Shown: positions 1 through 64,000 of the stretch, one piece after another
Layout: every line of letters starts with the position of its first letter
Numbering within the stretch: position 1 is the first letter of the stretch
DNA from: Candidatus Terraquivivens tengchongensis
Lineage (GTDB): Archaea > Thermoproteota > Nitrososphaeria_A > Caldarchaeales > Wolframiiraptoraceae
Assembly: GCA_023261845.1 (NCBI GenBank)
Contig: JALNJZ010000004.1
Span: 69,693 to 133,692 of the forward strand
Direction of reading: 5' to 3'
Length of the DNA: 64,000 bases
Made by a program: the position numbers and the translations under genes
Notes under the pieces: model-generated
Databases searched by the model: none
The model's input: the letters and a program-made list of their open reading frames with translations, nothing else
Told to the model about the DNA's origin: nothing

Positions 1-799
1 ACTTAACCTTTGAAGGTTCAACGTAAATATTTCTAATTATATACATCGGTGGTTTCAACAATTCGTTTAATACGTAACCTAGAGCTACGGCCGGAATTAC
101 TGTAAGAAGTGTTTTTATTGCTCTTCGTCTTCCGATCCAAACAACCTTTTCTTCTTCGAACGTTTTTGGATGATGTTTTCTCAACCATTCGCTTAGCACT
201 TTGCCCGTCAGGAACATGGACTTTAATGCAGGCCACTGGTCGCGCAGGACTAAGTTCAGTATGAAATGAATTACTACAAAAACTGTAAGCAAGATGAAGA
301 ACGCTCTATGTAGAAGTCTTAAGACCTCATATTCAATGGGTAAGTAGTTCGTCCACATCATAATACCAGTTAATCCTAGGATAGGTAATGATATAGCGGC
401 GATCCAATAGAGTAGCTTTTCACCAGGCATGTGGAACCCAAGCTCAGGTTCGGGAGCCTTTAGGAACCTAAACTTGTAGTATGAGACAAGGTCCTTTAGG
501 TCCTTATAAGTAAACAGTATATTGCTCTTCTTGCTTCTGAGACCGAAGCTCAGCGTATGTACAACTATTGCAACCCCAATTAGTATAGTTACAACATATC
601 TATGGAGTAAACGACGGATAACCTCTCCGCCTATCACATCAGTAATCCAACGGAAGCTATCTCCAAGGTTATATCCAAGAATTTCGAGTTGGAGTTGCGG
701 AATACCGGACACCACTCCAATTACGACACCGAGCAATATTAGCAAATGCGTAAGCCTATCAAGAGGTGACCATCTTTCCACATATTCTGCCTCTTTCAT
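1..799 (-). CDS. b-type cytochrome membrane protein (Ni/Fe-hydrogenase / cytochrome b561-like), 3' end outside the window
   Basis: Manual minus-strand translation from ATG at 797-799 gives an uninterrupted reading frame that runs past position 1 (MKEAEYVERWSPLDRLTHLLILLGVV...HRYVVTILIGVAIVVHTLSF...HRAFFILLTVFVVIHF). It shows multiple TM helices with conserved His pairs typical of dihaem cytochrome b. It is absent from the ORF track because there is no stop codon inside the window. Confidence 0.5.
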   Translation of the reverse strand, partial: MKEAEYVERWSPLDRLTHLLILLGVVIGVVSGIPQLQLEILGYNLGDSFRWITDVIGGEVIRRLLHRYVVTILIGVAIVVHTLSFGLRSKKSNILFTYKDLKDLVSYYKFRFLKAPEPELGFHMPGEKLLYWIAAISLPILGLTGIMMWTNYLPIEYEVLRLLHRAFFILLTVFVVIHFILNLVLRDQWPALKSMFLTGKVLSEWLRKHHPKTFEEEKVVWIGRRRAIKTLLTVIPAVALGYVLNELLKPPMYIIRNIYVEPSKVK

Positions 800-921
800 T
801 TTAAATGTAAACCGACAACTTTGTTATATTAGTTTTTTATATATGTTTGCATAACATTTAAATATGAAGAGAACACGAAATTCCGAAATACATAAATAAT
901 TGTTACAAACTACATAATTTC

Positions 922-2469
922 GTGAGTGCAGAAAAGAAAGTATCTAGAAGAACTGTTGTAGGAACGATTGCTGCTGGCATTATCGGCTTAATCGTAGGAG
1001 GTGTCGCTGGAAGTCAGGCATTTCCGAGGGAGGTAACAAAAGAAGTAGAGAGAACAGTAACTATCACGAAGGTAGAGGAGGTAAAACCATGGTTGCCTGC
1101 GAAGTGGGACGAAGTTTACGAAATAGTTATTGTTGGTACAGGGTTCGCTGGCCTCTCTGCAGCTATAGAAGCATATGATGCTGGAATAAGGGACATAGTT
1201 ATCTTGGAAAAGATGCCATATGTTGGAGGAAACTCAATAATAAATGGAGGACAATTTGGGGTACTCAGTCCTGAAGAAGGGGATAGTGTCGATTTATTTG
1301 TCAAGGACATGCTAACTGCAGGACGATATCTGAACTATGTAGAGCTAGCTAGGAAAGTTGCGATAGAATCTCGTGATGTCTTTGAATGGCTAATAGGTCT
1401 CGGTGTTGAGTTCCCACCAGAACTAAAGATACAGGCTGGGGGGCATAGCGTAAGAAGGACCTATCAAACAAAGAACCTTTCTGGTAGAGACATAGTTGAG
1501 AAATTATTAGAAGCTGTGAAAAAAAGAGGTATTCCTATAAGAACAGAACATAAAGTAACTAGAATAATAAGGGAGGGGTTAAACACTGGAAAGGTTCTCG
1601 GAGTTGAGGTTGAAACTGGTAAAAATAAAATTTACATAAAATCTAGACGGGCTCTGATATTAGCAGGCGGAGGTTTTGGTCAAGATATCGAACTTAGAAA
1701 GTCTCAGTGGCCTGTACTCGATGAAACCATAAAATCCACTAATCATCCCGGAGCGACTGGAGAGTTGCTTCTTGCTGCAAAGAATATAGGTGCTACACTA
1801 ATTCAGATGGATCAGATTCAATTATATCCTTTTGCAGATCCTGAGACGGGCATACTTGATAGACAAGCAATTATTCCCTTCACTTCTCCAGCCTACGCGA
1901 TCTATGTCTGGAAGAATGGAAAAAGATTTGTTAACGAATTAGCACCCAGGGATGTTGTTGCAAATGTCCAGATTTTCGAATTAAAAGAAAAGCCCACTTG
2001 GACAATATTCGATGAAGCAATGTGGCCGAAGTTTACAACAAAAGAAGTAATTGAAGAGGGCATAGCGAGGGGTAGAATTATAGTAGGCAATACAATCGAA
2101 GAGTTAGCTGAAAAGGCGGGCATAGAGCCAGCAGGGCTTGCTGAAACCGTTAAAAGATATAACAGGTTCGTAGAAGGGGGGAAAGATGAGGACTTTGGAA
2201 AGCCAAGGTTATTAGCGAAGATTGAGAAGCCACCATTTTATGCAGTACCACAATGGCCTGCCGTACATCACACCATGGGCGGTATAAGAATCAATATTAA
2301 AGCACAAGTACTAGATAACGATGGTGTGCCCATACCGAAACTTTATGCCGCTGGAGAAATAACTGGCGGTATTCATGGAGCGAGTAGACTGGGTAGCCTC
2401 GCAATACCAGACTGTATAATATTCGGTAGGACAGCTGGAAAGGAAGCTACTAAGGAACCATTGGATTAA
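922..2469 (+). CDS. Tat-signal FAD-dependent oxidoreductase, soluble fumarate reductase / flavocytochrome c flavoprotein family
   Basis: N-terminus SRRTVVGTIAAGIIGLIVGGVAGSQA (twin-arginine motif, hydrophobic core, AxA-like cleavage site). GxGxxG dinucleotide fold (IVGTGFAGLSAA). C-terminal HHTMGGI motif characteristic of Fcc3-type fumarate reductases. GTG start. Confidence 0.7.
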   Translation: MSAEKKVSRRTVVGTIAAGIIGLIVGGVAGSQAFPREVTKEVERTVTITKVEEVKPWLPAKWDEVYEIVIVGTGFAGLSAAIEAYDAGIRDIVILEKMPYVGGNSIINGGQFGVLSPEEGDSVDLFVKDMLTAGRYLNYVELARKVAIESRDVFEWLIGLGVEFPPELKIQAGGHSVRRTYQTKNLSGRDIVEKLLEAVKKRGIPIRTEHKVTRIIREGLNTGKVLGVEVETGKNKIYIKSRRALILAGGGFGQDIELRKSQWPVLDETIKSTNHPGATGELLLAAKNIGATLIQMDQIQLYPFADPETGILDRQAIIPFTSPAYAIYVWKNGKRFVNELAPRDVVANVQIFELKEKPTWTIFDEAMWPKFTTKEVIEEGIARGRIIVGNTIEELAEKAGIEPAGLAETVKRYNRFVEGGKDEDFGKPRLLAKIEKPPFYAVPQWPAVHHTMGGIRINIKAQVLDNDGVPIPKLYAAGEITGGIHGASRLGSLAIPDCIIFGRTAGKEATKEPLD

Positions 2470-2510
2470 GAACACTATTTTTAAACCTCCCATAATTTTT
2501 TATTTTTTAA

Positions 2511-3449
2511 ATGACACCAGAAGAAAAATATCTTCTTGTAAAAAAGTCAAAAATTTTAATGGGAACCTCTGTTACGATTATGATCGTTTCTAAAAACGTA
2601 GAGCATTCTGAGGGAGTAATTGATAACGTATTCAACGAAATCAAGAGAGTTGAGGGTATAATGAGCGTATTTAACGAAGAGAGTGAGGTTAGCAGACTTA
2701 ACAGACAAGGCTATTTAGAGAATGCTTCCGAGGAACTGATATATATCATCAAAGAAGCAGAGAAGATAAGCATGTTAACGGATGGTGTCTTCGATATAAC
2801 GGTGGCTCCCTTAATAGAATATATTGATAAGAATTTTTTAAAAGATCGGACGTCATTTGAAGAGGGGCTAAGAAGCATATTTGAGCTCGTTGATTATTCG
2901 TCTGTAAAGGTAGAAGGGAGATGTATAAGGTTCTTGAAAAAAGGCATGAAGGTCGTTCTAAACGCTATAGCTAAAGGTTATGCGGCGGATTTGGCGGCAG
3001 AGACTTTAAAAAAGTACGGAATTAAGAACGCGCTGATCAATATAGGTGGAGATATCAGGGCTGTTGGTGGGAAGATAGACAAAGAACCTTGGAGAATTGG
3101 AATAAGGGATCCGTTTCATAAAGAACAGAATATAACGATCATAAAGCTTTACGACGGTGCTGTTGCGACCAGCGGGAGCTATGAACGCAGGATAGCACAA
3201 GGAATTTTAAGTCATATCATCAACCCAAAGAGGCTACTAACATCCGAGCAAGTCATCAGCTCTACTGTAATATGCGAGAGGGCACTCGTTGCTGATGCTC
3301 TTGCAACCAGCCTGTGCCTTATGGACCCAAAACAAGCCATCGGTCTCGTGGAAAAGTTAGACAATACAGAGGCTATGCTCATTCTGGCAGACAGTAAGAT
3401 TTTGAGGACGAGCAAGTTTGCGGCTTATGAGCTCAACAGGACGTTATAA
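2511..3449 (+). CDS. apbE: FAD:protein FMN transferase (ApbE family)
   Basis: LNAIAKGYAADLAAE...NIGGDIRAVG matches the ApbE family signature. 312 aa. Confidence 0.75.
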   Translation: MTPEEKYLLVKKSKILMGTSVTIMIVSKNVEHSEGVIDNVFNEIKRVEGIMSVFNEESEVSRLNRQGYLENASEELIYIIKEAEKISMLTDGVFDITVAPLIEYIDKNFLKDRTSFEEGLRSIFELVDYSSVKVEGRCIRFLKKGMKVVLNAIAKGYAADLAAETLKKYGIKNALINIGGDIRAVGGKIDKEPWRIGIRDPFHKEQNITIIKLYDGAVATSGSYERRIAQGILSHIINPKRLLTSEQVISSTVICERALVADALATSLCLMDPKQAIGLVEKLDNTEAMLILADSKILRTSKFAAYELNRTL

Positions 3450-3550
3450 CAAGAAAACGTAAAGATGCCCTTCTACGTTCATCGAAATAACGAGGCTTAC
3501 TAGAATTCATGTTTATATATTTGTGCCTTTTTCTGAACCCGTAAAGTAAT

Positions 3551-5356
3551 ATGCGGCTGGAAGCAAAGGCTTCTACATTAATCCCGAGCATTGAGGAGAT
3601 GACGATAGGGGGCTTTAAGGAGTCATTTAGGAAGATCTTAGAGCTTAAGCGGAGATGTGGGATAGAGCCAGTACTCGATAATCCGCCAGATCTACTAGAG
3701 CGCGCCAAGCTCTATGCGACAAAATACAGGAATGGATCCCTCGGTTGGGCCTCAAATATTTGGCATAGATCCGAGGCTGGCTCAGCCGTTATCATGAAAG
3801 ACGATGATCTTAGAGGAGAGCATAAGTTACTTATGCGAAGGGTTCTCGAACATATTCTCGCCCAGGGACCCCTGATCAAAGTGGACGGAATTCTAGGAAA
3901 GCCTGGTAGCAGGGTTGAGATGAGATGTAGGCTTTATTGCGATCCACAGTTTCCGGACATAGCATACAGGTGGAGCCAACTTGCGTTTCCAGGAGATCCG
4001 ACAAAGGACCCGGATGTTGAACTGATAAACATACCTCATTATCTTGGAAACCCGGTGAATCCAGAGACTGGGCGAATGCTCATGGTTCTTAGATTCCCGA
4101 ATCATGACTTCACGATAGTTACCTGCTCATCCTATCAGGGCGAGGTAAAAAAAGGGTTTCTAAGCCACTGGATAATTCATGTCTATAAAAAAGGCGGGAC
4201 AGGAGAACATGCAGCTTTCAGGGAGTTCACGGTGAAAAGAAAGGATGGTAACGAAAAAAGGATAATCTTATGCATCTGGGGGCTCACAGGCTCGGGAAAA
4301 TCGACCCACGGATTCTACGTCTGGGATAAGTCAAACATCAATACATACATTGAAAAGTTCGGGATAAATCCGCTCGACTATGTTAAGGATCAGGAAATTA
4401 AGAACGACGACATAATAGCTATCTTTGAGGATCGAGTAATCGGATCAGAGCGGGGATCGTGGACGAAGACCGAGGATGTTGATCCAAGGCAGGTGGCGAT
4501 CTGGAGAGCTGCTGTGTCGCCCAGAGCGCTTCATGAGAACACAGAATTCGATGAGAATGGTAATCCATCGCTTAGTGGGGAGCTTTACCAATATTATGGT
4601 ATGTTCAATAAAAATGCTAGATCCGTCTTCTTCCTTGAGGATACTGGTTACTTTAGGGGCGATGTTGAGTCAAGTGGGCCGATGAACACAGCAATCTTCA
4701 TTTCCCCTGGATACTTCACTGACTACGCATGGGTTAAAATCACAGATCCGGCTTTCGCTGCAAAAGTCCTAGCTGATGGAAGAACCATAGGACATCCAGC
4801 CCAATCAAGGGATGCCTATGGAGTAATCTTCTCTACGAGGTACTGCAAACCATTCACAATGGGGGTTCCATCCACAAACCACGTAGTTAGGTTTTACGAG
4901 ATGCTAAAGAAGAGAATGGAGCGAGGAGACCCGGTAGAAGTTTATCAGTTCAATACTACAGGCAGGATAATCGCAAAGTATCAGTGGACAAGGATCAAGC
5001 TTGGCGATGAGGAGCTTGAAGTACCTCAGCCAGTATTCAAGTTAGCTCCAGATGGCACGATGAAACCTGTTGGTGGGACATCCCCGACGATAGAAGAGAC
5101 AGAGCTCTTCATACTCCAAGCATCCCGCGGCGCTGTCGAGTACGAGCCCCACCCAGTTTGGGGTGAGAAAGTTCTAATACCAGTAGAGGTCGAGGGGCTA
5201 TCCGAGAAGAGGCTTAAGGAGCTTCAACCAACAACATATCTCTCTCTGAGTGAGTTCAAGAGATTGCTAGAAGCTCAAGTGAAGCTAAGCAAACATTATC
5301 TTGATAAGGACTGTCCGGACCTTCCACCGGAGATATACAACGCAATGGACTTTTAA
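3551..5356 (+). CDS. pckA: phosphoenolpyruvate carboxykinase (ATP) family protein
   Basis: Kinase-1a motif region YQGEVKKGFLSHW...ILCIWGLTGSGKSTHG aligns with E. coli PckA (YGGEMKKGMFS...VFFGLSGTGKTTLS). 601 aa. Confidence 0.55.
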   Translation: MRLEAKASTLIPSIEEMTIGGFKESFRKILELKRRCGIEPVLDNPPDLLERAKLYATKYRNGSLGWASNIWHRSEAGSAVIMKDDDLRGEHKLLMRRVLEHILAQGPLIKVDGILGKPGSRVEMRCRLYCDPQFPDIAYRWSQLAFPGDPTKDPDVELINIPHYLGNPVNPETGRMLMVLRFPNHDFTIVTCSSYQGEVKKGFLSHWIIHVYKKGGTGEHAAFREFTVKRKDGNEKRIILCIWGLTGSGKSTHGFYVWDKSNINTYIEKFGINPLDYVKDQEIKNDDIIAIFEDRVIGSERGSWTKTEDVDPRQVAIWRAAVSPRALHENTEFDENGNPSLSGELYQYYGMFNKNARSVFFLEDTGYFRGDVESSGPMNTAIFISPGYFTDYAWVKITDPAFAAKVLADGRTIGHPAQSRDAYGVIFSTRYCKPFTMGVPSTNHVVRFYEMLKKRMERGDPVEVYQFNTTGRIIAKYQWTRIKLGDEELEVPQPVFKLAPDGTMKPVGGTSPTIEETELFILQASRGAVEYEPHPVWGEKVLIPVEVEGLSEKRLKELQPTTYLSLSEFKRLLEAQVKLSKHYLDKDCPDLPPEIYNAMDF

Positions 5357-5399
5357 AACATTCCAAAAGCTTTTTATATTTTAACGCTAAAGTATAAGC

Positions 5400-6917
5400 A
5401 TGTCAAATTCCGAGAAAAAGGTTACTAGAAGACAAGTACTAGCAGCAATATCTTCCGGCATAGCTGGACTAGTGGTCGGAGGCATCGTAGGAAGTCAGGC
5501 TTTTCCGAAGGCGGAGAAGGTAACAGAGACGGTTACAACAACTACGACGACTACGCAGACTACTATCGTTAAACCTCCAGAGCCTCCGTTCGAGGAGCAT
5601 GAGATAGTCATCGTCGGCGCTGGGATGGCTGGTCTTACCGCGGCTATAGCCGCTTACGAGGCTGGTGTCAAAGATGTAGTTGTATTGGAAAAAGGCCCGA
5701 GTGTTTATAGTTGTAACAGCTCCGTCAGCGGAGGTGCATTCTACATCTCTACACCAGAATTCCCACCATCAGAGTACGTTAAGGCCGTTATGAGAATCAC
5801 ATACAATAAAGCATTTCCGGAATTAATAGAGGTTCTCGCCGAAAAATCTTACGAGACTGTCTTAGAGTGGTTACCTAAGGTAGCCGGCGTAAAATTCCTT
5901 CCAAAAGAGAAGTGGTTGGCACCGAACGCTCCAGGTGTAGAAGGAGGCGGGCCCAAGTTGATGGAATACATGGTCAACGCAGTAAAGGCTAGAAATATTC
6001 CGATAATATTAGAAACCAAAGCCGTGTCACTACTTGTCAGCATCAAGGGAGAAGTTCTGGGCGTAAGGGCTCTTACCAAAGATGGTTACAAAGACTTTAA
6101 GGCGAAGGCGACGATACTTGCATGCGGAGGGTTCCAAGCAAACCAAGAGATGGTCGTGAACTATATATCGCCTAAAGTTGCTTACAACTCAATTCTCAGA
6201 GGTCTTCCAAACAACACGGGCGATGGGCATAGAATGGTTTCTGAGGTTAGGGCGAAACAGATATTCATGGACCAATACCACGGGGCGACAGTTCAACCGG
6301 AGACATACGCCAACCCAGGAGGTTTCTTCCCGCAAGGCATAATCGTAAACAAGCACGGTAAAAGGTTTATCGATGAGGGTGTCGCAACGTATGTCGAGGC
6401 TGGAAAAGCAGCCCTCGATCAGCCCGATGGGCTGGCTTACATAATACTAGACGCCGAGGGGTTCAAGAGAGTTAGCCCATGGTGGAGAGACTACTTCTTG
6501 GTGCAGTACAAAGGGAGGCTAACGGAGGCAAACAGCATAGAAGAGTTGGCGAATATATTTGGTATAAATGTCGAAGGTCTCAAAAAGACCATCGAGGATT
6601 TCAATAATGCCGTCAGGGATGGATACACAGAGGGCATAACACCTCCGAAGAGTAAGAACGCGTACAGAATAGAGACTCCACCATTCTATGGCATAAATTA
6701 TGTCTGCGGAATAACGTTAACGTTTGGAGGGCCGTTAACGGATAAATACGCTCGTGTTCTGGACCTAGAGGGCACACCCATACCGAGGCTTTACGCGATT
6801 GGTGAGTTGACTGGAGGGTTCTTCTTCGAAAACTATCCTGGTGGTGGAAGCTTAGCTAGATGTGCCGTTTTCGGGAAGATAGCCGGAGAGCATGCTGCTT
6901 CCATTGTCAAAGGCTAA
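5400..6917 (+). CDS. Tat-signal FAD-dependent oxidoreductase, divergent paralog of 922..2469 with a poly-Thr linker
   Basis: N-terminus TRRQVLAAISSGIAGLVVGGIVGSQA. Linker TETVTTTTTTTQTTIV. GAGMAGLTAA Rossmann motif. Lacks the HxTMGG motif. Confidence 0.65.
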   Translation: MSNSEKKVTRRQVLAAISSGIAGLVVGGIVGSQAFPKAEKVTETVTTTTTTTQTTIVKPPEPPFEEHEIVIVGAGMAGLTAAIAAYEAGVKDVVVLEKGPSVYSCNSSVSGGAFYISTPEFPPSEYVKAVMRITYNKAFPELIEVLAEKSYETVLEWLPKVAGVKFLPKEKWLAPNAPGVEGGGPKLMEYMVNAVKARNIPIILETKAVSLLVSIKGEVLGVRALTKDGYKDFKAKATILACGGFQANQEMVVNYISPKVAYNSILRGLPNNTGDGHRMVSEVRAKQIFMDQYHGATVQPETYANPGGFFPQGIIVNKHGKRFIDEGVATYVEAGKAALDQPDGLAYIILDAEGFKRVSPWWRDYFLVQYKGRLTEANSIEELANIFGINVEGLKKTIEDFNNAVRDGYTEGITPPKSKNAYRIETPPFYGINYVCGITLTFGGPLTDKYARVLDLEGTPIPRLYAIGELTGGFFFENYPGGGSLARCAVFGKIAGEHAASIVKG

Positions 6918-6944
6918 AATTCCATAATTTTTTTGTGCTGGCGT

Positions 6945-8396
6945 TTAAGCACAATGCTGAGTTAGATTTTCTCCTTCCAGTATAGAGCCAACCACCTCGT
7001 TAAATTTACTGCTCAACTCTATTATTTGCGACTCATTTAGGTACTCGGTATCGTATCCCAACCTCGACGGAGGCACAGTACCTTCCGCGAAGCACTTGTA
7101 CATCTTATAGAAGTCGCTAAAGCTTCTGAACTTCAATCTTATACCATACTTCTTCGGTAGAAGGAATCTAGGTGAGCATGGTTCTAGAAAGAGCGGATTG
7201 CATGATATAGCAACAACATTATTGTACGTTCGGAGTATCCTTTCGCCGAGCTTCATAGTCTTATTAAACTCCTCAACAGTCTCGCCGCTTAATCCCGATG
7301 CGAAGTACAACTCGGCAGGAACCATCCCTTCCTCTAGCATCTCGAGCCATCTTAGGAGAGATTGGTTATCATAATAGAAGCCCTTGTTCTTAAGCCTAAC
7401 AAAGTCTGAGCCAGTCTCTGGTGAAATCGTGAGCGTCGTGTAAAGCGGATTAAATGTCTTCTTTAAATCTTGAACGAAGTTCCTATCGGTTAGAGACCAT
7501 ATGAGGAACTGGGAGCTTATATCTATCCCCTCTTTCCTCACGAGTTCAAAAAGCTTATAGTAGAACTTTCTATTAGTGTATGGGTCAAAATCCATGTAGG
7601 CACAGGAAATGCCAAGTTCCTCGAATGCCCTAAGGTCCTCGGCAACTTTCTCTGGTGACCTAAAAATCGGCTGTTGTCTTCCGAATATCTTCCTATGAGC
7701 TAAGTTTGCACCGCCGCAGTAGGAGCAATTTACGGAGCAACCGCGTCCGATCATCAACCAGCCTTGGGTCTTCAGCTTCGGCGAGAGAACATCGTTCTCG
7801 TGTATAAGCCTGACATAAAGGTCCCAGTCTTCCAAAAGTTTTAAGTCAGAGCATGTCAGCTTATCCAAGTCCTCACTGCTTGCTAAGTATGCTCTTCTAC
7901 TCCTCTTTACTGCAGAACCTTTTCTGTACACTAAGTTCGGCACATCGCTCACTTCCGTACTTTTCATTAACGCCTTTATCAATTCAATCATAGGAAGTTC
8001 CGCATCACCGACTATTACGTAATCTACACAATCAAATGAGCTTAGTATCTCATCTGCAAAAAAGGAGGCTGTCATCCCACCTAACACGACTTTGGCATTT
8101 GTACATCGCTTTACACAATCCGCCAGCTTAATTGCATCATAAGAGTGGCAGTACCAATGAAGATCTATCCCAACTAGTGTGGGCTCGAGCGCTTTTATAA
8201 GATTCTCGACTTTATAGTTTGGATCAAGCATTCGCTTAAGCCCTACGTGAACTATCCTCGTAGAGTAACCATTCCTTTCTAGCAGGTCTGCTAACGCAAA
8301 CGTTCCCATGGGCACGGCTACGTACCTTACCACTTCACCATCAGATGTTGACACATACGTGGACGGATGAAGGAAGAGCACATCAACATCGCCCAA
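6945..8396 (-). CDS. B12-binding domain radical SAM protein
   Basis: CSVNCSYCGG (CxxxCxxC) preceded by a cobalamin-binding-like N-terminal domain. 483 aa. Confidence 0.7.
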   Translation of the reverse strand: MGDVDVLFLHPSTYVSTSDGEVVRYVAVPMGTFALADLLERNGYSTRIVHVGLKRMLDPNYKVENLIKALEPTLVGIDLHWYCHSYDAIKLADCVKRCTNAKVVLGGMTASFFADEILSSFDCVDYVIVGDAELPMIELIKALMKSTEVSDVPNLVYRKGSAVKRSRRAYLASSEDLDKLTCSDLKLLEDWDLYVRLIHENDVLSPKLKTQGWLMIGRGCSVNCSYCGGANLAHRKIFGRQQPIFRSPEKVAEDLRAFEELGISCAYMDFDPYTNRKFYYKLFELVRKEGIDISSQFLIWSLTDRNFVQDLKKTFNPLYTTLTISPETGSDFVRLKNKGFYYDNQSLLRWLEMLEEGMVPAELYFASGLSGETVEEFNKTMKLGERILRTYNNVVAISCNPLFLEPCSPRFLLPKKYGIRLKFRSFSDFYKMYKCFAEGTVPPSRLGYDTEYLNESQIIELSSKFNEVVGSILEGENLTQHCA

Positions 8397-9413
8397 TTAG
8401 ACCAGCTCCTTGCTCAAGATTGTCGTATAACATGCGGGCCTGAACCCTACCCCTGATAGTGCACGCTTAACTTCTTCCAAACGGTCTTCTACACCTGCTA
8501 TCTCCGTCCTCTTGAAACCTTTTAGAGTCTCTGAATGTATAAGTTTCTTCAAGGATGCCAATAGGGTGTCTATATCTTTTGCGAGCCACATAACTACCTT
8601 CAAGTTGCTGAAAGGGTACTTTCCAAGAGTCTTTTGGTATAGTTGTGGTATAGGTGTCCTATACTTTTTAGCAAACTCAAGCAAATCTGGCCGTAGTATG
8701 AAAGCCGCCTCAGTTAGACCGTCTCTAGAGGCGAATTTAGCGATTTGAGGGGTGCCAAATGGTTTCAGACCGTGCTCAAGTGTCGGTAAAGTCCAAGATC
8801 TGTAAGAGAACAAGTTCTCATAGATGAACATTCTGCTGACACTTTCGGGGCTTACGTCTTGTAAACAAACTGTTTGTTCATCGTCATCTAAAGGAGCAAT
8901 ACCATAAGTCCAAACTTTTACATATTCTTTGTATCCCATAGACCTTAGTTGTTCGACAAATACGTCATGATTGCAGGATATGCTACTGAGGTCGTAGGAT
9001 ATGCAAGTATATGACGTAGGGTAAGAAACGTATTCATCCAACACTTGATGTAACTCTATATCAACACCATTTAAGCAAGCTTCCTTTGCAAAATCCTCGA
9101 TATTTTCTATAAAGAACTCGAATCCTTCACGGATGTCATCAACAAAGGTTATGGGTTGTGTTACGAAGAACCTCTTTCCGTTTATACTTTGATAAATGAA
9201 GCAGAAAGAAAACAAAACCTCCTCATGTTGTTCTTGCGTCTTATCCAATCGAACAAGAGTTAAAGGATAAAATCTCCAAACCCACTTACCGAGGTGCATT
9301 AAGCCACTCGGTATGAAGCCTGTATGAAAGTATCTTAATCCTATACCTGAATATACTAAGGACACCTTAGAAAAAAGTCTCGGCGGCATTCTAGCTTCTA
9401 TCTTGAATTCCAT
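8397..9413 (-). CDS. hypothetical protein, translationally coupled to the radical SAM gene
   Basis: 338-aa ORF whose stop abuts the radical SAM start (8397/8396). No recognisable motif. Confidence 0.4.
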   Translation of the reverse strand: MEFKIEARMPPRLFSKVSLVYSGIGLRYFHTGFIPSGLMHLGKWVWRFYPLTLVRLDKTQEQHEEVLFSFCFIYQSINGKRFFVTQPITFVDDIREGFEFFIENIEDFAKEACLNGVDIELHQVLDEYVSYPTSYTCISYDLSSISCNHDVFVEQLRSMGYKEYVKVWTYGIAPLDDDEQTVCLQDVSPESVSRMFIYENLFSYRSWTLPTLEHGLKPFGTPQIAKFASRDGLTEAAFILRPDLLEFAKKYRTPIPQLYQKTLGKYPFSNLKVVMWLAKDIDTLLASLKKLIHSETLKGFKRTEIAGVEDRLEEVKRALSGVGFRPACYTTILSKELV

Positions 9414-9467
9414 TCTATATAACGAAGCACTTTTTAGGATATAAAGCCAACCCGGTCCTACAACCTC

Positions 9468-9989
9468 TCAACTTATTTTTATGATATGCTTTGCGGCTAT
9501 CTCGGCGGCCTTTGCCATCACATCGGCGCACTTGTTCATCGCTCCAGATTCGGCAAAGACCTTCAAATCCTCGGAATTTCTTAGGTCATAGACTCTGCCG
9601 AAAAGCCTCAGATGTATATCTTTACACCTGACACTTCCATACGTTTGCTTAAACTCGTCGTATATCTTAATCGCCAAGTCCATGCATTTTGAGTAATCCT
9701 CCGACTCACTTGTCCTTTCTAACCTTCTCCTACCATGAAGCATGCCAACGAACATCAGGGCTCCGAGTAATGCACCACATGCTTCTCCGCTTCTTGCCAC
9801 ACCACCGGCGAGTGAGGTTGCTGCCATGAAGACGTTTTGGTCTACTACACCAAACGTTTCTTGAAGGGCCTTCAGGGTCATCTGTGAACATCCGCTAAAC
9901 TCTTCGCCAAGTATCTTGGCAAGCTTTGCGGCCCTGTTAACCAGCTTGTCAGCTTTCTGACACATGAGGACATTAACATGAACGAACAA
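9468..9989 (-). CDS. C_GCAxxG_C_C family putative redox protein
   Basis: ATSLAGGVARSGEACGALLGALMFVGM fits the family core motif. 173 aa. Confidence 0.45.
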   Translation of the reverse strand: MFVHVNVLMCQKADKLVNRAAKLAKILGEEFSGCSQMTLKALQETFGVVDQNVFMAATSLAGGVARSGEACGALLGALMFVGMLHGRRRLERTSESEDYSKCMDLAIKIYDEFKQTYGSVRCKDIHLRLFGRVYDLRNSEDLKVFAESGAMNKCADVMAKAAEIAAKHIIKIS

Positions 9990-10013
9990 TATAAGATTAA
10001 TGTCAAAAAAGGC

Positions 10014-10886
10014 TTATTGATTATTCTCCAATCCCTTGATCGTGTCGAGTATCTCCTTGTCAAGCGGTTTGTGTTTTCTCTTTCGGTGCCTGCCAGAAAA
10101 GTAAGGTCCGACGTTCATGAAGGCCCTCTCCGCCAACTCATCACCTTCTCCCGGAGAAAACCTCCTCCAAGCATTCGGGAAGTGTTGAAAGGATTCCGGA
10201 AGCGTCCAGTCGATGTGAAACTCTGATAGGTTCTCTGGCAAGACGCAGACGGCCACGCGGTCAATCTCCCTGTGAAGCGAAAGGGGCGCGGTGAAGACCC
10301 TCTGGATGTCAATTATCGCTTCAACGACAGCACCGCCTTCTGGCTCGAGCTTACCTACGATGAACTTCGCTACGGAATACGCTATGTCGAGCGGGTCTAT
10401 TCTCTTCCTCATATCCTTGCTGAAAGCCTCTTGGTGAATATGAACGTGTGCTCCCCTCCCGCTCCACTTGAAGAAGACGGAGTTAACTATTCCGTATTTC
10501 TCCAGCAGCTTGATAATTTGCATAGCCTTCTCAACGACGTTCCTCCAGTCTCCATCCTTGCAGTCTATGTCCAAAGTTGGAGAGGATGCGATGATGTTCT
10601 CCCTATCAATGACGTTATATCTTGACTCCAGGGTTCGGTAGATATGTGCCGATGCGTATATTGCCCTAGGCTTGTACTTTACATACTCCGAGAACAAACA
10701 TTGGATGTCGTCCTCGGAGAATATCCTCAGCGGTCTTCTTTTTGCATCGTATCTGAGCATGATTTTGTTTCCTTTTTGGTCAACCTCTTCGCAATGTAAT
10801 GCTACCCAGCGGTTGGCACAGTATTCTGCTATCTCATGCTTCACGTCCTTACGGGAGTAGTGCTCCAGCACATCCTCCCATTCCAT
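10014..10886 (-). CDS. priS: archaeo-eukaryotic primase (AEP) small subunit, PriS-like
   Basis: AEP motifs I (SPTLDIDCKDGD), II (SGRGAHVHI) and III (DIQRVFTAPLSLH). 290 aa. No obvious zinc knuckle. Confidence 0.6.
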   Translation of the reverse strand: MEWEDVLEHYSRKDVKHEIAEYCANRWVALHCEEVDQKGNKIMLRYDAKRRPLRIFSEDDIQCLFSEYVKYKPRAIYASAHIYRTLESRYNVIDRENIIASSPTLDIDCKDGDWRNVVEKAMQIIKLLEKYGIVNSVFFKWSGRGAHVHIHQEAFSKDMRKRIDPLDIAYSVAKFIVGKLEPEGGAVVEAIIDIQRVFTAPLSLHREIDRVAVCVLPENLSEFHIDWTLPESFQHFPNAWRRFSPGEGDELAERAFMNVGPYFSGRHRKRKHKPLDKEILDTIKGLENNQ

Positions 10887-11705
10887 TCAGAGAACTTCCT
10901 CCGACTTCCTCTTAGCATCGAGTATCCTCCTTACAACTTCGGGTGGGAGTTTATAGTCCTCTGCCCTCATCTCCACTCTCCGCAGGACCACCATACCAAC
11001 GCCGGGCTTTATGTCGATCTCATGTAGATACCTACTGTGGTTTGTCTGCCTCATCTTCTCGATTATCACGAACCTCTTCAACTCGCCCCTTCTCAAGAGT
11101 CTCCTGAACCTGATTATACCATCCGCTATATGCTCGATTCCCCAGCCGAAGCTCTCCGCGGTCGTTATCGCGTACTGGCTGACTGCCAGGATCGTGAAGT
11201 TCCACTTTGATAGCACCTTCTTCACAAAGTAGCTGTATCTTCTAGCCATCGCGGGCTTATCGAGCCAGAAGGCTGATAGACTATCTATTACAACCCTTGC
11301 CCTACCGTAACCGAGCTCCTTCTTAGCCTCGATTATCTTGCCGATGAGTCCTTCTGGCTCGAGGTTTTGGAGGCTCCATTTATCTTCCCTACCCATCAGG
11401 GCGTCTATTACGATCAGCTTTCCATCATTTACCGCATCTGCAAACCTCATGTTGAACTGCGATGCTTGCTTTATTATCGATTCTCTGCTCTCTTCAGTCG
11501 TAACGTAAATACATTTGTCACCCTCAGCTATTCCTTGGTTGATAAAATGAATAGAGAATATCGTCTTTCCGCAACCCGGTTCTCCAGTCACGGCTACGAA
11601 GAACTCTTCTGGAATACCACCTTCCAGTAATTCATCCATACCTACGACGCCCGTCTTCAGCCTCCTGCCTTCGCCTAACAACCCAAAATAAGCATTGCGT
11701 AGCAT
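10887..11705 (-). CDS. KaiC-like RecA-superfamily ATPase
   Basis: Walker A GEPGCGKT and a Walker B-like VVIDSLSAF. Single KaiC/RadA-like domain. Stop abuts the priS-like start. Confidence 0.7.
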   Translation of the reverse strand: MLRNAYFGLLGEGRRLKTGVVGMDELLEGGIPEEFFVAVTGEPGCGKTIFSIHFINQGIAEGDKCIYVTTEESRESIIKQASQFNMRFADAVNDGKLIVIDALMGREDKWSLQNLEPEGLIGKIIEAKKELGYGRARVVIDSLSAFWLDKPAMARRYSYFVKKVLSKWNFTILAVSQYAITTAESFGWGIEHIADGIIRFRRLLRRGELKRFVIIEKMRQTNHSRYLHEIDIKPGVGMVVLRRVEMRAEDYKLPPEVVRRILDAKRKSEEVL

Positions 11706-11838
11706 GAAATAAAGGTTGAAGACCTTATATCCTTCTTGCTACCCATGAAAGGAACATGTCCACTTTTGCACCATCTTTAAGTTTCAGCTATATGCTTATA
11801 TTTTTAGGCTTGAAAGTCCTCCCCAAAGGTGCAAAAGA

Positions 11839-12942
11839 TTGTCGGACGACAAAAGAGCGATAGATCCGTGGAATTCAACACTTCCAGCAGATTACGAAAC
11901 CCTGATGGCAGAGTTTGGTATAGAACCGATAACCGACGAGCTCATCTCTGCTTTTCCGTCAACCCATAGACTCCTAAGAAGAAAAGTCGAGTTTGGCCAT
12001 AGAGACCTTTTGAGAATCGTTGACAGCATAAGAAGGAATGAGGCGTATGCCGTGATGAGTGGAATAAAGCCGACGGGTGAGTTCCATCTTGGAACGATGA
12101 TGACCGCGGAGGAGATCATATTTTACCAGAGCCTCTCGGATAAATCAGTAGCCCACTACTGCATAGCGGACCTCGAGGCATTCGCGGATAACGGTATACC
12201 TCTTGAGGAGTCGCATGAGATAGCCGTGGGAAATGTCGCAGACCTGCTCGCGCTTGGGCTGGACTATAAAAGGGCTTACATATACAAGCAGTCTGAGGAA
12301 AGGCTAGTTCAGAAGTTGGCGTTCATATTTTCGACCGCCGTGACGTTCAACATGTTAGAGGCAATTTACGGTCCTAAGCAGATCAAGTACTATCTATCCG
12401 CCCTAATACAGGTCGGAGACATTATGCTGCCGCAGACCGAGGAATATGGCGGTCCGAAGCCCGTCCTCGTACCGGTAGGAATCGACCAAGACCCGCACAT
12501 CAGACTCTCCAGGGACATCGCCAAGAAGTTTAAGTTTGTACCGCCAAGCGCCGTCTTCCATAAGCTGACGAGGTCTTTGCTAGGTGAAGAAAAGATGTCG
12601 AAGAGGAATCCGATGAGTATGATGACGTTATCGGATGACCCGAAATTAGCTGAGAGAAAAATTTGGTCAGCACTTACTGGTGGTAGAGGCACAGTCGAGG
12701 AGCAGCGAAGGCTTGGTGGTGAGCCTGAAAAATGTGTTGTCTTTGAACTCATGACGAATCACTTCATCGATGACGATGATGAATTGAGAAAAATTTACTG
12801 GGAATGTAAAACGGGTGCTAGGTTGTGCGGGGATTGTAAGTCTCAGCTTGCGGACATCGTATCGAGTTTCTTGAGAAAACACCAACAAAAGAAGGAGGGG
12901 CTCATGGACCTTGCAAGGAACATAGTAGAGGGAGAACGATGA
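11839..12942 (+). CDS. trpS: class I aminoacyl-tRNA synthetase, tryptophanyl-tRNA synthetase-like
   Basis: HIGH-like GEFHLGTMM and a KMSKS motif (EKMSKRNP). 367 aa fits archaeal TrpRS better than TyrRS. Cys-rich C-terminus. Confidence 0.55.
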   Translation: MSDDKRAIDPWNSTLPADYETLMAEFGIEPITDELISAFPSTHRLLRRKVEFGHRDLLRIVDSIRRNEAYAVMSGIKPTGEFHLGTMMTAEEIIFYQSLSDKSVAHYCIADLEAFADNGIPLEESHEIAVGNVADLLALGLDYKRAYIYKQSEERLVQKLAFIFSTAVTFNMLEAIYGPKQIKYYLSALIQVGDIMLPQTEEYGGPKPVLVPVGIDQDPHIRLSRDIAKKFKFVPPSAVFHKLTRSLLGEEKMSKRNPMSMMTLSDDPKLAERKIWSALTGGRGTVEEQRRLGGEPEKCVVFELMTNHFIDDDDELRKIYWECKTGARLCGDCKSQLADIVSSFLRKHQQKKEGLMDLARNIVEGER

Positions 12943-13841
12943 ACGAAGAAGCTCTTGATCTCTTATTCCAAGCTGGAAGGATAGCAGCCCGTGTAAAGGA
13001 AAGGATATACAGTTTAGTGAAGGAAGGCGTTAAGTTGGTGGAGGTATGCGAGGCCGTCGAGATGATGATAGAATCTGAGGGCGGAAAGCCCGCTTTTCCT
13101 TGTAACGTTTGCGTGGATGAGGTTGCGGCCCACTACTCGCCGCTACCAGACGACCAATCCACAATACCTCCGAACGCACTCGTCAAAGTGGACTTAGGTG
13201 TACATATCGACGGCTATATAGTTGATACGGCCATAAGTGTCTCGCTCTCGAAGGAAAAACAACCGCTCGTAGCCGCGGCCGAAGAGGCGCTACGCGCCGC
13301 TGTGAAATTCATCAAGGCGGGCACAAGGTTGGGAGAAATAGGCGCTGTAATTCAGAGCACGATACAAAAAGCTGGGTTTAAACCCATCAAAAATCTTACG
13401 GGCCACGAGATATCCAGGTATAACCTTCACGGCGGAGCGTCCATACCGAATATTGCGATACCTGACATAAGAAGGGTAGCGAAGGGAGCAGTGTATGCTA
13501 TAGAGCCTTTTGTAAGTTTCGCGAACGCGGCTGGCGAGGTGGTAAACGCAGACGCTTCGACTATATTCAGGCTGGATGTTAAAAAGGTCCCGATGGCGAA
13601 GTTGAAGCTTGACGAAAAAGCCCTCGTCGAGTACATAGATGAGAACTTCAAAGGCCTACCATACTCGCCAAGATGGTTGCGCGCCTCAAAAGTCCCCGAC
13701 CCCTTAGGCGTCCACGAAAGGCTCGTCAAAACAGGTAGAATCCACAAGTACCCAGTGCTTGTCGAGAAAAGAAGACAGCCGGTGGCGCAAGCAGAGTGTA
13801 CGGTATATGTTGAGGAGAACGGATGCAGGGTCCTAACTTAG
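12939..13841 (+). CDS. map: methionine aminopeptidase, type 2 (archaeal)
   Basis: Pita-bread fold motifs VKVDLGVHIDGYIVDTA, TGHEISRYNLHGG and AIEPFVS. 4-bp overlap with the upstream tRNA synthetase gene. Confidence 0.75.
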   Translation: MNEEALDLLFQAGRIAARVKERIYSLVKEGVKLVEVCEAVEMMIESEGGKPAFPCNVCVDEVAAHYSPLPDDQSTIPPNALVKVDLGVHIDGYIVDTAISVSLSKEKQPLVAAAEEALRAAVKFIKAGTRLGEIGAVIQSTIQKAGFKPIKNLTGHEISRYNLHGGASIPNIAIPDIRRVAKGAVYAIEPFVSFANAAGEVVNADASTIFRLDVKKVPMAKLKLDEKALVEYIDENFKGLPYSPRWLRASKVPDPLGVHERLVKTGRIHKYPVLVEKRRQPVAQAECTVYVEENGCRVLT

Positions 13842-14092
13842 GTCTTCTTCTCCCTTTCCTTGACGTATATTCCGACTATAAGTAGCTCGTTGTTGCCGCA
13901 TTTGGGACATACCTCGTTCGTCTTCTTGAAGACGTAATCCTCCTCTTTAAACGTCCGAGAATTCTCCGTACCGCATGACGTGCACTTTAGGAATGTTAGC
14001 GGCGGCACGTACCTCAGCATCATTTTGGATGGTGGAAAGCTCTCCAATGAGCACACCTGTCTCTTGAGACTAGAATAGCTTATTATAAACAT
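13838..14092 (-). CDS. small zinc-ribbon protein
   Basis: CTSCG...x21...CPKCG forms two CxxC pairs. The true start is probably internal to the listed ORF. Confidence 0.35.
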   Translation of the reverse strand: MFIISYSSLKRQVCSLESFPPSKMMLRYVPPLTFLKCTSCGTENSRTFKEEDYVFKKTNEVCPKCGNNELLIVGIYVKEREKKT

Positions 14093-14100
14093 TTTCTTGA

Positions 14101-15240
14101 TCAGCCGATGCCTACAGTATTTCCTATGCCGGCAATTATCGCTGTTGAACCAGCCGGAACTTTCTCCAGTAGAACGCTTTTTATCTTCTCGACAACGACA
14201 TCTGCTGCTTTTGCTATCACTTCCCTCATCGGCGTTATTGCCTCGACTATCGACTCGTAGATAACGAAAGCGTATAACGGTATTTGTCTCTCCTTCGCTA
14301 TCTCTTCTATCTTATACTTGTCAATTCCAGGCCCTCCGATGGCGACACCCACTCCTTCAACCATCTTGCCCGATTCGTCACCCTCCAGTCTTAAACCGGC
14401 GTCTATCGTTATTATTAGCTTCACGTTGTCGCCCTCCCTTTCAATGAGCTTCTTCACACCCTCGCCCGGTCTGCCTACAGTTCCTCCTGGACCAGTCGCC
14501 CTTACTATCAGAACCCTCCTATTCTCGAATTCTATCTCAGATACCGTAGTATCCTTTGCTATCTCGTACCGCGCCTTTTCCTTACCATACGCCAGCTTAG
14601 CTGCCGCCAACACGCCGATACCGTCGCCTATCGGCTGACCATAAGCGAACGCATAACTTGCAAGCCTGAGCGCCTCCGTCATCTCCATAAGCTGGGGCAT
14701 CAACATCTGCAGCTGAAGTATCAAGTATATGTTGGCAGTCTTCTTTCCGAGTAGATAGTAGTGCCTGACTATACGGTATAAGTAGTTGGTCGTCCTCGCA
14801 ACTTCCATCAAGTTTGCCAAGGTCTTAACCTTGTAATCTTCAGCAGCCGGGCTTAACTTCCTAATTTCCTCTTCAAACCTTGACTCACCAGTCTCTAGTA
14901 TGTGCTCGAGCTTGTAGACTATACCGTAGGGGTCCATAGATTCAGGCTCTATTACGAAGAACTCCATGAGTTTATCAATATCCTGCGTAGGATCTTTCTC
15001 AGGTTTTCCAATCCTCTTTATAGTTTCTATGGTCCTCTCCCTGACCTCGTCCTTAACCAGCTTGAGCCTCGCTAGCTTCTTTTCGAGGTCCCTTAACATA
15101 TAGCCGAGCTGTATCCTCTGGCTCATCGTAGGGTAGAACAGGAACAGCATCATGAGACCGAGCCATATTAGCCATACTAGCATCCCCAAACCCGTCTCAT
15201 CAAACCCTCTTAACTGATTTAGGAAGAGGTCCTCCATCAT
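14101..15240 (-). CDS. membrane-anchored conserved archaeal protein (DUF1512-like)
   Basis: N-terminal TM helix (LGMLVWLIWLGLMMLFLFYP). Gly-rich GPGGTVGRPGEGV segments. 379 aa. Confidence 0.35.
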   Translation of the reverse strand: MMEDLFLNQLRGFDETGLGMLVWLIWLGLMMLFLFYPTMSQRIQLGYMLRDLEKKLARLKLVKDEVRERTIETIKRIGKPEKDPTQDIDKLMEFFVIEPESMDPYGIVYKLEHILETGESRFEEEIRKLSPAAEDYKVKTLANLMEVARTTNYLYRIVRHYYLLGKKTANIYLILQLQMLMPQLMEMTEALRLASYAFAYGQPIGDGIGVLAAAKLAYGKEKARYEIAKDTTVSEIEFENRRVLIVRATGPGGTVGRPGEGVKKLIEREGDNVKLIITIDAGLRLEGDESGKMVEGVGVAIGGPGIDKYKIEEIAKERQIPLYAFVIYESIVEAITPMREVIAKAADVVVEKIKSVLLEKVPAGSTAIIAGIGNTVGIG

Positions 15241-15380
15241 GCTTTCCGTTCGTGTTAGCCTTTATGGAGCCTCTTTTTAAATGTTTAGAAATGGGACGGA
15301 GCAAATATTCTGGTAATCCGTTCCACTTTCGGTGAGCTCTCTGGAAGTTAACCCTTTTTAAGCGTGTTTAAAGCAGTAAC

Positions 15381-15944
15381 ATGGTGATGAATATAGACCT
15401 AGAGCCTTCACCTCTCGGCGAGTTGCTAAGAGAGGTTGAATTCGAATACATGAACACTTACTGCAAAGTAGTTTTACTGAAAGATGTGCCGAGGTTAGAA
15501 GTAGCAGGCATCACTATGGAGAACCTGAAGCAGGGAAATGTTTTACAGCTCAGGAAGTGGGCTGCCGACAAGCTTGTCGAGATGGGCATGGCGAAATGGG
15601 CAGAACCCATCGTCGACTTGAACTACCTATCGCAACTTTTGTGGAAAGAGAAGAATAATGTTACAGAACTCCAAGAGGTGCCAAGGTACTTTTACATGGA
15701 GGTGAAGAGGTTGATAGATGAGGCCTCTAAGACGAGCAAAGAAAAAGCCGACGAAATCAGGCGGAGGTTAATGGATATAATCTCGCTCAGGCTGTTAAAG
15801 CTACTTTCATACGCCGCGAAGAGAATTAGACCTGCTACGATTAACAGGATGACACCGGAAGAAAGCATGCTCTTCGAGTTTGTGATGAAGCTCGTTAACG
15901 ATTGGGTCTCTCATGTCTGCCCGAAAGGAGGTACTGAGGTTTGA
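15381..15944 (+). CDS. GINS subunit (Gins23-like), co-transcribed with mcm
   Basis: 187-aa helical protein that overlaps the mcm start by 4 bp. A gins-mcm operon is typical in crenarchaea. Confidence 0.45.
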   Translation: MVMNIDLEPSPLGELLREVEFEYMNTYCKVVLLKDVPRLEVAGITMENLKQGNVLQLRKWAADKLVEMGMAKWAEPIVDLNYLSQLLWKEKNNVTELQEVPRYFYMEVKRLIDEASKTSKEKADEIRRRLMDIISLRLLKLLSYAAKRIRPATINRMTPEESMLFEFVMKLVNDWVSHVCPKGGTEV

Positions 15945-17959
15945 GCGTGCCGATTGAGGAAAGACTCGTGGAGTTGTTCAAGAGCGAAAAATACAGAGCC
16001 CTGCTCGCAAGGGCTGCGCTCACGAGTCAAAAGTCCATACCGGTTGACTTCAACGACCTAATAGCGTTCGACGAAGAACTGTCTCATAAGATAGTTGACG
16101 AACCTTTGACGTACCTACCGATACTCAGCAGAGCCGCCTATAAGCAGCTCCAAATAGAGAGTCCAGAATACGCCGCAAAGGTAACGAACTTCTATGCTAG
16201 GGTTCACAACCTACCAGTCGTCACGCCGATACGTGAGATAAGGTCCACGCATCTAAGGAAGCTGATAATGGTAGACGGCATAGTCGTGAGGGCGACCGTG
16301 GTCAAACCGATGCTTGATGTCGGCGTCTTTCAGTGTAGATACTGTGGCGAAAAGTATAGAGTACCACAGAACAACGCACCTAGATTGAGGCAACCAGAAA
16401 GATGCACGAGTCCCCAGTGCAGGGGAAAGAGGCCCGTGTTCGACCTCATCCAAGAAGAATCAGAATTCGTGGACTACCAAGTGATCGGCGTACAAGAAAA
16501 ACCCGAGGACCTCCCGCCAGGTCAGCTACCCAGAGTTATCGAAGTAAGGTTAAGAGACGACCTAGTGGACAGGGCAAGGCCAGGGGACAGAGTCCTAATA
16601 ACGAGCATACTGCTTTCATCTCAAGAAAGGACGGGCGAGGTACCTCTAAGGACGTTCAAGTCGTACTTGGATGCAGTCTGGGTCGAGACTGTCAGCAAAG
16701 AACCCGAGTCTCTCCAGATAACTCCGGAGGAGGAAGAGCTGTTCAAGCAGATGGCTCAAGACCCGCTCATCTACAACAAGATAATGGACTCGTTAGCACC
16801 GAGCATCTACGGGCTTGAGCACATAAAGGAGGCAATAATGCTGTTGCTCTTCGGCGGTAGAAACAAGGTCTTTCCTGATGGTGTGAAGGTCAGGGGCGAC
16901 ATTAACATCTTGCTGGTCGGAGACCCGGGTATGGCGAAGAGCGCCCTACTGCAGTACGTAGCCAACATAGCACCGAGAGGTCTGTATACGTCAGGAAGGG
17001 GTACAACGGCTGCTGGCTTGACCGCTGCAGTAATCAGGGAGCAGGGCGGCGGCATGGTGCTAGAGGCTGGTGCAACTGTCCTCGCGGACATGGGAGTGTG
17101 TTGCATAGACGAGATAGATAAGATGAAGCCCGAAGACAGGGTGGCTCTGCATGAGGTGATGGCGCAACAAACGGTAAGCATCGCCAAGGGCGGCATAGTG
17201 GCTACGTTGAACGCCAGAACTTCGATATTAGCAGCGGCAAACCCTGCGCTCGGTAGATACGACCCCTACATGTCTTTCACGGATAATGTCAACTTACCCG
17301 TAACTCTGCTATCTAGGTTCGACCTCATATTTGTGTTGAGGGACGAGCCAAACTTGGAGCAGGATAAAAAAGTCTCCTCGCATATACTTGCGCTCCATTC
17401 AACGGGTAGCCCGACGGTAGCGCCGCCGATAAAACCGGAGATACTGAAGAAGTACATAGCGTATGCGAAAAGGGTGAACCCTGAACTTACACCTGGAGCG
17501 TTAAAGATCTTGGAAGATTTCTACCTCCAGATGAGGTCAGTCTACGAAAAGACCTCCACGGTCACGATAACCGCGAGGCAGTTAGAATCCTTAATAAGGC
17601 TCGCTGAGGCAAGGGCCAGAGTTGCGTTGAGGGATAAGGTAACAGAAGAGGATGCTGGTGCCGTCGTCCTCTTGATGAAGAGAAGCCTGCAGGAGGTCGG
17701 CATAGACGTCAAGACAGGGAAGCCGGACATAGACGTCATCATGACAGGGAAGCCGAAGAGCGTTAGGGATAAGCTCGCCATCGTCCTGAACATGATAAAG
17801 GAATTCGAAGAGAGGAAAGGGGTCGCGGAGGAAGAGGAGCTGAAGGCTGCCTTGGTGGAGAATGGGTTGAGCGAGCCCGAGATCAACAGGATACTGAGTT
17901 GGCTAATAACCGAGGGTAAAGTTTATACACCGAAGCCAGGCTGTTATAAGGTCGCGTGA
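15941..17959 (+). CDS. mcm: minichromosome maintenance helicase MCM
   Basis: Walker A GDPGMAKS, Walker B CIDEIDKM, arginine finger SRFDLIF, Zn motif CRYCG...C..C. 672 aa. Confidence 0.95.
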   Translation: MSVPIEERLVELFKSEKYRALLARAALTSQKSIPVDFNDLIAFDEELSHKIVDEPLTYLPILSRAAYKQLQIESPEYAAKVTNFYARVHNLPVVTPIREIRSTHLRKLIMVDGIVVRATVVKPMLDVGVFQCRYCGEKYRVPQNNAPRLRQPERCTSPQCRGKRPVFDLIQEESEFVDYQVIGVQEKPEDLPPGQLPRVIEVRLRDDLVDRARPGDRVLITSILLSSQERTGEVPLRTFKSYLDAVWVETVSKEPESLQITPEEEELFKQMAQDPLIYNKIMDSLAPSIYGLEHIKEAIMLLLFGGRNKVFPDGVKVRGDINILLVGDPGMAKSALLQYVANIAPRGLYTSGRGTTAAGLTAAVIREQGGGMVLEAGATVLADMGVCCIDEIDKMKPEDRVALHEVMAQQTVSIAKGGIVATLNARTSILAAANPALGRYDPYMSFTDNVNLPVTLLSRFDLIFVLRDEPNLEQDKKVSSHILALHSTGSPTVAPPIKPEILKKYIAYAKRVNPELTPGALKILEDFYLQMRSVYEKTSTVTITARQLESLIRLAEARARVALRDKVTEEDAGAVVLLMKRSLQEVGIDVKTGKPDIDVIMTGKPKSVRDKLAIVLNMIKEFEERKGVAEEEELKAALVENGLSEPEINRILSWLITEGKVYTPKPGCYKVA

Positions 17960-17978
17960 AGTTTTTGAAAAACTACTG

Positions 17979-20147
17979 GTGCCATCTATGCTCATAACCG
18001 ACCTTCCGATACCAGACTATCTCAAGTCAAACCTCTTGAAGTTCGGGATAAGAGAGCTTTACCCTCCGCAGGTTGAGGCGATAAGGAGGAACGTCCTGAG
18101 CGGGAAGAATCTCGTCCTAGCGACGCCGACCGCCAGCGGAAAGACTCTGGTAGCCATTCTTGCTGCTTCAGTCCACCTCGCGAAAGGCGGCAAGGTGATG
18201 TACCTCACGCCGCTTAGAGCCCTGACATCAGAGAAGCTGCACGAGTTTAGGACGTTGCTGGCTTCCGGAGAGGGTGGAAGGATAAAGGTGGCGGCAACGT
18301 CTGGCGATTATGACAGCGAAGACAGATGGCTTGCCGACTACGACGTCATAATATGCACGAACGAGAAGGCCGACAGCCTCTTGAGGCATGGTGCAGAGTG
18401 GGTAAGAGATGTGTCACTATTAATCGTTGACGAGGTTCACGTCATAGGTGAACCGGAAAGGGGTCCTACACTCGAGGTCGTATTGACGAGGCTCAGAGAG
18501 ATGGCACCGAAGGCACAAGTCCTTTCGCTCAGCGCAACCATAAGGAATGCAGAAGAGCTGGCAGATTGGTTAGGCTGCGAGTGCGTGACGAGTGAGTGGA
18601 GACCTGTTCCGCTTAAGGAGGGGGTCTACTTTGACGGCAAGCTTGAGTTTAACGACAGCAACATCAAGCTAAAGAACTACGAATCAGACCCTACCTTGAA
18701 CGTGGCTATATGGACAATTATGGAGGGCGGACAAGCGCTAATATTCGCGTTATCCAGAAGGAAAGCAGAGAGCTTAGCGGAAAAGGCGGCCGCCGCTCTG
18801 AGCAGACACCCAGAGTGCATCAACTACGAAGAATCAGAGATGTTGAGAAGGTTCGCTGAGGAGATGATGAGCGAAAGCGAGCGCTCAAGCTTCACCGAAA
18901 GGCTTGTCAGGCTCATGGTTAGGGGAAGCGCATTCCATCATGCTGGCCTCGGTTACAAGCACAGGCAGATAATTGAGGAGGCATTCAGGAGCAGGTGTCT
19001 GAAGATACTTTGTGCCACTCCGACACTTGCTGCTGGCGTAAACCTTCCGGCAAGGACCGTTATAATCCCGGAGCTTTGGAGGTACGAGCCGACGTACGGC
19101 ATGCAGTACATATCAGTCATGGAGTACAAGCAGTTTTCGGGAAGGGCTGGAAGGCCGAGGTACGACGACGTGGGATACGCGGTCAGTATAGCAAGAAAAG
19201 AGGTGGAGCGCGAGATGATATTAAGCAGGTACATAATGGGCTTACCCGAAAAGATCTACTCGAGGCTCTCGAGCGAAAGGCACATCAGGATACAGACTTT
19301 GGCCTTGATAGCTACGAGAGCTACGGAAAGCACGAAGGAGCTGCTCAGCTTCTTCGAGAAGACCTTCTTCGGATACCAGTACGGTGTCATCGGCGTGAAG
19401 GACAAAATCATAAAGGCCATAGAGTTCTTGGACAAGCACGGCATGGTGGAGGTTGTTGACGGTGCGCTGAGCGCCACAAGGCTAGGCAAGAGGGTCTCAG
19501 AACTTTACATCGACCCGCTGACTGCAGTTAGGCTTATAGAGGCGATGAATGTGAAGGCAGGGGAGATAACGGACGTGACGCTCCTTCATATGCTCTGCAT
19601 GACACCTGACGTTCCATCCATACCTATGGCTAAGATTTCGCTTGATAGGCTCGCCAACTACTACGAGAAACACAAGGAAGAACTGCTCCTTAAACCACCA
19701 GATCCTGATGAAGAACCAGAGGTCTACGAAGCTTACCTTGAGACTCTGAAGAACGTGATGGTCTTGGAGGCATGGGTAAACGAAGTGAGTGAGGGTGACA
19801 TATACGAGAGGCTGGGCGTCGAGCCAGGCGACCTTGCAGCCCTTAGGGAGAAAGCTGAATGGGTCTGCTACTCGGCCCATCAGATAGCGAACGTCATAAA
19901 GGCAGTTGATTTCATAAGTCCGTTGCGCGTGATGACCGAGAGGCTGAGGCATGGGATAAAGGAGGAGCTCATACCGCTGACGAGGCTCGAGGGGATAGGC
20001 AGGGTTAGGGCAAGGGCGCTGTACAGCAAAGGTTTCAGGAGCATAGAGGACTTGAAGAGGGTGAGCATAAGCGAGCTGATGTCCGTGCCGGGCATAGGAC
20101 CGCAGATAGCGCGCAGGATAAAGGAGCAGCTCAGCGAAGTTCCTTGA
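17979..20147 (+). CDS. hel308: Ski2-type helicase Hel308/Hjm
   Basis: ATPTASGKTL Walker A, DEVH box, C-terminal HhH (SVPGIGPQIARRI). 722 aa. Confidence 0.85.
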   Translation: MPSMLITDLPIPDYLKSNLLKFGIRELYPPQVEAIRRNVLSGKNLVLATPTASGKTLVAILAASVHLAKGGKVMYLTPLRALTSEKLHEFRTLLASGEGGRIKVAATSGDYDSEDRWLADYDVIICTNEKADSLLRHGAEWVRDVSLLIVDEVHVIGEPERGPTLEVVLTRLREMAPKAQVLSLSATIRNAEELADWLGCECVTSEWRPVPLKEGVYFDGKLEFNDSNIKLKNYESDPTLNVAIWTIMEGGQALIFALSRRKAESLAEKAAAALSRHPECINYEESEMLRRFAEEMMSESERSSFTERLVRLMVRGSAFHHAGLGYKHRQIIEEAFRSRCLKILCATPTLAAGVNLPARTVIIPELWRYEPTYGMQYISVMEYKQFSGRAGRPRYDDVGYAVSIARKEVEREMILSRYIMGLPEKIYSRLSSERHIRIQTLALIATRATESTKELLSFFEKTFFGYQYGVIGVKDKIIKAIEFLDKHGMVEVVDGALSATRLGKRVSELYIDPLTAVRLIEAMNVKAGEITDVTLLHMLCMTPDVPSIPMAKISLDRLANYYEKHKEELLLKPPDPDEEPEVYEAYLETLKNVMVLEAWVNEVSEGDIYERLGVEPGDLAALREKAEWVCYSAHQIANVIKAVDFISPLRVMTERLRHGIKEELIPLTRLEGIGRVRARALYSKGFRSIEDLKRVSISELMSVPGIGPQIARRIKEQLSEVP

Positions 20148-20195
20148 AATTAGTTCAGCACCACAGAAAATTTTTTCCAGCATGCTGAACTAATT
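20148..20195. repeat. 48-bp palindromic element, copy 1 (perfect 13-bp stem, T-rich loop), immediately after the hel308 stop
   Basis: aattagttcagca-ccacagaaaattttttcc-agcatgctgaactaatt. The arms at 20148-20160 and 20183-20195 are exact reverse complements. Confidence 0.7.
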
Positions 20196-20336
20196 GGCGG
20201 TGTACGAGCGTACCATGGGCCGATGATATCAATGGTTTTTGGTGTTATATTATTCAGCTACTGCAGCCTTCATCATGCCATCAGTGTACCTCAACCTCAT
20301 CATTCATAGGGCTTAACTTTTGCACAATTATATTCT

Positions 20337-20837
20337 TCAAAGCTCGTTAAAGACTTTTTCTGCGAAAGCGTACACCGAGGCCTCCTGTAATGGTTCCACC
20401 GAACCAGGCCTTAGCTTCCTGATTTTCTCTATCGCCTCGTTCGGATAAATCTTCTCCGAGGCTACGAAGTATGCCGCTATGACCGTACCGGTCCTTCCTA
20501 AGCCTGCCGCGCAGTGAACAACCGTGGGCCTGCCCGCGCTTATGTTGGACCGTATGAATTCGACACACTTCTCGATATCTTCAACGCTCGGAGGTTCATG
20601 GTCCTTCATGGGCACATGCATGTAAACAAGGTCTGTCGATTCCAACCATTCCTTCGGGAGTGGGCTCTCGGTTAAGCTGAGCAGCGCTCTTATGCCCTGC
20701 TCGCATAACCATAGGACTTGAGATCTCGATACGGGTCTACCGCAGGCTGCGAGCATGCTATCAACCCAGCTGAAGTTGTGGGGTCTATCCAACAAAAGAC
20801 CCCTAAGCCTTCTGTAGGCCTCGCCTAAGCTGCTCAT
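20337..20837 (-). CDS. protein tyrosine / dual-specificity phosphatase
   Basis: CX5R active site VVHCAAGLGRTG. 166 aa. 4-bp overlap with tmk. Confidence 0.8.
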   Translation of the reverse strand: MSSLGEAYRRLRGLLLDRPHNFSWVDSMLAACGRPVSRSQVLWLCEQGIRALLSLTESPLPKEWLESTDLVYMHVPMKDHEPPSVEDIEKCVEFIRSNISAGRPTVVHCAAGLGRTGTVIAAYFVASEKIYPNEAIEKIRKLRPGSVEPLQEASVYAFAEKVFNEL

Positions 20838-21433
20838 GGTTCCTTGCCCTTCGGATCGGGTAGGAAAGGTCTAAGCTTGGCTAAGAGCTCTTCGGTAACC
20901 TGGCTTGGTGGCTTCGAGCCGTCCAGCAGCATCAACTCGCCAGCTGCCGCCATGTCTAGGTACACCTTTCTAACGGCCTTTAGTAGCTCGAGCCTCTCGA
21001 ACCTACTTCTCGGTTTCTTTATCCTAGATAGCGCGAGCTCCGGCTCCACGTCCAAGAGGAAGGCCACGTCAGGCTTCGGTACGAATTTGTTGATAGTCCT
21101 TACCCACTCAACATCTCCGAGCATTGCACCCTGATATGCTATAGAGGAGTGCACGTACCTATCGGAGACGATCACGTAACCCTTCTTAAGACCAGGTTCT
21201 ATCACCCTTCTCACGTGCTCTATCCTATCCGCAGCGAAGAGGAGCGCCTCCAAAGCCGGCGATGCCGTTGAGCCCAGTTTATTCAACAGCCTTCCTACAC
21301 CAAAGGACGTTGGCTCGTTCGTGTACTTCGCCACGTAACCGTTCTTCTTGAGCCATCTGACCACGGCTTTCGATTGCGTTGTCTTGCCCGCACCGTCTAT
21401 ACCCTCGATCGTTACCAAGATGCCCCTATCCAT
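20834..21433 (-). CDS. tmk: thymidylate kinase
   Basis: P-loop IEGIDGAGKTTQ and a DRY motif (VSDRYVHSS). Confidence 0.85.
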   Translation of the reverse strand: MDRGILVTIEGIDGAGKTTQSKAVVRWLKKNGYVAKYTNEPTSFGVGRLLNKLGSTASPALEALLFAADRIEHVRRVIEPGLKKGYVIVSDRYVHSSIAYQGAMLGDVEWVRTINKFVPKPDVAFLLDVEPELALSRIKKPRSRFERLELLKAVRKVYLDMAAAGELMLLDGSKPPSQVTEELLAKLRPFLPDPKGKEP

Positions 21434-21598
21434 ACGACAGCCCGATGTGTCATCTTTACTAAACTTTTTAAATTAAACGCACACGCCACGCCTTGTCTAG
21501 GTACACTACTTGTTGCCGTACAACCCTCCAAGTTGTAAAAAAAGTTATGAACATGTCAAGAGATTATAATGTAAACGTCATAAATTCGAGCCTGTAAA

Positions 21599-21610
21599 GT
21601 TTATATATTA
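21599..21610 (+). promoter_or_regulatory. TATA-box candidate for the ArsR-family gene (leaderless)
   Basis: tttatatatta lies 22-33 nt upstream of ATG 21632, preceded by A-rich BRE-like bases. Confidence 0.4.
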
Positions 21611-21631
21611 ACATCCAACTGCACTAATATA

Positions 21632-21958
21632 ATGTCAAATTTGTTTACTGAAGAGCAGATAGAGCATGTTTCGAAACTCTTCGAGACCTTGGGCAATAGG
21701 ACGAGGCTTAAAATACTCCTCATGGTGGCTGACAGTAAAAGGCCGCTCCATATAAAGGCCGTCGCCAAGAGCCTAGGGATGGACTACGCGGCCACATACA
21801 GACACGTGAAAGCGCTGGAGGAGGCGGGTATAGTGGAGATTTATGAGGTTGGAAGGTCTAGGGTTTTATCTCTTAAAAACCAGGACCGACTCATGGACCT
21901 GTTTCTTAAAACAATTGAAATTAGTCAGTTAGATAAATCTTCACAAATTGAACAATAA
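21632..21958 (+). CDS. ArsR-family winged-helix transcription regulator
   Basis: LGNRTRLKILLMV...HVKALEEAGIVE helix-turn-helix. 108 aa. Confidence 0.65.
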   Translation: MSNLFTEEQIEHVSKLFETLGNRTRLKILLMVADSKRPLHIKAVAKSLGMDYAATYRHVKALEEAGIVEIYEVGRSRVLSLKNQDRLMDLFLKTIEISQLDKSSQIEQ

Positions 21959-22043
21959 TTTGCAAAAATTGTCATATTAATTTTGTGGAAAAATTTTTAT
22001 AACTAAACACATGAGATAAGATAAGTTACGAAGGGGCGAGTTT

Positions 22044-22628
22044 GTGTTGAACCCGAGGTACTGGGCTTTTGCGATCATCATGGGAGCCTTAGGAAACGCT
22101 TTGGCGGCCCTGACGGTCATCCCGACGATGGTTCAGCAAGTCGCGCTTGACTTCTCCCTACTTCCAGCCATCATAGCGGGTATATATGGAGGCTGGGCAC
22201 TAGGCGGCCTGACGGGTTTCATAGCAGGAATACTTCCCTCGATATGGTTCGGACCTCTTGGGAATCTTGGTCCTTTGGGCATCACAGCGAGCATCGGGAA
22301 GGCCATCATGGGAATCACAGTAGGCCTGCTTTCGAGGGCCTTTAGGAGGTGGCTCGAGGCCAGGACTTGGCTCTACATCCCGGTCGTTGCTTTGGCCTTC
22401 TTACCCGAGGCTTTATGGATATATCTCGTGTTCGCAGTAATGGTACCGCTCTTTTTACCAGCAGCACCAGCCTTTCTGCCAGGTCTATGGGCTCCAATAC
22501 TTCTGAAGGGATCTTTCGAGATAGCAGTCATGGGATTCTTCACCGCAGCACTCGCAGGTCATAACGGCTTCAAGAGTCAAATACTCTCTTTCCTGAACTC
22601 TACGGCGTTGCCCATTAGAAAAACCTAG
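22044..22628 (+). CDS. integral membrane protein, ECF-transporter S-component-like
   Basis: About 5-6 TM helices. The Gly/Ala-rich helices resemble BioY/ECF S components. Confidence 0.35.
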   Translation: MLNPRYWAFAIIMGALGNALAALTVIPTMVQQVALDFSLLPAIIAGIYGGWALGGLTGFIAGILPSIWFGPLGNLGPLGITASIGKAIMGITVGLLSRAFRRWLEARTWLYIPVVALAFLPEALWIYLVFAVMVPLFLPAAPAFLPGLWAPILLKGSFEIAVMGFFTAALAGHNGFKSQILSFLNSTALPIRKT

Positions 22629-22696
22629 CAATACTACTAATTTTTTACTCAAAAATTGGTAGAAACTAAAGTTTAAGTAAATGCTTTAATGATCTA

Positions 22697-23389
22697 TTGG
22701 GTAGTATGGAGCGCAAGGAACGTTCAAAGAGCCTGTTGGTCGCAGTCGCGGCGGTGTTCGGAGGCCTCTCCTCGGTCATTGCCATGCTCAAACTCAGCTT
22801 CCCATTCCCATTATTACCGTACCTTAAGTTTGACTTGGCGGAGCTTCCTGCTATCTTTTCATTCCTAGCCTTTGGACCTTTCTTAGGCCTCGTGACGTCG
22901 CTAGTGTACTGGATAGTCTTAACGATTGCTACCATGGGAGAGTGGCTTTGGCCAATAGGTCCGTTCATGAAGTTCTTGGCAGTTATATCTACACTTGTAG
23001 GTGTCTGGCTAGGCTCTAGGATATTCGTGAAATCCGAGAGGCACCCCCTCGGCTCGCTCCTGTTACGTATGGGCGTGCTGGCCGCCATACTCAGGACAGC
23101 AGCCATGGGTGTGATGAACTACCTAATCTTAGTAATAATGGTACCTGAGTCGCTCACCTTCGTTAACTACTTGCTCTCGACGACTCTAGGCCTGAATTTA
23201 GGCTCCGAGTTAGAGCTAATTTTACTCGTCATGGCCCTTACGTCAGTCTTCAACATAATCCATACAATCCTCTCTCTGGTGCCGCCGGTTATTGTCGTTC
23301 AAAGGATAGAAAGAGCGGGCGCTTTTATGAGGATGGTCGGCAACTCTTGGATTGGCAACCTCGTGAAAAGGGTATACGATTCTAAATAA
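22697..23389 (+). CDS. integral membrane protein, paralogous to 22044..22628
   Basis: Similar length and topology (FDLAELPAIFSFLAFGP). Confidence 0.35.
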   Translation: MGSMERKERSKSLLVAVAAVFGGLSSVIAMLKLSFPFPLLPYLKFDLAELPAIFSFLAFGPFLGLVTSLVYWIVLTIATMGEWLWPIGPFMKFLAVISTLVGVWLGSRIFVKSERHPLGSLLLRMGVLAAILRTAAMGVMNYLILVIMVPESLTFVNYLLSTTLGLNLGSELELILLVMALTSVFNIIHTILSLVPPVIVVQRIERAGAFMRMVGNSWIGNLVKRVYDSK

Positions 23390-23431
23390 TAGATCATAAA
23401 TATACGTAGCGTACTCTTATGTCTATCGGAC

Positions 23432-23839
23432 ATGTCCAGAGGTGGCGTAGCCAGAGTCAGCATCTCAATACCGCCTGATCTGTTGAAAGAGCTGGATGAT
23501 ATGCTCAAGAAAATCGGCTACGATAGGTCAAAAGCCATACGGATAGCGATAAGGAACTTCCTGACAGATTATAAGTGGACGCAAGAATCTGGTGACGTTG
23601 CTGGTGCATTGATACTATTATATGATCATAAGAGCAGGGGCATAGAGGAATCTCTGACAGACATACAACACGAGCATGGTGGCATAATCACATCCACGAT
23701 GCATGTGCACCTTGACAAGGAAAACTGCCTAGAGATAATTGCAGTGAAGGGGGGCTCGAGGAGTATAAAGGAGCTTGCGGAGCGCATGATGAAGGAAAAG
23801 GGCGTAAAGCAGCTCAAGCTTGCCGTTGTCACCAAGTAA
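23432..23839 (+). CDS. nikR: nickel-responsive regulator NikR (ribbon-helix-helix plus ACT-like metal-binding domain)
   Basis: RHH N-terminus (VARVSISIPPDLLKELDDM) and His-rich C-domain (HEHGGI...HVHLD). Confidence 0.7.
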   Translation: MSRGGVARVSISIPPDLLKELDDMLKKIGYDRSKAIRIAIRNFLTDYKWTQESGDVAGALILLYDHKSRGIEESLTDIQHEHGGIITSTMHVHLDKENCLEIIAVKGGSRSIKELAERMMKEKGVKQLKLAVVTK

Positions 23840-23863
23840 CCTTCAAGCGCGTAAGATAATGGT

Positions 23864-24835
23864 TTAGGTCAACTGTTTTATGATACCCTCTGCTACGTCG
23901 AATGCCTTTTTCATGATATGTTCCGGCAACTTTCCAGCGGCGCACGCCTCCCTTGGTTCGTCTTGGTCTATAATGCTCGGCTCCTTACCGAAGGGCCTAA
24001 CAACATCTACGCCTAAGTCCACGTACCTGACGTAAGTGTCGTACATCTCTACTGGCGTGCATATATTGTAATACTCACCTTTTAGGCTACCGTTTAAGGA
24101 GTAGTATTTTGTGACCGTGTACATGCACCCCTTCTTGAGTTCCGTTATGGCGTAATCTCCCGGCGACTTCGGCACGTTAAGACCGTCGTAGACGCCACCT
24201 CCGAGGATCAGCCTTCGAACCTTAACGACGCCGTCCCCTCTCCATATGACCTTAGCCGGGCCCATGATGATGTTTCTCCCGTTCAGCTTCGAGTGGACGA
24301 TGTGTATAACACTACCCAACCTAGGCGTCAACGTTGACACGTATTCTTTGAACATCACGTAAACCTTCTCCGGTTGGAGCAAGCCCTCCTCGAGCAACTG
24401 CTCTGCGAATGAAACCATCAACGAAAGACTCTCGCTACCAGCCCTGCAAAAATGGTGCCATGGTACGGTATACGTTACCTCGCTCCTGAGGGCGTCAAGC
24501 TCCAGTTTCGCATCCAATGAGAACGCCGCGATGAGCTGAACATTCTCCTGGGAACCTTCTAATTGCCTTGCTTTGCCGACGAGTATTGTGGATGGAACAC
24601 CCTTTTTCAACATTTCGACAAAGTCCTCCACGTGTTCTCTCCTTCCCAAGATCTTAACGGCGTGCTTATCTTGTGTGTCACTCACTATCACGTCGGGCGA
24701 TTCTGTAGACCATGTCCCAAATCTTTCTTTTTGAGATGTTGTGGGTGAGGATATTTCGTGCCCATTCTTTAAAACAAGCCTTAGTAGCGCGGTAGAATAT
24801 ATTCCCCTAACCATAACTTTCAATAATCCACTCAC
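23864..24835 (-). CDS. DUF402 domain protein (FAU-1/RNase G-associated-like)
   Basis: C-terminal YVDLGVDVV...PSIIDQDE...AAG resembles the DUF402 core. Confidence 0.4.
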   Translation of the reverse strand: MSGLLKVMVRGIYSTALLRLVLKNGHEISSPTTSQKERFGTWSTESPDVIVSDTQDKHAVKILGRREHVEDFVEMLKKGVPSTILVGKARQLEGSQENVQLIAAFSLDAKLELDALRSEVTYTVPWHHFCRAGSESLSLMVSFAEQLLEEGLLQPEKVYVMFKEYVSTLTPRLGSVIHIVHSKLNGRNIIMGPAKVIWRGDGVVKVRRLILGGGVYDGLNVPKSPGDYAITELKKGCMYTVTKYYSLNGSLKGEYYNICTPVEMYDTYVRYVDLGVDVVRPFGKEPSIIDQDEPREACAAGKLPEHIMKKAFDVAEGIIKQLT

Positions 24836-24905
24836 CGTTAGAGGGTGATAGAAACAACCCTAACATATGCTGATGTTTTGGTAATTGTTGATACTTGCTG
24901 GCACA

Positions 24906-25196
24906 TCATTGTTGGGCAGCCCTTATTGTCTCCAACAAAGACATCGCCATCCAGAGCTGCGTCCTAGTGAAGGGCGGCATGTTTGGGTCTGAGATTATCT
25001 CGTCAATTATCTCGATCGCATTCGCCGCCCTTACAGCAGGTATGAACCTTTCGTCGAAAAGAGTGTCGCTTGCAGATTTTGCCGCCCTCCTTATGTTCCT
25101 AGGAGTGCTTGTGTCGTTTGCTATGGCCTCGAGTATCTGAACTATTTGCTGTCTTTTCTCTTCCCATGATTGCTTAGATTCTGACATCCGGAACAA
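24906..25196 (-). CDS. UPF0147 family protein
   Basis: IANDTSTPRNIRRAA signature. 96 aa. Confidence 0.55.
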   Translation of the reverse strand: MFRMSESKQSWEEKRQQIVQILEAIANDTSTPRNIRRAAKSASDTLFDERFIPAVRAANAIEIIDEIISDPNMPPFTRTQLWMAMSLLETIRAAQQ

Positions 25197-25276
25197 CCAC
25201 CCCTCTTCAATTTAGGTATAAGTTTTCCGCTTCCCCTTGAGTGGGGAGCGGCATTTAAGAATTTCTCAGGGCCCGC

Positions 25277-27196
25277 CTACGTTAGGCCTATCTTCTTCGC
25301 GTATTCTGTTAACCCCAACTCAGCGAGCTTCTCTAGCTTAGGTTTGCCTTCCTTTGTCCATCCCCTTATGCTGTAAAATTCATCCAACATTTGATCGAAT
25401 TTTCCCCTATCTACGACCTCACCCTTTGACGCACCGAAGGCTAGCGGATCTTTGTACATTCTCTCTGGGAGATAATCGTCCTTCCTTGTCAAACCTTCTC
25501 TGATGTTGTAGAGCCTGATAATGTTGTTAATTCTTTCTCCTATCCTCCTAAGCTCTGCCGCGTTTATACCCGCTCCGGTAGCCATGTTGTAGATGGTCGT
25601 CACACCCTCCCATAACATCGGGCCGATTGTCGGTAAGGAGTAAAACTTACACATTATCATGCTATCGATGACTGCGTAAAAGTCCTCCTGCTCTGCGACG
25701 TACTCGGCATGACCGTCGTAGGACAACCTGTCAACTGTAACATCTGGTTTGAACGGATGCTTCCCTGTCAGGTTCGGCCTGTAGGCCACGTGCCTTAGAT
25801 GGCACGCACCCCTTTGTGAGACGGCATAAGCAAGGGCGACACCCTTCAAACCTCTTGGATCGTATCCCGGGAACTCCAACCCTTTCACATGGACAGCCAG
25901 TTCAGGAACGCCTAAAATTTCTGCGGCACGTCTTACACCCTCAGCAAGTATCTTTCCAAGACCTCTCTTGAACGCTATAACCTCAACCGCCCTAACGAGC
26001 GAGTCACCGTCACCGAACTTCAAGCCTATGTCGTTCTCTTTTAGAAGACCCCGTTCAGCTAAGTACATAGCGAAACTCACAACGTTCCCGAGTGTTATCG
26101 TGTCAAGTCCATACAGGTTTGCAAGCTCGTTGGCCGCTGCAACCGCAGCTAAGTCGTCGATTCCACATAACGGGCTTAGCGCGTATAGGGTTTCGTACTC
26201 GGGCCCTTCCAAGACTATAGTTTTCCCTTTATAATCAACAACACTATGCCTACCACAAGCTACTGGGCATGCAAAGCAAGTTATGTGCTTCTTCACTATA
26301 GTACTGTTCATAGTCTCTGGTCCGACTTTTTCATAACCATCAAAACTTCCGCCTTGATAGTATCTGGTCGATAAGGAACCCGTGTTTTGTGTAAAGGCCA
26401 TTATGCCCGATGTGCCGTATTTTGCGAGCGCAGTTAATGTGTTTCTTGCTTTGTTCGATACTTCCCTCCTTAACTCTTCGTACGCCTTCTCATCAGCTGG
26501 AGCGACCTCAAGTGTACCTTTTATTACGATGGCCTTCAGCTTCTTGCTTCCCATGACAGCACCGCCTCCAGTCCTACCGAAGAAACCACCTCTCAAGCCC
26601 TTAACGCTGTGCTGGTATATGCCGTGGACTATACATGCAAACTTGACCAAATTCTCGCCTGCTTGACCTATGACGGCTGTCTGGACTTTATCGCCGTGTT
26701 CCTTCCAAAGAGCCTTCTCGGCTTCTAATGTGTTCAGACCCCAAATGCCAGATGCATCACGTATTTGGACTTCGCCGTCCTCAACATAAAGATAGACTGG
26801 CTTGCTCGACGCACCTTTTACCACGATAGCGTCAAGCCCAGCTTTAGCCATCTCGGTGCCGATGTAACCGCCACAGTAACTCTCGCCGAATAAGTTAGTG
26901 AGCGGCGACTTAAAGCACAACGTCATCCTAGCGGCGCTCGAGAGGGCAAGACCCTCTATCGGTCCAACAGAGAAGACAAGAACGTTGTCTGGTGAAAGCG
27001 GATCTATCTTAGGTTCCGTGTTGTCGAATAAGAGCTTCGCACCTAAACCCTTTCCACCTATGAAATTTCTATAGACATCCTTACCAGGGTCGAAATATTT
27101 CACGGAACCATCAGATAAATCAACAAAGCACACCCTATGCCAATATCCTGATTCTCTAATACTAGGTTTCATCACAAATACCAGCAAAACAGACAT
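25277..27196 (-). CDS. aor: tungsten-containing aldehyde:ferredoxin oxidoreductase (AOR family)
   Basis: AOR N-terminal and catalytic domains over the full length (...VDLSDGSVKY...GKGLGAKLL...). About 630 aa. Confidence 0.9.
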   Translation of the reverse strand: MSVLLVFVMKPSIRESGYWHRVCFVDLSDGSVKYFDPGKDVYRNFIGGKGLGAKLLFDNTEPKIDPLSPDNVLVFSVGPIEGLALSSAARMTLCFKSPLTNLFGESYCGGYIGTEMAKAGLDAIVVKGASSKPVYLYVEDGEVQIRDASGIWGLNTLEAEKALWKEHGDKVQTAVIGQAGENLVKFACIVHGIYQHSVKGLRGGFFGRTGGGAVMGSKKLKAIVIKGTLEVAPADEKAYEELRREVSNKARNTLTALAKYGTSGIMAFTQNTGSLSTRYYQGGSFDGYEKVGPETMNSTIVKKHITCFACPVACGRHSVVDYKGKTIVLEGPEYETLYALSPLCGIDDLAAVAAANELANLYGLDTITLGNVVSFAMYLAERGLLKENDIGLKFGDGDSLVRAVEVIAFKRGLGKILAEGVRRAAEILGVPELAVHVKGLEFPGYDPRGLKGVALAYAVSQRGACHLRHVAYRPNLTGKHPFKPDVTVDRLSYDGHAEYVAEQEDFYAVIDSMIMCKFYSLPTIGPMLWEGVTTIYNMATGAGINAAELRRIGERINNIIRLYNIREGLTRKDDYLPERMYKDPLAFGASKGEVVDRGKFDQMLDEFYSIRGWTKEGKPKLEKLAELGLTEYAKKIGLT

Positions 27197-27323
27197 TTAA
27201 AAAAGTTTAGTTTTCTTATCAATGCTTCATACAACAATCAGCAATACGCTACTTAGAGCCTCTTAGACGTAAACCGCAAGCTTATTTAATGAAGAATACT
27301 TCATAAAGAATGGTGATAGAAGA

Positions 27324-27962
27324 TTGTCACTAAAGCCTCCAAAGAGAGTGGCGCTTCGTAATCCATCCTTGAAGGGTACAATGTCTGTCGAGGAGGCAAT
27401 ATCTTGGCGTAGGTCCGAGAGAAGATACTCACCGAGTAAGCTTACGCTCGAGCATGTTTCGCAACTGATGTGGTGCGCCCAAGGTATAACGGATCATAGG
27501 AGCATGCTAAGGGCCGTACCATCCGCGGGCGCAACTTATCCGCTTGAGATTTATGCTGTCGTGAAGGATGGTGGCGTAGAAGGACTGGAGGCTGGTGTGT
27601 ACCATTACCGACCGGAAGACCATTCTCTAGAACTGATTAGAAGCGGCGACCTCAACGAGGAACTAGCATCAGCCTGCCTTGGACAAAGTTGGGTAAGAGA
27701 TGCTCCGCTCAACATCGTCATAACCGCAATATATGCTAGGACAACGAGAAGATACGGGACGAGGGGGGAGAGGTATGTGCATATGGAGGTCGGGCATGCA
27801 GGCCAGAACATATACCTCCAGGCTACGGCCATGGGCTTAGGAACTGTTGCCGTTGGAGCGTTTTACGACGACAGAGTCAAAGAAGTTTTGGGAGTGTCCG
27901 GAGAAGAGAGACCGCTGTACGTTATGCCCATTGGCATATCCGTCAGGAAAAGAGTTGTTTGA
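27324..27962 (+). CDS. nitroreductase-family (SagB-type) oxidoreductase
   Basis: RRYSPSKLTLEHVSQLMWCAQG nitroreductase fold. Confidence 0.65.
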   Translation: MSLKPPKRVALRNPSLKGTMSVEEAISWRRSERRYSPSKLTLEHVSQLMWCAQGITDHRSMLRAVPSAGATYPLEIYAVVKDGGVEGLEAGVYHYRPEDHSLELIRSGDLNEELASACLGQSWVRDAPLNIVITAIYARTTRRYGTRGERYVHMEVGHAGQNIYLQATAMGLGTVAVGAFYDDRVKEVLGVSGEERPLYVMPIGISVRKRVV

Positions 27963-28020
27963 GGTTAAGCATCCTGAATAATCCTTTATAATATCTATAG
28001 TAGTTTCTGCCATAGCAAAA

Positions 28021-30768
28021 ATGGAAGGCAACAAGCCTATGGTCGAAAATTGGCACTCGATGAGCGTCAAAGAGGTCATGGCTAGGCTTAGGACCGACCC
28101 GGAGAGGGGACTAACTAGCGACGAAGCAATCAACAGGCTCTCTACGTTCGGTCCGAACGAGATCGAAAAACCGAAGAAGGTCTCAGGTCTAAAGATATTC
28201 ATCAGACAATTTAAGAACGTCTTGATTTTGTTACTGCTTGTTGCCACGGTCATATCTGCAATCTTAGGTGAACTTGTTGAGTCCATACTAATATTCATAA
28301 TAGTGATGGCAGCAACCATCTTAGGATTCGTCCAGGAGCTAAGGGCAGAGAAGGCGCTTGAAGCTCTGAAGAAAATGCTGAGCCCGAGGATCAACGTCAT
28401 CCGGGACGGAAAAGTTGTCAACATAGCGACTAAGGAGATTGTTCCTGGCGACGTTATGCTCCTCGAGGCGGGCGACAAGATACCTGCTGATGCACGGCTC
28501 ATTTACGTCGCTAACCTGCAAGTTAACGAGGCATCCCTTACTGGTGAATCCGTACCGGTTTTGAAGCAGGTTGAGCCCTCGCCCGTGGATGCAAGCATTA
28601 GTGATAGACGCTGCATGGTGTTTGCAGGTACAACTGTTACTTACGGTAAGGGCAAGTGCGTAGTCGTTGCTACGGGAATGAATACAGAGCTCGGTAAGAT
28701 AGCCAGAACTGTGGCTACGATCGAAAAGGAGGAGACACCACTCGAGAGGAAGACGAAGGAAATAGGCAACTTCCTCGTTAGGGTCGTAATAATCGTAATA
28801 AGCTTGATAGCTATTGCAGGCATCCTCGAGGAGCTGTTTCTGTACGGCAATCTGACCGTTGATTTCGTCGTCGAGATGATGGTATTCGCTGTAGCCCTAG
28901 CGGTGGCAGCGGTTCCGGAGGCATTACCGGCGATCGTTACGGGCACGCTGGCTATAGGCATGTATGTGATGGCTAAGCACAATGCCTTAATCAGGAGGAT
29001 GTCAGCCGTGGAGACGCTCGGTTGCACACAGGTCATATGCTCCGACAAGACTGGGACGCTCACTAAGGGTGAGATGACAGTTGTGCAGCTCTTTGTTTCA
29101 GGAAGAAACATCAAGGTCTCGGGCACAGGTTACGAGCCAAAAGGAGGGTTCTTCGAGGATGGGAAGATCATAGAACCCGATGGGTCAATCCATCTGCTCC
29201 TTAAGGCAGGTTCACTTTGTAACGATGCGCAGCTCGTGAATACCAACGGAGGATGGAGCGTGATAGGAGATCCGACAGAGGGTGCACTCATAGTCGTTGC
29301 CAGAAAGGCTGGAATAGACGAGCTAGAACTCAGGAAGGCAAACCCAAGAGTCTTCGAGGTACCATTCAGCTCGGAGAGAAAGAAGATGACGACTGTCCAC
29401 AAGACGCCGGACGGGTCTTTGGTTGCATACATGAAGGGAGCTGTCGAGGTAGTTCTAGATTCTTGCGATAGGATTCTCCTGAACGGAGAGGAGGTACAGC
29501 TATCGGATGAGTTGAGGTCGGATGTACTTGCGATAAACGACGAGATGGCAGCAAACGGTCTCAGGGTGTTGGCTATAGCATATAGAAGTAGTGTTGACTG
29601 TGAGGAATATACAGATGCCGAAAAGCTCGAGAGGAATTTCATACTGATCGGCCTATTCGGCATGATGGACCCGCCAAGAGAAGATGCCATAGAGGCCATC
29701 AGGGTGTGCAAGCAGGTTCAGATAAAACCCGTGATGATTACTGGTGATCATAAGCAGACGGCCGTGGCCATCGCAAAAAGCATGAAGATCTACGAGGAAG
29801 GGGACATCGTGCTAACTGGTCAGGAGTTGGAGAAGATAGACGATGCCGAGCTTAGCAAGGTGTGCGAGAAGGTCACAGTTTATGCGAGGGTTTCTCCGCT
29901 AGACAAGCTGAAGATAGTTAAGGCATGGAAGCGAAGGGGAAAAATCGTCGCGATGACTGGTGACGGTGTGAACGACGCACCAGCGTTGAAGCAGGCCGAC
30001 ATAGGCGTCGCCATGGGAATAACGGGGACTGAAGTCTCGAAGGAAGCGGCCGACATGGTCCTGTCCGATGACAACTTCGCTACAATCGTGAAGGCTATAG
30101 AGCTGGGCAGATGGATATACGACAACATCAAGAAGTTCCTGCTCTACCTACTCGAGAGCAACATAGTTGAGGTAGCGGTCATAGCCATACTCGTGCTCTT
30201 AGGGTTTCCGCTCCCTCTGCTACCAGTCCACATACTGTACATAAACTTGGCAACCGATGGTCTCCCTGCGATCGCTCTCGGCTTAGCGCCGCCAGAGCCT
30301 GGACTCATGAATCGACCACCGAGAGATCCGAAGGAATCCGCATTCTCGCGTGAAATTAAGTTTCTGTTAGGCTTAATAACTTCCATTCATACGCCGTTCT
30401 TTGTTTGGATCTTCTTCTCGAACATAGGCAGGGGTATCGACGTTGCTAGGACTATTCTCTTCCTATCCTTCGTCATCGTTGAGCTTTCTCTTGCGTTGAA
30501 CCTTTGCTCGATAAGGTACCCAATAACTAAAGTCAAGCCACATAAGTGGTTATTGCTTGCTGTACTATGGGAAGTTTTCATGTTGTGTATGATAGTCAGC
30601 TTGGAAGGTCTAAGAAACGTCTTTCAGCTAGTGCCGCTATCGTCCCAAGATCTTATTACGTTAGCGTTTGTAGCGCTCATACCATTTGTCGAGTTTGAAT
30701 TGATAAAGCGTATAGCACCAGACCTCCTAATACCAGAATCTGAGTTGAAGTTTCAAAAAATAAGTTAA
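28021..30768 (+). CDS. P-type cation-transporting ATPase (P2, Ca2+-type)
   Basis: CSDKTGTLT phosphorylation site, TGDGVNDAPAL hinge, 10 TM segments. 915 aa. Confidence 0.9.
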   Translation: MEGNKPMVENWHSMSVKEVMARLRTDPERGLTSDEAINRLSTFGPNEIEKPKKVSGLKIFIRQFKNVLILLLLVATVISAILGELVESILIFIIVMAATILGFVQELRAEKALEALKKMLSPRINVIRDGKVVNIATKEIVPGDVMLLEAGDKIPADARLIYVANLQVNEASLTGESVPVLKQVEPSPVDASISDRRCMVFAGTTVTYGKGKCVVVATGMNTELGKIARTVATIEKEETPLERKTKEIGNFLVRVVIIVISLIAIAGILEELFLYGNLTVDFVVEMMVFAVALAVAAVPEALPAIVTGTLAIGMYVMAKHNALIRRMSAVETLGCTQVICSDKTGTLTKGEMTVVQLFVSGRNIKVSGTGYEPKGGFFEDGKIIEPDGSIHLLLKAGSLCNDAQLVNTNGGWSVIGDPTEGALIVVARKAGIDELELRKANPRVFEVPFSSERKKMTTVHKTPDGSLVAYMKGAVEVVLDSCDRILLNGEEVQLSDELRSDVLAINDEMAANGLRVLAIAYRSSVDCEEYTDAEKLERNFILIGLFGMMDPPREDAIEAIRVCKQVQIKPVMITGDHKQTAVAIAKSMKIYEEGDIVLTGQELEKIDDAELSKVCEKVTVYARVSPLDKLKIVKAWKRRGKIVAMTGDGVNDAPALKQADIGVAMGITGTEVSKEAADMVLSDDNFATIVKAIELGRWIYDNIKKFLLYLLESNIVEVAVIAILVLLGFPLPLLPVHILYINLATDGLPAIALGLAPPEPGLMNRPPRDPKESAFSREIKFLLGLITSIHTPFFVWIFFSNIGRGIDVARTILFLSFVIVELSLALNLCSIRYPITKVKPHKWLLLAVLWEVFMLCMIVSLEGLRNVFQLVPLSSQDLITLAFVALIPFVEFELIKRIAPDLLIPESELKFQKIS

Positions 30769-30795
30769 ATACGTGATAGTAGCACTCGTAACATC

Positions 30796-31398
30796 ATGGA
30801 GAAAAATGTAAAATTCATGGTCGAGGCATATAAGGATGAGTACATTGATTCGTGCCTCTACAAAAACATGGCCGCATACGTTAAGGATGAGGTTAAGAGA
30901 CAGACCTTCGATGAGTTGTCCAAGGTAGAGAGGACGCACGCAAATTTTTGGTATGATTTTTTGGAGAGTATGGGAATAACGCCAAGCATAAGTCTGAGCT
31001 CTAGGTTGAAGTTGTTCTTCATGATTCTGTTCACGAGGCTTCTTGGATACAAGCTAACCATAAGGCTCTTTGAGGCGGGCGAGCTAGCCGCGATAAAGAA
31101 GTATTCAGAGCTATATAGGTCTGCAGACCTTACCAAGGATGTTCGAGAACAACTTGGAAAAATAATCTACGATGAGATATCACATGAAGAATACTTGATG
31201 TCTGAAGTGCTAAAGATTAAAACGATGTTTGAACGTGTGAGGGATGCGTTGTACGGTATGGTGGATGCGCTTGTCGAGGTTCTTGCGGTCGTGGTTGGCT
31301 TGGCGAGCGTAATTCGAGAACCTGTAGTTGTGGCTTTGGCAGGAATAATAGCCGGTTCTGCTGGGACTTTCTCCATGGCACTTCATCCATACAACTAG
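30796..31398 (+). CDS. ferritin-like/rubrerythrin-like domain protein with a truncated VIT1-like C-terminus
   Basis: Ferritin-like four-helix region followed by a single hydrophobic segment (LVEVLAVVVGLASV) typical of the start of a VIT1 domain. The gene ends at the putative deletion junction. Confidence 0.45.
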   Translation: MEKNVKFMVEAYKDEYIDSCLYKNMAAYVKDEVKRQTFDELSKVERTHANFWYDFLESMGITPSISLSSRLKLFFMILFTRLLGYKLTIRLFEAGELAAIKKYSELYRSADLTKDVREQLGKIIYDEISHEEYLMSEVLKIKTMFERVRDALYGMVDALVEVLAVVVGLASVIREPVVVALAGIIAGSAGTFSMALHPYN

Positions 31399-31399
31399 C

Positions 31400-31579
31400 A
31401 CAACCCAAGGTCAGGGTTAGCGTACTCTTACCGTAGCCAGTCGGAAGTAAAAAAATACAAAACGTTGGTAAATTATTATGTAAAAATTCATCAACTACCT
31501 TTAGGGGCTTATGTATGAGTGTTCTTGCCCGCCAAGAAAGAGCGCCACATATGTTCAAGTACAACTCATGTAATGTCAC
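31400..31579 (-). pseudogene. cas3: cas3' (helicase) N-terminal fragment, truncated
   Basis: Minus ORF beginning at 31579 and overlapping the cas5 stop: ...HKPLKVVDEFLHNNLPTFCIFLLPTGYGKSTLTL. This carries helicase motif I. The frame then runs antisense into the ferritin-like gene. Confidence 0.55.
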
Positions 31580-32366
31580 GTGAGATCACCATAACGTTTT
31601 CACCATCGGTGTATGCCAGACCCTTACTTGACAGTCTGAGTTCAATGACATCGCTTTCGATAAAACCACGTACTTTCCCTGGAATTATATAACGGACTGG
31701 TTTTGGTTTCTTAGCGCCGAATTCATCATCCCAAAACTCTACCTCATCGTAGTTATGGTTCTCAATCGATTCTTTAGCTTCTGAAGGAAAGTAATACGAA
31801 GTTTTGACAACGTCCTGTTTAACAAGCCATGAATCGTTAAGCTTAACATCCTCGACACTTACTATGCTCTCCTTTGAACCTATCCGAGTGATGCTCCAAG
31901 CACTACGAATTAAAGATTGTTTCCAGCCATCGCCTAAAATCGACTTTACCTTGTCTTCGTCTATCAAGTAAAGCGCATGAAACGCTCTATGAGGCGCAAG
32001 CACTTTTCCAGACGGAATTGCGCCAAACCTATACTCCATCAACGCTCTTCTTGCAGGTTTTTGGAAGTGAAGCACGATGTAACGATTGATATCCAGCCAT
32101 TCGCTAGCGACTTCATTGTGTTCATATTCGAATCTACATGAAGCAGCCTTTATGAAATTCATCAAAAATGCTGAGGATGTTAGATTGAGTTTTCTCCTCT
32201 TCATGGACGTGTATATTGTTTCGGAGTTATCCATGAGTCCCTTTAAAAGAGCTCCTTTGAGTGTATTAGGAGGTGGTAGCGCAAACGCTGGTTGACCCTT
32301 GCTAGAAAACGGATGTTTAACAGAGTAGCCCCAATGAAACCTCGCTCGTATATGAAGAAGCATCAT
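31566..32366 (-). CDS. cas5: CRISPR-associated Cas5 (subtype I-A)
   Basis: N-terminus LHIRARFHWGYSVKHPFSS...ALPPPNTLKGALLKGL carries the Cas5 PPPST-type motif. Confidence 0.75.
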   Translation of the reverse strand: MMLLHIRARFHWGYSVKHPFSSKGQPAFALPPPNTLKGALLKGLMDNSETIYTSMKRRKLNLTSSAFLMNFIKAASCRFEYEHNEVASEWLDINRYIVLHFQKPARRALMEYRFGAIPSGKVLAPHRAFHALYLIDEDKVKSILGDGWKQSLIRSAWSITRIGSKESIVSVEDVKLNDSWLVKQDVVKTSYYFPSEAKESIENHNYDEVEFWDDEFGAKKPKPVRYIIPGKVRGFIESDVIELRLSSKGLAYTDGENVMVISRDIT

Positions 32367-32371
32367 CTTCT

Positions 32372-33481
32372 TCAGCCGGACATTTCTTGGTCCACTAACT
32401 TAGCTACTTCCAGTAAAGCCTCCTCTAGGCTACTTCCTAGTTTAAGTGTGACATTATCGTAGGTCTCCTCAGCTATGTCCTTGTCTTCTTTTGTTACCGC
32501 AAATATGCTGACTTTTTCCTCTATACCATGTCTCGATAAAGCTTCAGTCATCTTCTTTGCTCGTTCCACAGAATCCCTTACATGAGTCCAATAGTTTCCA
32601 GGCGAAGCTACGAAATCCGACATTCTTGACAAAGTTATGACTGCCGACCTGACGTCGATTATCGGATGGAAACGGCTTTTCTTTGCTCCAAATGACAGGT
32701 TTGTAAACAATAGCGTAAGGGCATCAATCGCAAGCTTAATTCTTGGGATTCTTTGTTTCATGAGTTCTTCCTCCCTATTTACCTTGCCTTTAGGGACGGG
32801 CATGCCCTTCTCATCAAGCAAAGGTGTGGAGGGCATGGCTATACCATCTACATCTAAGTTGAACGTTAAAGTATACAGCGCAGAACCTACTTCGACATTA
32901 TAGGGAATCATCGGACGTGCTTGACCCGCTTCTTTCTCCTTCTCGACCTGGCTCAGGGCCATTCTGACATGGAATTGACTTTCGAGACCTATAGCATGGG
33001 AAGAATCTAGAGCTGGAATCATATAACTTGCTTGGAATCTAGAAGTTCTTCTTACAGGTATTTTGCCTGCATATAAGAACCCACCTATGTCTGCTACAAC
33101 ATCGTGTAGGAGCACATCTACCTCGAACCTTCTTGCATCTCTCTGATCTTCTGGCCGCTTAATACCTTCTAAGTAACTGTCATCCGCATACTTTATGAAC
33201 TCTTTCGCTGCAGTTAGCGTACCGACTGGAAGACCATACTTTGGAGCAAGGTCTACTAATATGCTTTGGTACTCGTGGGCTATAGTTTCACCTGAAACCG
33301 CTGGGACGTACCTTATTACATACTGACCGTCATCTTGTTTGACGACTATTGGCGCGGTCCTATGTCTAGAGAGATTTCCAACACTTTCGACCATGTTAAG
33401 CGCTTCAGCGTTTACCAGAAGCCTTAAGGAAAGACTAAGAAACATACTAACCACCTTCCTCCTTAAGCAACACATCCACAA
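32372..33481 (-). CDS. cas7: CRISPR-associated Cas7 / Csa2 (subtype I-A, DevR family)
   Basis: FLSLSLRLLVNAEALNMVESVGNLSRHRTAPIVV...YVPAVSGETIAHEYQ is the classic Csa2 N-terminus. The true start is probably the internal Met at about 33445. Confidence 0.8.
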   Translation of the reverse strand: MWMCCLRRKVVSMFLSLSLRLLVNAEALNMVESVGNLSRHRTAPIVVKQDDGQYVIRYVPAVSGETIAHEYQSILVDLAPKYGLPVGTLTAAKEFIKYADDSYLEGIKRPEDQRDARRFEVDVLLHDVVADIGGFLYAGKIPVRRTSRFQASYMIPALDSSHAIGLESQFHVRMALSQVEKEKEAGQARPMIPYNVEVGSALYTLTFNLDVDGIAMPSTPLLDEKGMPVPKGKVNREEELMKQRIPRIKLAIDALTLLFTNLSFGAKKSRFHPIIDVRSAVITLSRMSDFVASPGNYWTHVRDSVERAKKMTEALSRHGIEEKVSIFAVTKEDKDIAEETYDNVTLKLGSSLEEALLEVAKLVDQEMSG

Positions 33482-33827
33482 TCTTATAGGTGGCCTTAGC
33501 GGCGACCCGTCTGGCTAAAAGCAAGTCTTTCGTAGCCTCCTCCACGAAGTTATCCAGCTCACTATAGGAGGCAAGCTTCCCGGGAATTCGAAGCAACCTA
33601 TCCTCCCTATCTTTTACTTCGGTATAAGGCCTACCTGCTTCTTCGCAGACCCTTACTCTATCCTTTATAACGGTAAGAATTCGCGCAACCTCATAAGTGG
33701 CCTTTGCCACGACCTCGCCGCTCATGGCGTTGGCTAACCTATCCACGGTAGAATAGCTTCCCGTGGCTGCAACAACTGCTGCGAATGCAACAGCAACACC
33801 ATCAAACTTAGAGCTGATTGAACTCAT
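33447..33827 (-). CDS. csa5: putative Csa5 (type I-A small subunit)
   Basis: 126-aa helical protein immediately upstream of csa2, in the canonical I-A gene order. Confidence 0.45.
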   Translation of the reverse strand: MSSISSKFDGVAVAFAAVVAATGSYSTVDRLANAMSGEVVAKATYEVARILTVIKDRVRVCEEAGRPYTEVKDREDRLLRIPGKLASYSELDNFVEEATKDLLLARRVAAKATYKIVDVLLKEEGG

Positions 33828-34078
33828 ATGTTGTCAATAGTTCGATTTCCGCATATAAGCTTAACTAAGAATTTTGCATATATATGCAAACGGAGCTAAA
33901 TCAATTAAAGATGCACAATTAGGTGACACTCACTAATAACGTTCTAAGACACCAACACTATTCTAGAATTGGTTAATTCTGCTGTTGGGAGTGAAGCCTT
34001 TTTGCAAAATTTGTGCCAAAAATATTTTTATTTTTAATTAAGTATTTTAATAAGTATTTTAATAGTTAGGGGATAGAT

Positions 34079-34606
34079 ATGGGTAGGACTAGGGCTGTTT
34101 TGAGGAGGCAGGTTCCGCTCTGGCTATTAATACTCCTCGTCCTCTTGGTTGGGGCTGGAGCTGCTGTAGCCATAACAGCATATACGCTGACATATTATGC
34201 TAAGGCTGCTACAGTAATAGTCTCCGATGACGCCCTCATCCATATTGACGGTTTCCCTGAGTATGGGATCTACATAGCAGAGACAAGCAAGTCCGCCAAT
34301 ACGAATGGTGAACTGAGCTATCCGTATAGTAAAGTTAATAATGATATAACCGCCGGACACTATGTAATATCATTTACGATTAGAGAGAATGAGAACTTAG
34401 AAGCATATGCTGGCAGCCGCTGGAAGGTATACGTCTACTTCGGCGTCACTAAGCTGGGCGAGTTCACCATAACACAAAACACAGCAGAAAGAGACATCAT
34501 TGAGGGGGTTGAGGTCCACGTTGACCTCGGGCTCGGACCTGGACAGGAAGGTCAGCTGCCAGATATCAGTAATCCGGTGCGCATAATAGCCATAAGGCAA
34601 TCATAG
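34079..34606 (+). CDS. membrane-anchored/secreted hypothetical protein
   Basis: N-terminal TM/signal LWLLILLVLLVGAGAAVAITA. 175 aa. Confidence 0.4.
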   Translation: MGRTRAVLRRQVPLWLLILLVLLVGAGAAVAITAYTLTYYAKAATVIVSDDALIHIDGFPEYGIYIAETSKSANTNGELSYPYSKVNNDITAGHYVISFTIRENENLEAYAGSRWKVYVYFGVTKLGEFTITQNTAERDIIEGVEVHVDLGLGPGQEGQLPDISNPVRIIAIRQS

Positions 34607-34685
34607 CAGCTCACAACTATAACGCAAAACAAACCTTTTTTATATTTACTTTGCATAATACCACCATAAACTATTGGGATCTCTC

Positions 34686-35590
34686 GGTTGTTGAAGGAAT
34701 TGCCTTCTTAAGCATTCGCATCTGCGGGACTGTATTTACGTATATTGGCTAGCGATAAAATTATGTTGATCCATTTTTCTTCGGCTTTTGCTGAGGTCTC
34801 CTCGCCTAGCGCAGTATTAGGTCTCAGGTAGTTGTAGTATATTCGATACCCATTTATCATCTCCTCGAACTTTCCTCTTGCCCCTCTCTTCTCCCTAACC
34901 CACTCTTTGAGTGTGCCGTGCAGTCTCTCCACTATATTATTGTTCTCATCCTTTGCTAGGCCAGCATTACTTATGTGGCTTATTGGTAGGCCTAGGATCT
35001 CAAGAGCCCTTCTATAGGAGTGAAGCCCATCCGTCACCATTGCTTTTGGGATCTTGCCGGAGTTTTTAATTGCCTCCTTTATTGCCTTAATAGCGTCACC
35101 AGCGTCCCGACCAGATGTGAGCAATGACGCTATGTATATCCTCGTCTCATAGTCCATTACATTCCACAGGTACATCGGCTCGCCATTAACCTTAACGACA
35201 GTTTCGTCTGCAAGCCACTTATCGCCGACCTCCAATTTAGTCTCCTCAGCCTCCTTAAAGACCTCTATAAGCCTTGACCCCTACCATGGGTAGTGAACCC
35301 ATACTCTACCATCCTGGTCAACCATGAAAACCCTTCTGGTCAAACCTATGACCTCAGTAGCCTTATTTAAAAGATTTAATAGAAAAGCTAGTGCAGCTTC
35401 ATAGCCGCCTCTAGAAATGATGTCAACTACCTCGAAGACTTTATCAACTCTCATCAGATCAGCCCGGTTAATGCAGTATACTGCTAGGCAGAAACCATCC
35501 TCATCCTCCTTGAAAGCTCCATGATGCCATTCATTGTTATCAGTAGCAAGTCATCACCATACTTATCATGACTAAACTTGTTATTCAACC
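34686..35590 (-). mobile_element. IS6-family insertion sequence (about 905 bp) with imperfect terminal inverted repeats (GGTTG...) and a flanking tctctc direct repeat
   Basis: Ends GGTTGTTGAAGG (34686) and CAACC (35590, reverse complement GGTTGAATAAC). The flanks tctctc at 34680-85 and 35591-96 look like a target-site duplication. Confidence 0.5.
34708..35454 (-). pseudogene. IS6-family DDE transposase interrupted by an in-frame TAG (35281-35283)
   Basis: DETVVKVNGEPMYLWNVMDYETR...AMVTDGLHSYRRAL parallels IS26 Tnp (DETYVKVNG...YLYRAVD...NTDKAPAYGRAL). The N-terminal HTH part lies in the same frame upstream of a single amber codon. Confidence 0.6.
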
Positions 35591-35918
35591 TCTCTCGAAA
35601 ACGTTCGAAATAACTGTGTTCTCTCAGCATATGTTCGAGAACGTTAGTGTTTTATCATATACCCCGTTTCAACCTGAGACCAATCCTCTTCGAAATCTGA
35701 TTTGTTTTTCAATTCCCTTGTTGGTATCAGTGCGGCCTTTTTCCGGTTTCTACACCTTCATGAGCCGCTTTTGTAAACTACTCTTGCGGCGGCAGGGGTT
35801 AATCATGATATGTATATAAACTTATTCTGCGTCTCGGTAATACTGAATTTGTTCGGCCGAAGCATATGAAAGCCGAACGCAGAAAACATAATACCAGACA
35901 TAGGCTTTTACATCCTTT

Positions 35919-37445
35919 GTGAATGCTCAGAAGACCAGCCTTCTTATCATGGCACCTATAGGGGACCTCTCAGGCTGGAGGCTAGCAAACTACTATATTC
36001 AAGGCAAACGCTACTCGACGTGCTGCTCTGCCATAGCTCTGGCCCTACACAACTCCCAGCGTTATAACCACATACATCTGCAGATTTATGTGCTCGACTC
36101 TCTAACATGCTCACCTTTGCTTGGGAAGTGGTCCGAGGATCAACCTTTACAGAGGCAAGTCATTAAGCAAGTTTTGGAGAAATCGTTTAAAGAGGAGGTG
36201 CTTAAGGTTGCCCAGAGATCAGGTATTGGGGCGCAAGTAGGGCATAACGGTGCTGTTTACATAAGAAGCCAGTGCACCCTGACAATATCGGTCCACATAT
36301 CCCAAGCTGCTGGTGAATATGCTGTTAACAGGGAAGGAGCCCCAGTAGCATCAGCCGTATTTAACGGAGACCCCACATCAATATTCACAAAGATCATCTC
36401 CTCAGTCATAACACTTCCTGAATACGGCGACATACTGTTAGACCTCACACATGGTATCAACTACATGCAGTCGATGGCGGTCTATGCAGTTGAGATACTT
36501 AAAAATCTTATACCCGTCAACGTCAGGGTGCACAACGCCTCACCTTATCCGTCTGGAGTCTACCAAACAACCTTCTGCTTTCCCACAACCGTAAAGCAAG
36601 TAAAACAAAACATAATGAGAAATCAGCCCGATTTAATGATACTCGACCTATCAGGCCTGCAGCACCTTTGGGATCTTTCGGCAAGCTTCTCCAATCTAAC
36701 CCTTACTAGAAAAGATGTGGAGACTATTCGTAAAGCCCTCAATCACGTCATCTCTCAACTTAAGCTATGTAGCACAAGCTATAATGTTTTACAGGCTCGC
36801 CACACGGTACTGGCTTGGTATTACTTAGCGGCTGGGGTGATCACGATAGGTTACATCAATGCGGTAAAGTCTTTCAAAGAGACGGTTGATCTGGACAACA
36901 TCCAGCAACTTGCAAATAAAATAGAAGAGGCTGAAATCGGCTTCGATGTTGAGGGGGATAACGATCGCATCATATTCAAATACAGGGCTCGTACTGATTG
37001 GAGGTTTGCTGTTCCGTTCATTGTGTGGTACATGCGCCAGAGGCTAGCCCAAGTCATTAGCAGAAAGGATATTAAGGAAACGGATAAGATAACTGTCAAT
37101 GGAAATGAGCTGATAACACTGCTCGACGGACTCTCTAATGTAAATCCTCTCTACATGGCCGTCGGGAATGCTCTGAGATATGAGAGGGACAGGATACTCC
37201 AGAAGAGCCGAGACCTTAAGATGTATGAGTTCTCCATGGAAAGATCTGAATATAGGAAGCTGTTTTTCGGTACAGATAGTCCTCTCAGCCAGCTAAAGTT
37301 AAGTGAAATGAAAAGACACCTACAGGCACACGTGGGTATAACATACGAACCAGTCACCCATATAAAAATAACCGATAATGAGGTTCAGTTAACGCTGAGG
37401 GTTGGGGACCTTGGAGAGGGTCCCTACAACGTATGGCCTAAGTGA
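35919..37445 (+). CDS. csx1: Csx1-family CRISPR-associated CARF-HEPN protein (DxTHG motif)
   Basis: N-terminal CARF-like GDLSGWRLANYYIQG. DLTHGINYM is a DxTHG motif. C-terminal HEPN Rx4H (KRHLQAHVG). 508 aa. Confidence 0.55.
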   Translation: MNAQKTSLLIMAPIGDLSGWRLANYYIQGKRYSTCCSAIALALHNSQRYNHIHLQIYVLDSLTCSPLLGKWSEDQPLQRQVIKQVLEKSFKEEVLKVAQRSGIGAQVGHNGAVYIRSQCTLTISVHISQAAGEYAVNREGAPVASAVFNGDPTSIFTKIISSVITLPEYGDILLDLTHGINYMQSMAVYAVEILKNLIPVNVRVHNASPYPSGVYQTTFCFPTTVKQVKQNIMRNQPDLMILDLSGLQHLWDLSASFSNLTLTRKDVETIRKALNHVISQLKLCSTSYNVLQARHTVLAWYYLAAGVITIGYINAVKSFKETVDLDNIQQLANKIEEAEIGFDVEGDNDRIIFKYRARTDWRFAVPFIVWYMRQRLAQVISRKDIKETDKITVNGNELITLLDGLSNVNPLYMAVGNALRYERDRILQKSRDLKMYEFSMERSEYRKLFFGTDSPLSQLKLSEMKRHLQAHVGITYEPVTHIKITDNEVQLTLRVGDLGEGPYNVWPK

Positions 37446-37485
37446 TGCTAGAAAAGAATATAGACATCGTAGGCAACATCCATAT

Positions 37486-37848
37486 ATGCATAGTGATGTT
37501 CTGGACCTTGCAGCAGTCCTCAATACACTTAAGAAAACCCATGTCCAGACACTATGGACCATAGCCGAGCTCGGAGGAAGAGCTCGGCTCAAAGACCTTC
37601 AGAAGAAGATTAAGGCCTCAAAGTCAACACTCAGCAGCAGGCTGGCAGCTTTAGCTGACAAGGGATTAGTGACATATGAAGCTGGCTTTGCGGAGCTTGT
37701 CTATAAAACACCCCTATGTTATCTTGCAAACATTGAGAACATACCATACGCATATGTTGGCCTCCTCGGAAAACCCTTACCAGTGGAGCATAGGGAGCCT
37801 GAGACAGAGACAGCAATTAGCCTCCTTCGCGAGGGGGCATTACAATAG
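37486..37848 (+). CDS. winged-helix DNA-binding protein
   Basis: LKDLQKKIKASKSTLSSRLAALADKGLV is a wHTH recognition helix. The listed ORF starts at 37402 and overlaps csx1, but ATG 37486 is the more likely start. Confidence 0.45.
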   Translation: MHSDVLDLAAVLNTLKKTHVQTLWTIAELGGRARLKDLQKKIKASKSTLSSRLAALADKGLVTYEAGFAELVYKTPLCYLANIENIPYAYVGLLGKPLPVEHREPETETAISLLREGALQ

Positions 37849-37901
37849 ATAAGATTCTTGTCGCCACCACCAAGGATGCTATTGAAGAATGGACTCCCAT
37901 A

Positions 37902-38198
37902 ATGAGTCCGGAATTAAGGGCGATGCTTGATTTTGCAATACTTGACATCAGGGAGATGAACAGCATTGAGGCGGTTATGGATAGGATGACCAGAAGGATA
38001 CTTGACCTAACTAGACGCTATATCACAATTCTAGATTGCACATCAGGGACAAGGCCGGCTGGCATAGCCTATTATGCCATTGCTGACAAGCTCAAAACGC
38101 CCCTGATATATGTCTACGCTGATGAAAAAAGAATTTATTGGCTCAAAAACCGCAGAACGCTTATCACAGAGCTAAATTTACAGCACATAAAATCATAA
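37902..38198 (+). CDS. small protein with a CARF-like DxTxGxR motif
   Basis: ILDCTSGTRPAGIAYY. The same frame stays open upstream to 37821 (PPSRGGITIDKILVATTKDAIEEW), so the gene may be frameshifted or fused with the wHTH gene. Confidence 0.35.
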   Translation: MSPELRAMLDFAILDIREMNSIEAVMDRMTRRILDLTRRYITILDCTSGTRPAGIAYYAIADKLKTPLIYVYADEKRIYWLKNRRTLITELNLQHIKS

Positions 38199-38425
38199 CC
38201 TCTCTAAGACGGCTGAACCTTAAGAACTGTTCTTAATTCTCTTTTTGGGATTGAGAGCATATATCAAGACTCATGATAATTTTTAATCCTAACTTTATTC
38301 ATAATAAGGAGCATTCTTTGAAATGTAATAGGCACCATTACCTATAGAAAGATTTTATTTTTAAATATGTTAAAAACTTTAGCAGAGAGGTTGTGTAGCC
38401 TCGAAATCGTGAAGGAGATTGTAAC

Positions 38426-38827
38426 ATGGAAAAAACTTTAGGACCGAAAAGGATTCCTTTATTCATCGCAAAGATTATCTTCTTCGTTTATGGCATCGTG
38501 TGGACCCTTAAACGACGTTCAGCCAAGTCGATGAAAGATGTCTACGAGCTTTTTTACTTGGATTTTCTTAGATTGAACGAAAAAGATGTAGAGGTCGTTA
38601 AGCTTGACGATGACGTACTCATCACGCGCTGCAAAAATCCGTGTCCAATTCTTAATCTATCCCTTTCGCTTAAAGTTGACACAAAAATATCCTGCAAGAT
38701 TGTATCCGAGCCCGTTTGTAAATACGTGCTACGCAAGCTAAATCCAAGGCTGGCGTTCGAAAGAAATTACGGGCACATAAGACCTTACAGCGAGAGTTGT
38801 GAGGAAACAATTTACTGGAAAAATTGA
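38426..38827 (+). CDS. hypothetical protein
   Basis: 133-aa ORF. No recognisable motif. Confidence 0.3.
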   Translation: MEKTLGPKRIPLFIAKIIFFVYGIVWTLKRRSAKSMKDVYELFYLDFLRLNEKDVEVVKLDDDVLITRCKNPCPILNLSLSLKVDTKISCKIVSEPVCKYVLRKLNPRLAFERNYGHIRPYSESCEETIYWKN

Positions 38828-38832
38828 GGCCA

Positions 38833-40299
38833 CTAAACGTCAAAGTAAAGGTAAAACTCATAGGGATGCGGTCTCAGAGAAACCTCCAAGTGTTGCCTTC
38901 TTGCCATATCCACTAGGACATCCACGAGTGAGTCGTCAAAAACCGGCTTTAAAAACTCCCTATCGCTCTCTAGACACTCCACAGCTTCAATCAAACTTCC
39001 AGGTAACTGCTTTATTCCCAATAGCGCTCTCTTCTCCGGAGACATCTTGTATATGTCCTCATCCACTGGATCGCCGCAATCTATCTTCCTCTTTATACCG
39101 TCTAAGCCTGCCATCAGTACTGCTGCAAAACACAAGTATGGGTTACAAGACGGGTCTGGTGTCCTGAACTCTATCCTCTTCTTTGATGCATTTGATTTAC
39201 CCACATGGTATACAGGTATCCTGATGTTCGCGGACCTGTTGGCCCTGCTCCACGCTATGAAGACCGGCGCCTCATAACCTGGAACGAGTCTCCTGTAAGA
39301 GTTGGTAGTGGGTGCGACTATTGCAGCCAAAGCCCTGCTGTGCTCTAGAAGACCACCGCAGAAGTATCTACCAATTTGACTCAGCTCGGCGTACGTGTCG
39401 TCTGGGTCATAGAACGCATTCTGGCCGTCCTTCCATAAACTACAATGCACATGCATTCCGGATGCGTTGTCCATGAAAACTGGCTTTGGCATCATAGTGG
39501 CCACGAGCCCCATCTGATGTGCGACGTTCTTGACGACGTACTTGAGCGTCATCGATTTGTCGGCCATCCTAGTTAAGGTGTCGTACTTCATATCTATCTC
39601 GCATTGACCTGCCGTCGCGACTTCATGATGGTGAGCCTCCACTTCTATTCCGAAGTAGTCAGTAAGTATCCTTGCGCATTCGTTCCTAAAATCCATCAAA
39701 GTATCTTGGGGCGGAGCTGGGTAGTAACCCTCCTTAAACCTTATCGGGTATCCTGTGCCAACTGACCACGGAGCCTCCTTAGATTCTATGCTGTAGCTCT
39801 GACCTCTCGACGGAGTCTGAACATCCCAGCAAACCTTGTCGAAGACAAAGAATTCTATCTCAGGCCCCCAAAATGACGTGTCAAAGCCCATCTTCTTGAG
39901 TTCTTCCTCGGCTCTTTGAGCAACGGCCCTCGGGTCCCTCTCAAACCTTCCTTTCCCGAGTCCCCAATAGACGTCGCACAACATCCTAGCGGTCTTCGTT
40001 GAATTTGCTGACCAGGGAATTATGGCGAACGTGGATGCATCAGGTTTGAGAACCATATCGGACTCTTGTATCTCGACGAAGCCCCTTATCGATGAACCGT
40101 CGAGTTTGGGAACGCCGACCTCAAATGTCTGCTCGTCAAGGTACTCGGTTGTGATGGTTACATGCTGGAGCTTTCCGGGAATGTCTGTGAATTGAAGGTC
40201 TATGAACCTTATGCCCTCCCTCTTTAAGAGTTCCATGATCTTATCGACCTGACGTGTAGACTCTTCCTTTTTTTCCGCAGGGTGCTCGAGTATTTTCAT
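38833..40299 (-). CDS. glnA: glutamine synthetase type I
   Basis: GS beta-grasp and catalytic domains over the full 488 aa (IRFIDLQFTDIPGKLQHV...). TAG stop. Confidence 0.9.
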   Translation of the reverse strand: MKILEHPAEKKEESTRQVDKIMELLKREGIRFIDLQFTDIPGKLQHVTITTEYLDEQTFEVGVPKLDGSSIRGFVEIQESDMVLKPDASTFAIIPWSANSTKTARMLCDVYWGLGKGRFERDPRAVAQRAEEELKKMGFDTSFWGPEIEFFVFDKVCWDVQTPSRGQSYSIESKEAPWSVGTGYPIRFKEGYYPAPPQDTLMDFRNECARILTDYFGIEVEAHHHEVATAGQCEIDMKYDTLTRMADKSMTLKYVVKNVAHQMGLVATMMPKPVFMDNASGMHVHCSLWKDGQNAFYDPDDTYAELSQIGRYFCGGLLEHSRALAAIVAPTTNSYRRLVPGYEAPVFIAWSRANRSANIRIPVYHVGKSNASKKRIEFRTPDPSCNPYLCFAAVLMAGLDGIKRKIDCGDPVDEDIYKMSPEKRALLGIKQLPGSLIEAVECLESDREFLKPVFDDSLVDVLVDMARRQHLEVSLRPHPYEFYLYFDV

Positions 40300-40570
40300 A
40301 AACTTTCACCTGTATATTTTTATACCCTTTTTCTAAACAAATAGAATATTTAAACTTTTTTTCTGAACGTTTGTATCGGTTTTATAAAATAAATGAACAT
40401 TTGTTTAGTTACCGTCCGATTTAGGAAGTATTCTTATCCTCGCGGATTTTTGGGTTAGAACACCATAATCAATCTCCCCTATTAGGTTTATAAAAACTTT
40501 GGAGTCGTGGCCAACGATTGAACTAGCCCCAATACTGAGCAGCTAAGGAGGACTTCTGAAGCTAGATTAA

Positions 40571-41365
40571 GTGATTCAAGGTATGAACAAAACCTTTTTG
40601 AATAAGGCATGCATAATAAAACAGGAAATGGTCGAAAGAGTCGTAACAGGCATATCAGGATTGGATGAAATACTTAATGGAGGGATTCCTAAAAGGAATG
40701 TAGTTTTGCTCTCCGGTGGACCTGGTACAGGAAAATCGATACTTGGTCAGCAATACCTTTACAACGGATTGCTTCGTGGAGAACCCGGAATACTGGTAGT
40801 TTTGGAGGAGCACCCGGTACAAGTAAGAATATCCATGTCTCAGTTTGGATGGGATGTGAGGGTATACGAAGAGAAGAACGTATTCGCGATAGTTGACGCG
40901 TTCACAGCAGGAATAGGTGAGGGGGCGAAAAGGGAAAAGTATGTCGTAAGGGACCCGGGGGATTTTCAAGTTCTACTAGATGTCGTAAGAGATGCTATAA
41001 AGGACGTGAATGCGGAAAGGGCCGTAGTAGATTCTGTCTCGACGTTATACATAACAAAACCTGCCATGGCTAGGAGCATGGTTCTACAGTTGAAGAAAGT
41101 CCTGTCCGGGATGGGTTGTACTTCGATACTAATCTCTCAAGTAAGTGTGACTGAGAGGGGATTTGGTGGTCCGGGTGTAGAGCACGCTGCTGATGGCATA
41201 ATCAGGCTCGATTTGGATGAGGTTGACGGAGAATTGAAGCGCAGCATAATCATCTGGAAGATGCGCGGCACATCGCATTCCATGAGGCGGCATCCATTCG
41301 TTATAACCAATAAGGGGATAGAGATAAGAGCGGCCGAGACTATAAAGGTTGGTGAAAGAGCATGA
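40571..41365 (+). CDS. KaiC-like RecA-superfamily ATPase
   Basis: Walker A GGPGTGKS and Walker B VVDSVSTL. 264 aa. Confidence 0.7.
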
Positions 41366-41829
41366 GCGAAGAAATCTCCCTCTCGCCCTTAGGTAAGGAA
41401 CAGATACACAAGCTCGAGTCTGCTCTCTTGATAGGTACGATACTTAGGAGCGACGTACTGGAAGAATTGAAAGACCCTTCGGAAAGGTTGACGTGGGTTG
41501 ATTCGTTAGCAGTAGCGGCTGCGGCCATCGCAAGGGAAAGGGCCAAGATGACAGTATCGCAAATAGCCGAAGACATAGGCAGGAGCGAGGCGACTATAAG
41601 AAATCATCTTGCGGGCAAGACTAGGGCAGGCCAGTTAATTCGTCAAACATTGGAGAGGTTTGCCAAAGAAGGCGTAAAGATAGAATTGCCATCAATTTCG
41701 GCAAAAGAGTTGGAAGATTTAAAGAAGCAACTGGAAGAAGAAAGAGAGAAAGTGAAAAGGTTGGAGGCATTGATCAGTGAAGTGAAGAGCTCGCTAAACA
41801 CTCTCATAGATAAGCTAGAAAAAGCGTAA
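41362..41829 (+). CDS. HTH and coiled-coil protein, translationally coupled to the KaiC-like gene
   Basis: [22 protein letters not shown] helix-turn-helix, then heptad-rich [31 protein letters not shown] overlap. Confidence 0.45.
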
Positions 41830-41937
41830 CGTATATTCTTACCTCTTTACTCATTTCAACCCGTAGAATTATAAGCGGAATGTACAAAAACGATACACTT
41901 TATGTAAGGTCGGACGAAAAATGAAGATTATAGTAGG

Positions 41938-43260
41938 TTATCCCTTTTTCTTTCTAAGAAGTTTGTAAAGAGTTCCTAGAACTACAACGGCCGTCAGATA
42001 TGGCGCAAATTGGATAAGTTTTTGCTGGACTTCCACGTTTGCTATGCTTGTTGGGTATACGATGTATCCTCCGACCATAGAAGGTGCAGCTAGTGGATTT
42101 GACCCTGCGTTGACTTCTGCTCCATCGCTTATTCCATCTCCATCGGTATCTGGATTCCGAGGATTGCTTCCTACCACGAACTCTCTGAAGTTAGATAGCC
42201 CATCACCATCCGGATCCGAATTTCTATCGTTTGGATCATTTGGGTCTAAACCGTTTTCCTTTTCCCAATAATCTGACATTCCATCTCCATCATTATCAGT
42301 GATGAAATATCGAAAGATGAATTCCCTATGCCCTACTGCCCATCCATCTTTAGAAGAGACCATATGTAGACCGCGTAACATCTCATATCTCCCAAGAGGT
42401 TCGATGGACCAAACTGGCGTTGGTGTTGACCCATCCCAATGGAAGATATGAGGTTCACCGCCTCCTACAATCCATCCATCATTACCGCTTACCATGTAAA
42501 TCTCTCGGAGGTTCACACTATAAGCTGGCCAAAGGAATGAGGATTGCTCCCACGTAGTTCCATCCCAGTGATATATGCTCACCGAGCCGACGGCCCAAAC
42601 ATCATTAGAACTTACCATAAACACTGAGTTCAGAAAACTTGCAAGTGAGATATAGTGCTTTGTCCATGTTGATCCGTCCCAATGAAGTGTTACAGCCCCT
42701 AGCATAGGGTTATCTTTCTCATGTTCTCCAACTACCCATCCATCGCTCGAGGATAACATATGTACTGATTTTAGATGTGCCGACGTGGGACTCGAAACGG
42801 AGCTCCATGACGCACCATTCCAGCGAAGGATTGTTCCATTACCTCCAACGACCCAACCATCGTTTGCAGATACCATGTAAATCAAGTATAACCAATTGCT
42901 CTGAATGGAGCGTACTAAATGCCATGCTGAGCCATCCCAATGAAGAATTATTCCTATACTTCTTGGACTGTATTCAAAACCAACTACCTACACGTCATTT
43001 TCGGAAAGGCAGAACACATCTGTTAACGTAGTGTAAACAGACACAACACTATCTGGAATTATAACGATACTCCATGAATTCCCATTCCATTTAAGAACGA
43101 TCTTACCATCCCCGACGGCATACCCAAGGTTACTGTCCGAAAGATGCACTGATTCTAACAATCCATCTGTTGGGCTAGGGAATTTGACCCAAGGATCATA
43201 TAGTCCTGCCAAGACAGTTATAGGCATGCTCAAAAGAAGACATAGAATCAAAGAAAGCAT
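41938..43260 (-). pseudogene. secreted beta-propeller (BNR/Ycf48-like repeats) plus thrombospondin-type-3 Ca-binding repeat surface protein, interrupted by an in-frame TAG at a conserved Trp codon
   Basis: Signal peptide MLSLILCLLLSMPITVLA. Repeats SxNDGWVVG / [10 protein letters not shown]3 repeats DNDGDGMSD...DPDGDGLSN...[10 protein letters not shown]-terminal TM. The two listed ORFs (42988..43260 and 41938..42885) are one frame, with TAG at 42988-42990 replacing the repeat Trp (ENDV*VVG). Confidence 0.6.
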
Positions 43261-43483
43261 TATTAAAGATGTTTTTACTTAACAAAATTTTCACCTAAGC
43301 TTTTATTAATTTTTTAATTTTTTTGAATATTTAAAATTTTTCCTGAGGTTGGATCGAAGTTTTCCGTTAATCCTATTTAAGGAGGCAATTTGCTCAATAA
43401 GTTGAAGGACTTACTGAACGTTTTCGTGAAAGGGCTATAAAAGTGCAATAAGTGCCCAAATACGGTCTAACGACAAGGATTAT

Positions 43484-44608
43484 GTGGAACTACAAGCGAT
43501 TTATAAAAATGTTTATAGTGAGTTATCTGAGCTGATAACTCGGAGGGAGATAATGGTCCAAAAAGATTTACCGCGAATTGGGAAGTTGGCACCAGACATC
43601 TTCAACGAGACAATATTTCCCAAGACGGGGACTCCAGACCGTGACTTATTGGTCGGTCCAAGGCATGGTTTTGATGCAGCTGTTTTAAAGGTCGGAGACA
43701 GAGTAATGGTTGTCGCGGAAGACCCAACGTTCGGTGTTCCATCTTGGGGTTGGAGGCAGTTCGGATGGGGCATAGTTCATATATGTGCCAGTGACGTCGC
43801 AGTTTTCGGTGTGAGACCGAAGTACATGACGATATGCCTGCTACTGCCACCAAACACGCAGCGAGGCGTTCTGGAGGAGATATGGAACTCGATACATGAG
43901 GAGTGTGTTAGGCTTGGTATAACGATCGTTGGAGGGCACACTGGTGTTTATGGAGGAATATCGTATCCATTAAACGGAGGATGTACTGTATGGGGGTTTG
44001 CCGAAGATGGTAAGTACGTTACGCCGGGAGGTGCTCGAGTCGGTGACAAGATCTTGATCACGAAGGGCGCAGCGATCGAAGCCACTGCGATTCTTGCGCT
44101 ACAATATCCTAAAACGCTCACGAGGGTTTTTGGTTCTTCATTCGTCAAGAGGGCGCAGGACATGTATTGGCAGATGTCGGTCGTTGAGGATGCTCTTACA
44201 GCCTTCGATGCCGGAGGAGTTACGGCGATGCATGATGCGACTGAAGGAGGAGTTCTTGGAGGAATTTACGAGGTTGCTGAAGCAAGCAATGTTGGGGTCA
44301 AGATATATTTGAACAGGATAAGGGTCCCTGAGGAAGCTAGGAAGATATGTGATTTCTTTAGAATAGACCCATACAAATCAATTAGCGAGGGGACGCTCGT
44401 ATTGACCGTGAGACCAAACAGTGTAGAAAACGTTATGAACGCTCTGAAGAGTAAAGGCATAGAGGCCATGGTTATCGGTGAGGTGACGGAGCTAAAACAT
44501 GGACGAAGAGTCATCTCAGAGGACGGTAAGGAGCTCGAGCTAGAATTTCCAGAGGAAGATCCATTTTGGAAGGTATTCTTTGAAACTTTAGAGAAACCTG
44601 ACATTTGA
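43484..44608 (+). CDS. AIR synthase-related (PurM-superfamily) protein, possibly a thiamine-monophosphate kinase-like enzyme
   Basis: GFDAAVLKVGDRVMVVAEDP N-domain and a PurM C-domain. 374 aa. Confidence 0.45.
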   Translation: MELQAIYKNVYSELSELITRREIMVQKDLPRIGKLAPDIFNETIFPKTGTPDRDLLVGPRHGFDAAVLKVGDRVMVVAEDPTFGVPSWGWRQFGWGIVHICASDVAVFGVRPKYMTICLLLPPNTQRGVLEEIWNSIHEECVRLGITIVGGHTGVYGGISYPLNGGCTVWGFAEDGKYVTPGGARVGDKILITKGAAIEATAILALQYPKTLTRVFGSSFVKRAQDMYWQMSVVEDALTAFDAGGVTAMHDATEGGVLGGIYEVAEASNVGVKIYLNRIRVPEEARKICDFFRIDPYKSISEGTLVLTVRPNSVENVMNALKSKGIEAMVIGEVTELKHGRRVISEDGKELELEFPEEDPFWKVFFETLEKPDI

Positions 44609-44616
44609 AATGTTAG

Positions 44617-45225
44617 GTGTTGTGGATGATCTACCAAATTGAGCAGGAAAAAGACATCATTCTAGGGAACCTAGTTAGGGCTGTGCATATACTTGAATCA
44701 TCAGAATACTTTGGGCTCCTTATACCAGAGGTTAGGGTTAACATCGTGTATTCTATGGAGAACGCATCATGCCCTGATGAAGTTGCAGGAATAGATGGAC
44801 GAATAACCTTAGTAAACGGTAAGGTCAAGGCCGCAGGGTATCCAAGGTTTGGAGCGTCCGATCACATGGCAAGGCTCATAATAGAGGTTAGAAAGTACGA
44901 CAGGAGTTATAGGGCTGGAATAAACTTTGCATGGACGCCTGAACTATCAACTTTCTTGGAAGAATATTGTAAGGGAAGAGGCTGGGATTATGCTGGAATA
45001 GATAGAAGGATGGAACCTGAAGAGTTTTCATCGGTAGAGAGAAGGAGTATGCCGTGGAAGATAAAAACACTCGTAGAAATATGTGGAGGTAAAGTGCCGA
45101 AGGTATTCTACGAGGGGCCTGGCTTGGGTAAGGAACCTCTTACTGTGCTGCTAGGAAAGGATGCTGTAGAGGTAGCTACCGAGGTAGCTGAAATATCCAA
45201 ACAGTATGCCTCAAGGTGTAAGTAA
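44617..45225 (+). CDS. ThiN-type thiamine-phosphate synthase domain protein
   Basis: LIPEVRVNIVYSMENA...GRITLVNGKVKAAGYPRFGASDHMARLI resembles the ThiN domain. Confidence 0.45.
   Translation: MLWMIYQIEQEKDIILGNLVRAVHILESSEYFGLLIPEVRVNIVYSMENASCPDEVAGIDGRITLVNGKVKAAGYPRFGASDHMARLIIEVRKYDRSYRAGINFAWTPELSTFLEEYCKGRGWDYAGIDRRMEPEEFSSVERRSMPWKIKTLVEICGGKVPKVFYEGPGLGKEPLTVLLGKDAVEVATEVAEISKQYASRCK
45169..45225 (+). repeat. 3'-terminal 57 bp of the ThiN-like gene; a diverged copy is at 48700..48757
   Basis: ggtagctaccgaggtagctgaaatatcc... encodes VATEVAEISKQYASRCK. Confidence 0.55.
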
Positions 45226-45333
45226 GCGCACGTCAATTTTGAGGGGACTGGCATGTTCATCTATGAAGGGGCTATGCCAAAGTTAGGCACCGATAATTTA
45301 ATATTACTTTAATAACGTTAATTTTTCATATGT

Positions 45334-46119
45334 ATGAGTGTGGGCGATGTGAACCACATATCTACTGGGAGCGTGGAACTTGATTCGGTTCTTGGCGGTG
45401 GTTTTCCAGCAGGCAGCCTAATTGTGGTTACTGGCCCTCCTGGTACTGGTAAGACTATTTTTGCAGTAAACTGGATTTATAACAATATCAAGAAATTTGG
45501 CGAGAAAGGTTTGTATGTGAATTTTGTTGAGGGACATAAGAGCTTTATCGAGAACATGCGTAGTTTGGGCTTAGATTTTGAGGAGCTTGAGCGCACTGGA
45601 AAGTTTAGGTTTCTGGAGAGCGTTACACTTAAGGAGAGCGGCATCCCAGCGATTTTTGAGCAGATACTAAGCGAAATTGTTAATACGAAGGCAAGCATGC
45701 TCGTCATAGATTCTTTCTCGGCGATATCACAAGTTATGGAAAAACCCTACGAGGCACGCATATTCGCCCACACAATTCTGAGTAAGATTGTTAGGGATAT
45801 GGGATGCACGACGATGCTCATAATCGAAAAAGCAGGTGTTGAAGAAAACTATGAGGTGACAGAATTCTTATCGGACTTCATAATCAACCTCTCTAAAACT
45901 GAGGTCAGCGGGGCCCTCTTAAGATACTTAAGGATACTTAAGGCTCGTGGAACGGAGATACGACAGCAACGATTGGCCTTCACGCTGAAAGATGGCTTTA
46001 ACGTCTTCAAACCGGTATCTATAAGCGGTCTTCCCGAGTCGACAAAGAAATTTAAGATTGTACCGCATGGTAATTACTATTACTCTTCCGGTATTCAAGA
46101 TCTAGACAGAACAGAATAG
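45334..46119 (+). CDS. KaiC-like RecA-superfamily ATPase
   Basis: Walker A GPPGTGKT and Walker B LVIDSFSAI. 261 aa. Confidence 0.7.
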   Translation: MSVGDVNHISTGSVELDSVLGGGFPAGSLIVVTGPPGTGKTIFAVNWIYNNIKKFGEKGLYVNFVEGHKSFIENMRSLGLDFEELERTGKFRFLESVTLKESGIPAIFEQILSEIVNTKASMLVIDSFSAISQVMEKPYEARIFAHTILSKIVRDMGCTTMLIIEKAGVEENYEVTEFLSDFIINLSKTEVSGALLRYLRILKARGTEIRQQRLAFTLKDGFNVFKPVSISGLPESTKKFKIVPHGNYYYSSGIQDLDRTE

Positions 46120-46127
46120 TTGGTATA

Positions 46128-46766
46128 ATGTTTAGTAAAGGATGTTATAACCTCCTAGAGATTGAGAGGGATGTTACGTTACCACCTGAGCGTTTATTCC
46201 GGGTAACAGTCTCGAATGTGTTGAACCAAGGCGGTTGTGTTGTCATTCTTCCACCTCAGGGCCTAAGTGCATTAACGGTTTGGAATTCGCTTGAGTCATT
46301 CGTTTACAAAGATGCCCTGAACCGTAACCTTAAGATCGTTGACTTTAAAGCTACAGTCGTTGAGAAAGTTGAACCACATGCAATCCTCTTTGAGGGGAAG
46401 TCTTTGAGGGAGGATATGTTATGCTTTTGGAATGCAATCACAGATTTTAGGATAAAACATAACAGACCAGTTTTTACTATTGTTGGTTTTGATACGCTGG
46501 AATATGTTTATGGAAAGGAGGAAGTTCTGAAGATTTTAGGTGCCGATCTATCCAGAGTGAGAAACTTTGGCGATATAAGATTGAATATTATTAGATCTGA
46601 ATGTAACATAGTCGAGTCCTTAAGATCTCTGGCAAGCGTTCATCTTATTGTTAAGGAGTTATGCGGCGCATTCTTCCTTCAAGGAATAAAGCCAAAAACA
46701 CCACTATTAAACATCGACGTTCACATAGATGAAGAGACGGAGATCAGATTAACACCAGCACTATAG
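46128..46766 (+). CDS. hypothetical protein, partner of the KaiC-like ATPase
   Basis: 212 aa. Starts 8 bp after the KaiC-like stop. Confidence 0.35.
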   Translation: MFSKGCYNLLEIERDVTLPPERLFRVTVSNVLNQGGCVVILPPQGLSALTVWNSLESFVYKDALNRNLKIVDFKATVVEKVEPHAILFEGKSLREDMLCFWNAITDFRIKHNRPVFTIVGFDTLEYVYGKEEVLKILGADLSRVRNFGDIRLNIIRSECNIVESLRSLASVHLIVKELCGAFFLQGIKPKTPLLNIDVHIDEETEIRLTPAL

Positions 46767-46940
46767 TCGTTTTTCACAACCTCGGCTAAACCTTGAAGTA
46801 TATAATGCTTAGACTACACACTCGGGCTCGAGGTGAAGTTACAAAGTGTATTTTGGAGTGCAGATAAGCATGTGTCAATTACAGTATGGGTACTGAACGT
46901 AAGATTCAAATAAATGAAATCATTTCGTATCATATCGTAA

Positions 46941-47780
46941 ATGGTAAAGAAAAAGAAAACCTCAAAGAAGGATAGACCGGTTAAAAGAGTACGTCGACGT
47001 TTATTTTTGGTTGCGCTCATCTTGTTAGGAGTAGCATCAGTTGGTGCAACGTTCTGGCTCCTATATCCCAGACCATCGTCCGAGGTACCAATATCGCTAA
47101 ACTGTCCACAAGCGAGTAATGGAGAGAAAGTTGCTGCGATCATCGACGGTCTTTCTATCGACTTTCCGAATCAAGAGCTAATTGATGAATTAAAATCTCT
47201 ATTGTCGAGTAACGGCTATGTAGTCGATGTCTTCCAGGGTTCAGATGTGACGCTGAACCTTTACAGATGTATACCTTCTATGGGCTACGATCTAATAATC
47301 TTTAGAATCCACAGCGCCATCTTTAACCCTCAACTCGTTCCGAAGGAGGAGCTCTTTCCGGCCTTCTTTACCACTGAGGAATACAGCATGGAAAAATACT
47401 TGAATGAGCAGTTCAGCGGCTTAGTCGTTCCAGCAGTTCCAATAACACCGGGACTTTCATCAACGGAGACGACCCAATACTTTGCGGTAACGCCTGGGGT
47501 TTTCGTGCAAGCAAGCGGACGGTTTAAGAACACCGTGATAATCGTCTCAAGTTGCTTCAGCGCCATAACTGATAAAGCTGCCAAAGTATTCTTAGAAAAG
47601 GGTGCCTCGGCTTACATCGGCTGGAATGATCTAGTATCTGTTGAACACATGGACAGAGCTACGCTCCTCTTAGTCCAAGAAATAGTGAAAGGTACGAGCC
47701 CGTACGATGCGGTATCAAAAGTGAATACGACTTTAGGACCAGACCCTAACTCTGGAGGGCGGCTGCTGATATTCCGATGA
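46941..47780 (+). CDS. N-terminally anchored extracytoplasmic protein
   Basis: Basic N-terminus followed by a TM helix LFLVALILLGVASVGATFWLL. 279 aa. Confidence 0.4.
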   Translation: MVKKKKTSKKDRPVKRVRRRLFLVALILLGVASVGATFWLLYPRPSSEVPISLNCPQASNGEKVAAIIDGLSIDFPNQELIDELKSLLSSNGYVVDVFQGSDVTLNLYRCIPSMGYDLIIFRIHSAIFNPQLVPKEELFPAFFTTEEYSMEKYLNEQFSGLVVPAVPITPGLSSTETTQYFAVTPGVFVQASGRFKNTVIIVSSCFSAITDKAAKVFLEKGASAYIGWNDLVSVEHMDRATLLLVQEIVKGTSPYDAVSKVNTTLGPDPNSGGRLLIFR

Positions 47781-47787
47781 ATTTATA

Positions 47788-48294
47788 ATGTTAACCAATA
47801 ACCATCGCGTTTTAATTTTGCTATTGTTCGTTTTAACGTTATCAGTAAGTGCAGCCTTTGTGCCGAGCGTTGCAAGCCAACCTATATGACCTTCTGATAC
47901 GCAATGGATCTGGATCGATTATGATAAAAACGAGGACGGGCCACAGGATGACTGGGGGGATGTCAAAAACGCATATTACTATTATGACGGAACTTATCTG
48001 TATCTAAGGCTGGAGTGTTATGCTGCACCAGGCTCAAAGTGGCCGGCAGACAATGCACGTTACAAGCGGTTCATCAACATAACGCAAGTGCTCTACATGA
48101 GCGGAGGAAACATAATCGGCGCAAAGTATCTATTATTCGTGGAGGATACAGACGATGATGGAACTGGCGAGATATACTTGCTCAAAGATATTATTCTTGA
48201 TGGAAAGTTTGATGAATATGGCCCCGGGCAGGCATACGATTCTATTGGTGTCTTTAACGGAAATGGGGACGGAAAAATTTCGCAGAGAGTTTAA
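47788..48294 (+). pseudogene. small secreted protein gene interrupted by an in-frame TGA (47887-47889)
   Basis: Signal peptide MLTNNHRVLILLLFVLTLSVSAAFVPSVASQPI, then TGA, then the same frame continues PSDTQWIWIDYDKNEDG...DTDDDGTGE... to the stop at 48294. Confidence 0.5.
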
Positions 48295-48423
48295 GTTTTA
48301 AAGTTTGATTTCCGCATCCTCATAGGCAAGGCGTATTAATATTGTTTTCAAACTCTTTCTATGTAGTTTATCGCATGCATTTGTTTGCCTATCTTCGTGA
48401 TGAACACAAGCTTCCTATTGATT

Positions 48424-48606
48424 CTAGTGGCAACAATGCCCTGAATGTTCAGAATGTCCGCCAGCATATTTTGTCGGATTCTTATCGAACGTTGTCTTAC
48501 ATATTTGGTTACAGAAGTAGTATGTTTTGCCCATATATTCTGATTTGAACTTGGCAGTTTTCTCGTCCACATCCATACCGCAAACTGGGTCTTTAGCCAT
48601 ATTCAT
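48424..48606 (-). CDS. YHS/TRASH-domain metal-binding protein
   Basis: DPVCGMDVDEKTA...GKTYYFCNQICKTTFDKNP. Confidence 0.65.
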   Translation of the reverse strand: MNMAKDPVCGMDVDEKTAKFKSEYMGKTYYFCNQICKTTFDKNPTKYAGGHSEHSGHCCH

Positions 48607-48699
48607 ATTTCACCTCCTATGTATTCGCTTACAACTTGAGGGATTTAAAATTGCCGAATTGCTGAGAGCAAATAAGTAACTGAAAACCATTGTATAGGT

Positions 48700-48757
48700 A
48701 GCTACCGAGGTTGTTGAAATATCAAAATACTACGCTTTAAGATGCAAAAAACTGAAA
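48700..48757 (+). repeat. diverged duplicate of the ThiN-like gene 3' end (about 75% nt identity, same orientation)
   Basis: ggtagctaccgaggttgttgaaatatcaaaatactacgctttaagatgcaaa translates to VATEVVEISKYYALRCK, against VATEVAEISKQYASRCK at 45169..45225. Confidence 0.55.
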
Positions 48758-48883
48758 AGCTGTCAGCGAGAGAGTGCTGTAATATCTGCTGGCTCTGGAA
48801 AACTAGGTAAGCTTTTCCTACACCAAAACATTTATTTCCGCCTGATTGAACTCTTCTTTTTAGCTAAAGGAGTCTAAAAGGAT

Positions 48884-50089
48884 ATGGCGCCAAGGATCTT
48901 ATCTCAAGAGGTTGCGCGTGAATTTTATCTGCTGAGGGTTGATGATGAGAAAGTTAATTATTTCGAGGCCCTTTGGAGCATTCCAGAGAAAGTGACTTAT
49001 AACGCGTATCTGTTAGTAGGAAATGGTGAGGTTGTTCTATTTGATTGCTGGAAGAATACCTATGCTGATGAGCTTGTTGAGACGATTAAAGGGATCGTGG
49101 ACCCACGGGATATAACGCATATAATTGTTCATCATGCCGAGCCAGATCACTCCGGTTCTCTTCCGAGGGTTCTTGAGGTAAACGGGTTCAGGGCTGAGGT
49201 TGTGACCTACTCCATGGGCAAATCCATTCTCGAAGCCTTATACAAGATATCCCCTAAGTTCAGGATAGTGAAGGATGGTGATGAGCTCGCATTGGCTGGA
49301 GAGAACATCAAGATTATCCACACACCGTGGCTACACTGGCCCGAGACCATAATGAGTTATCTTTCAGGACGTAAGATATTGCTTTCGTGTGACGCTTTTG
49401 GAGGCTACTCGATCCCAAGAACCATCTTTGATGATGAAGAGGTTGTCCGAGAGTATCTGCCGAGTGTCAGGAAATACGTCGCAACAGTAATAGGATTCTA
49501 CAGACAACACATAATCCGGAACGTAGAGAAAATTCAAAGCCTTGGACTAAGCATTGATATGATAGCTCCGGCCCACGGGCTTATATGGAAAAGGAGGCCA
49601 CAACTGATTGTAGATTACTACAGGGCGTTAGCTGAAGGGCGTCCCGACGAGTATAAGATTCTAGTCATTTCCGGCTCGATGTACGGCCTGACGGAAGCGG
49701 CTACGAGAGTCGCCGTTGAAGAAGTGGAGAGGTTAGGGGGTCGTGTGGTTTTCTACCGGTTCGATGATTCCGAGCAACCTCCGTTTTCTGATATCCTAGG
49801 CGATGCAATAGACTCAAAAGCAATTATCCTCGCTACGCCGACTTACGAGGTTGGCATCTATCCGCCGCTAGATCAACTGGTTGAGTTAATCACTAAGAAG
49901 ATTCCACAGAAGCCGGTACTCGTAGTAGGTTCTTATGGTTGGGCTGGTGTTGCGGCCAAGAAGGTCTCGGAGAAGCTTGGAGGTTCGGGCTTTAAGGTGA
50001 TCGATGTTATCGAATTTCAGGGATCTGCGAGTGAGAAGAACATTCAGAGGATTAGGGAGGGTGTGAAAAAACTTTTCGAATCACCATAA
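48884..50089 (+). CDS. fprA: A-type flavodiiron protein (FprA-like: metallo-beta-lactamase plus flavodoxin domains)
   Basis: HHAEPDHSGS (HxHxDH) with D..H diiron ligands. C-terminal flavodoxin-like ILVISGSMYGLTEAA. Confidence 0.8.
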   Translation: MAPRILSQEVAREFYLLRVDDEKVNYFEALWSIPEKVTYNAYLLVGNGEVVLFDCWKNTYADELVETIKGIVDPRDITHIIVHHAEPDHSGSLPRVLEVNGFRAEVVTYSMGKSILEALYKISPKFRIVKDGDELALAGENIKIIHTPWLHWPETIMSYLSGRKILLSCDAFGGYSIPRTIFDDEEVVREYLPSVRKYVATVIGFYRQHIIRNVEKIQSLGLSIDMIAPAHGLIWKRRPQLIVDYYRALAEGRPDEYKILVISGSMYGLTEAATRVAVEEVERLGGRVVFYRFDDSEQPPFSDILGDAIDSKAIILATPTYEVGIYPPLDQLVELITKKIPQKPVLVVGSYGWAGVAAKKVSEKLGGSGFKVIDVIEFQGSASEKNIQRIREGVKKLFESP

Positions 50090-50290
50090 AAGCGAGAATT
50101 ACGACCTGTTATCTCTCGAGGATGTGGAGGGGTCTCTGATATGATGAACAGACCGTGGAGTGGATTGTACATGCTTAACATGTGGGCGGTGAAATTGCTA
50201 CCACAATTCTCGTAACAGCCATATTCTTAGGATGTTTGAGAATATGACCGAAGGACGAGTTGCCATTTATCTATAGAGAGTTTGTTCCCG

Positions 50291-50339
50291 AATTAGTTTT
50301 ACATCTGTGGAAAAATTTTTCCAGCATGCTGAACTAATT
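50291..50339. repeat. palindromic element, copy 2 (imperfect stem)
   Basis: aattagttttaca-tctgtggaaaaatttttcc-agcatgctgaactaatt. It shares about 28 bp (aaaatttttccagcatgctgaactaatt) with copy 1. The loop segment ccacag versus ctgtgg is inverted. Confidence 0.65.
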
Positions 50340-51073
50340 ACTCTATATACTCATAGAACTTTCTTTAATGCAAAACCGCAGACAATCAATCATATAAAGA
50401 CGTATTTGTCCCATGCCATGGATAGTGACGGTGGATGGCACTATTATCTGGGAATTAATCTTTCGTCTACGTTTCTCTGGAATGATATTCACCAACGCCT
50501 ACAATTATCGCCATTAAACCCAATAGTATAAGTATCCAAGGCCAGAAGCCAACATAAAAGAGTATGGCGAGTCCTATCAAGAAGGCCCCACCGGACACAG
50601 AAAGCCAAAGCCTCCTCCTCGAACTCCCATCTCTGCTTTTCTCAGGCACAAAATTTTTTCTCTTAGGGGAACTTAAAAGGTTTATGATTTAAACGCCAGC
50701 AACTATCTCCAATTGCCATATAACTCTAATGTAATTTTCATACCCTTAGGTTACGCTAGTCGGCAGATATACGTCCTTTTATTTTTTAACAGAAAGGGGA
50801 ACGAAAAATTGAAAATATGGATATTATGTCATGAAAGATATTGATGAAGAAATTATTGGTTTCATTTTTGCTTCTTAATCAATGATGATGATTTTTATAG
50901 TAGTGATAACAATAACCGCAATAGCCGCCTACTATGTGGAAAATCAGCCCAAAGAAAAGAAATATTCAGCTTTTAAGCAACTAGGTAGGCTAACTCTCTT
51001 CATAAGCCATCGTGGAAAATAGGGTCGAAAAAATGAAAATGATTGTTACACCTGTAACAATTCTTAAAAGTAT

Positions 51074-51157
51074 GCGGGGGGTGGGATTTGAACCCACGAA
51101 CCCCTACGGGACAGGAGCCTCAGTCCTGCGCCGTTGACCAGGCTTGGCAACCCCCGC
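51074..51157 (-). tRNA. tRNA-Leu (anticodon GAG), class II, CCA not encoded
   Basis: Hand-folded: acceptor GCGGGGG/CCCCCGC, anticodon stem CAGGA/TCCTG with loop CTGAGGC, long variable arm, T-arm GTGGG-TTCAAAT-CCCAC. 84 nt. Confidence 0.8.
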
Positions 51158-51234
51158 CTTATTTTACCCAAGCTGATAGGAGGTTTTCTCCTTTTAATAA
51201 ATTTACATATCTGCATCCTATATTTTGTGCGGTT

Positions 51235-52434
51235 TTAGGTTATGCTTCGCTGAGGGGCTCTCATGATTTTTATACTCGTAAGTAAGCCGATGATTGCCAC
51301 AGATTCTGTCGCTATAGCAAACAGCACCATAAGAATCACGAGGCCGTGTTGATATAGGTATCCGTAAACCATCGAGCCAACCATCCATGCCATTCCGAAG
51401 AAAGCTCCGAACATACCGTATCCGTATGCTCTGCCTTCTATGGGCACTATGTCTGCTATTGCTGCACGCGCAGTGCTCTCGTAGATTCCCATTGCTGCTC
51501 CCCAAAACACGCTGGACAATAGAACCAAACGAAGATCACCCATAACGAGTGTTGGAACGACTAAAGCCGATAGCACGGGCGCCACTACGAGCGAGGCTAA
51601 GCCGACCCTATCGTAAATCATTCCCATAGGAAAAGCGAGAAATCCGTCGACGAGCATGGCTACAAGATACATCATAGCTATCACGTAATCTGCAAAGCCT
51701 TCAGCCCTAAGGTAATATGAGACGTTGACCCAAGGCATGAAGCCTAAGGCGATCAAAGACATAGAGGCTGTATACAACCAGAATGCCTTACCAAGTACAA
51801 CTCTGCTCTTTAGTATTGGAACAGAAGCTTCTGCCGATCTCACCTTAGGGTATTTGCTGTATGCAGTGAGGAGGAGCGCTATGGATATGGCTGCGGGTAA
51901 TGCTAACAGTGAAAACGTCACGAAGTAAGAGTTGCTAGTCACATACAACGTCACTGAAACCATCAAAGGGCCCATGACCGCCCCTGCCTGGTCCAGTGCT
52001 TCGTGGAGACCGAAGGCTTTGCCCTTACCCGCCTTTTCCGTTACCTCGGCTATTATGACGTCCCTTACTGGAGTCCTCAAGCCCTTGCCTATCCTCTCTA
52101 GGAATATGAGAAATATCGCTAACTGCCAATACCCGGATAGCGCCAGAAGCGGGCAAGCAATCAAGTTCAGTGCATATCCAGCGAAGACCAATGACCAGTA
52201 AACCTTGCTAGACCTCCAATGGCCTGCTAGCGTGCCGCTAAGCAACCTCGCAACATAACCTAAAAACTCGCCTATACTCGCTAGGCTGGCGAAGAACGCC
52301 GTCGCACCTAAGAGCCCTACGTAAGAGCCAAAAACCGACCTGGCACCCTCATACGTCATATCTGCGAACAGCGAAACTAATGAGAGTAGAATGAAGACCG
52401 TGAAAAGCTCCTTGCCTAGGACGCGGAAACCCAT
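51235..52434 (-). CDS. MFS transporter
   Basis: 12 predicted TM helices and an MFS-like loop motif. 399 aa. Confidence 0.75.
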   Translation of the reverse strand: MGFRVLGKELFTVFILLSLVSLFADMTYEGARSVFGSYVGLLGATAFFASLASIGEFLGYVARLLSGTLAGHWRSSKVYWSLVFAGYALNLIACPLLALSGYWQLAIFLIFLERIGKGLRTPVRDVIIAEVTEKAGKGKAFGLHEALDQAGAVMGPLMVSVTLYVTSNSYFVTFSLLALPAAISIALLLTAYSKYPKVRSAEASVPILKSRVVLGKAFWLYTASMSLIALGFMPWVNVSYYLRAEGFADYVIAMMYLVAMLVDGFLAFPMGMIYDRVGLASLVVAPVLSALVVPTLVMGDLRLVLLSSVFWGAAMGIYESTARAAIADIVPIEGRAYGYGMFGAFFGMAWMVGSMVYGYLYQHGLVILMVLFAIATESVAIIGLLTSIKIMRAPQRSIT

Positions 52435-52560
52435 CTTTTTATCACCAAGCGTTTTAATGTTGTCTCATGCAACGACCCGATGTTATGTGGTTTATTAAGA
52501 CCGAGGCTGATTTAAAAGTCATATTTCGTTAACCAGGCTTGGCATAATCCTTCCAAGCCG

Positions 52561-54372
52561 CTAAATCGCACATGTTTCAGGCATGGGTATTGCTTCTAGG
52601 AATTCCTTTTGGAATTCTGGCTCGGCAGCTAGCTCCACGTATTCTATCTTCTTAGCGACGTTACATGCAACATCTCTCAGGGTCTTTGAAAGAAGCATAG
52701 CTCTCGCACCGGCACCAGCAGCATTACCAACAATCCTTATCTTGCTCAAGTCTATGTTAGGATACAACCCTATAATTTTTGCCGAGATTGGATTAAGAAA
52801 GAAACCAAACGTACCGGCAACGTAAAGCCTCTCAGCTTCTGATACATCTACCTGAAGCTTCTTCATCAAAATGTTCATGCCAGTCCTGATCGCTGCCTTT
52901 GCCAGCTGTATTTCTCTTATGTCCTTCTGCGTCAACACTATGTCCTCGCCTATGGCCGTGTTCTCTTTGTATTCTACGACGAATTCTGGATAATTCCTAT
53001 CATTCATCCTTATGCGTCTTGTGCCTACATTCGTGTTCAACCTTCCCGACTTATCCATCAGACCTGTCGTAAATAAACCAGCAACTAAGTCGACAACCGC
53101 AGAACCTGTCATGCCTCTTGGCTTTACGTTACCTATAACACTATAGCTCACCTCACCATTAGCCATAACCTCTATCCCGTATATCGCACCGATGGTGGCC
53201 CGCATTCCGTAGGTTATGTGGGCGCCCTCAAACGCAGGGCCAGATGCGGTTGAGCAAGCGACAAATTTTCCATCCTTCTTGACGACTATCTCAGTATTCG
53301 TTCCTACATCAACTAAGATTGCAGCATCCGCATCTTCTTGCATGTTGGTTGCTATGATGTCGGCTACAACGTCCGAGCCCATATATCCCGCGATTAGCGG
53401 CGGCATAAAGAGTCTAGCTTCAGCATTCGCACGTATACCTACACTTTTTGCCATAACACATAATGGTTCTCTTGTCGTGGGTGTGTACGGGAAATATGCT
53501 AACCTTTTCGGCTCAAGACATAAAAGGAAATGATGCATGACTGTATTACCTACAGCCACTACCTCATAAACGTCTTCAACGTCACTTCCAGTTGTATCAC
53601 ATGCCGTGTTTATGAGTTTATTTATACAGCTGATTATTTTTTCTTGCAACGCTTTAACACCTTCCTTTAAGGCATAGTCGAGCCTAGATACGACGTCCTC
53701 ACCATAAGCTATCTGTGGGTTGATATCGGAAACTGTTGACAAAGTCTTACCACTCATTAGGTCGACTAGGTAACCAACAACTTTGGTTGTACCCACGTCT
53801 ACTGCGAAGCCAAGAGGTCTGCAGTTCTCTCGTACATCGATTATCTCATCGTTGTAAGTTATAAGCGAGAGTTTTTTCTCAATACCTACATCGGCTATAC
53901 GGGAAAGCTTCTGTAACGCATGAAGATTAAATCGTTTTGGTACACTTAACGATGATACAACTTCATCCAATGCACCCCATACTTTAGCAGGTAGTGTGAC
54001 GTTAACTTTCTGGACTACAGAATCAAACCGCTCCTCAAACACTTCGCCTTCAACTGATACGACATATTCGCCCAACCTACTCTCGCCCGGCACGAATACC
54101 GATATCGCATTCTCTCTAACTATCTTGCATCTGCAAGAAAGTCTATAACCTTCGTTCAGCTTCTTTGAGCTGAGCACTATTTTTTCATCACTAGTTAAAT
54201 CAGATATACTATCTGAGCCGACGATTATTTTGACCATACACTTTCCACATAACGCCTTTCCATTGCAAGGTCCAATGATGTCAATTCCTGCCCTGCGAGC
54301 AACTTCAAGCAAAGATTCGCCGATTTTTGCCTCAACCCTTTTCCCTTCTGGCATGAAGCTGACGATAACCAT
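52561..54372 (-). CDS. reductive activase of corrinoid proteins (RACo/COG3894: N-terminal [2Fe-2S] ferredoxin plus ASKHA ATPase)
   Basis: N-terminus GPCNGKALCGKC...YRLSCRC (plant-type ferredoxin cysteines) fused to an actin-fold ATPase region. 603 aa. Confidence 0.65.
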   Translation of the reverse strand: MVIVSFMPEGKRVEAKIGESLLEVARRAGIDIIGPCNGKALCGKCMVKIIVGSDSISDLTSDEKIVLSSKKLNEGYRLSCRCKIVRENAISVFVPGESRLGEYVVSVEGEVFEERFDSVVQKVNVTLPAKVWGALDEVVSSLSVPKRFNLHALQKLSRIADVGIEKKLSLITYNDEIIDVRENCRPLGFAVDVGTTKVVGYLVDLMSGKTLSTVSDINPQIAYGEDVVSRLDYALKEGVKALQEKIISCINKLINTACDTTGSDVEDVYEVVAVGNTVMHHFLLCLEPKRLAYFPYTPTTREPLCVMAKSVGIRANAEARLFMPPLIAGYMGSDVVADIIATNMQEDADAAILVDVGTNTEIVVKKDGKFVACSTASGPAFEGAHITYGMRATIGAIYGIEVMANGEVSYSVIGNVKPRGMTGSAVVDLVAGLFTTGLMDKSGRLNTNVGTRRIRMNDRNYPEFVVEYKENTAIGEDIVLTQKDIREIQLAKAAIRTGMNILMKKLQVDVSEAERLYVAGTFGFFLNPISAKIIGLYPNIDLSKIRIVGNAAGAGARAMLLSKTLRDVACNVAKKIEYVELAAEPEFQKEFLEAIPMPETCAI

Positions 54373-54512
54373 TCTTTCCTTGTTCCCCCAGATTCAGCTC
54401 ACATCCCCGTTAAAAGCATATATCCTTTAAAAGTCAAACTGCTATACCGATACAATATTTACACATACATGTAAAGCTATAAATAAATAGCAGATAAAAG
54501 TTTCGCGAGTAC

Positions 54513-55214
54513 GTGACGCAAGCAGAAGATGTTATAGTTAGCAAGCAACTAGCCAGACTTAAAGAGGCAATACTGAACGGTGATGCAAACACCGCAAGAG
54601 AGGCAGCTACTATCTTAAAAGAGAAAGGTCTCTTGCCCCTCGACATAGTTAATCGAGCCATTAAACCAGCGATGGATGAGATGGGTAAAAGGTATGAGAG
54701 GTTAGAGGCATTTCTTCCTGACCTAGTCTTAGCAGGTGAGGCGGCCCAAGAAGCATTGAAAGTTATACTACCAAAAGAAGGGGAAGAAGCTTTCATCAAG
54801 GGCAAGGTCGTCATCGGAACTATATACGGAGACATACATGATATAGGTAAGAACATCGTGGCAGCGATACTGAGTGCCAACGGTTACAAAATAATAGACC
54901 TAGGTAATGATGTGCCACCTGAAAGGTATATTGAAACGGCAAAGAAAGAGGGCGCGCATATTATAGGCATATCATGTCTCCTGACACCATCAATGTACTA
55001 TATGAGGGATGTTATCAGAAAGTTAGAAGAAGAAAACATTAGGGACAAGTTTTACGTGATCATTGGTGGAGCAGCAGTTTATCCAGATTGGGCTAAGGAA
55101 ATTGGTGCAGATGGATGGGCCAAAGATGCCGAAAGAGCGGTCCAGCTTTGCGATACCCTAATCGAAAGGGGCAAGGAACTTCCTAAACCCGTTATTTTAG
55201 GCGAATGGCGCTAG
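54513..55214 (+). CDS. mtaC: corrinoid (cobalamin-binding) protein, MtaC-like
   Basis: B12-binding DxHxxG motif (GDIHDIGKNIV) with an N-terminal helical cap. 233 aa. Confidence 0.75.
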   Translation: MTQAEDVIVSKQLARLKEAILNGDANTAREAATILKEKGLLPLDIVNRAIKPAMDEMGKRYERLEAFLPDLVLAGEAAQEALKVILPKEGEEAFIKGKVVIGTIYGDIHDIGKNIVAAILSANGYKIIDLGNDVPPERYIETAKKEGAHIIGISCLLTPSMYYMRDVIRKLEEENIRDKFYVIIGGAAVYPDWAKEIGADGWAKDAERAVQLCDTLIERGKELPKPVILGEWR

Positions 55215-55230
55215 TTGGAGGGGCAACTTC

Positions 55231-56613
55231 TTGGATTTACTTTTCAACATTCTAGACAAGACACTCACAGGTCCTCCTATTGAAAAACGTGATTTTGAGT
55301 TTAAGCTAGTTCCAAAGACGACACGAGATGTTCTTAAAGAATACGGCCTCGAAAAGACGTTTGACCCAGAGAACCCAATAAACACTGACCTAAAGCTCGC
55401 TGAACAATTTTACAAAGCTGGATATGAGTTAGCACTAAGGCTCGGCATGTTCTGTCCAGATACGAAAAGGAGAGTAATTTTCACAGAAGAAGAGATTAAG
55501 GAAGCTTTAAGGAACGCTCCAACAGAAGTCACGCTCGGCTATGGCAAAGATAAAGTTACGATAAGGAGTAGGAAACCTGAGGATAGAAATCCTCCAGTCG
55601 CCGAAGGGTCGGCTTTAGGCATGTCGATAAGCGAGGAGTACTTCATACCGCTCTGCATGGCAATAGCACAGTACAAAGTCATAGATATCATTCTTGCACC
55701 TACACTAGATACGATAAATAAACGTGAAATTAGGGCGAGGACACCTTACGAGACAATTATGGGAATGTATGAGGCCAAGTACGTTAAAGAGGCCCTAAGA
55801 CGTATAGGAAGACCTGGAATGCCGCTTCATGGTGTCGAGGGTGCTCCAACAGAGTACGGCTACTTCTCAGGCTTCCTCTGGGGTGGGTTCGAACCTGATA
55901 GAACAATTGGTATAGCGCTCATACCCGAGCCGATAACACTGTCCTATCAGATACTTCATAGAGTTGTCGTTAACCATCTAATAGGCTCACCCCTTGAGGC
56001 GGGACATATGCTAAACATAGGCGGCTACTTTGGTTCACCCGAAGGTGCGGTTGTCGGAGCCGTTGCTGCTCAGATTCTTCAGACTGCATCGATGTTCCCA
56101 ACAGTCGTTGAAAGCACAATACTAGATGCGAGGTATTTCGTAAACACTAACAGAGAGGCTCTTTGGGCTACGAGCACTAGCATGCAGGCGAGAACGCTCG
56201 GCAACAAGGTAATGAACCTTGGCATAACGAGCCAGGTGAGTGGTCCATGTACGGACATGTTACTGTATGAAACGACAACGATAGCTATAGCGGATTCTGT
56301 TTCAGGTGTAGCGATAGAGATCGGCACAAGACCAGCGGCATGTAGGTACAAAGATCACGGAAGCGCGCTCGAAAACAAATTCTTCGCAGAGGTTCTTAAA
56401 TCGTCGGCTAAGAACTTAAAACTTACAGACGCGAACGAGATGGTAAAGGCACTTTTGCCCAAGTATGAGCACAAGCTCAAAGATCCTCCAAAAGGAAAAA
56501 GCTTCCCAGAATGTACGGACCTAAGGACGCTCCAACCTTCGAAAGAGTGGTTGGAGATATACGAAAGAGTTTGGAAGGAACTCGAGGACCTTGGACTTCC
56601 TCGGTGGGAGTAG
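55231..56613 (+). CDS. MttB-superfamily substrate:corrinoid methyltransferase (non-pyrrolysine)
   Basis: IFTEEEIKEALRNAPTEVTL and IGGYFGSPEGAVVGAVAAQIL parallel MtgB/MttB segments (VEEAIASAPSEFVL; SIGGPEAALNCAGAQ). 460 aa. No internal TAG. Confidence 0.45.
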   Translation: MDLLFNILDKTLTGPPIEKRDFEFKLVPKTTRDVLKEYGLEKTFDPENPINTDLKLAEQFYKAGYELALRLGMFCPDTKRRVIFTEEEIKEALRNAPTEVTLGYGKDKVTIRSRKPEDRNPPVAEGSALGMSISEEYFIPLCMAIAQYKVIDIILAPTLDTINKREIRARTPYETIMGMYEAKYVKEALRRIGRPGMPLHGVEGAPTEYGYFSGFLWGGFEPDRTIGIALIPEPITLSYQILHRVVVNHLIGSPLEAGHMLNIGGYFGSPEGAVVGAVAAQILQTASMFPTVVESTILDARYFVNTNREALWATSTSMQARTLGNKVMNLGITSQVSGPCTDMLLYETTTIAIADSVSGVAIEIGTRPAACRYKDHGSALENKFFAEVLKSSAKNLKLTDANEMVKALLPKYEHKLKDPPKGKSFPECTDLRTLQPSKEWLEIYERVWKELEDLGLPRWE

Positions 56614-57973
56614 CTTGCCATTCAGAGAGTTGGCATATGAAAACGCATATGAGCTTGCCTTCGGTTTTGCTAAGAAACCTCTAAGTTATGGGTTAGGGCT
56701 TTCTGTCGGTGATGGTAAAGTTATACCCGAAGTCAAATACTTGCTAAAACCTGGCCTTGAACAGAATCTCAATGCACTTGTGGAAGAATATAAGAAGGTA
56801 ACGCTTTCAATCATGGAAAGAGCAGCAAACTTAGGGGTCACAGACGTTCAGCTAGAGACGGAGTTTGTTGAACCTATGACTATGAACCCTAGCTGGGGGG
56901 CGGCTGTGATAGAGACACAGAAAGAGGTTCTTTCAACCTATTACGAAAGGTATGGAATTAGGTCAGCACTTAGAGCTACAATAGCCGACGTAAGGAGGTT
57001 TAGTAAGGGGCTTCGTAAGGGCGAGTATTTTCAGGCGATCATGGATTCGTTTATAAACGCGGCCGAGAGTGGTGCGGACCTACTATCAATCGAATCGAGA
57101 GGAGGTCAGGAAATTTTTTCATACTCGCTCATAAGAAACGATCTAGCAGGCATGCTGTTCTCTTTTGGTATCCTCGCGCCGAGGGATGTCAGATACATTT
57201 GGAAAGAAATTGTGAAGAATGCAAAGAGGGTCATACCTGCAGGAGATACCGCTTGTGCCCTAGCTAACAGCGCCATGGTCTTAGCAAACGGGTTAGTTAA
57301 CAGGAAGATACCGCATACGCTGGCCGCAGTCATTAGGGCCATGTCGGCGGTCAGAACTCTGGCATGCTACGAAGAAGGTGCAATGGGTCCCGGAAAAGAT
57401 TGCGCATACGAGAATGTAATAATCAAAATAATCACAGGTTATCCGATGAGTATGGAAGGCAAGACTTCGGCCTTTGCCCACTCCAGCCTAGTAGGTAACA
57501 TAGTTGCCGCAGCATGCGACCTTTGGTCCAACGAGACGATAGTCGTTGAGGATACATTTGGTGGCAAGACACCTGCTATAATATTTGAGATGTTAAGTTA
57601 CGACACGGCTTTAATGAACGAGTCGATAAGGTCAAGAAATAACAAGATTCTTCAACAATTGTTCATTAACTCAGACAAGTACAGAGACCCGCAAGCTTTA
57701 ATCTTGTCACCCGATAACGCGTTCAGAATAGCGTCCGCCATTGTTTCAGCAAATTCGGATTACGAAAGAACAATTTCCGCCGCACTTGAGGCAATCCGTA
57801 TAATAGAGGATAATCTGAGTATATTGAATATGCCAGAAATAGAGAAGCGATACCTTGCGACACTGAAAAACTTTTTTGAAGCAGTTCCTGATGAGCATAA
57901 ATTAATTGAAGAATCTATTAAAAAGTATAGCGGAAAGGTTCCTGAATTTAATGCAACCAATTACGAGCTTTGA
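56591..57973 (+). CDS. mtaB: methanol:corrinoid methyltransferase MtaB
   Basis: NPSWGAA, GADLLSIESRGG, AGDTACALANSAM, GPGKDCAYENVIIKIITGYPMSMEGKTS, CDLWSNE and DKYRDPQA all match MtaB motifs. 460 aa. TTG start. Confidence 0.75.
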   Translation: MDFLGGSSLPFRELAYENAYELAFGFAKKPLSYGLGLSVGDGKVIPEVKYLLKPGLEQNLNALVEEYKKVTLSIMERAANLGVTDVQLETEFVEPMTMNPSWGAAVIETQKEVLSTYYERYGIRSALRATIADVRRFSKGLRKGEYFQAIMDSFINAAESGADLLSIESRGGQEIFSYSLIRNDLAGMLFSFGILAPRDVRYIWKEIVKNAKRVIPAGDTACALANSAMVLANGLVNRKIPHTLAAVIRAMSAVRTLACYEEGAMGPGKDCAYENVIIKIITGYPMSMEGKTSAFAHSSLVGNIVAAACDLWSNETIVVEDTFGGKTPAIIFEMLSYDTALMNESIRSRNNKILQQLFINSDKYRDPQALILSPDNAFRIASAIVSANSDYERTISAALEAIRIIEDNLSILNMPEIEKRYLATLKNFFEAVPDEHKLIEESIKKYSGKVPEFNATNYEL

Positions 57974-57976
57974 AAC

Positions 57977-58918
57977 TTACCTTAATTTTTTGAATGGTTT
58001 TGCCAAAGAGGCTGGGCCTTTTACCTTTCTACCAGCGACGAATAAAAGGACTATCGTGAATAGATAAGGTAGCATCAGAGCAAACTGATAAGGTAAAAAC
58101 GGTATGTTAAATGCTTGAATCCTCAGTTGAAGAGCATCGATAAAGCTGAAAAGGAAAGCTCCGCCAAGCAGTAGCAACGGATTCCATCTAGAGAGTATTA
58201 TTAACGCTATAGCTATGTAACCTCTACCTTGCGTCATGTTATCTAAAAACATATTGTAGTAACCTATCGAGAGTAGTGATCCAGCAATACCAGCGATGCA
58301 ACCTTCTAGAATAAGCAGGGCATAACGCGTCAGGTTTACGTTGATTCCGAGGTAGTCGGCTGTTTGCGGGTCCTCACCTATAGCTCTGATCTTCAAACCT
58401 TTTTCGGTTTTGAAAAGCAGCCACCAAGTTAAGAACACTAACACGAAAGCCGCGTAAGTATGTGGGAGATGGCTAAACAGAATCTTGCCGATTACCAGTA
58501 TCTGAGAGAGCACAGGTATCTCGATAGGTTGGAGCGTTGTTTGAATATGTGGAGGTATAGGACTGACGTACCAACCGAAGCTAGCCCTGTATAAGTAAGA
58601 AGTTATGCCTATTGTTAGTAGGTTGAGTGCCAAGCCGGTGACCATTTGGTCTAGCGCCAGAGTTATCGTCAATATGGCAAATAGAAGGCACAGGACTGCT
58701 CCAGCGATGCTCGCAAGCAACGTGGCATAGTATAGATCTCCTGTATAAAAAGCGACCATAAACGCCACGAACGCGCCCATCAACATAGTACCTTCAAGGC
58801 TAAGGTTCAGGATTCCGCTGCGTTCGACAAGTAGCTCTGCTAGCCCAGCCAGCAGAAGTGGTGTGAGCAGAGTTATGCTGGAGTAGAGTAAACCTAAAAT
58901 AACTTCGGCCGTTATCAT
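57977..58918 (-). CDS. ABC transporter permease
   Basis: Polytopic membrane protein. 4-bp overlap with the upstream permease gene. Confidence 0.7.
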   Translation of the reverse strand: MITAEVILGLLYSSITLLTPLLLAGLAELLVERSGILNLSLEGTMLMGAFVAFMVAFYTGDLYYATLLASIAGAVLCLLFAILTITLALDQMVTGLALNLLTIGITSYLYRASFGWYVSPIPPHIQTTLQPIEIPVLSQILVIGKILFSHLPHTYAAFVLVFLTWWLLFKTEKGLKIRAIGEDPQTADYLGINVNLTRYALLILEGCIAGIAGSLLSIGYYNMFLDNMTQGRGYIAIALIILSRWNPLLLLGGAFLFSFIDALQLRIQAFNIPFLPYQFALMLPYLFTIVLLFVAGRKVKGPASLAKPFKKLR

Positions 58919-59883
58919 AACTTCAACCTCTCCATTACCTTTTTGGACAGCTTATCTTCAACGAAGTAACCTGTCAAGATGAATATTATTATAAGGGCCT
59001 GAATTATGCCCGCCATGCCCACAGGTATCTGGGCCATCCTATGCATTGTCATGCTTCCGTTTATTATCCCACCTAAGAAAAAGGAGGTTAGGGCTATTAG
59101 CAACGGATTCAGATAACCGAGTAGGGCTACGGCTATTCCAGTGTAACCATAAGGCGAAGTTGTTGGAGAGAGCTCGAGCCTCATCTTGTGCTGTATTCCT
59201 AAAACCTCAAAACCTCCAGCTAGACCCGCTAAGAAGCCACTTATGAGCATGGCTTGGATTATTAGATGCGTGGTGTTTATGTTCGCGTACTCTGCAACCC
59301 TTGGACTCGAACCAAGTATATCCAGCTTGAGTCCGAACGCGCTCCTTTTCAGGAAGAAATAGGCTAGTGGAACGACAATGACAAAAGCCAATAAAACACC
59401 TACATGAATCCGAGTACCTTGTACAGCTATGGGCGCCCATAGCGCAGGGTTTATCGTTTCCGTCTCAGGAAACATCGAGACTGGGTCTCTGAACGGGCCG
59501 TGTAGAAGATAGCTGACTAGATATATGGCTACGTAGTTGAACATCAAAGTGGTGATTACCTCGTTTATACCATACGATGCCTTCAGGATAGCCGGTATGA
59601 GTGCCCAAATCGCTCCACCTAAACCTGCAATCAAAACAATGACCGGAAACGCTAAGGGCGCCGGAAGATCCTTAAACATTATGCCCATGATTGCCGTCAT
59701 CATGCCGCCAATGTAAAACTGTCCTTCCGCACCTATGTTCCATACCTTCGCCCTAAAAACCACCGCAAGCCCTATACTTATTAATAATAATGGTGTCGCC
59801 CTTACGAACGTCTCCGAGATTGCTGAAGGTGAAAAGGCGCCTTGAAAGAGCCAGTAATAAGCCTGTAGCGGGTCTTTACCCAT
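58915..59883 (-). CDS. ABC transporter permease
   Basis: Polytopic membrane protein. 322 aa. Confidence 0.7.
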   Translation of the reverse strand: MGKDPLQAYYWLFQGAFSPSAISETFVRATPLLLISIGLAVVFRAKVWNIGAEGQFYIGGMMTAIMGIMFKDLPAPLAFPVIVLIAGLGGAIWALIPAILKASYGINEVITTLMFNYVAIYLVSYLLHGPFRDPVSMFPETETINPALWAPIAVQGTRIHVGVLLAFVIVVPLAYFFLKRSAFGLKLDILGSSPRVAEYANINTTHLIIQAMLISGFLAGLAGGFEVLGIQHKMRLELSPTTSPYGYTGIAVALLGYLNPLLIALTSFFLGGIINGSMTMHRMAQIPVGMAGIIQALIIIFILTGYFVEDKLSKKVMERLKL

Positions 59884-59947
59884 GAAGAAGATTAAGACAG
59901 CACCAATAAAGAAAGCAAGACTAATGGTTAGTATGGCTAGTGCCGCT

Positions 59948-61570
59948 CTAATTAGCAGAAGTCGCTGCTCTAGCGTTATAGCCGGCTCCCTCCGCGGCCA
60001 GCATATAGGAGCCTATCAAAACGGGATCTGCCTCTTCTCTTTCAAAAATCCTCGTAAACTTACCATCGCTGATTACGGCTATCCTATCGCTAAGTTCCAG
60101 AATCTCGTTAAGGTCTGATGAGATGAGGAGTATTCCAACACCTTTCGATGCAAGTTCTGACAACGCCCTCCTTACGTAATAAGCCGATTTGGCATCTAAA
60201 CCTGCTGTCGGCTGTTCTGCTATCAGAATTTCCGATGATGTGATAATTTCACGGCCGACTATTATTTTTTGGATATTTCCGCCCGAAAGGTATTTCACTG
60301 GTGTCTTAAGGCTTGGTGTCTTCACATTCATGAAAGATACAACCTTTTTCGCGAACTCATTTATTCTACCAAAGTTTAGAGTATTGCCACGTTTTTTAAA
60401 TTCTTCCTTATCAAAGGATCTAAGGACACTATTTATCGCTACGCTAAGTGTTGGAGCTACGCCGAGCTCTACCCTTTCGGCAGGTATGTAGTTTAACCCA
60501 TCCAAGTTGTCATTTTTCCCTCTAAAAGTTATAATGCCTGAGGCTGGTTTTCTAAGGCCTACTATGGCCTCAACGAGTTCCTTTTGACCATTACCCTCGA
60601 CACCAGCTATTCCTAGAATCTCACCCATGTATAGTTCAAAGGATATGTCTTTTACTTTTGTCAGACCTTCATCATCGTTCACCACTAAATTTTTTACAAC
60701 CAACAAAGGCTCTTTATTGAATGAGGGTGCAACCTTTGTAGTTGTAGGCATAAGCCTTTCACCGACCATTAGCTCAACAAGACGTGATTCATCATCTATT
60801 TCGTCTGTTCTGAGGGTAGTTATGACACGACCCATCCTCATAACCGTTATCCTATCGCTGATGCGCATAGCTTCACGAATTTTATGCGTAATTAGAACTA
60901 TGCTGTATCCGTTAGATGAGAGGGACTTGAGCAACTGTAGAAACCTGTCAATTTCAGGACCGCAGAGCATTGACGTGGGTTCATCAAATATTAAGATTCT
61001 TGCCCTGCTCAGTAAGAGCCTAAGTATTTCTATTCTTTGTCTTTCACCTACTGATAGAGCATAGAGTGGTGAATCTAATTTTACTTTAAACCCGAGAATC
61101 TTCGAAAGCTCCTCAATCTCCGTTAGTGTATGCTTCATATTAAATTTTTGACCAATAAGTCCAAGTCTCAGGTTCTCTAATACAGTCATCGTTGGTATGA
61201 GTGTGAAGTGTTGATGGACCATACCTATGCCTTGCTTTAAGGCATCTAATGGTGAGTTGAATTTAACTTCTCTTCCTTCGACATATATAGAGCCACTAGT
61301 CGGCTTAAGACAGCCGCTCAATATTTTCATAAGCGTTGTCTTACCAGCTCCGTTCTCGCCCAACAAAGCATGAACCTCACCCTTTCTTAGATCAAAATCG
61401 ACCTCATAATTCGCCACTATACCTCCAGGGTAAACCTTCGTTATCTTTCTTAATTCGACTACGAGCATAAACCTCGCACCTACAAAAAAAGTTTGTGTGT
61501 TGTTACAGGCTAATTCACTTCCATCTTTCTGGGACCCAGTCTTCGTATATCGGGACAACAAACTTCCCAT
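59948..61570 (-). CDS. ABC transporter ATP-binding protein with duplicated ATPase domains
   Basis: Two Walker A motifs (GENGAGKTT; GVEGNGQKEL), signature LSGGNIQK/LSVGERQR. The likely true start is internal (about 61468), which avoids overlap with the binding-protein gene. Confidence 0.75.
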   Translation of the reverse strand: MGSLLSRYTKTGSQKDGSELACNNTQTFFVGARFMLVVELRKITKVYPGGIVANYEVDFDLRKGEVHALLGENGAGKTTLMKILSGCLKPTSGSIYVEGREVKFNSPLDALKQGIGMVHQHFTLIPTMTVLENLRLGLIGQKFNMKHTLTEIEELSKILGFKVKLDSPLYALSVGERQRIEILRLLLSRARILIFDEPTSMLCGPEIDRFLQLLKSLSSNGYSIVLITHKIREAMRISDRITVMRMGRVITTLRTDEIDDESRLVELMVGERLMPTTTKVAPSFNKEPLLVVKNLVVNDDEGLTKVKDISFELYMGEILGIAGVEGNGQKELVEAIVGLRKPASGIITFRGKNDNLDGLNYIPAERVELGVAPTLSVAINSVLRSFDKEEFKKRGNTLNFGRINEFAKKVVSFMNVKTPSLKTPVKYLSGGNIQKIIVGREIITSSEILIAEQPTAGLDAKSAYYVRRALSELASKGVGILLISSDLNEILELSDRIAVISDGKFTRIFEREEADPVLIGSYMLAAEGAGYNARAATSAN

Positions 61571-62639
61571 CTATTATTTGTTTTTCAAGATCTTCGACTA
61601 GTTTCAGCACATCTGGCGGAACTTTTGTCTTAAGCTCAGGGTTCCATACCAGCTTAGCCCACCCCTCTTTCATGCCCCAATTGTATATTCCACCTTCCCA
61701 TTTGCCCGCCCGCTTCATCTCTATAAGGTGCTTCACGAACGTTTTCAGATCCCACGTTACACTGGCTAAGACGACATCTGGTGCCAATCCAGATTGATCA
61801 ACGATGTTTCCGAAGCAATAGACGGTCTTACCCTCTTTCAGAGCTTCTCTGGCCGCTTCAAATGGACCGTATCTTTCAGCATATATGAAATCAGCACCAG
61901 CTTCGATTAATGCTTTTGCCGCTTCCTTTCCCTTTACAGGGTCAAACCAGCTTTCGATAAATACCGCCCTGATATTAACCCCTGGGTTTACTGATTTTGC
62001 ACCTGCTGCAAAAGCGTTGACCAGCCTATTGACGTCGGGTACGGCATACGCAGTAACTACTCCTATGACGTTTGTCTTTGTCATCTTACCAGCAGTCACA
62101 CCAGCCAAATACGCCGCATCCTGAATCCAATAGTCGTAAAGCACAACGTTGGGTGGATACTCTAAGCCTGTTGGACCCGAGCCTTGTGCAAAAGCTACAT
62201 TAGGAAATTCTTTCGCTATCTTTATGGTTACCTCATGGTATCCCCAGCTATGTGGAATTATTATATCATAACCTGCCGCTATGTATTCTCTGATAACCCT
62301 TTCAACGTCTGCTGTATCAACCTTCTCTGAATATACATACTCCACGTCTAAATTATTCACGGCCCACGTCATGGCTTCATGCATAACAGTATTCCATGGT
62401 TCTTCGATAGGCGTCACATAAATGACCGCAACCTTAATCTTCTTCACAGGGGTGGGCTGAGGCGCTACTCCTATGGACGAAAACGCATACCAGGCTACGA
62501 TACCTACGACTATTATAAGAGCCACGATCAATACCACAGCCATCTTTGATATGCCTCTCTTTACGTTGTCATGGATGGCACACATTTTTATCATGTATCC
62601 AGTAAAATTTTCCGAATATTTATCTATATTTTTACGCAT
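61515..62639 (-). CDS. BMP-family (PnrA-like) ABC substrate-binding lipoprotein
   Basis: TM/signal MAVVLIVALIIVVGIVAW, then a BMP-family periplasmic binding fold. The likely start is the internal Met near 62540. Confidence 0.65.
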   Translation of the reverse strand: MRKNIDKYSENFTGYMIKMCAIHDNVKRGISKMAVVLIVALIIVVGIVAWYAFSSIGVAPQPTPVKKIKVAVIYVTPIEEPWNTVMHEAMTWAVNNLDVEYVYSEKVDTADVERVIREYIAAGYDIIIPHSWGYHEVTIKIAKEFPNVAFAQGSGPTGLEYPPNVVLYDYWIQDAAYLAGVTAGKMTKTNVIGVVTAYAVPDVNRLVNAFAAGAKSVNPGVNIRAVFIESWFDPVKGKEAAKALIEAGADFIYAERYGPFEAAREALKEGKTVYCFGNIVDQSGLAPDVVLASVTWDLKTFVKHLIEMKRAGKWEGGIYNWGMKEGWAKLVWNPELKTKVPPDVLKLVEDLEKQIIDGKFVVPIYEDWVPERWK

Positions 62640-62856
62640 TTATGTAAATATTATACCAACATGGCAAAAAGTAAGGTCAAGCGCACTTTTATAGAGATAA
62701 AGTTAGCTAATCTAAGAATAATACAGCTTACTGTTTTGAACAATGAGTGTAAGTGGAATATCCATGAGCAACCTAACCTTTTTAATTTTTATTAAAGCTC
62801 GTGAAACATTCTCGCATTAAGATTTATAATTTCCCAAGATAAGAATAAGAAACGGA

Positions 62857-62977
62857 CCCGCGGTAGCTCAGCCTGGTAGAGCTTCCGGCTGTAGGGTCTG
62901 CCTTTGGCAGACCTCCCCAGCCTACCGGGCGCACAGAAACCGGAGTGTCGCAGGTTCAAATCCTGCCCGCGGGACCA
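62857..62977 (+). tRNA. tRNA-Tyr (anticodon GUA) with a 44-nt intron (62895..62938) and encoded CCA
   Basis: Hand-folded: C1-G72 acceptor CCCGCGG/CCGCGGG, D-arm GCTC/GAGC, anticodon stem TCCGG/CCGGA with loop CTGTAG|intron|A, T-arm GCAGG-TTCAAAT-CCTGC, then ACCA. Confidence 0.8.
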
Positions 62978-63110
62978 TCTTCAATTTTTTGCTTTCATGT
63001 AAAAAGTTCATTCGAAAGCTATCGTTTGACAGTTTTGAAGCCTATAACGAATGCAAGGTAAAGAATAGATATATAATATTAATTTTAGGATTTTTCACGA
63101 AAGACACGCC

Positions 63111-64000
63111 ATGTCCGATATCTCGCATGTAAAATTAAACGTTGAACTGCAACGGAGAAGGTCTTATGTCAAACCTATGAATGCGAGGATTGCAAAGCTT
63201 AGGGATGAGAGCGTTAATGCCGAGGTCAAGGTTTCTGCTGAGAGGGCAAAACTGGTGACAGAGTTCTATAAGAGCGGAGTTGCTAAGGGAAAATCCATTC
63301 CAGTTCAACGTGCTTTGATGTTTAAGTACTTAATGGAACATGTTAGCATCCCAGTTGAGGATGGTCAGCTTATTGTTGGTATAAGGGGAACAGGACCAAA
63401 AGAAGTTCCAACATATCCCGAAATATGTGTCCATACTATTAATGACCTGGAGACTCTAAGTTCGAGAAAAAATATGCCATACAAGGTTGATAAAGAGACC
63501 AAAGAACTTTATGAGCTTGAGATTATCCCGTTCTGGAAAGGTGCATCGATGAGAGACATCATATTCGAGCATCTCCCGAATGAGTGGAAAGATGCGTATG
63601 AGAGTGGAATATGGACTGAATTCATGGAACAAAGAGCACCAGGACATACTGCTGGGGGAGACAGAATATTCAAGATGGGGATTCTGGATATAAAGAAAGA
63701 GATCGGAAACAAGATTGAGGAGCTGAGTGTGAACGACCCAGAATATTTTGATAAATTGGAAGAGCTGAAAGCCATGGAAATTGTGGCGGACGCTATCGTG
63801 AGGTATGCGGAGCGATATGCTGAAAAGTTGGAAAAAATGGCAAAGGAGGAGGAAAACGAGCAAAGAAGAAAAGAACTGAGACAGATGGCGGAGATATGTC
63901 GCTGGGTTCCAGCCCATCCACCAAGAACGTTTTGGGAGGCCCTCCAGCACTATTGGTTCATTCATGTCGGCATAACTTATGAGACCAATCCATGGGATTC
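63111..64000 (+). CDS. glycyl radical enzyme (pyruvate formate-lyase family), N-terminal part; runs off the window
   Basis: ERAKLVTEFYKS...SIPVQRALMFKYLMEHVSIPVEDGQLIVG is the canonical PFL-family N-terminus. No stop before 64000. Alternative start at ATG 63177. Confidence 0.65.
   Translation, partial: MSDISHVKLNVELQRRRSYVKPMNARIAKLRDESVNAEVKVSAERAKLVTEFYKSGVAKGKSIPVQRALMFKYLMEHVSIPVEDGQLIVGIRGTGPKEVPTYPEICVHTINDLETLSSRKNMPYKVDKETKELYELEIIPFWKGASMRDIIFEHLPNEWKDAYESGIWTEFMEQRAPGHTAGGDRIFKMGILDIKKEIGNKIEELSVNDPEYFDKLEELKAMEIVADAIVRYAERYAEKLEKMAKEEENEQRRKELRQMAEICRWVPAHPPRTFWEALQHYWFIHVGITYETNPWD

Follow-up and report, generated by a model that had tools for sequence, protein, structure and literature searches.

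Integrated elements, as they are delimited, carry an integrase or a casposase together with further mobile-element genes, and the att repeats that bound them are near-identical as a rule. Integrase-less remnants lying between att sites, the CIMEs, are known from streptococcal ICEs; their att sites are functional and near-identical, and they derive from a recognisable ICE family. In a study of thaumarchaeal integrated elements that includes Ca. Caldiarchaeum subterraneum, the att sites are short, with a median of 17 bp (2019, PMC6563490). For bacterial effector arrays, a mechanism of homology-facilitated illegitimate recombination was put forward, through which old genes or 3' ends are shifted downstream (Kirchberger et al., 2017, PMC5361080); that paper cites de Vries and Wackernagel (2002) along with Prudhomme et al. 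(2002) on it. In Rhs, CDI and T6SS arrays, 3' ends and immunity genes that are orphaned or displaced are put down to this mechanism (PMC5361080).

The window, by which the whole 64,000-nt stretch of archaeal DNA analysed here is meant, contains a thiN gene whose 3' end recurs about 3.5 kb downstream. An initial annotation took this repeat for the footprint of an old integrated element. It is best explained, with a probability of roughly 0.65, as a scar left where two chromosomal layouts known from related hot-spring archaea recombined illegitimately with the help of homology, for which no integrase or mobile element is needed.

The duplicated end of thiN

The thiN gene (44626..45225, plus strand) encodes a ThiN-domain thiamine-phosphate synthase of 199 aa (Pfam PF10120, E = 2e-49) and appears intact and functional. 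An exact-protein look-up finds the same protein on record in GCA_038838905.1, and the orthologues in the related genomes L062, L144 and L146 are 84-90% identical in aa. The genuine 3' end of the gene (copy 1, 45165..45221, plus strand) and its repeat in the same orientation (copy 2, 48691-48747) align without gaps over 57 nt, with 46/57 positions identical (81%). Local alignment gives a score of 35; on 60 dinucleotide shuffles of the window the same query reaches 13.0 ± 1.2, with a maximum of 16. When the 3' tails of 55 genes were each compared with 8 kb on both sides, the thiN tail was the clear top match (35; next 20; median 13). The similarity exceeds chance, and the recurrence of the gene end is borne out together with the translations first given for it, VATEVAEISKQYASRCK and a stop codon for copy 1 and VATEVVEISKYYALRCK for copy 2; the earlier placement at 48700..48757 with about 75% identity needs correcting by a few bases and to 81%.

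Copy 2 (48691..48748, plus strand) is the non-functional remnant of a thiN 3' end, as judged by alignment, translation and strain comparison. It is not an ORF: an in-frame TAG directly precedes it, the stop position reads AAA, and the length of its A-run is not the same in a sister strain of 99% identity. It is similar also to the thiN ends of L144, L146 and L001, and its non-coding flanks do not align with those of L144 thiN.

Within the repeat lies an identical stretch of 16 nt that includes a 10-nt palindrome. This "core" is conserved in the thiN genes of L144 and L146 too, and so gives no evidence of a crossover site; it is no more than a conserved stretch of thiN. About 30 nt on the 3' side of copy 1 (45226-45256) are orthologous to the 3' flank of thiN in L146, so that copy 1 was not brought by a foreign element.

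Genes and gene stumps around the copies

Downstream of thiN lie genes for a KaiC-like ATPase (45334-46119, plus strand; Pfam KaiC, E = 1e-49) and its partner (46128-46766, plus strand), which has no Pfam match and few homologues, these showing a faint PF20440 (GvpD_bR2) match and being in some cases fused to the ATPase. The pair (45334..46766) makes up a split GvpD-like ATPase; L146 has no such pair between its thiN and its membrane gene, and the pair hence represents a separate gain or loss. The membrane protein that follows (46941..47780, plus strand; family unassigned) has an orthologue directly 3' of thiN in L146 (82% aa) and one in unrelated context in L148. Next comes the N-terminal stump of a CARDB-domain surface protein (47788..48294, plus strand). 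Positions 47851-48240 match aa 25-154 of an 836-aa L146 protein with a CARDB match in Pfam (tblastn, 81.5% over 130 aa, E = 7e-55), and the match breaks off sharply at 48240. The remaining filler before copy 2 (48241..48690) holds a YHS-domain gene (48424-48606, minus strand; Pfam YHS, E = 7e-19), and these 450 bp are similar to none of the loci compared. The gene content first listed for the segment, from the ATPase to the YHS protein and without an integrase, is confirmed throughout. However, its "opal-disrupted secreted protein," in which a TGA is indeed present (47887-47889), is a stump of a much larger CARDB gene and reads TGG at this codon in the sister strain L061.

Copy 2 is fused straight to a 59-nt 3' stump of a desulfoferrodoxin (Dfx) gene (48752..48810, plus strand), which alignment and translation show to encode EKLSARECCNICWLWKTR and a stop codon, the C-terminal end of intact Dfx being AEKLSAREYCNIHGLWKTK and a stop. 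It is followed by an FprA-type flavodiiron protein (FDP; 48884..50089, plus strand), which shares 80% aa identity with the L144 copy next to thiN and with the L143 copy in the operon. A 5' stump of SfsA (50040..50141, plus strand; about the first 35 codons, with stops), identified by alignment to L143, overlaps the end of FDP in the way that SfsA does in the intact operon. In L143, L062 and L063, FDP belongs to an intact Prx-(Rbr)-Dfx-FDP-SfsA operon, and window positions 48754-50141 align with L143 9873-11258, from the end of Dfx to the start of SfsA, at 80% nt. The Dfx stump, FDP and the SfsA stump are a piece torn from a Prx-Dfx-FDP-SfsA operon; the FDP block of L144 ends at most about 15 nt from the SfsA break point of the window. 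Behind the block lies a C-terminal stump of the CARDB gene with an internal deletion (50168..50239, plus strand; scores of 40 against 20.3 ± 2.3 and 26.2 against 9.6 ± 1.6). Both CARDB stumps lie on one strand and are collinear, which places 48241-50167 within a broken CARDB gene. At least five gene stumps surround FDP (CARDB N-terminus, thiN 3' end, Dfx 3' end, SfsA 5' end and CARDB C-terminus), a patchwork typical of illegitimate joining.

These features bear on site-specific integration, in which a tyrosine-recombinase element would have entered at the thiN 3' end and replaced that end, its integrase and other genes being deleted later. Copy 1 would be attL, copy 2 attR, the leftover a cis-mobilisable remnant and the recombined site AGGTAGCTACCGAGGT. 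A direct repeat of a gene 3' end does bracket DNA that one relative is without, the repeat contains the 16-nt stretch with its palindrome, and 14 of 68 thaumarchaeal integrated elements sit in 3'-distal parts of protein genes (PMC6563490). A sister strain, moreover, apparently has foreign DNA at the 3' end of the neighbouring tRNA-Leu, and integrative elements therefore probably circulate in the population. However, neither an integrase nor a fragment of one is found in the segment, whose coding density leaves no space for it, and searches of NCBIfam, PHROGs, PADLOC and IMG/VR give no mobile-element hallmarks or viral relatives of the cargo. The membrane gene and the CARDB N-terminus are ordinary thiN neighbours in the repeat-free L146, the 3' flank of copy 1 is native, thiN of L144 and of L146 has the core conserved regardless, copy 2 is joined to a Dfx stump and sits within the broken CARDB gene, and a second thiN tail occurs in 0 of the 122 thiN loci examined outside this species. 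Integration of this kind is thus very improbable, and a decayed island with a lost integrase is not supported. What stands of the old-element proposal is a junction of acquisition or rearrangement; likewise, displacement of the old 3' end is still a viable sub-scenario, but not the foreign supply of copy 1, whose flank is orthologous to L146.

Another unlikely origin is a complex rearrangement in place. The FDP block would have been moved or inverted, and template switching or end joining would have copied the 57-nt thiN patch, and a YHS piece, into the junction, copy 2 being initially identical to copy 1 and decayed since. In L062 and L063, thiN and the FDP operon are only 7-9 kb apart and on opposite strands. 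With breakpoints at the stop codon of thiN and 59 nt ahead of that of Dfx, an inversion would give the exact thiN|Dfx junction of copy 2, and filler DNA is part of the patchwork at this junction. When changes are polarised by outgroup sequences, a by-eye count also assigns more derived ones to copy 2 (about 8, including the stop loss, against 3 in copy 1). A duplicative step would nevertheless be needed besides the inversion, and the sister strain still has the CARDB stump as an open frame, which speaks against an event of great age. The pattern of differences fits poorly with a never-selected copy as well. The two copies have diverged to the level seen between species (81% identity, against 82-83% nt for thiN between species), and 8 of their 11 differences over 17 sense codons fall at third positions. 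This excess departs from a uniform spread (P = 0.009), agrees with the between-species pattern (P = 0.82) and marginally disfavours decay in place of an originally identical copy (P = 0.05-0.08), which suggests that copy 2 diverged mostly while coding, in another lineage.

Arrangements in related genomes and the origin of the junction

In L144 and L145 the gene order is GlnA-KaiC-HTH-AIRS-thiN-FDP-...-tRNA-Leu-MFS-RACo, with 218 bp between thiN and FDP; both sides are syntenic with the window and the 3.5 kb are missing. In L146, which has the same outer synteny, thiN is followed after 128 bp by the membrane gene and the intact CARDB gene, and no second thiN tail was found at this locus. An uninterrupted thiN-FDP arrangement in one related species, that of L144/L145, agrees with the initial annotation, but the occurrence in L146 of part of the enclosed content, namely the membrane gene and the intact CARDB parent, without any repeat does not. 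Within this Caldarchaeales (Aigarchaeota-like) genus the region from thiN to tRNA-Leu/RACo is variable, and the window holds both sister-species layouts in tandem, the duplicated thiN tail being the start of the second. The analysis shows the gene stumps with their junctions and both layouts as they occur in related genomes. Site patterns place the right flank nearer L144 (412 vs 330 sites) and give the left flank a weak, non-significant lean to L146 (269 vs 244), a mosaic ancestry of the region. The lineages are almost star-like, and at about 82% nt with third positions close to saturation no crossover point was located in AIRS-thiN.

We infer from this a recombination mechanism, a transfer between lineages and an order of events. 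The likeliest mechanism is homology-facilitated illegitimate recombination, in which related chromosomes would recombine, anchored by homology at one end and joined illegitimately, without homology, at the other. Two versions, mirror images of each other, both fit. In version (a), a fragment from an L144-type genome, consisting of thiN stump, Dfx stump, FDP and SfsA stump and possibly the CARDB C-terminus, would have entered an L146-type genome and taken the place of the central part of its CARDB gene. In version (b), an L146-type thiN end-KaiC2-partner-membrane gene-CARDB N-terminus segment would have entered an L144-type genome via thiN homology, displacing the old thiN tail downstream. Version (a) is slightly preferred because the two CARDB stumps follow one another collinearly and in direct orientation, as opposed to the inverted remnant of L144. 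Either simple history needs one extra step, since the CARDB C-terminal remnant after FDP in L144 is inverted and larger than that of the window, and no Dfx stump is detectable in the L144 thiN-FDP spacer. Recombination between the two arrangements is supported by the separate existence of both parental layouts (L144/L145 and L146), by the near-identical SfsA break and the CARDB C-terminal remnant of the L144 FDP block, and by a second stump-flanked insertion at the HTH gene.

This second pair lies 3 kb upstream of the thiN repeat and is another scar of the same kind. The 3' end (41763..41823, plus strand) of the HTH gene (41362-41829) has a decayed duplicate (43381..43442, plus strand), which scores 19 against 9.0 ± 1.5 in shuffles, and 21 against 9.9 ± 1.7 when compared with the HTH end of L144; 0 of 2000 shuffles reach the score in either comparison. 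The duplicate forms the right edge of a 1.55-kb insertion that is missing from every relative compared and is followed by the native HTH-AIRS intergenic region. The insertion encodes a TSP3-repeat protein (41938-42885, minus strand) and a small ORF (42988-43260, minus strand). The stumps at the two sites are alike in length (57 and about 60 nt), which could hint at more regularity than random illegitimate joints.

Insertion of Campbell type, again without an integrase, would also produce flanking repeats, but is improbable. Circular chromosomal DNA from a related cell, with the approximately 57-nt thiN tail and its neighbours, would enter by a single homologous crossover that yields the direct repeat; recombination between the repeats could free the circle again, as an integrase-independent cassette. 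This would suit a repeat flanking DNA absent from L144, the between-species divergence of the copies and the second repeat around the TSP3 insertion, and the L144 thiN-FDP state could come from recombination of copy 1 with copy 2. However, homologous recombination is expected to proceed very inefficiently over 57 nt that are about 80% identical, and such an event alone leaves the Dfx, SfsA and CARDB stumps unexplained. The CARDB C-terminus, moreover, is retained to a greater extent in L144 than in the window, and L144 is hence not simply a deletion derivative.

Comparison with known systems

Like CIMEs, the segment is short, is bounded by direct repeats of a gene 3' end and has no recombinase of its own. 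By contrast, it shows neither near-identical att sites nor a recognisable ICE family. With thaumarchaeal elements it shares a protein-gene 3'-end direct repeat around extra DNA, an "empty" site in a related species and the phylogenetic neighbourhood (PMC6563490). These elements, however, carry an integrase or casposase and other mobile-element genes, according to their gene-content classes (PMC6563490), whereas the segment has no integrase, its repeat is only 81% identical and part of the supposed element is native DNA.

Compared with Rhs, CDI and T6SS arrays, the host is archaeal, the genes concerned serve housekeeping or stress functions (thiN, FDP) rather than toxin-immunity modules, and a single displaced stump takes the place of an array, with a mechanism that is deduced here. 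In contrast to those arrays, no sign of selection for the retained thiN stump was seen. As in the arrays, a conserved upstream gene would act as homologous anchor, new DNA is gained beside it and an older 3' end persists downstream as a diverged, non-expressed stump; an integrase is not involved, and DNA of related lineages is combined into mosaics.

The repeated 3' end of thiN

The thiN gene (44626-45225), which encodes a ThiN-domain protein, has its tail duplicated 3.5 kb downstream. The true gene end (copy 1, 45165-45221) and the repeat (copy 2, 48691-48747) align without gaps over 57 nt in the same orientation and are identical at 46 of 57 positions (81%). The duplicate reported in the initial annotation is thus confirmed, far above shuffled sequence: the local score of 35 compares with 13.0 +/- 1.2 (maximum 16) when the whole window is dinucleotide-shuffled 60 times, and when the 3' tails of 55 genes are scanned against 8 kb on each side, the thiN pair is again the outlier (35, with the next at 20 and a median of 13). 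Chance similarity is ruled out by these two results, and tandem duplication by the unrelated sequence that lies 3' of each copy.

Copy 1 encodes the peptide VATEVAEISKQYASRCK*, and the corresponding reading of copy 2 is VATEVVEISKYYALRCK. The latter is noncoding, with an in-frame TAG just ahead of it and AAA at the stop position, and represents a thiN 3' stump beyond newly joined DNA rather than an ORF. The A-run in which it ends is one base shorter in L061, the locus of a sister strain that is 99.1% identical. A 16-nt stretch, AGGTAGCTACCGAGGT, is identical in both copies and has only these two exact occurrences in the window; it is also kept in thiN at L144 and L146, loci of two other species, and was rejected as a crossover "core" because it is simply a conserved part of the gene.

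Of the 11 differences among the 17 sense codons, 1, 2 and 8 lie at codon positions 1, 2 and 3. This third-position bias departs from a uniform distribution (P = 0.009) and agrees with the pattern seen between species (P = 0.82), and the 81% identity of the copies is close to the 82-83% nucleotide identity of thiN between species. Taken together, identity and bias favour, without proving, a copy 2 that diverged mostly under coding, as the working thiN end of another lineage. The alternative that copy 2 arose as a templated patch and decayed in place appears unlikely; the bias only marginally disfavours a decay model (P = 0.05-0.08).

The locus in related archaea

Exact thiN and KaiC-like products are recorded in GCA_038838905.1 (contig JAWBEY010000001.1). 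Labels on the nearest thiN loci include Nitrososphaeria, Candidatus Terraquivivens and "Aigarchaeota archaeon", which points to a Caldarchaeales-type archaeon. In the genes they share with the window, four further species-level relatives each show about 82% nucleotide identity to it; third codon positions are close to saturation, and the species are related in an almost star-like manner.

The initial annotation had proposed searching relatives for an uninterrupted thiN locus, and one exists: L144 and L145 match the gene order of the window on both sides and lack the 3.5 kb. Their order is GlnA-KaiC-HTH-AIRS-thiN, then 218 bp, the flavodiiron protein (FDP) gene and tRNA-Leu-MFS-RACo-corrinoid protein-MtmB-MtaB, and the alignments join window 43490-45227 to L144 8049-9784 and window 48827-50126 to L144 9950-11243. 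Taken alone, this locus looks like an empty site. The cluster of RACo, corrinoid protein and MtmB-like and MtaB-like methyltransferases (window 52561-57973) is kept in all relatives examined (L144, L146) and stands out as a metabolic module in an archaeon of the Aigarchaeota type.

A different layout is found in L146 (GCA_025059205.1), which has a thiN with 90% amino acid identity and the same outer synteny as the window. Directly after thiN it carries an orthologue of the window's membrane gene (46941-47780; 82% amino acid identity), and then an intact CARDB-domain surface protein of 836 aa; it is without a second thiN tail, KaiC2 and partner, YHS or FDP genes. About 30 nt 3' of the copy 1 stop are orthologous to the thiN flank of L146, which identifies copy 1 as the native end of the gene and not as something an element brought in. 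Copy 2's flank does not align with the L144 spacer (P = 0.66-0.87); among the noncoding flanks only that of copy 1 can be assigned, to the L146 type.

The gene list that the initial annotation gave for the segment is correct. Its "opal-disrupted secreted protein" (47788-48294) is, by sequence comparison, a stump of the CARDB gene, corresponding to residues 25-154 of the L146 protein (81.5% amino acid identity, E = 7e-55) and ending sharply at 48240. The disrupting TGA (47887-47889) is TGG (Trp) in the sister strain, which makes it either a recent strain-specific nonsense mutation or a sequencing error. The gene is cut at aa 154 and picks up again near aa 790: a C-terminal remnant lies just past FDP at 50168-50239, on the same strand as the N-terminal stump and collinear with it (scores of 40 vs 20.3 +/- 2.3 and 26.2 vs 9.6 +/- 1.6). 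With CARDB pieces on both sides, 48241-50167, comprising the YHS gene, copy 2 and FDP, lies inside the broken CARDB gene. A 450-bp filler, which holds the YHS gene, separates the CARDB break from copy 2. The loci of the compared relatives yielded no source for this filler, nor for 50090-51072, apart from a small hairpin element and the CARDB remnant.

The window has at least two copies of the hairpin element (50290-50339, 20148-20195), which is about 48 nt long (AATTAGTTCAGCA ... GGAAAAATTTTTCC ... TGCTGAACTAATT), and one more lies in another species, beside a membrane-protein homologue (L148 9161-9191). Its folds are more stable than those of shuffles (z = -2.9 to -4.0); it may act as a terminator, bind a protein or simply be a small repeat element. 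The sister strain lacks 500 bp between FDP and tRNA-Leu (50391-50891), a strain-level indel.

From 48752 on, the window aligns with L143, a related locus, at 80% nucleotide identity over 1.39 kb. The alignment takes in the final 19 codons of the desulfoferrodoxin (Dfx) gene, the spacer between Dfx and FDP, FDP itself and roughly 35 codons from the start of SfsA; Dfx ends in EKLSARECCNICWLWKTR* in the window and AEKLSAREYCNIHGLWKTK* in L143. L143 and the related loci L062 and L063 have the Prx-(Rbr)-Dfx-FDP-SfsA operon intact, so the window's FDP block is a piece ripped out of such an operon. The thiN stump is joined to its Dfx end within an A-run, and the SfsA break of the FDP block in L144 lies within about 15 nt of that in the window. 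After the block, L144 has a CARDB C-terminal remnant that is larger than the window's and inverted; on both grounds L144 was rejected as a plain deletion product of a window-like state by recombination between copies 1 and 2. L144 also has Prx-AsnC upstream of GlnA (L144 3111-4246 vs L143 7954-9091) and FDP downstream of thiN, as if its GlnA-to-thiN block now stood between the two halves of a former oxidative-stress operon. This split may help to trace how the rearrangement came about.

Tests for an integrase or mobile element

The initial annotation had read the 3.5-kb segment as a decayed integrated element. A repeat derived from thiN does flank the segment, as direct repeats from the target gene flank integrated elements, and the segment is missing in L144/L145; these two points speak for an integrase. 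The 57-nt repeat is 81% identical, whereas the att repeats of recent integrations are normally near-identical. We know of no target-site duplication described for transposons or casposons that approaches a diverged repeat of this length. No transposase or casposase genes were found at the segment, nor terminal inverted repeats at its borders. Searches for integrase fragments, which the initial annotation had suggested, returned nothing: Pfam at E <= 1, applied to all genes and ten spurious or intergenic ORFs in 45108-51022, detected neither a recombinase domain nor an integrase remnant, and noncoding DNA in the segment totals less than 0.5 kb. Part of the bounded DNA is not foreign either, as the membrane gene and CARDB are ordinary thiN neighbours in L146, where they occur without repeats. 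Nor is the target site recurrently used: among 122 thiN loci from other organisms, not one is followed by another thiN tail, and only the species of the window has such a duplicate. With copy 1 also carrying its native flank, integration by an integrase is very unlikely; the annotation was right that DNA was acquired and joined here, and its decayed element is not borne out, with neither a trace of an integrase nor hallmark genes, and with part of the cargo native in L146.

A viral or plasmid origin of the cargo was likewise rejected. NCBIfam, PHROGs and PADLOC gave generic RecA/KaiC-fold matches for the ATPase only and nothing for the other proteins, and IMG/VR was empty for KaiC2, the membrane protein and a degenerate att pattern. 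The KaiC-like ATPase KaiC2 (45334-46119) and its partner (46128-46766) resemble a split GvpD-like ATPase with a faint PF20440 match (45334-46766), fused in some relatives. The partner protein has few homologues, which show a faint GvpD_bR2 signal and in some cases are fused to the ATPase, and no mobile-element genes occur in the contexts of these homologues. Between the window and the sister strain, partner differences fall 3/4/1 on codon positions and are mostly non-synonymous, and the sister strain's KaiC2 has a 5-nt deletion near its end, which together suggest relaxed selection; in L141, another related locus, the ATPase part is truncated.

In thaumarchaea, 14 of 68 integrated elements lie in the 3'-distal parts of protein genes, with a median att of 17 bp, and these elements encode an integrase or casposase together with mobile-element gene content (PMC6563490). 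The segment has neither, and on this comparison it does not belong among such elements.

Elsewhere, in the sister strain (L061 14070-18734), only the last 16 nt of tRNA-Leu GAG (3' end at window 51073-51088) are retained, followed by at least 4.6 kb of unrelated DNA with a 445-aa coiled-coil protein, a 355-aa protein and small ORFs. This is probably an element integrated into tRNA-Leu in that strain; no integrase was found in L061 14070-18734. Rfam reports two tRNAs only in the whole window, the second of which (62857-62974, plus strand, 118 nt) is probably intron-bearing and was missed by ARAGORN. About 10 kb upstream of thiN, a fragment of an IS240-family DDE transposase (175 aa; 34708-35235, minus strand) lies beside a Csx1-CARF gene (35919-37445, plus strand).

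Probable recombination at thiN and at the HTH gene

The reading we prefer, at a probability of roughly 0.65, is that the locus is an integrase-free recombination scar. In the window, a variable zone would appear in two alternative layouts placed one after the other, first the L146 type (thiN-membrane gene-CARDB) and then the L144/L145 type (thiN-FDP block), with copy 2 as the start of the second; both putative parental layouts are seen separately in relatives. The truncations are arbitrary (CARDB at aa 154, Dfx to 19 codons, SfsA to about 35 codons, plus filler), and the five stumps with the 450-bp filler point to illegitimate joining, while the position beside homologous genes points to a homologous anchor. 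An anchor combined with an illegitimate joint would correspond to the pattern of homology-facilitated illegitimate recombination. A Campbell-type insertion of a chromosomal circle at this locus is improbable.

Two mirror versions of the scar fit, each with a putative order of events. In version (a), an FDP fragment would have inserted into the CARDB gene of a genome of the L146 type, with homology in the CARDB C-terminus as a possible anchor; in version (b), L146-type DNA would have entered an L144-type genome via thiN homology. The former is slightly preferred, since the CARDB stumps of the window are direct and collinear and the L144 remnant is inverted. Both the thiN|Dfx junction and the L144 layout would follow from an inversion that broke at the thiN stop and 59 nt ahead of the Dfx stop, starting from thiN(+)-membrane gene-CARDB(+)-SfsA(-)-FDP(-)-Dfx(-), an arrangement that would combine the L146 and L062 types. 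Neither sliding identity nor exclusive-site counts gave a breakpoint signal for a crossover in AIRS-thiN, which is attributed to the star-like lineages. Site-pattern counts place the right flank nearer L144 (412 vs 330 sites), which suggests mosaic ancestry as a regional bias only.

A second scar lies at the neighbouring HTH gene, the last ~60 nt of which (41763-41823) are repeated in indel-decayed form at 43381-43442. This repeat marks the exact right edge of a 1.55-kb insertion (41830-43380), followed by the native HTH-AIRS spacer, and scores 19 vs 9.0 +/- 1.5 in shuffles; the HTH tail of L144 scores 21 vs 9.9 +/- 1.7, and neither score was reached in 2000 shuffles. The cargo lies on the minus strand, comprises a TSP3-repeat secreted protein and a small ORF, and is missing in L144, L146, L062, L063, L001 and L002. 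The TSP3 gene shows unusually many differences from the sister strain (25), distributed evenly among the codon positions.

That two stump-flanked insertions lie within 7 kb suggests a common gene-gain route in the lineage. The stumps are alike in size, which leaves a small chance of a regular, integrase-independent exchange of cassettes between related Caldarchaeales chromosomes, with ~60-nt gene 3' ends as portable homology. A single crossover at a gene tail would then insert a cassette, recombination between the resulting repeats could release it, and the thiN and HTH insertions, 3 kb apart, would be regular products rather than unrelated accidents.

Read as a recombination scar, the att-like footprint should not be counted as a mobile element, and the thiN repeat should not serve to infer an integrase target. 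The locus documents a reshuffling of gene order among closely related uncultured hot-spring archaea, which left FDP cut from its operon and re-housed near thiN, a large surface-protein gene broken, and five gene stumps. It bears on archaeal genome plasticity and opens no new field. Homology-assisted illegitimate recombination is well described in transformable bacteria, and these archaea too may routinely gain genes in this way. In bacteria, its homology-facilitated form displaces 3' ends and leaves orphan genes downstream (PMC5361080). The window locus matches the displaced-3'-end scars of bacterial Rhs, CDI and T6SS genes; unlike them, it belongs to an archaeon and involves housekeeping and stress genes.

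What the first reader, a model, noticed from the sequence alone, without database searches (positions are those of the whole stretch)
52561..57973. Corrinoid methyltransferase operon combining MtaB with an MttB-superfamily methyltransferase, one corrinoid protein and a RACo activase, but no methyl-acceptor or MCR genes nearby
MtaB is confidently recognisable and MtaC-like has the DxHxxG motif. The gene between them resembles non-Pyl MttB-family enzymes (the MtgB-like quaternary-amine:corrinoid methyltransferases) and has no amber codon. The divergent RACo would keep the Co(I) state. The context is AOR, FprA, a glycyl radical enzyme and a fumarate-reductase-like module, with no methanogenesis marker in 64 kb. 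This suggests non-methanogenic anaerobic methylotrophy, with methanol and a methylated amine feeding one corrinoid pool and the acceptor pathway (MtaA/MtrH-like) encoded elsewhere. The substrate of the MttB-like enzyme is unknown.
Basis: partly seen in the sequence, partly recalled or inferred. Interest (0 to 1): 0.65.

Follow-up and report, generated by a model that had tools for sequence, protein, structure and literature searches.

The report
Pyrrolysine-free MtmB plus MtaB methyl-transfer operon

Summary
The four genes are real. They are RACo (52561-54372, minus strand), a His-on corrinoid protein (54513-55214), a 460-aa TIM-barrel methyltransferase (55231-56613) and MtaB (56615-57973).

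The middle gene is misassigned. It belongs to the MtmB family (PF05369, 280 bits) and gives no MttB hit. It has no in-frame amber codon, and His200 sits where M. barkeri MtmB has pyrrolysine.

The window comes from a Ca. Terraquivivens MAG (Caldarchaeales). About 71 kb of annotated sequence holds no MCR, MtaA/URO-D or MtrH gene.

Two features were missed:
- A convergent Bmp-family ABC importer (57977-62639) is part of the conserved unit. Its binding protein most resembles the purine-base binders AtzT and 3S99.
- In other phyla, CoP-MtmB-like pairs sit among such importers, purine-type deaminases, XdhA-like enzymes and MtaA-like MT2 genes.

Best reading: two substrate methyltransferases load one corrinoid protein. 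One uses methanol. The other uses an imported N-methylated purine-like compound; this is inferred, not shown. The acceptor step is encoded elsewhere. The only characterised non-Pyl MtmB (MtqB, 2026) uses tetramethylammonium and choline.

Verdict: a new variant of a known kind, of moderate to high interest.

The parts
52561..54372 (-). RACo-type reductive activase of corrinoid enzymes (603 aa: N-terminal 2Fe-2S ferredoxin domain, RACo middle domain, ASKHA ATPase domain). It is transcribed divergently from the methyltransferase operon.
   Evidence: Pfam Fer2 (41 bits), Raco_middle (185 bits) and RACo_C_ter (273 bits). NCBIfam AcsV-like, 408 bits, below the 800 cutoff. It holds the same position in L008-L010, L012-L015 and L051.
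54373..54512 (.). A 140-bp A/T-rich divergent intergenic region between RACo and the corrinoid-protein gene. It contains TATA-like stretches (TTTAAAAG, CTATAAATAAATA).
   Evidence: Read directly from the sequence. No function was tested. The bacterial-type promoter scan is not applicable and showed no enrichment.
54513..55214 (+). Corrinoid (cobamide-binding) protein, 233 aa, with His-on motif GDIHDIG and downstream SxL and GG elements. It is the methyl carrier.
   Evidence: Pfam B12-binding_2 (57 bits) plus B12-binding (94.5 bits). It scores higher against MtgC/pyl_corrinoid/MtbC models (185-160 bits) than against MtaC models (130-120 bits), all below the equivalog cutoffs. A CoP gene lies directly upstream of the MtmB-like gene in 24 of 39 genome loci.
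55231..56613 (+). Full-length pyrrolysine-free MtmB-family methyltransferase (460 aa, no internal stop). His200 lies at the column of Pyl202 of M. barkeri MtmB. It is the presumed substrate:corrinoid methyltransferase (MT1) for an unknown N-methyl compound.
   Evidence: PF05369, 280 bits, profile 3-450 of 450, with no PF06253 hit. PDB 1L2Q/1NTH, E 4e-55, residues 5-456 against 10-456; the 'X' (Pyl) aligns with His200 in GMPLHGVEG. His is present in about 40 of the closest homologs and the column is hypervariable elsewhere.
56615..57973 (+). MtaB, methanol:corrinoid methyltransferase homolog (452 aa from TTG 56615; an alternative TTG lies at 56591). Its start is separated from the TAG stop of the upstream gene by one base.
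   Evidence: PF12176, 553 bits. NCBIfam MtaB_Meth, 540.7 bits, below the 720 cutoff. PDB 2I2X, E 4e-128. E164/C220/C269 are invariant in 119 of 119 aligned MtaBs including this one. The start site follows the gene callers and the sequence.
57977..59883 (-). Two BPD_transp_2 permease genes (57977-58918 and 58915-59883) of a Bmp-family ABC importer, convergent on MtaB.
   Evidence: Precomputed Pfam PF02653 for both. They are syntenic in L008-L012, L015, L050 and L051.
59948..61468 (-). Double ABC_tran ATPase of the same importer. Gene callers give 506 aa; the longest ORF reaches 61570.
   Evidence: PF00005 twice; ORF list.
61515..62639 (-). Bmp-family (PF02608) substrate-binding protein of the importer. 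It is probably the component that selects the compound delivered to the MtmB-like enzyme.
   Evidence: PF02608. The best solved relatives are AtzT 6PI5 (E 8e-49; guanine, adenine and 2-hydroxyatrazine binder, PMC6834077) and 3S99 (E 6e-41; adenine modelled in the site). The stacking Trp pair and the Ser97 equivalent are conserved, while Asn218/Asn220 are replaced. It is 67-73% identical to the binding proteins beside MtmB-like modules in L047, L050 and L052.
51235..52434 (-). MFS_1 transporter downstream of and co-directional with RACo. Any association with the module is doubtful.
   Evidence: PF07690. It is not present at this position in L008-L015, so it is not a conserved part.

Best explanation
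The locus is a cobamide-dependent methyl-harvesting module of a hot-spring archaeon, Ca. Terraquivivens (Caldarchaeales), which has no methanogenesis genes in the roughly 71 kb I could annotate.

Shown by sequence:
- One His-on corrinoid protein is co-transcribed with two substrate-specific TIM-barrel methyltransferases: an MtaB with an intact zinc site, and a full-length MtmB-family enzyme that has histidine instead of pyrrolysine.
- A divergent RACo gene is present. Enzymes of this family return oxidised Co(II) to the active Co(I) state using ATP and a reduced ferredoxin domain.
- A convergent Bmp-family ABC importer belongs to the conserved unit.

Inferred:
- MtaB methylates the shared carrier with methanol.
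- The MtmB-like enzyme methylates it with a compound brought in by the Bmp importer. That compound is most likely an N-methylated purine-like heterocycle, rather than monomethylamine or a betaine. Cationic N-methylpurines such as 1-methyladenine or 7-methylguanine would be chemically apt, because the leaving group is neutral.
- Methyl-Co(III) is then passed to an acceptor by a second methyltransferase that is not in the window. In relatives this is an MtaA/CmuA-like URO-D protein encoded directly after the MtmB-like gene. From my own knowledge, archaeal MetE (methylcobalamin:homocysteine methyltransferase) is another candidate.
For: Gene identities.

Organism and absence of methanogenesis or MT2 genes in about 71 kb.

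Conserved unit:
- The order RACo | CoP-MtmBl-MtaB | Bmp ABC recurs in L008-L010, L012, L015 and L051; L011 has the same order without an adjacent RACo.

Transporter link across lineages:
- Bmp importers flank CoP-MtmBl pairs in Hadarchaeota, Ca. Hecatella and Bathyarchaeia MAGs and in unassigned contigs L047, L048, L050, L052 and L053; the Chloroflexi locus L049 shows only one such permease gene.
- The window's binding protein is 67-73% identical to those in L047, L050 and L052.

Purine character:
- The binding protein's best solved relatives bind guanine or adenine, and the aromatic sandwich is conserved.
- Recurrent neighbours are Amidohydro_1 proteins (20 in 13 loci) resembling MTA/SAH, 8-oxoguanine and guanine deaminases, an adenine-deaminase family, and XdhA-like Mo enzymes. 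PRTase, OTCase and a DHO_dh/Fer4 protein appear in single loci.

MT2:
- URO-D genes scoring as the MtaA/CmuA family lie directly downstream of MtmBl in L016 and L050, and nearby in 8 of 39 loci.

Phylogeny and paralogs:
- The His200 clade is nested inside the clade with these contexts.
- The Pyl column is hypervariable, and one Hadarchaeota MAG has more than 15 paralogs. This argues for many substrates rather than a single simple amine.
Against: - The substrate assignment rests on gene neighbourhood only.
- The window itself has no deaminase or xanthine-dehydrogenase gene next to the operon.
- The only biochemically characterised non-Pyl MtmB (MtqB) uses tetramethylammonium and choline (PMC13044021).
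- Bmp-family binders also carry riboflavin and nucleosides, so the importer could serve cofactor salvage.
- The carrier protein resembles methylamine-type rather than MtaC-type corrinoid proteins, so whether MtaB uses it is untested.
- No MT2, acceptor pathway or expression data are available.
- I could not scan the rest of the genome.
- The tree is a quick neighbour-joining tree.
Confidence: 0.5

Rival explanations
1. Quaternary-amine reading, the repaired version of the first reader's idea. The pyrrolysine-free MtmB homolog works like MtqB and demethylates a quaternary amine such as choline or tetramethylammonium. Methanol and that amine feed one corrinoid pool for non-methanogenic methylotrophy.
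For: MtqB, the only characterised non-Pyl MtmB, uses tetramethylammonium and choline. The gene is non-Pyl and paired with a methylamine-type corrinoid protein.
Against: - The conserved importer is Bmp-type, with purine-base-binding relatives; no betaine, choline or carnitine transporter gene was seen in the neighbourhoods examined.
- Neighbours in relatives are purine-type deaminases and XdhA-like enzymes.
- Identity to M. barkeri MtmB is about one third, and the relation to the MtqB clade was not tested.
Confidence: 0.17
2. Released-methylamine reading. Amidohydrolases hydrolyse N-methylamino groups from methylated purines or pyrimidines and release methylamine inside the cell. The MtmB-like enzyme then demethylates that methylamine without pyrrolysine.
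For: Adenine-deaminase-family and TRZ/ATZ-type amidohydrolases co-occur with MtmB-like genes. From my own knowledge, an N6-methyladenine deaminase exists in the adenine-deaminase group. MtqB shows a small monomethylamine activity.
Against: - There is no amidohydrolase next to the operon in the window or its closest relatives.
- Pyrrolysine is regarded as necessary for methylamine activation in MtmB.
- More than 15 paralogs with a hypervariable pocket column in one genome fit many substrates better than one.
Confidence: 0.1
3. Hydrolytic demethylase reading. The MtmB-like enzyme takes the methyl group from the imported compound, and MtaB runs in reverse, releasing it as methanol. No MT2 or C1 carrier is then needed, and the demethylated base is salvaged.
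For: - MtaB occupies the slot directly after MtmBl that URO-D holds in L016 and L050.
- No URO-D lies within 10 kb in the eight genome loci, L051 and the window that carry the MtmBl-MtaB pair.
- The pair is tightly coupled, with one base between the genes.
- The MtaB reaction is near equilibrium and would favour hydrolysis at micromolar methanol. This is from my own recollection of Sauer and Thauer 1997 and was not verified here.
Against: - In L050, MtaB and a URO-D MT2 co-occur in one locus.
- The MtaB clade keeps all zinc ligands and differs from other MtaBs at only two conserved positions, so nothing marks a changed function.
- No precedent is known to me.
Confidence: 0.08
4. Cofactor-salvage reading of the importer. 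The Bmp ABC system imports a cobamide lower-ligand base or another vitamin for the corrinoid enzymes, and the MtmB-like substrate enters by another route.
For: The only NCBIfam hit of the binding protein is a weak match to a putative B6 transporter model (122 bits against a cutoff of 400). A Bmp-family riboflavin binder is among the PDB hits (4IIL). From my own knowledge, purines serve as lower ligands of some cobamides.
Against: Several loci hold two or more such importers together with several deaminases and XdhA-like enzymes. That looks catabolic rather than cofactor-related.
Confidence: 0.07
5. Ordinary methylotrophic methanogen locus, with mcr and mtaA elsewhere in the genome.
For: MtaB, a corrinoid protein and RACo are typical of methyl-reducing methanogens. 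Two MAGs with the same cluster are labelled Methanomethylicia (L011, L036).
Against: - The closest species-level genomes are Ca. Terraquivivens tikiterensis (95%) and Ca. T. yellowstonensis (90%).
- The family's description reports fermentative, partly facultatively anaerobic lifestyles, with cytochrome bd and cytochrome c oxidase genes in many MAGs, and never mentions methyl transfer.
- A cytochrome bd subunit gene lies just upstream of the window.
- There is no MCR, Mtr or MtaA in about 71 kb.
Confidence: 0.03

Closest known systems
MtqB/MtqC of Methanococcoides methylutens Q3c (tetramethylammonium/choline:corrinoid methyltransferase; PMC13044021, 2026)
   Same: A full-length MtmB-family enzyme without pyrrolysine, encoded next to a methylamine-type corrinoid protein. 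It is the only member of the non-Pyl MtmB group with a demonstrated function.
   Different: - MtqB works in a methanogen, with MtqA/MtbA passing the methyl group to coenzyme M.
- This gene lies in a Caldarchaeales genome with no MT2 or MCR nearby, is coupled to MtaB and sits beside a purine-type Bmp importer.
MtmB1 of Methanosarcina barkeri (PDB 1L2Q/1NTH), the pyrrolysine-dependent monomethylamine methyltransferase
   Same: Same fold family, aligned end to end (5-456 against 10-456, E 4e-55), with an adjacent corrinoid protein.
   Different: The UAG-encoded Pyl202 is replaced by His200, and there is no in-frame amber codon. Monomethylamine is therefore unlikely to be the main substrate.
MtaBC of Methanosarcina barkeri (PDB 2I2X) and the MtaABC systems of non-methanogens such as Desulfotomaculum kuznetsovii (PMC5770442)
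   Same: MtaB matches at E 4e-128 and keeps residues E164, C220 and C269, recalled as the zinc ligands. A RACo-type activase accompanies it.
   Different: - There is no dedicated MtaC and no MtaA in the locus.
- MtaB shares an operon and apparently a carrier with an MtmB-like enzyme.
- The MtaB belongs to a separate clade, 45-53% identical to all other MtaBs listed.
Brockarchaeota MtaB/MttB methyltransferase systems (PMC8065059)
   Same: A methanol methyltransferase plus an amine-type methyltransferase in a TACK archaeon from hot springs without MCR, with no MtaA identified.
   Different: - The second enzyme here is MtmB-family, not MttB.
- The lineage is Caldarchaeales, although that paper states the methanol system is unique to Brockarchaeota within TACK.
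- A Brockarchaeota MtaB is only 46% identical.
MtgB-type non-Pyl MttB quaternary-amine methyltransferases
   Same: The general logic is shared: a pyrrolysine-free relative of a methylamine methyltransferase with a new substrate.
   Different: It is a different protein family. There is no PF06253 hit at E <= 0.01.

Membership tests
MtmB family (PF05369) | Profile match above the curated threshold over the whole domain | tested here: met
   280.1 bits against a cutoff of 25; profile positions 3-450 of 450.
MtmB family (PF05369) | End-to-end similarity to the solved MtmB TIM barrel | tested here: met
   1L2Q/1TV2, E about 4e-55, query 5-456 against chain 10-456.
Bona fide monomethylamine methyltransferase MtmB | In-frame UAG encoding pyrrolysine at the position of Pyl202 | tested here: not met
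   The ORF is uninterrupted. His200 aligns with the 'X' of 1L2Q. His is found in about 40 of the closest homologs.
Bona fide monomethylamine methyltransferase MtmB | Monomethylamine:corrinoid methyl transfer activity | not testable with these tools
   This needs an enzyme assay.
MttB superfamily (PF06253), including MtgB-like enzymes | Profile match to PF06253 | tested here: not met
   No PF06253 hit at E <= 0.01; MtmB is the only family reported.
MtqB (tetramethylammonium/choline) clade of non-Pyl MtmBs | Placement in the MtqB clade, with its conserved Met/Cys and aromatic pocket residues | not tested
Only the paper's description was read.
MtqB (tetramethylammonium/choline) clade of non-Pyl MtmBs | Methanogen context with an MtqA/MtbA partner | tested here: not met
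   No URO-D family gene in the window plus flanks. The organism is a Ca. Terraquivivens.
MtaB methanol:corrinoid methyltransferase | Pfam PF12176 match and similarity to solved MtaB | tested here: met
   552.8 bits; 2I2X E 4e-128.
MtaB methanol:corrinoid methyltransferase | Zinc ligands Glu164, Cys220 and Cys269 (M. barkeri numbering; ligand identity is from my own knowledge of the 2I2X structure paper) | tested here: met
   All three are conserved in the window protein and in 119 of 119 aligned homologs.
MtaB methanol:corrinoid methyltransferase | NCBIfam equivalog score (MtaB_Meth) | tested here: not met
   540.7 bits against a cutoff of 720. It is a family member but not an equivalog of the methanogen enzyme.
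MtaB methanol:corrinoid methyltransferase | Adjacent MtaC-type corrinoid partner | tested here: inconclusive
   The only corrinoid protein within 10 kb scores higher on MtgC/MtbC-type models (185-160 bits) than on MtaC models (130-120 bits), all below cutoffs.
RACo reductive activase | 2Fe-2S ferredoxin domain plus RACo middle domain plus ASKHA ATPase domain | tested here: met
   PF00111, PF17651 and PF14574.
Complete three-component methyltransferase system (MT1 + CoP + MT2) | A methylcobamide:acceptor methyltransferase (MtaA/URO-D, MtrH or pterin-binding type) in the locus | tested here: not met
   None was found in 64 kb plus flanks. One is present next to the MtmB-like gene in relatives L016 and L050, and near MtmB-like genes in L052/L053. 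The rest of the genome could not be searched.
Methylotrophic methanogen locus | mcrABG or other methanogenesis markers in the genome | tested here: inconclusive
   Absent from about 71 kb. The whole genome could not be scanned. Published descriptions of the family do not mention them.
Bmp/PnrA-type purine or nucleoside ABC importer | PF02608 binding protein with an aromatic sandwich for a planar base | tested here: met
   PF02608. AtzT E 8e-49 and 3S99 E 6e-41. The Trp pair and Ser97 equivalent are conserved, while the two Asn of AtzT are replaced. The ligand itself cannot be tested here.

The most novel reading that the evidence does not exclude
This clade of pyrrolysine-free MtmB homologs, with its paralog swarms in Hadarchaeota, Ca. 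Hecatella and Bathyarchaeia MAGs, may be cobamide-dependent demethylases of N-methylated purine-type bases or nucleosides imported by Bmp ABC systems. That would be a new substrate class for corrinoid methyltransferases, and it would link nucleic-acid necromass turnover to anaerobic C1 metabolism. In Terraquivivens the module is additionally fused with MtaB. It could therefore either pool methanol-derived methyl groups or, more radically, release the purine-derived methyl group as methanol without any C1 carrier.
Probability: 0.3. Interest if true: 0.8.

Novelty: new variant of a known kind. Interest (0 to 1): 0.6.

Why it matters
- Genes of this family are routinely annotated as 'monomethylamine methyltransferase' and read as methylamine use in Bathyarchaeia and other uncultured archaea (for example PMC10321748). 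Without pyrrolysine that reading is probably wrong.
- Only one non-Pyl MtmB has a known function so far.
- The neighbourhood pattern found here (purine-type importers, purine deaminases, XdhA-like enzymes, MtaA-like MT2) gives a concrete, cheap-to-test substrate hypothesis for a family with hundreds of 50%-identity clusters.
- It adds a methanol methyltransferase to Caldarchaeales. This lineage was described as fermentative, and methyl transfer had not been discussed for it in the papers I could read.
- It contradicts the statement that the methanol system is unique to Brockarchaeota within TACK.

Tried and rejected
- MttB assignment: no PF06253 hit, so rejected.
- Read-through of the TAG that ends the MtmB-like gene to make a fusion with MtaB: the genes are in different frames, and the read-through frame stops at TGA after 8 codons. 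Rejected.
- MT2 in the window: an HMM built from neighbouring URO-D proteins found nothing in six-frame ORFs of the window, L001 and L005 at E <= 10.
- MT2 elsewhere in Terraquivivens: a protein search with the L016 URO-D gave no hit attributable to Terraquivivens. This is uninformative rather than negative. Two of its hits led to further MtmB/Bmp loci.
- Published gene inventories: the Wolframiiraptoraceae paper and its 16 supplements hold no mention of methyltransferase, corrinoid, methanol or folate, nor of the KO numbers for mtaA/B, mtmB, mcrA, metH or mtrH. The 2018 Aigarchaeota paper likewise has none.
- 'MtaB has replaced the MT2': weakened, because L050 has both MtaB and URO-D. Kept only as a low-probability rival.
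- MFS transporter 51235-52434 as part of the unit: it is not conserved in relatives.
- Bacterial promoter and terminator scan: 5 promoter-like sites against 9.4 expected. It is not applicable to archaea.
- Tandem-repeat scan for a CRISPR array near the cas genes: none found in the window.
- Literature on a link between MtmB homologs and purines, or on anaerobic corrinoid-dependent caffeine demethylation: nothing relevant to this family.
- Reversibility of the MtaB reaction: not verified in the library. It is cited from memory only.

Full report
**What is there**

The stated interval holds four intact genes.
- The gene at 52561-54372 (minus strand) encodes a 603-aa RACo-type activase, with a 2Fe-2S ferredoxin domain, a RACo middle domain and the ASKHA ATPase domain.
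- A 140-bp A/T-rich spacer separates it from a plus-strand operon.
- The first operon gene is a 233-aa corrinoid protein (54513-55214). It has B12-binding_2 and B12-binding domains and the His-on motif GDIHDIG.
- The second is a 460-aa methyltransferase (55231-56613).
- The third is MtaB. Gene callers start MtaB at TTG 56615, with one base between it and the TAG stop of the preceding gene.

**The correction**

The middle protein is not an MttB-superfamily enzyme.
- Its only Pfam match is MtmB (PF05369, 280 bits, covering profile positions 3-450 of 450). PF06253 is absent at E <= 0.01.
- It aligns end to end with M. barkeri MtmB (1L2Q, E 4e-55). The 'X' that marks pyrrolysine 202 in that chain falls on His200 of the window protein, in GMPLHGVEG.
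- It is therefore a full-length pyrrolysine-free MtmB homolog.

**MtaB**

MtaB is solid.
- It scores 553 bits on PF12176 and E 4e-128 against 2I2X.
- The three residues I recall as the zinc ligands of M. barkeri MtaB (E164, C220, C269) are conserved here and in all 119 aligned homologs.
- It scores below NCBI's equivalog cutoff (540.7 against 720).

**Corrinoid protein**

It scores higher on MtgC/MtbC-type models than on MtaC models.

**Organism and context**

- The window is identical to part of contig JAWBEY010000001.1 of MAG GCA_038838905.1.
- The closest species-level genomes are Ca. Terraquivivens tikiterensis (95% for the MtmB-like protein) and Ca. T. yellowstonensis (90%). These belong to the family Wolframiiraptoraceae, Caldarchaeales.
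- A 118-nt, presumably intron-containing tRNA fits an archaeon.
- Annotation of the window and about 7 kb of flanks shows AOR, FprA, two FAD_binding_2 proteins with ApbE, PEPCK, MCM, type I-A cas genes, glutamine synthetase, and a PFL-like glycyl radical enzyme starting near 63111.
- It shows no MCR, Mtr, MtaA/URO-D or pterin-binding methyltransferase. A URO-D HMM finds nothing at E <= 10.
- The paper describing this family, with its supplements, never mentions methyl transfer. The 2018 Aigarchaeota survey does not either.
- The Brockarchaeota paper states that the methanol methyltransferase system is unique to Brockarchaeota within TACK.

**The conserved unit is larger than reported**

- The order RACo | CoP-MtmBl-MtaB | two permeases, ATPase and Bmp binding protein (convergent) recurs in L008-L010, L012, L015 and L051. 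L011 has the same order without an adjacent RACo.
- L013 and L014 keep RACo-CoP-MtmBl-MtaB, with no importer in the 3-6 kb of downstream sequence available.
- The MtaBs of these loci form their own clade, at least 56% identical to each other and only 45-53% identical to the other MtaBs listed, including Brockarchaeota and Methanolobus.
- At least ten MtaB hits share their longest-contig length with MtmB-like hits. I take this to mean they sit on the same contigs.
- The MFS gene next to RACo is not conserved.

**What the relatives say about the MtmB-like enzyme**

I clustered ORFs from 39 genome loci. The recurrent neighbours were:
- corrinoid proteins (29 in 24 loci);
- Bmp binding proteins (19 in 17 loci) with their permeases;
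- Amidohydro_1 proteins (20 in 13 loci);
- URO-D proteins scoring as the MtaA/CmuA family (13 in 8 loci);
- RACo (10);
- an adenine-deaminase family (5; 470.8 bits against a cutoff of 472.5);
- XdhA-like molybdoenzymes (5; 748 against 780);
- UbiD (5) and AOR (5).

Further look-ups gave the same picture.
- L047 (MtmB-like protein 67% identical) has two Bmp importers, three amidohydrolases, a phosphoribosyltransferase, an OTCase-like gene and AOR.
- L048 and the Chloroflexi locus L049 add a DHO_dh/Fer4 protein and XdhA-like genes; L049 shows only one Bmp-type permease gene.
- Loci found through URO-D similarity alone again hold Bmp importers and AOR or Hdr-like genes, with RACo, CoP and two MtmB genes in L052/L053 and adenine deaminase and OTCase in L054.
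- The amidohydrolases resemble MTA/SAH deaminase, atrazine chlorohydrolase and 8-oxoguanine and guanine deaminases. The other family resembles adenine deaminase 3NQB.

**The importer**

- The window's Bmp protein is most similar to AtzT (6PI5, E 8e-49) and to 3S99 (E 6e-41).
- AtzT co-purified with guanine (KD 0.11 uM) and also binds adenine and 2-hydroxyatrazine. 3S99 has adenine modelled in its site (PMC6834077).
- The two stacking aromatic residues and the Ser97 equivalent are kept in most MtmB-linked Bmp proteins. AtzT's Asn218 and Asn220 are replaced by an acidic residue and Arg or Glu.
- The window protein is 73%, 70% and 67% identical to the binding proteins next to the modules in L047, L052 and L050. 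The same binder therefore travels with the module.

**Phylogeny and paralogs**

- In a quick neighbour-joining tree, the His200/MtaB-linked clade is nested inside the clade with these contexts. Its sisters are L047 (Phe at the Pyl column) and L016.
- The Pyl column is hypervariable among paralogs.
- One Hadarchaeota MAG has more than 15 paralogs.
- The family has 872 representatives of 50%-identity clusters at E <= 1e-3, mostly full length.

**Mechanism**

Shown by sequence:
- one His-on carrier;
- two MT1-type TIM barrels in one operon;
- a RACo, the family of ATP-dependent Co(II) to Co(I) activases;
- a linked importer.

Inferred:
- MtaB loads the carrier from methanol.
- The MtmB-like enzyme loads it from an imported N-methylated purine-like compound. 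Cationic N-methylpurines would be chemically comparable to the quaternary amines used by other Pyl-free enzymes of these superfamilies, because the leaving group is neutral. This is my inference.
- The methyl group leaves through an MT2 encoded elsewhere.

In L016 and L050 a URO-D gene sits directly after the MtmB-like gene. In L050 it coexists with MtaB. This favours a conventional three-component system and weakens the idea that MtaB substitutes for MT2.

**Rivals**

- An MtqB-like quaternary-amine substrate. MtqB is the only characterised non-Pyl MtmB.
- Methylamine released by the neighbouring deaminases.
- A cofactor-salvage role for the importer.
- Reverse operation of MtaB, giving methanol.
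- A methanogen locus.

None is excluded by computation alone. Probabilities are given in the structured fields.

**Known or new**

Pyl-free MtmB homologs are known, and they are usually annotated as methylamine methyltransferases (for example). The first function for one was published in 2026. I found no paper linking the family to purines or to Bmp importers, and none describing this operon in Caldarchaeales. I therefore rate it a new variant of a known kind, with interest 0.6.

**Limits**

- The substrate idea rests on gene neighbourhood only.
- The rest of the genome could not be scanned.
- The tree is approximate.

Noticed in passing
window 62857-62974 (+): A tRNA match 118 nt long against a 71-position model (Rfam 53.9 bits), so it probably contains an intron. 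ARAGORN did not call it. This supports an archaeal origin.
   Followed up: partly
L017, L020-L022, L024-L029, L033, L034, L038, L045, L046 (one Hadarchaeota MAG, SRP323688_co1_140): More than 15 paralogs of the pyrrolysine-free MtmB homolog occur in a single MAG, often in tandem. Each has a different residue at the Pyl-equivalent column. This looks like a substrate-diversified enzyme swarm.
   Followed up: partly
L008 17477-19339, L009 10800-12722, L016 13758-15518, L030 4012-5925, L047 16806-18773, L049 14277-16211, L051 16108-17952, L054 1323-3089: AOR-family (tungsten-type) oxidoreductase genes recur beside the MtmB-like/Bmp modules in several lineages. In L016 the AOR gene follows a small 4Fe-4S protein gene. 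Their role in this context is unexplained.
   Followed up: no
L052 294-4415 and L053 2-3928: An HdrA-like/FlpD (MvhD)/Fer4/CCG (HdrB-like) gene set lies directly upstream of an EamA transporter and the URO-D MT2 gene. This hints that the MT2 acceptor in those genomes is a thiol recycled by a heterodisulfide-reductase-like complex.
   Followed up: no
L050 15781-17153: Two adjacent MtmB-family fragments (280 and 116 aa) lie upstream of the intact CoP-MtmBl-URO-D genes. This is probably a decayed paralog. In the same locus, MtaB is separated from the corrinoid protein by the Bmp importer.
   Followed up: no
L003 11361-12743 (GCA_023268235.1) versus L002 (GCA_038822585.1): MtaB is called as two ORFs (116 and 310 aa) in one assembly and as an intact 452-aa gene in another. 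Both sit on 24,039-bp contigs that carry an identical MtmB-like protein. This is a frameshift or an assembly error.
   Followed up: no
window 56615-57973 (MtaB residues equivalent to M. barkeri P47 and K169): The MtmB-linked MtaB clade (42 sequences) differs from 77 other MtaBs at only two otherwise conserved positions, P47L and K169Q. The second lies five residues after Glu164, recalled as a zinc ligand.
   Followed up: partly
L051 1-5974 and L008 6153-7325: De novo purine biosynthesis genes (ATP-grasp PurT/PurK-like, PurS, PurL, PurQ, PurE, PurM-like) lie immediately upstream of RACo in L051, and a PurM-like gene holds that position in L008. This is another purine-related neighbourhood.
   Followed up: no
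window 922-6917 and about 4.6 kb upstream (L005 2589-5400): Two FAD_binding_2 flavoproteins, ApbE, a protein combining Ni_hydr_CYTB and FMN_bind domains, and a cytochrome bd subunit I gene cluster together. This looks like a flavinylated reductase module next to an oxygen reductase, which fits a facultative anaerobe.
   Followed up: no
window about 31566-37445: Type I-A cas genes (a Cas7/DevR ORF at 32372-33481; Csa5 is seen in the related loci L006/L007), a Csx1 CARF protein (35919-37445) and an IS240-type transposase (34708-35235). Tandem Repeats Finder found no CRISPR array in the window. The related MAG in L007 has a different gene order here.
   Followed up: partly
L011 and L036: Two MAGs labelled 'Candidatus Methanomethylicia archaeon' carry the same CoP-MtmBl genes at 85-87% identity to the Terraquivivens MtmB-like protein; L011 also shows MtaB and the Bmp importer, while L036 is cut within the MtmB-like gene. 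This points to recent transfer, a broad taxonomic label or a binning error.
   Followed up: no
L013 5668-6909: An AlkZ-like DNA glycosylase gene lies about 350 bp from RACo in one relative. It may be coincidental, but it is notable given the alkylated-base hypothesis.
   Followed up: no
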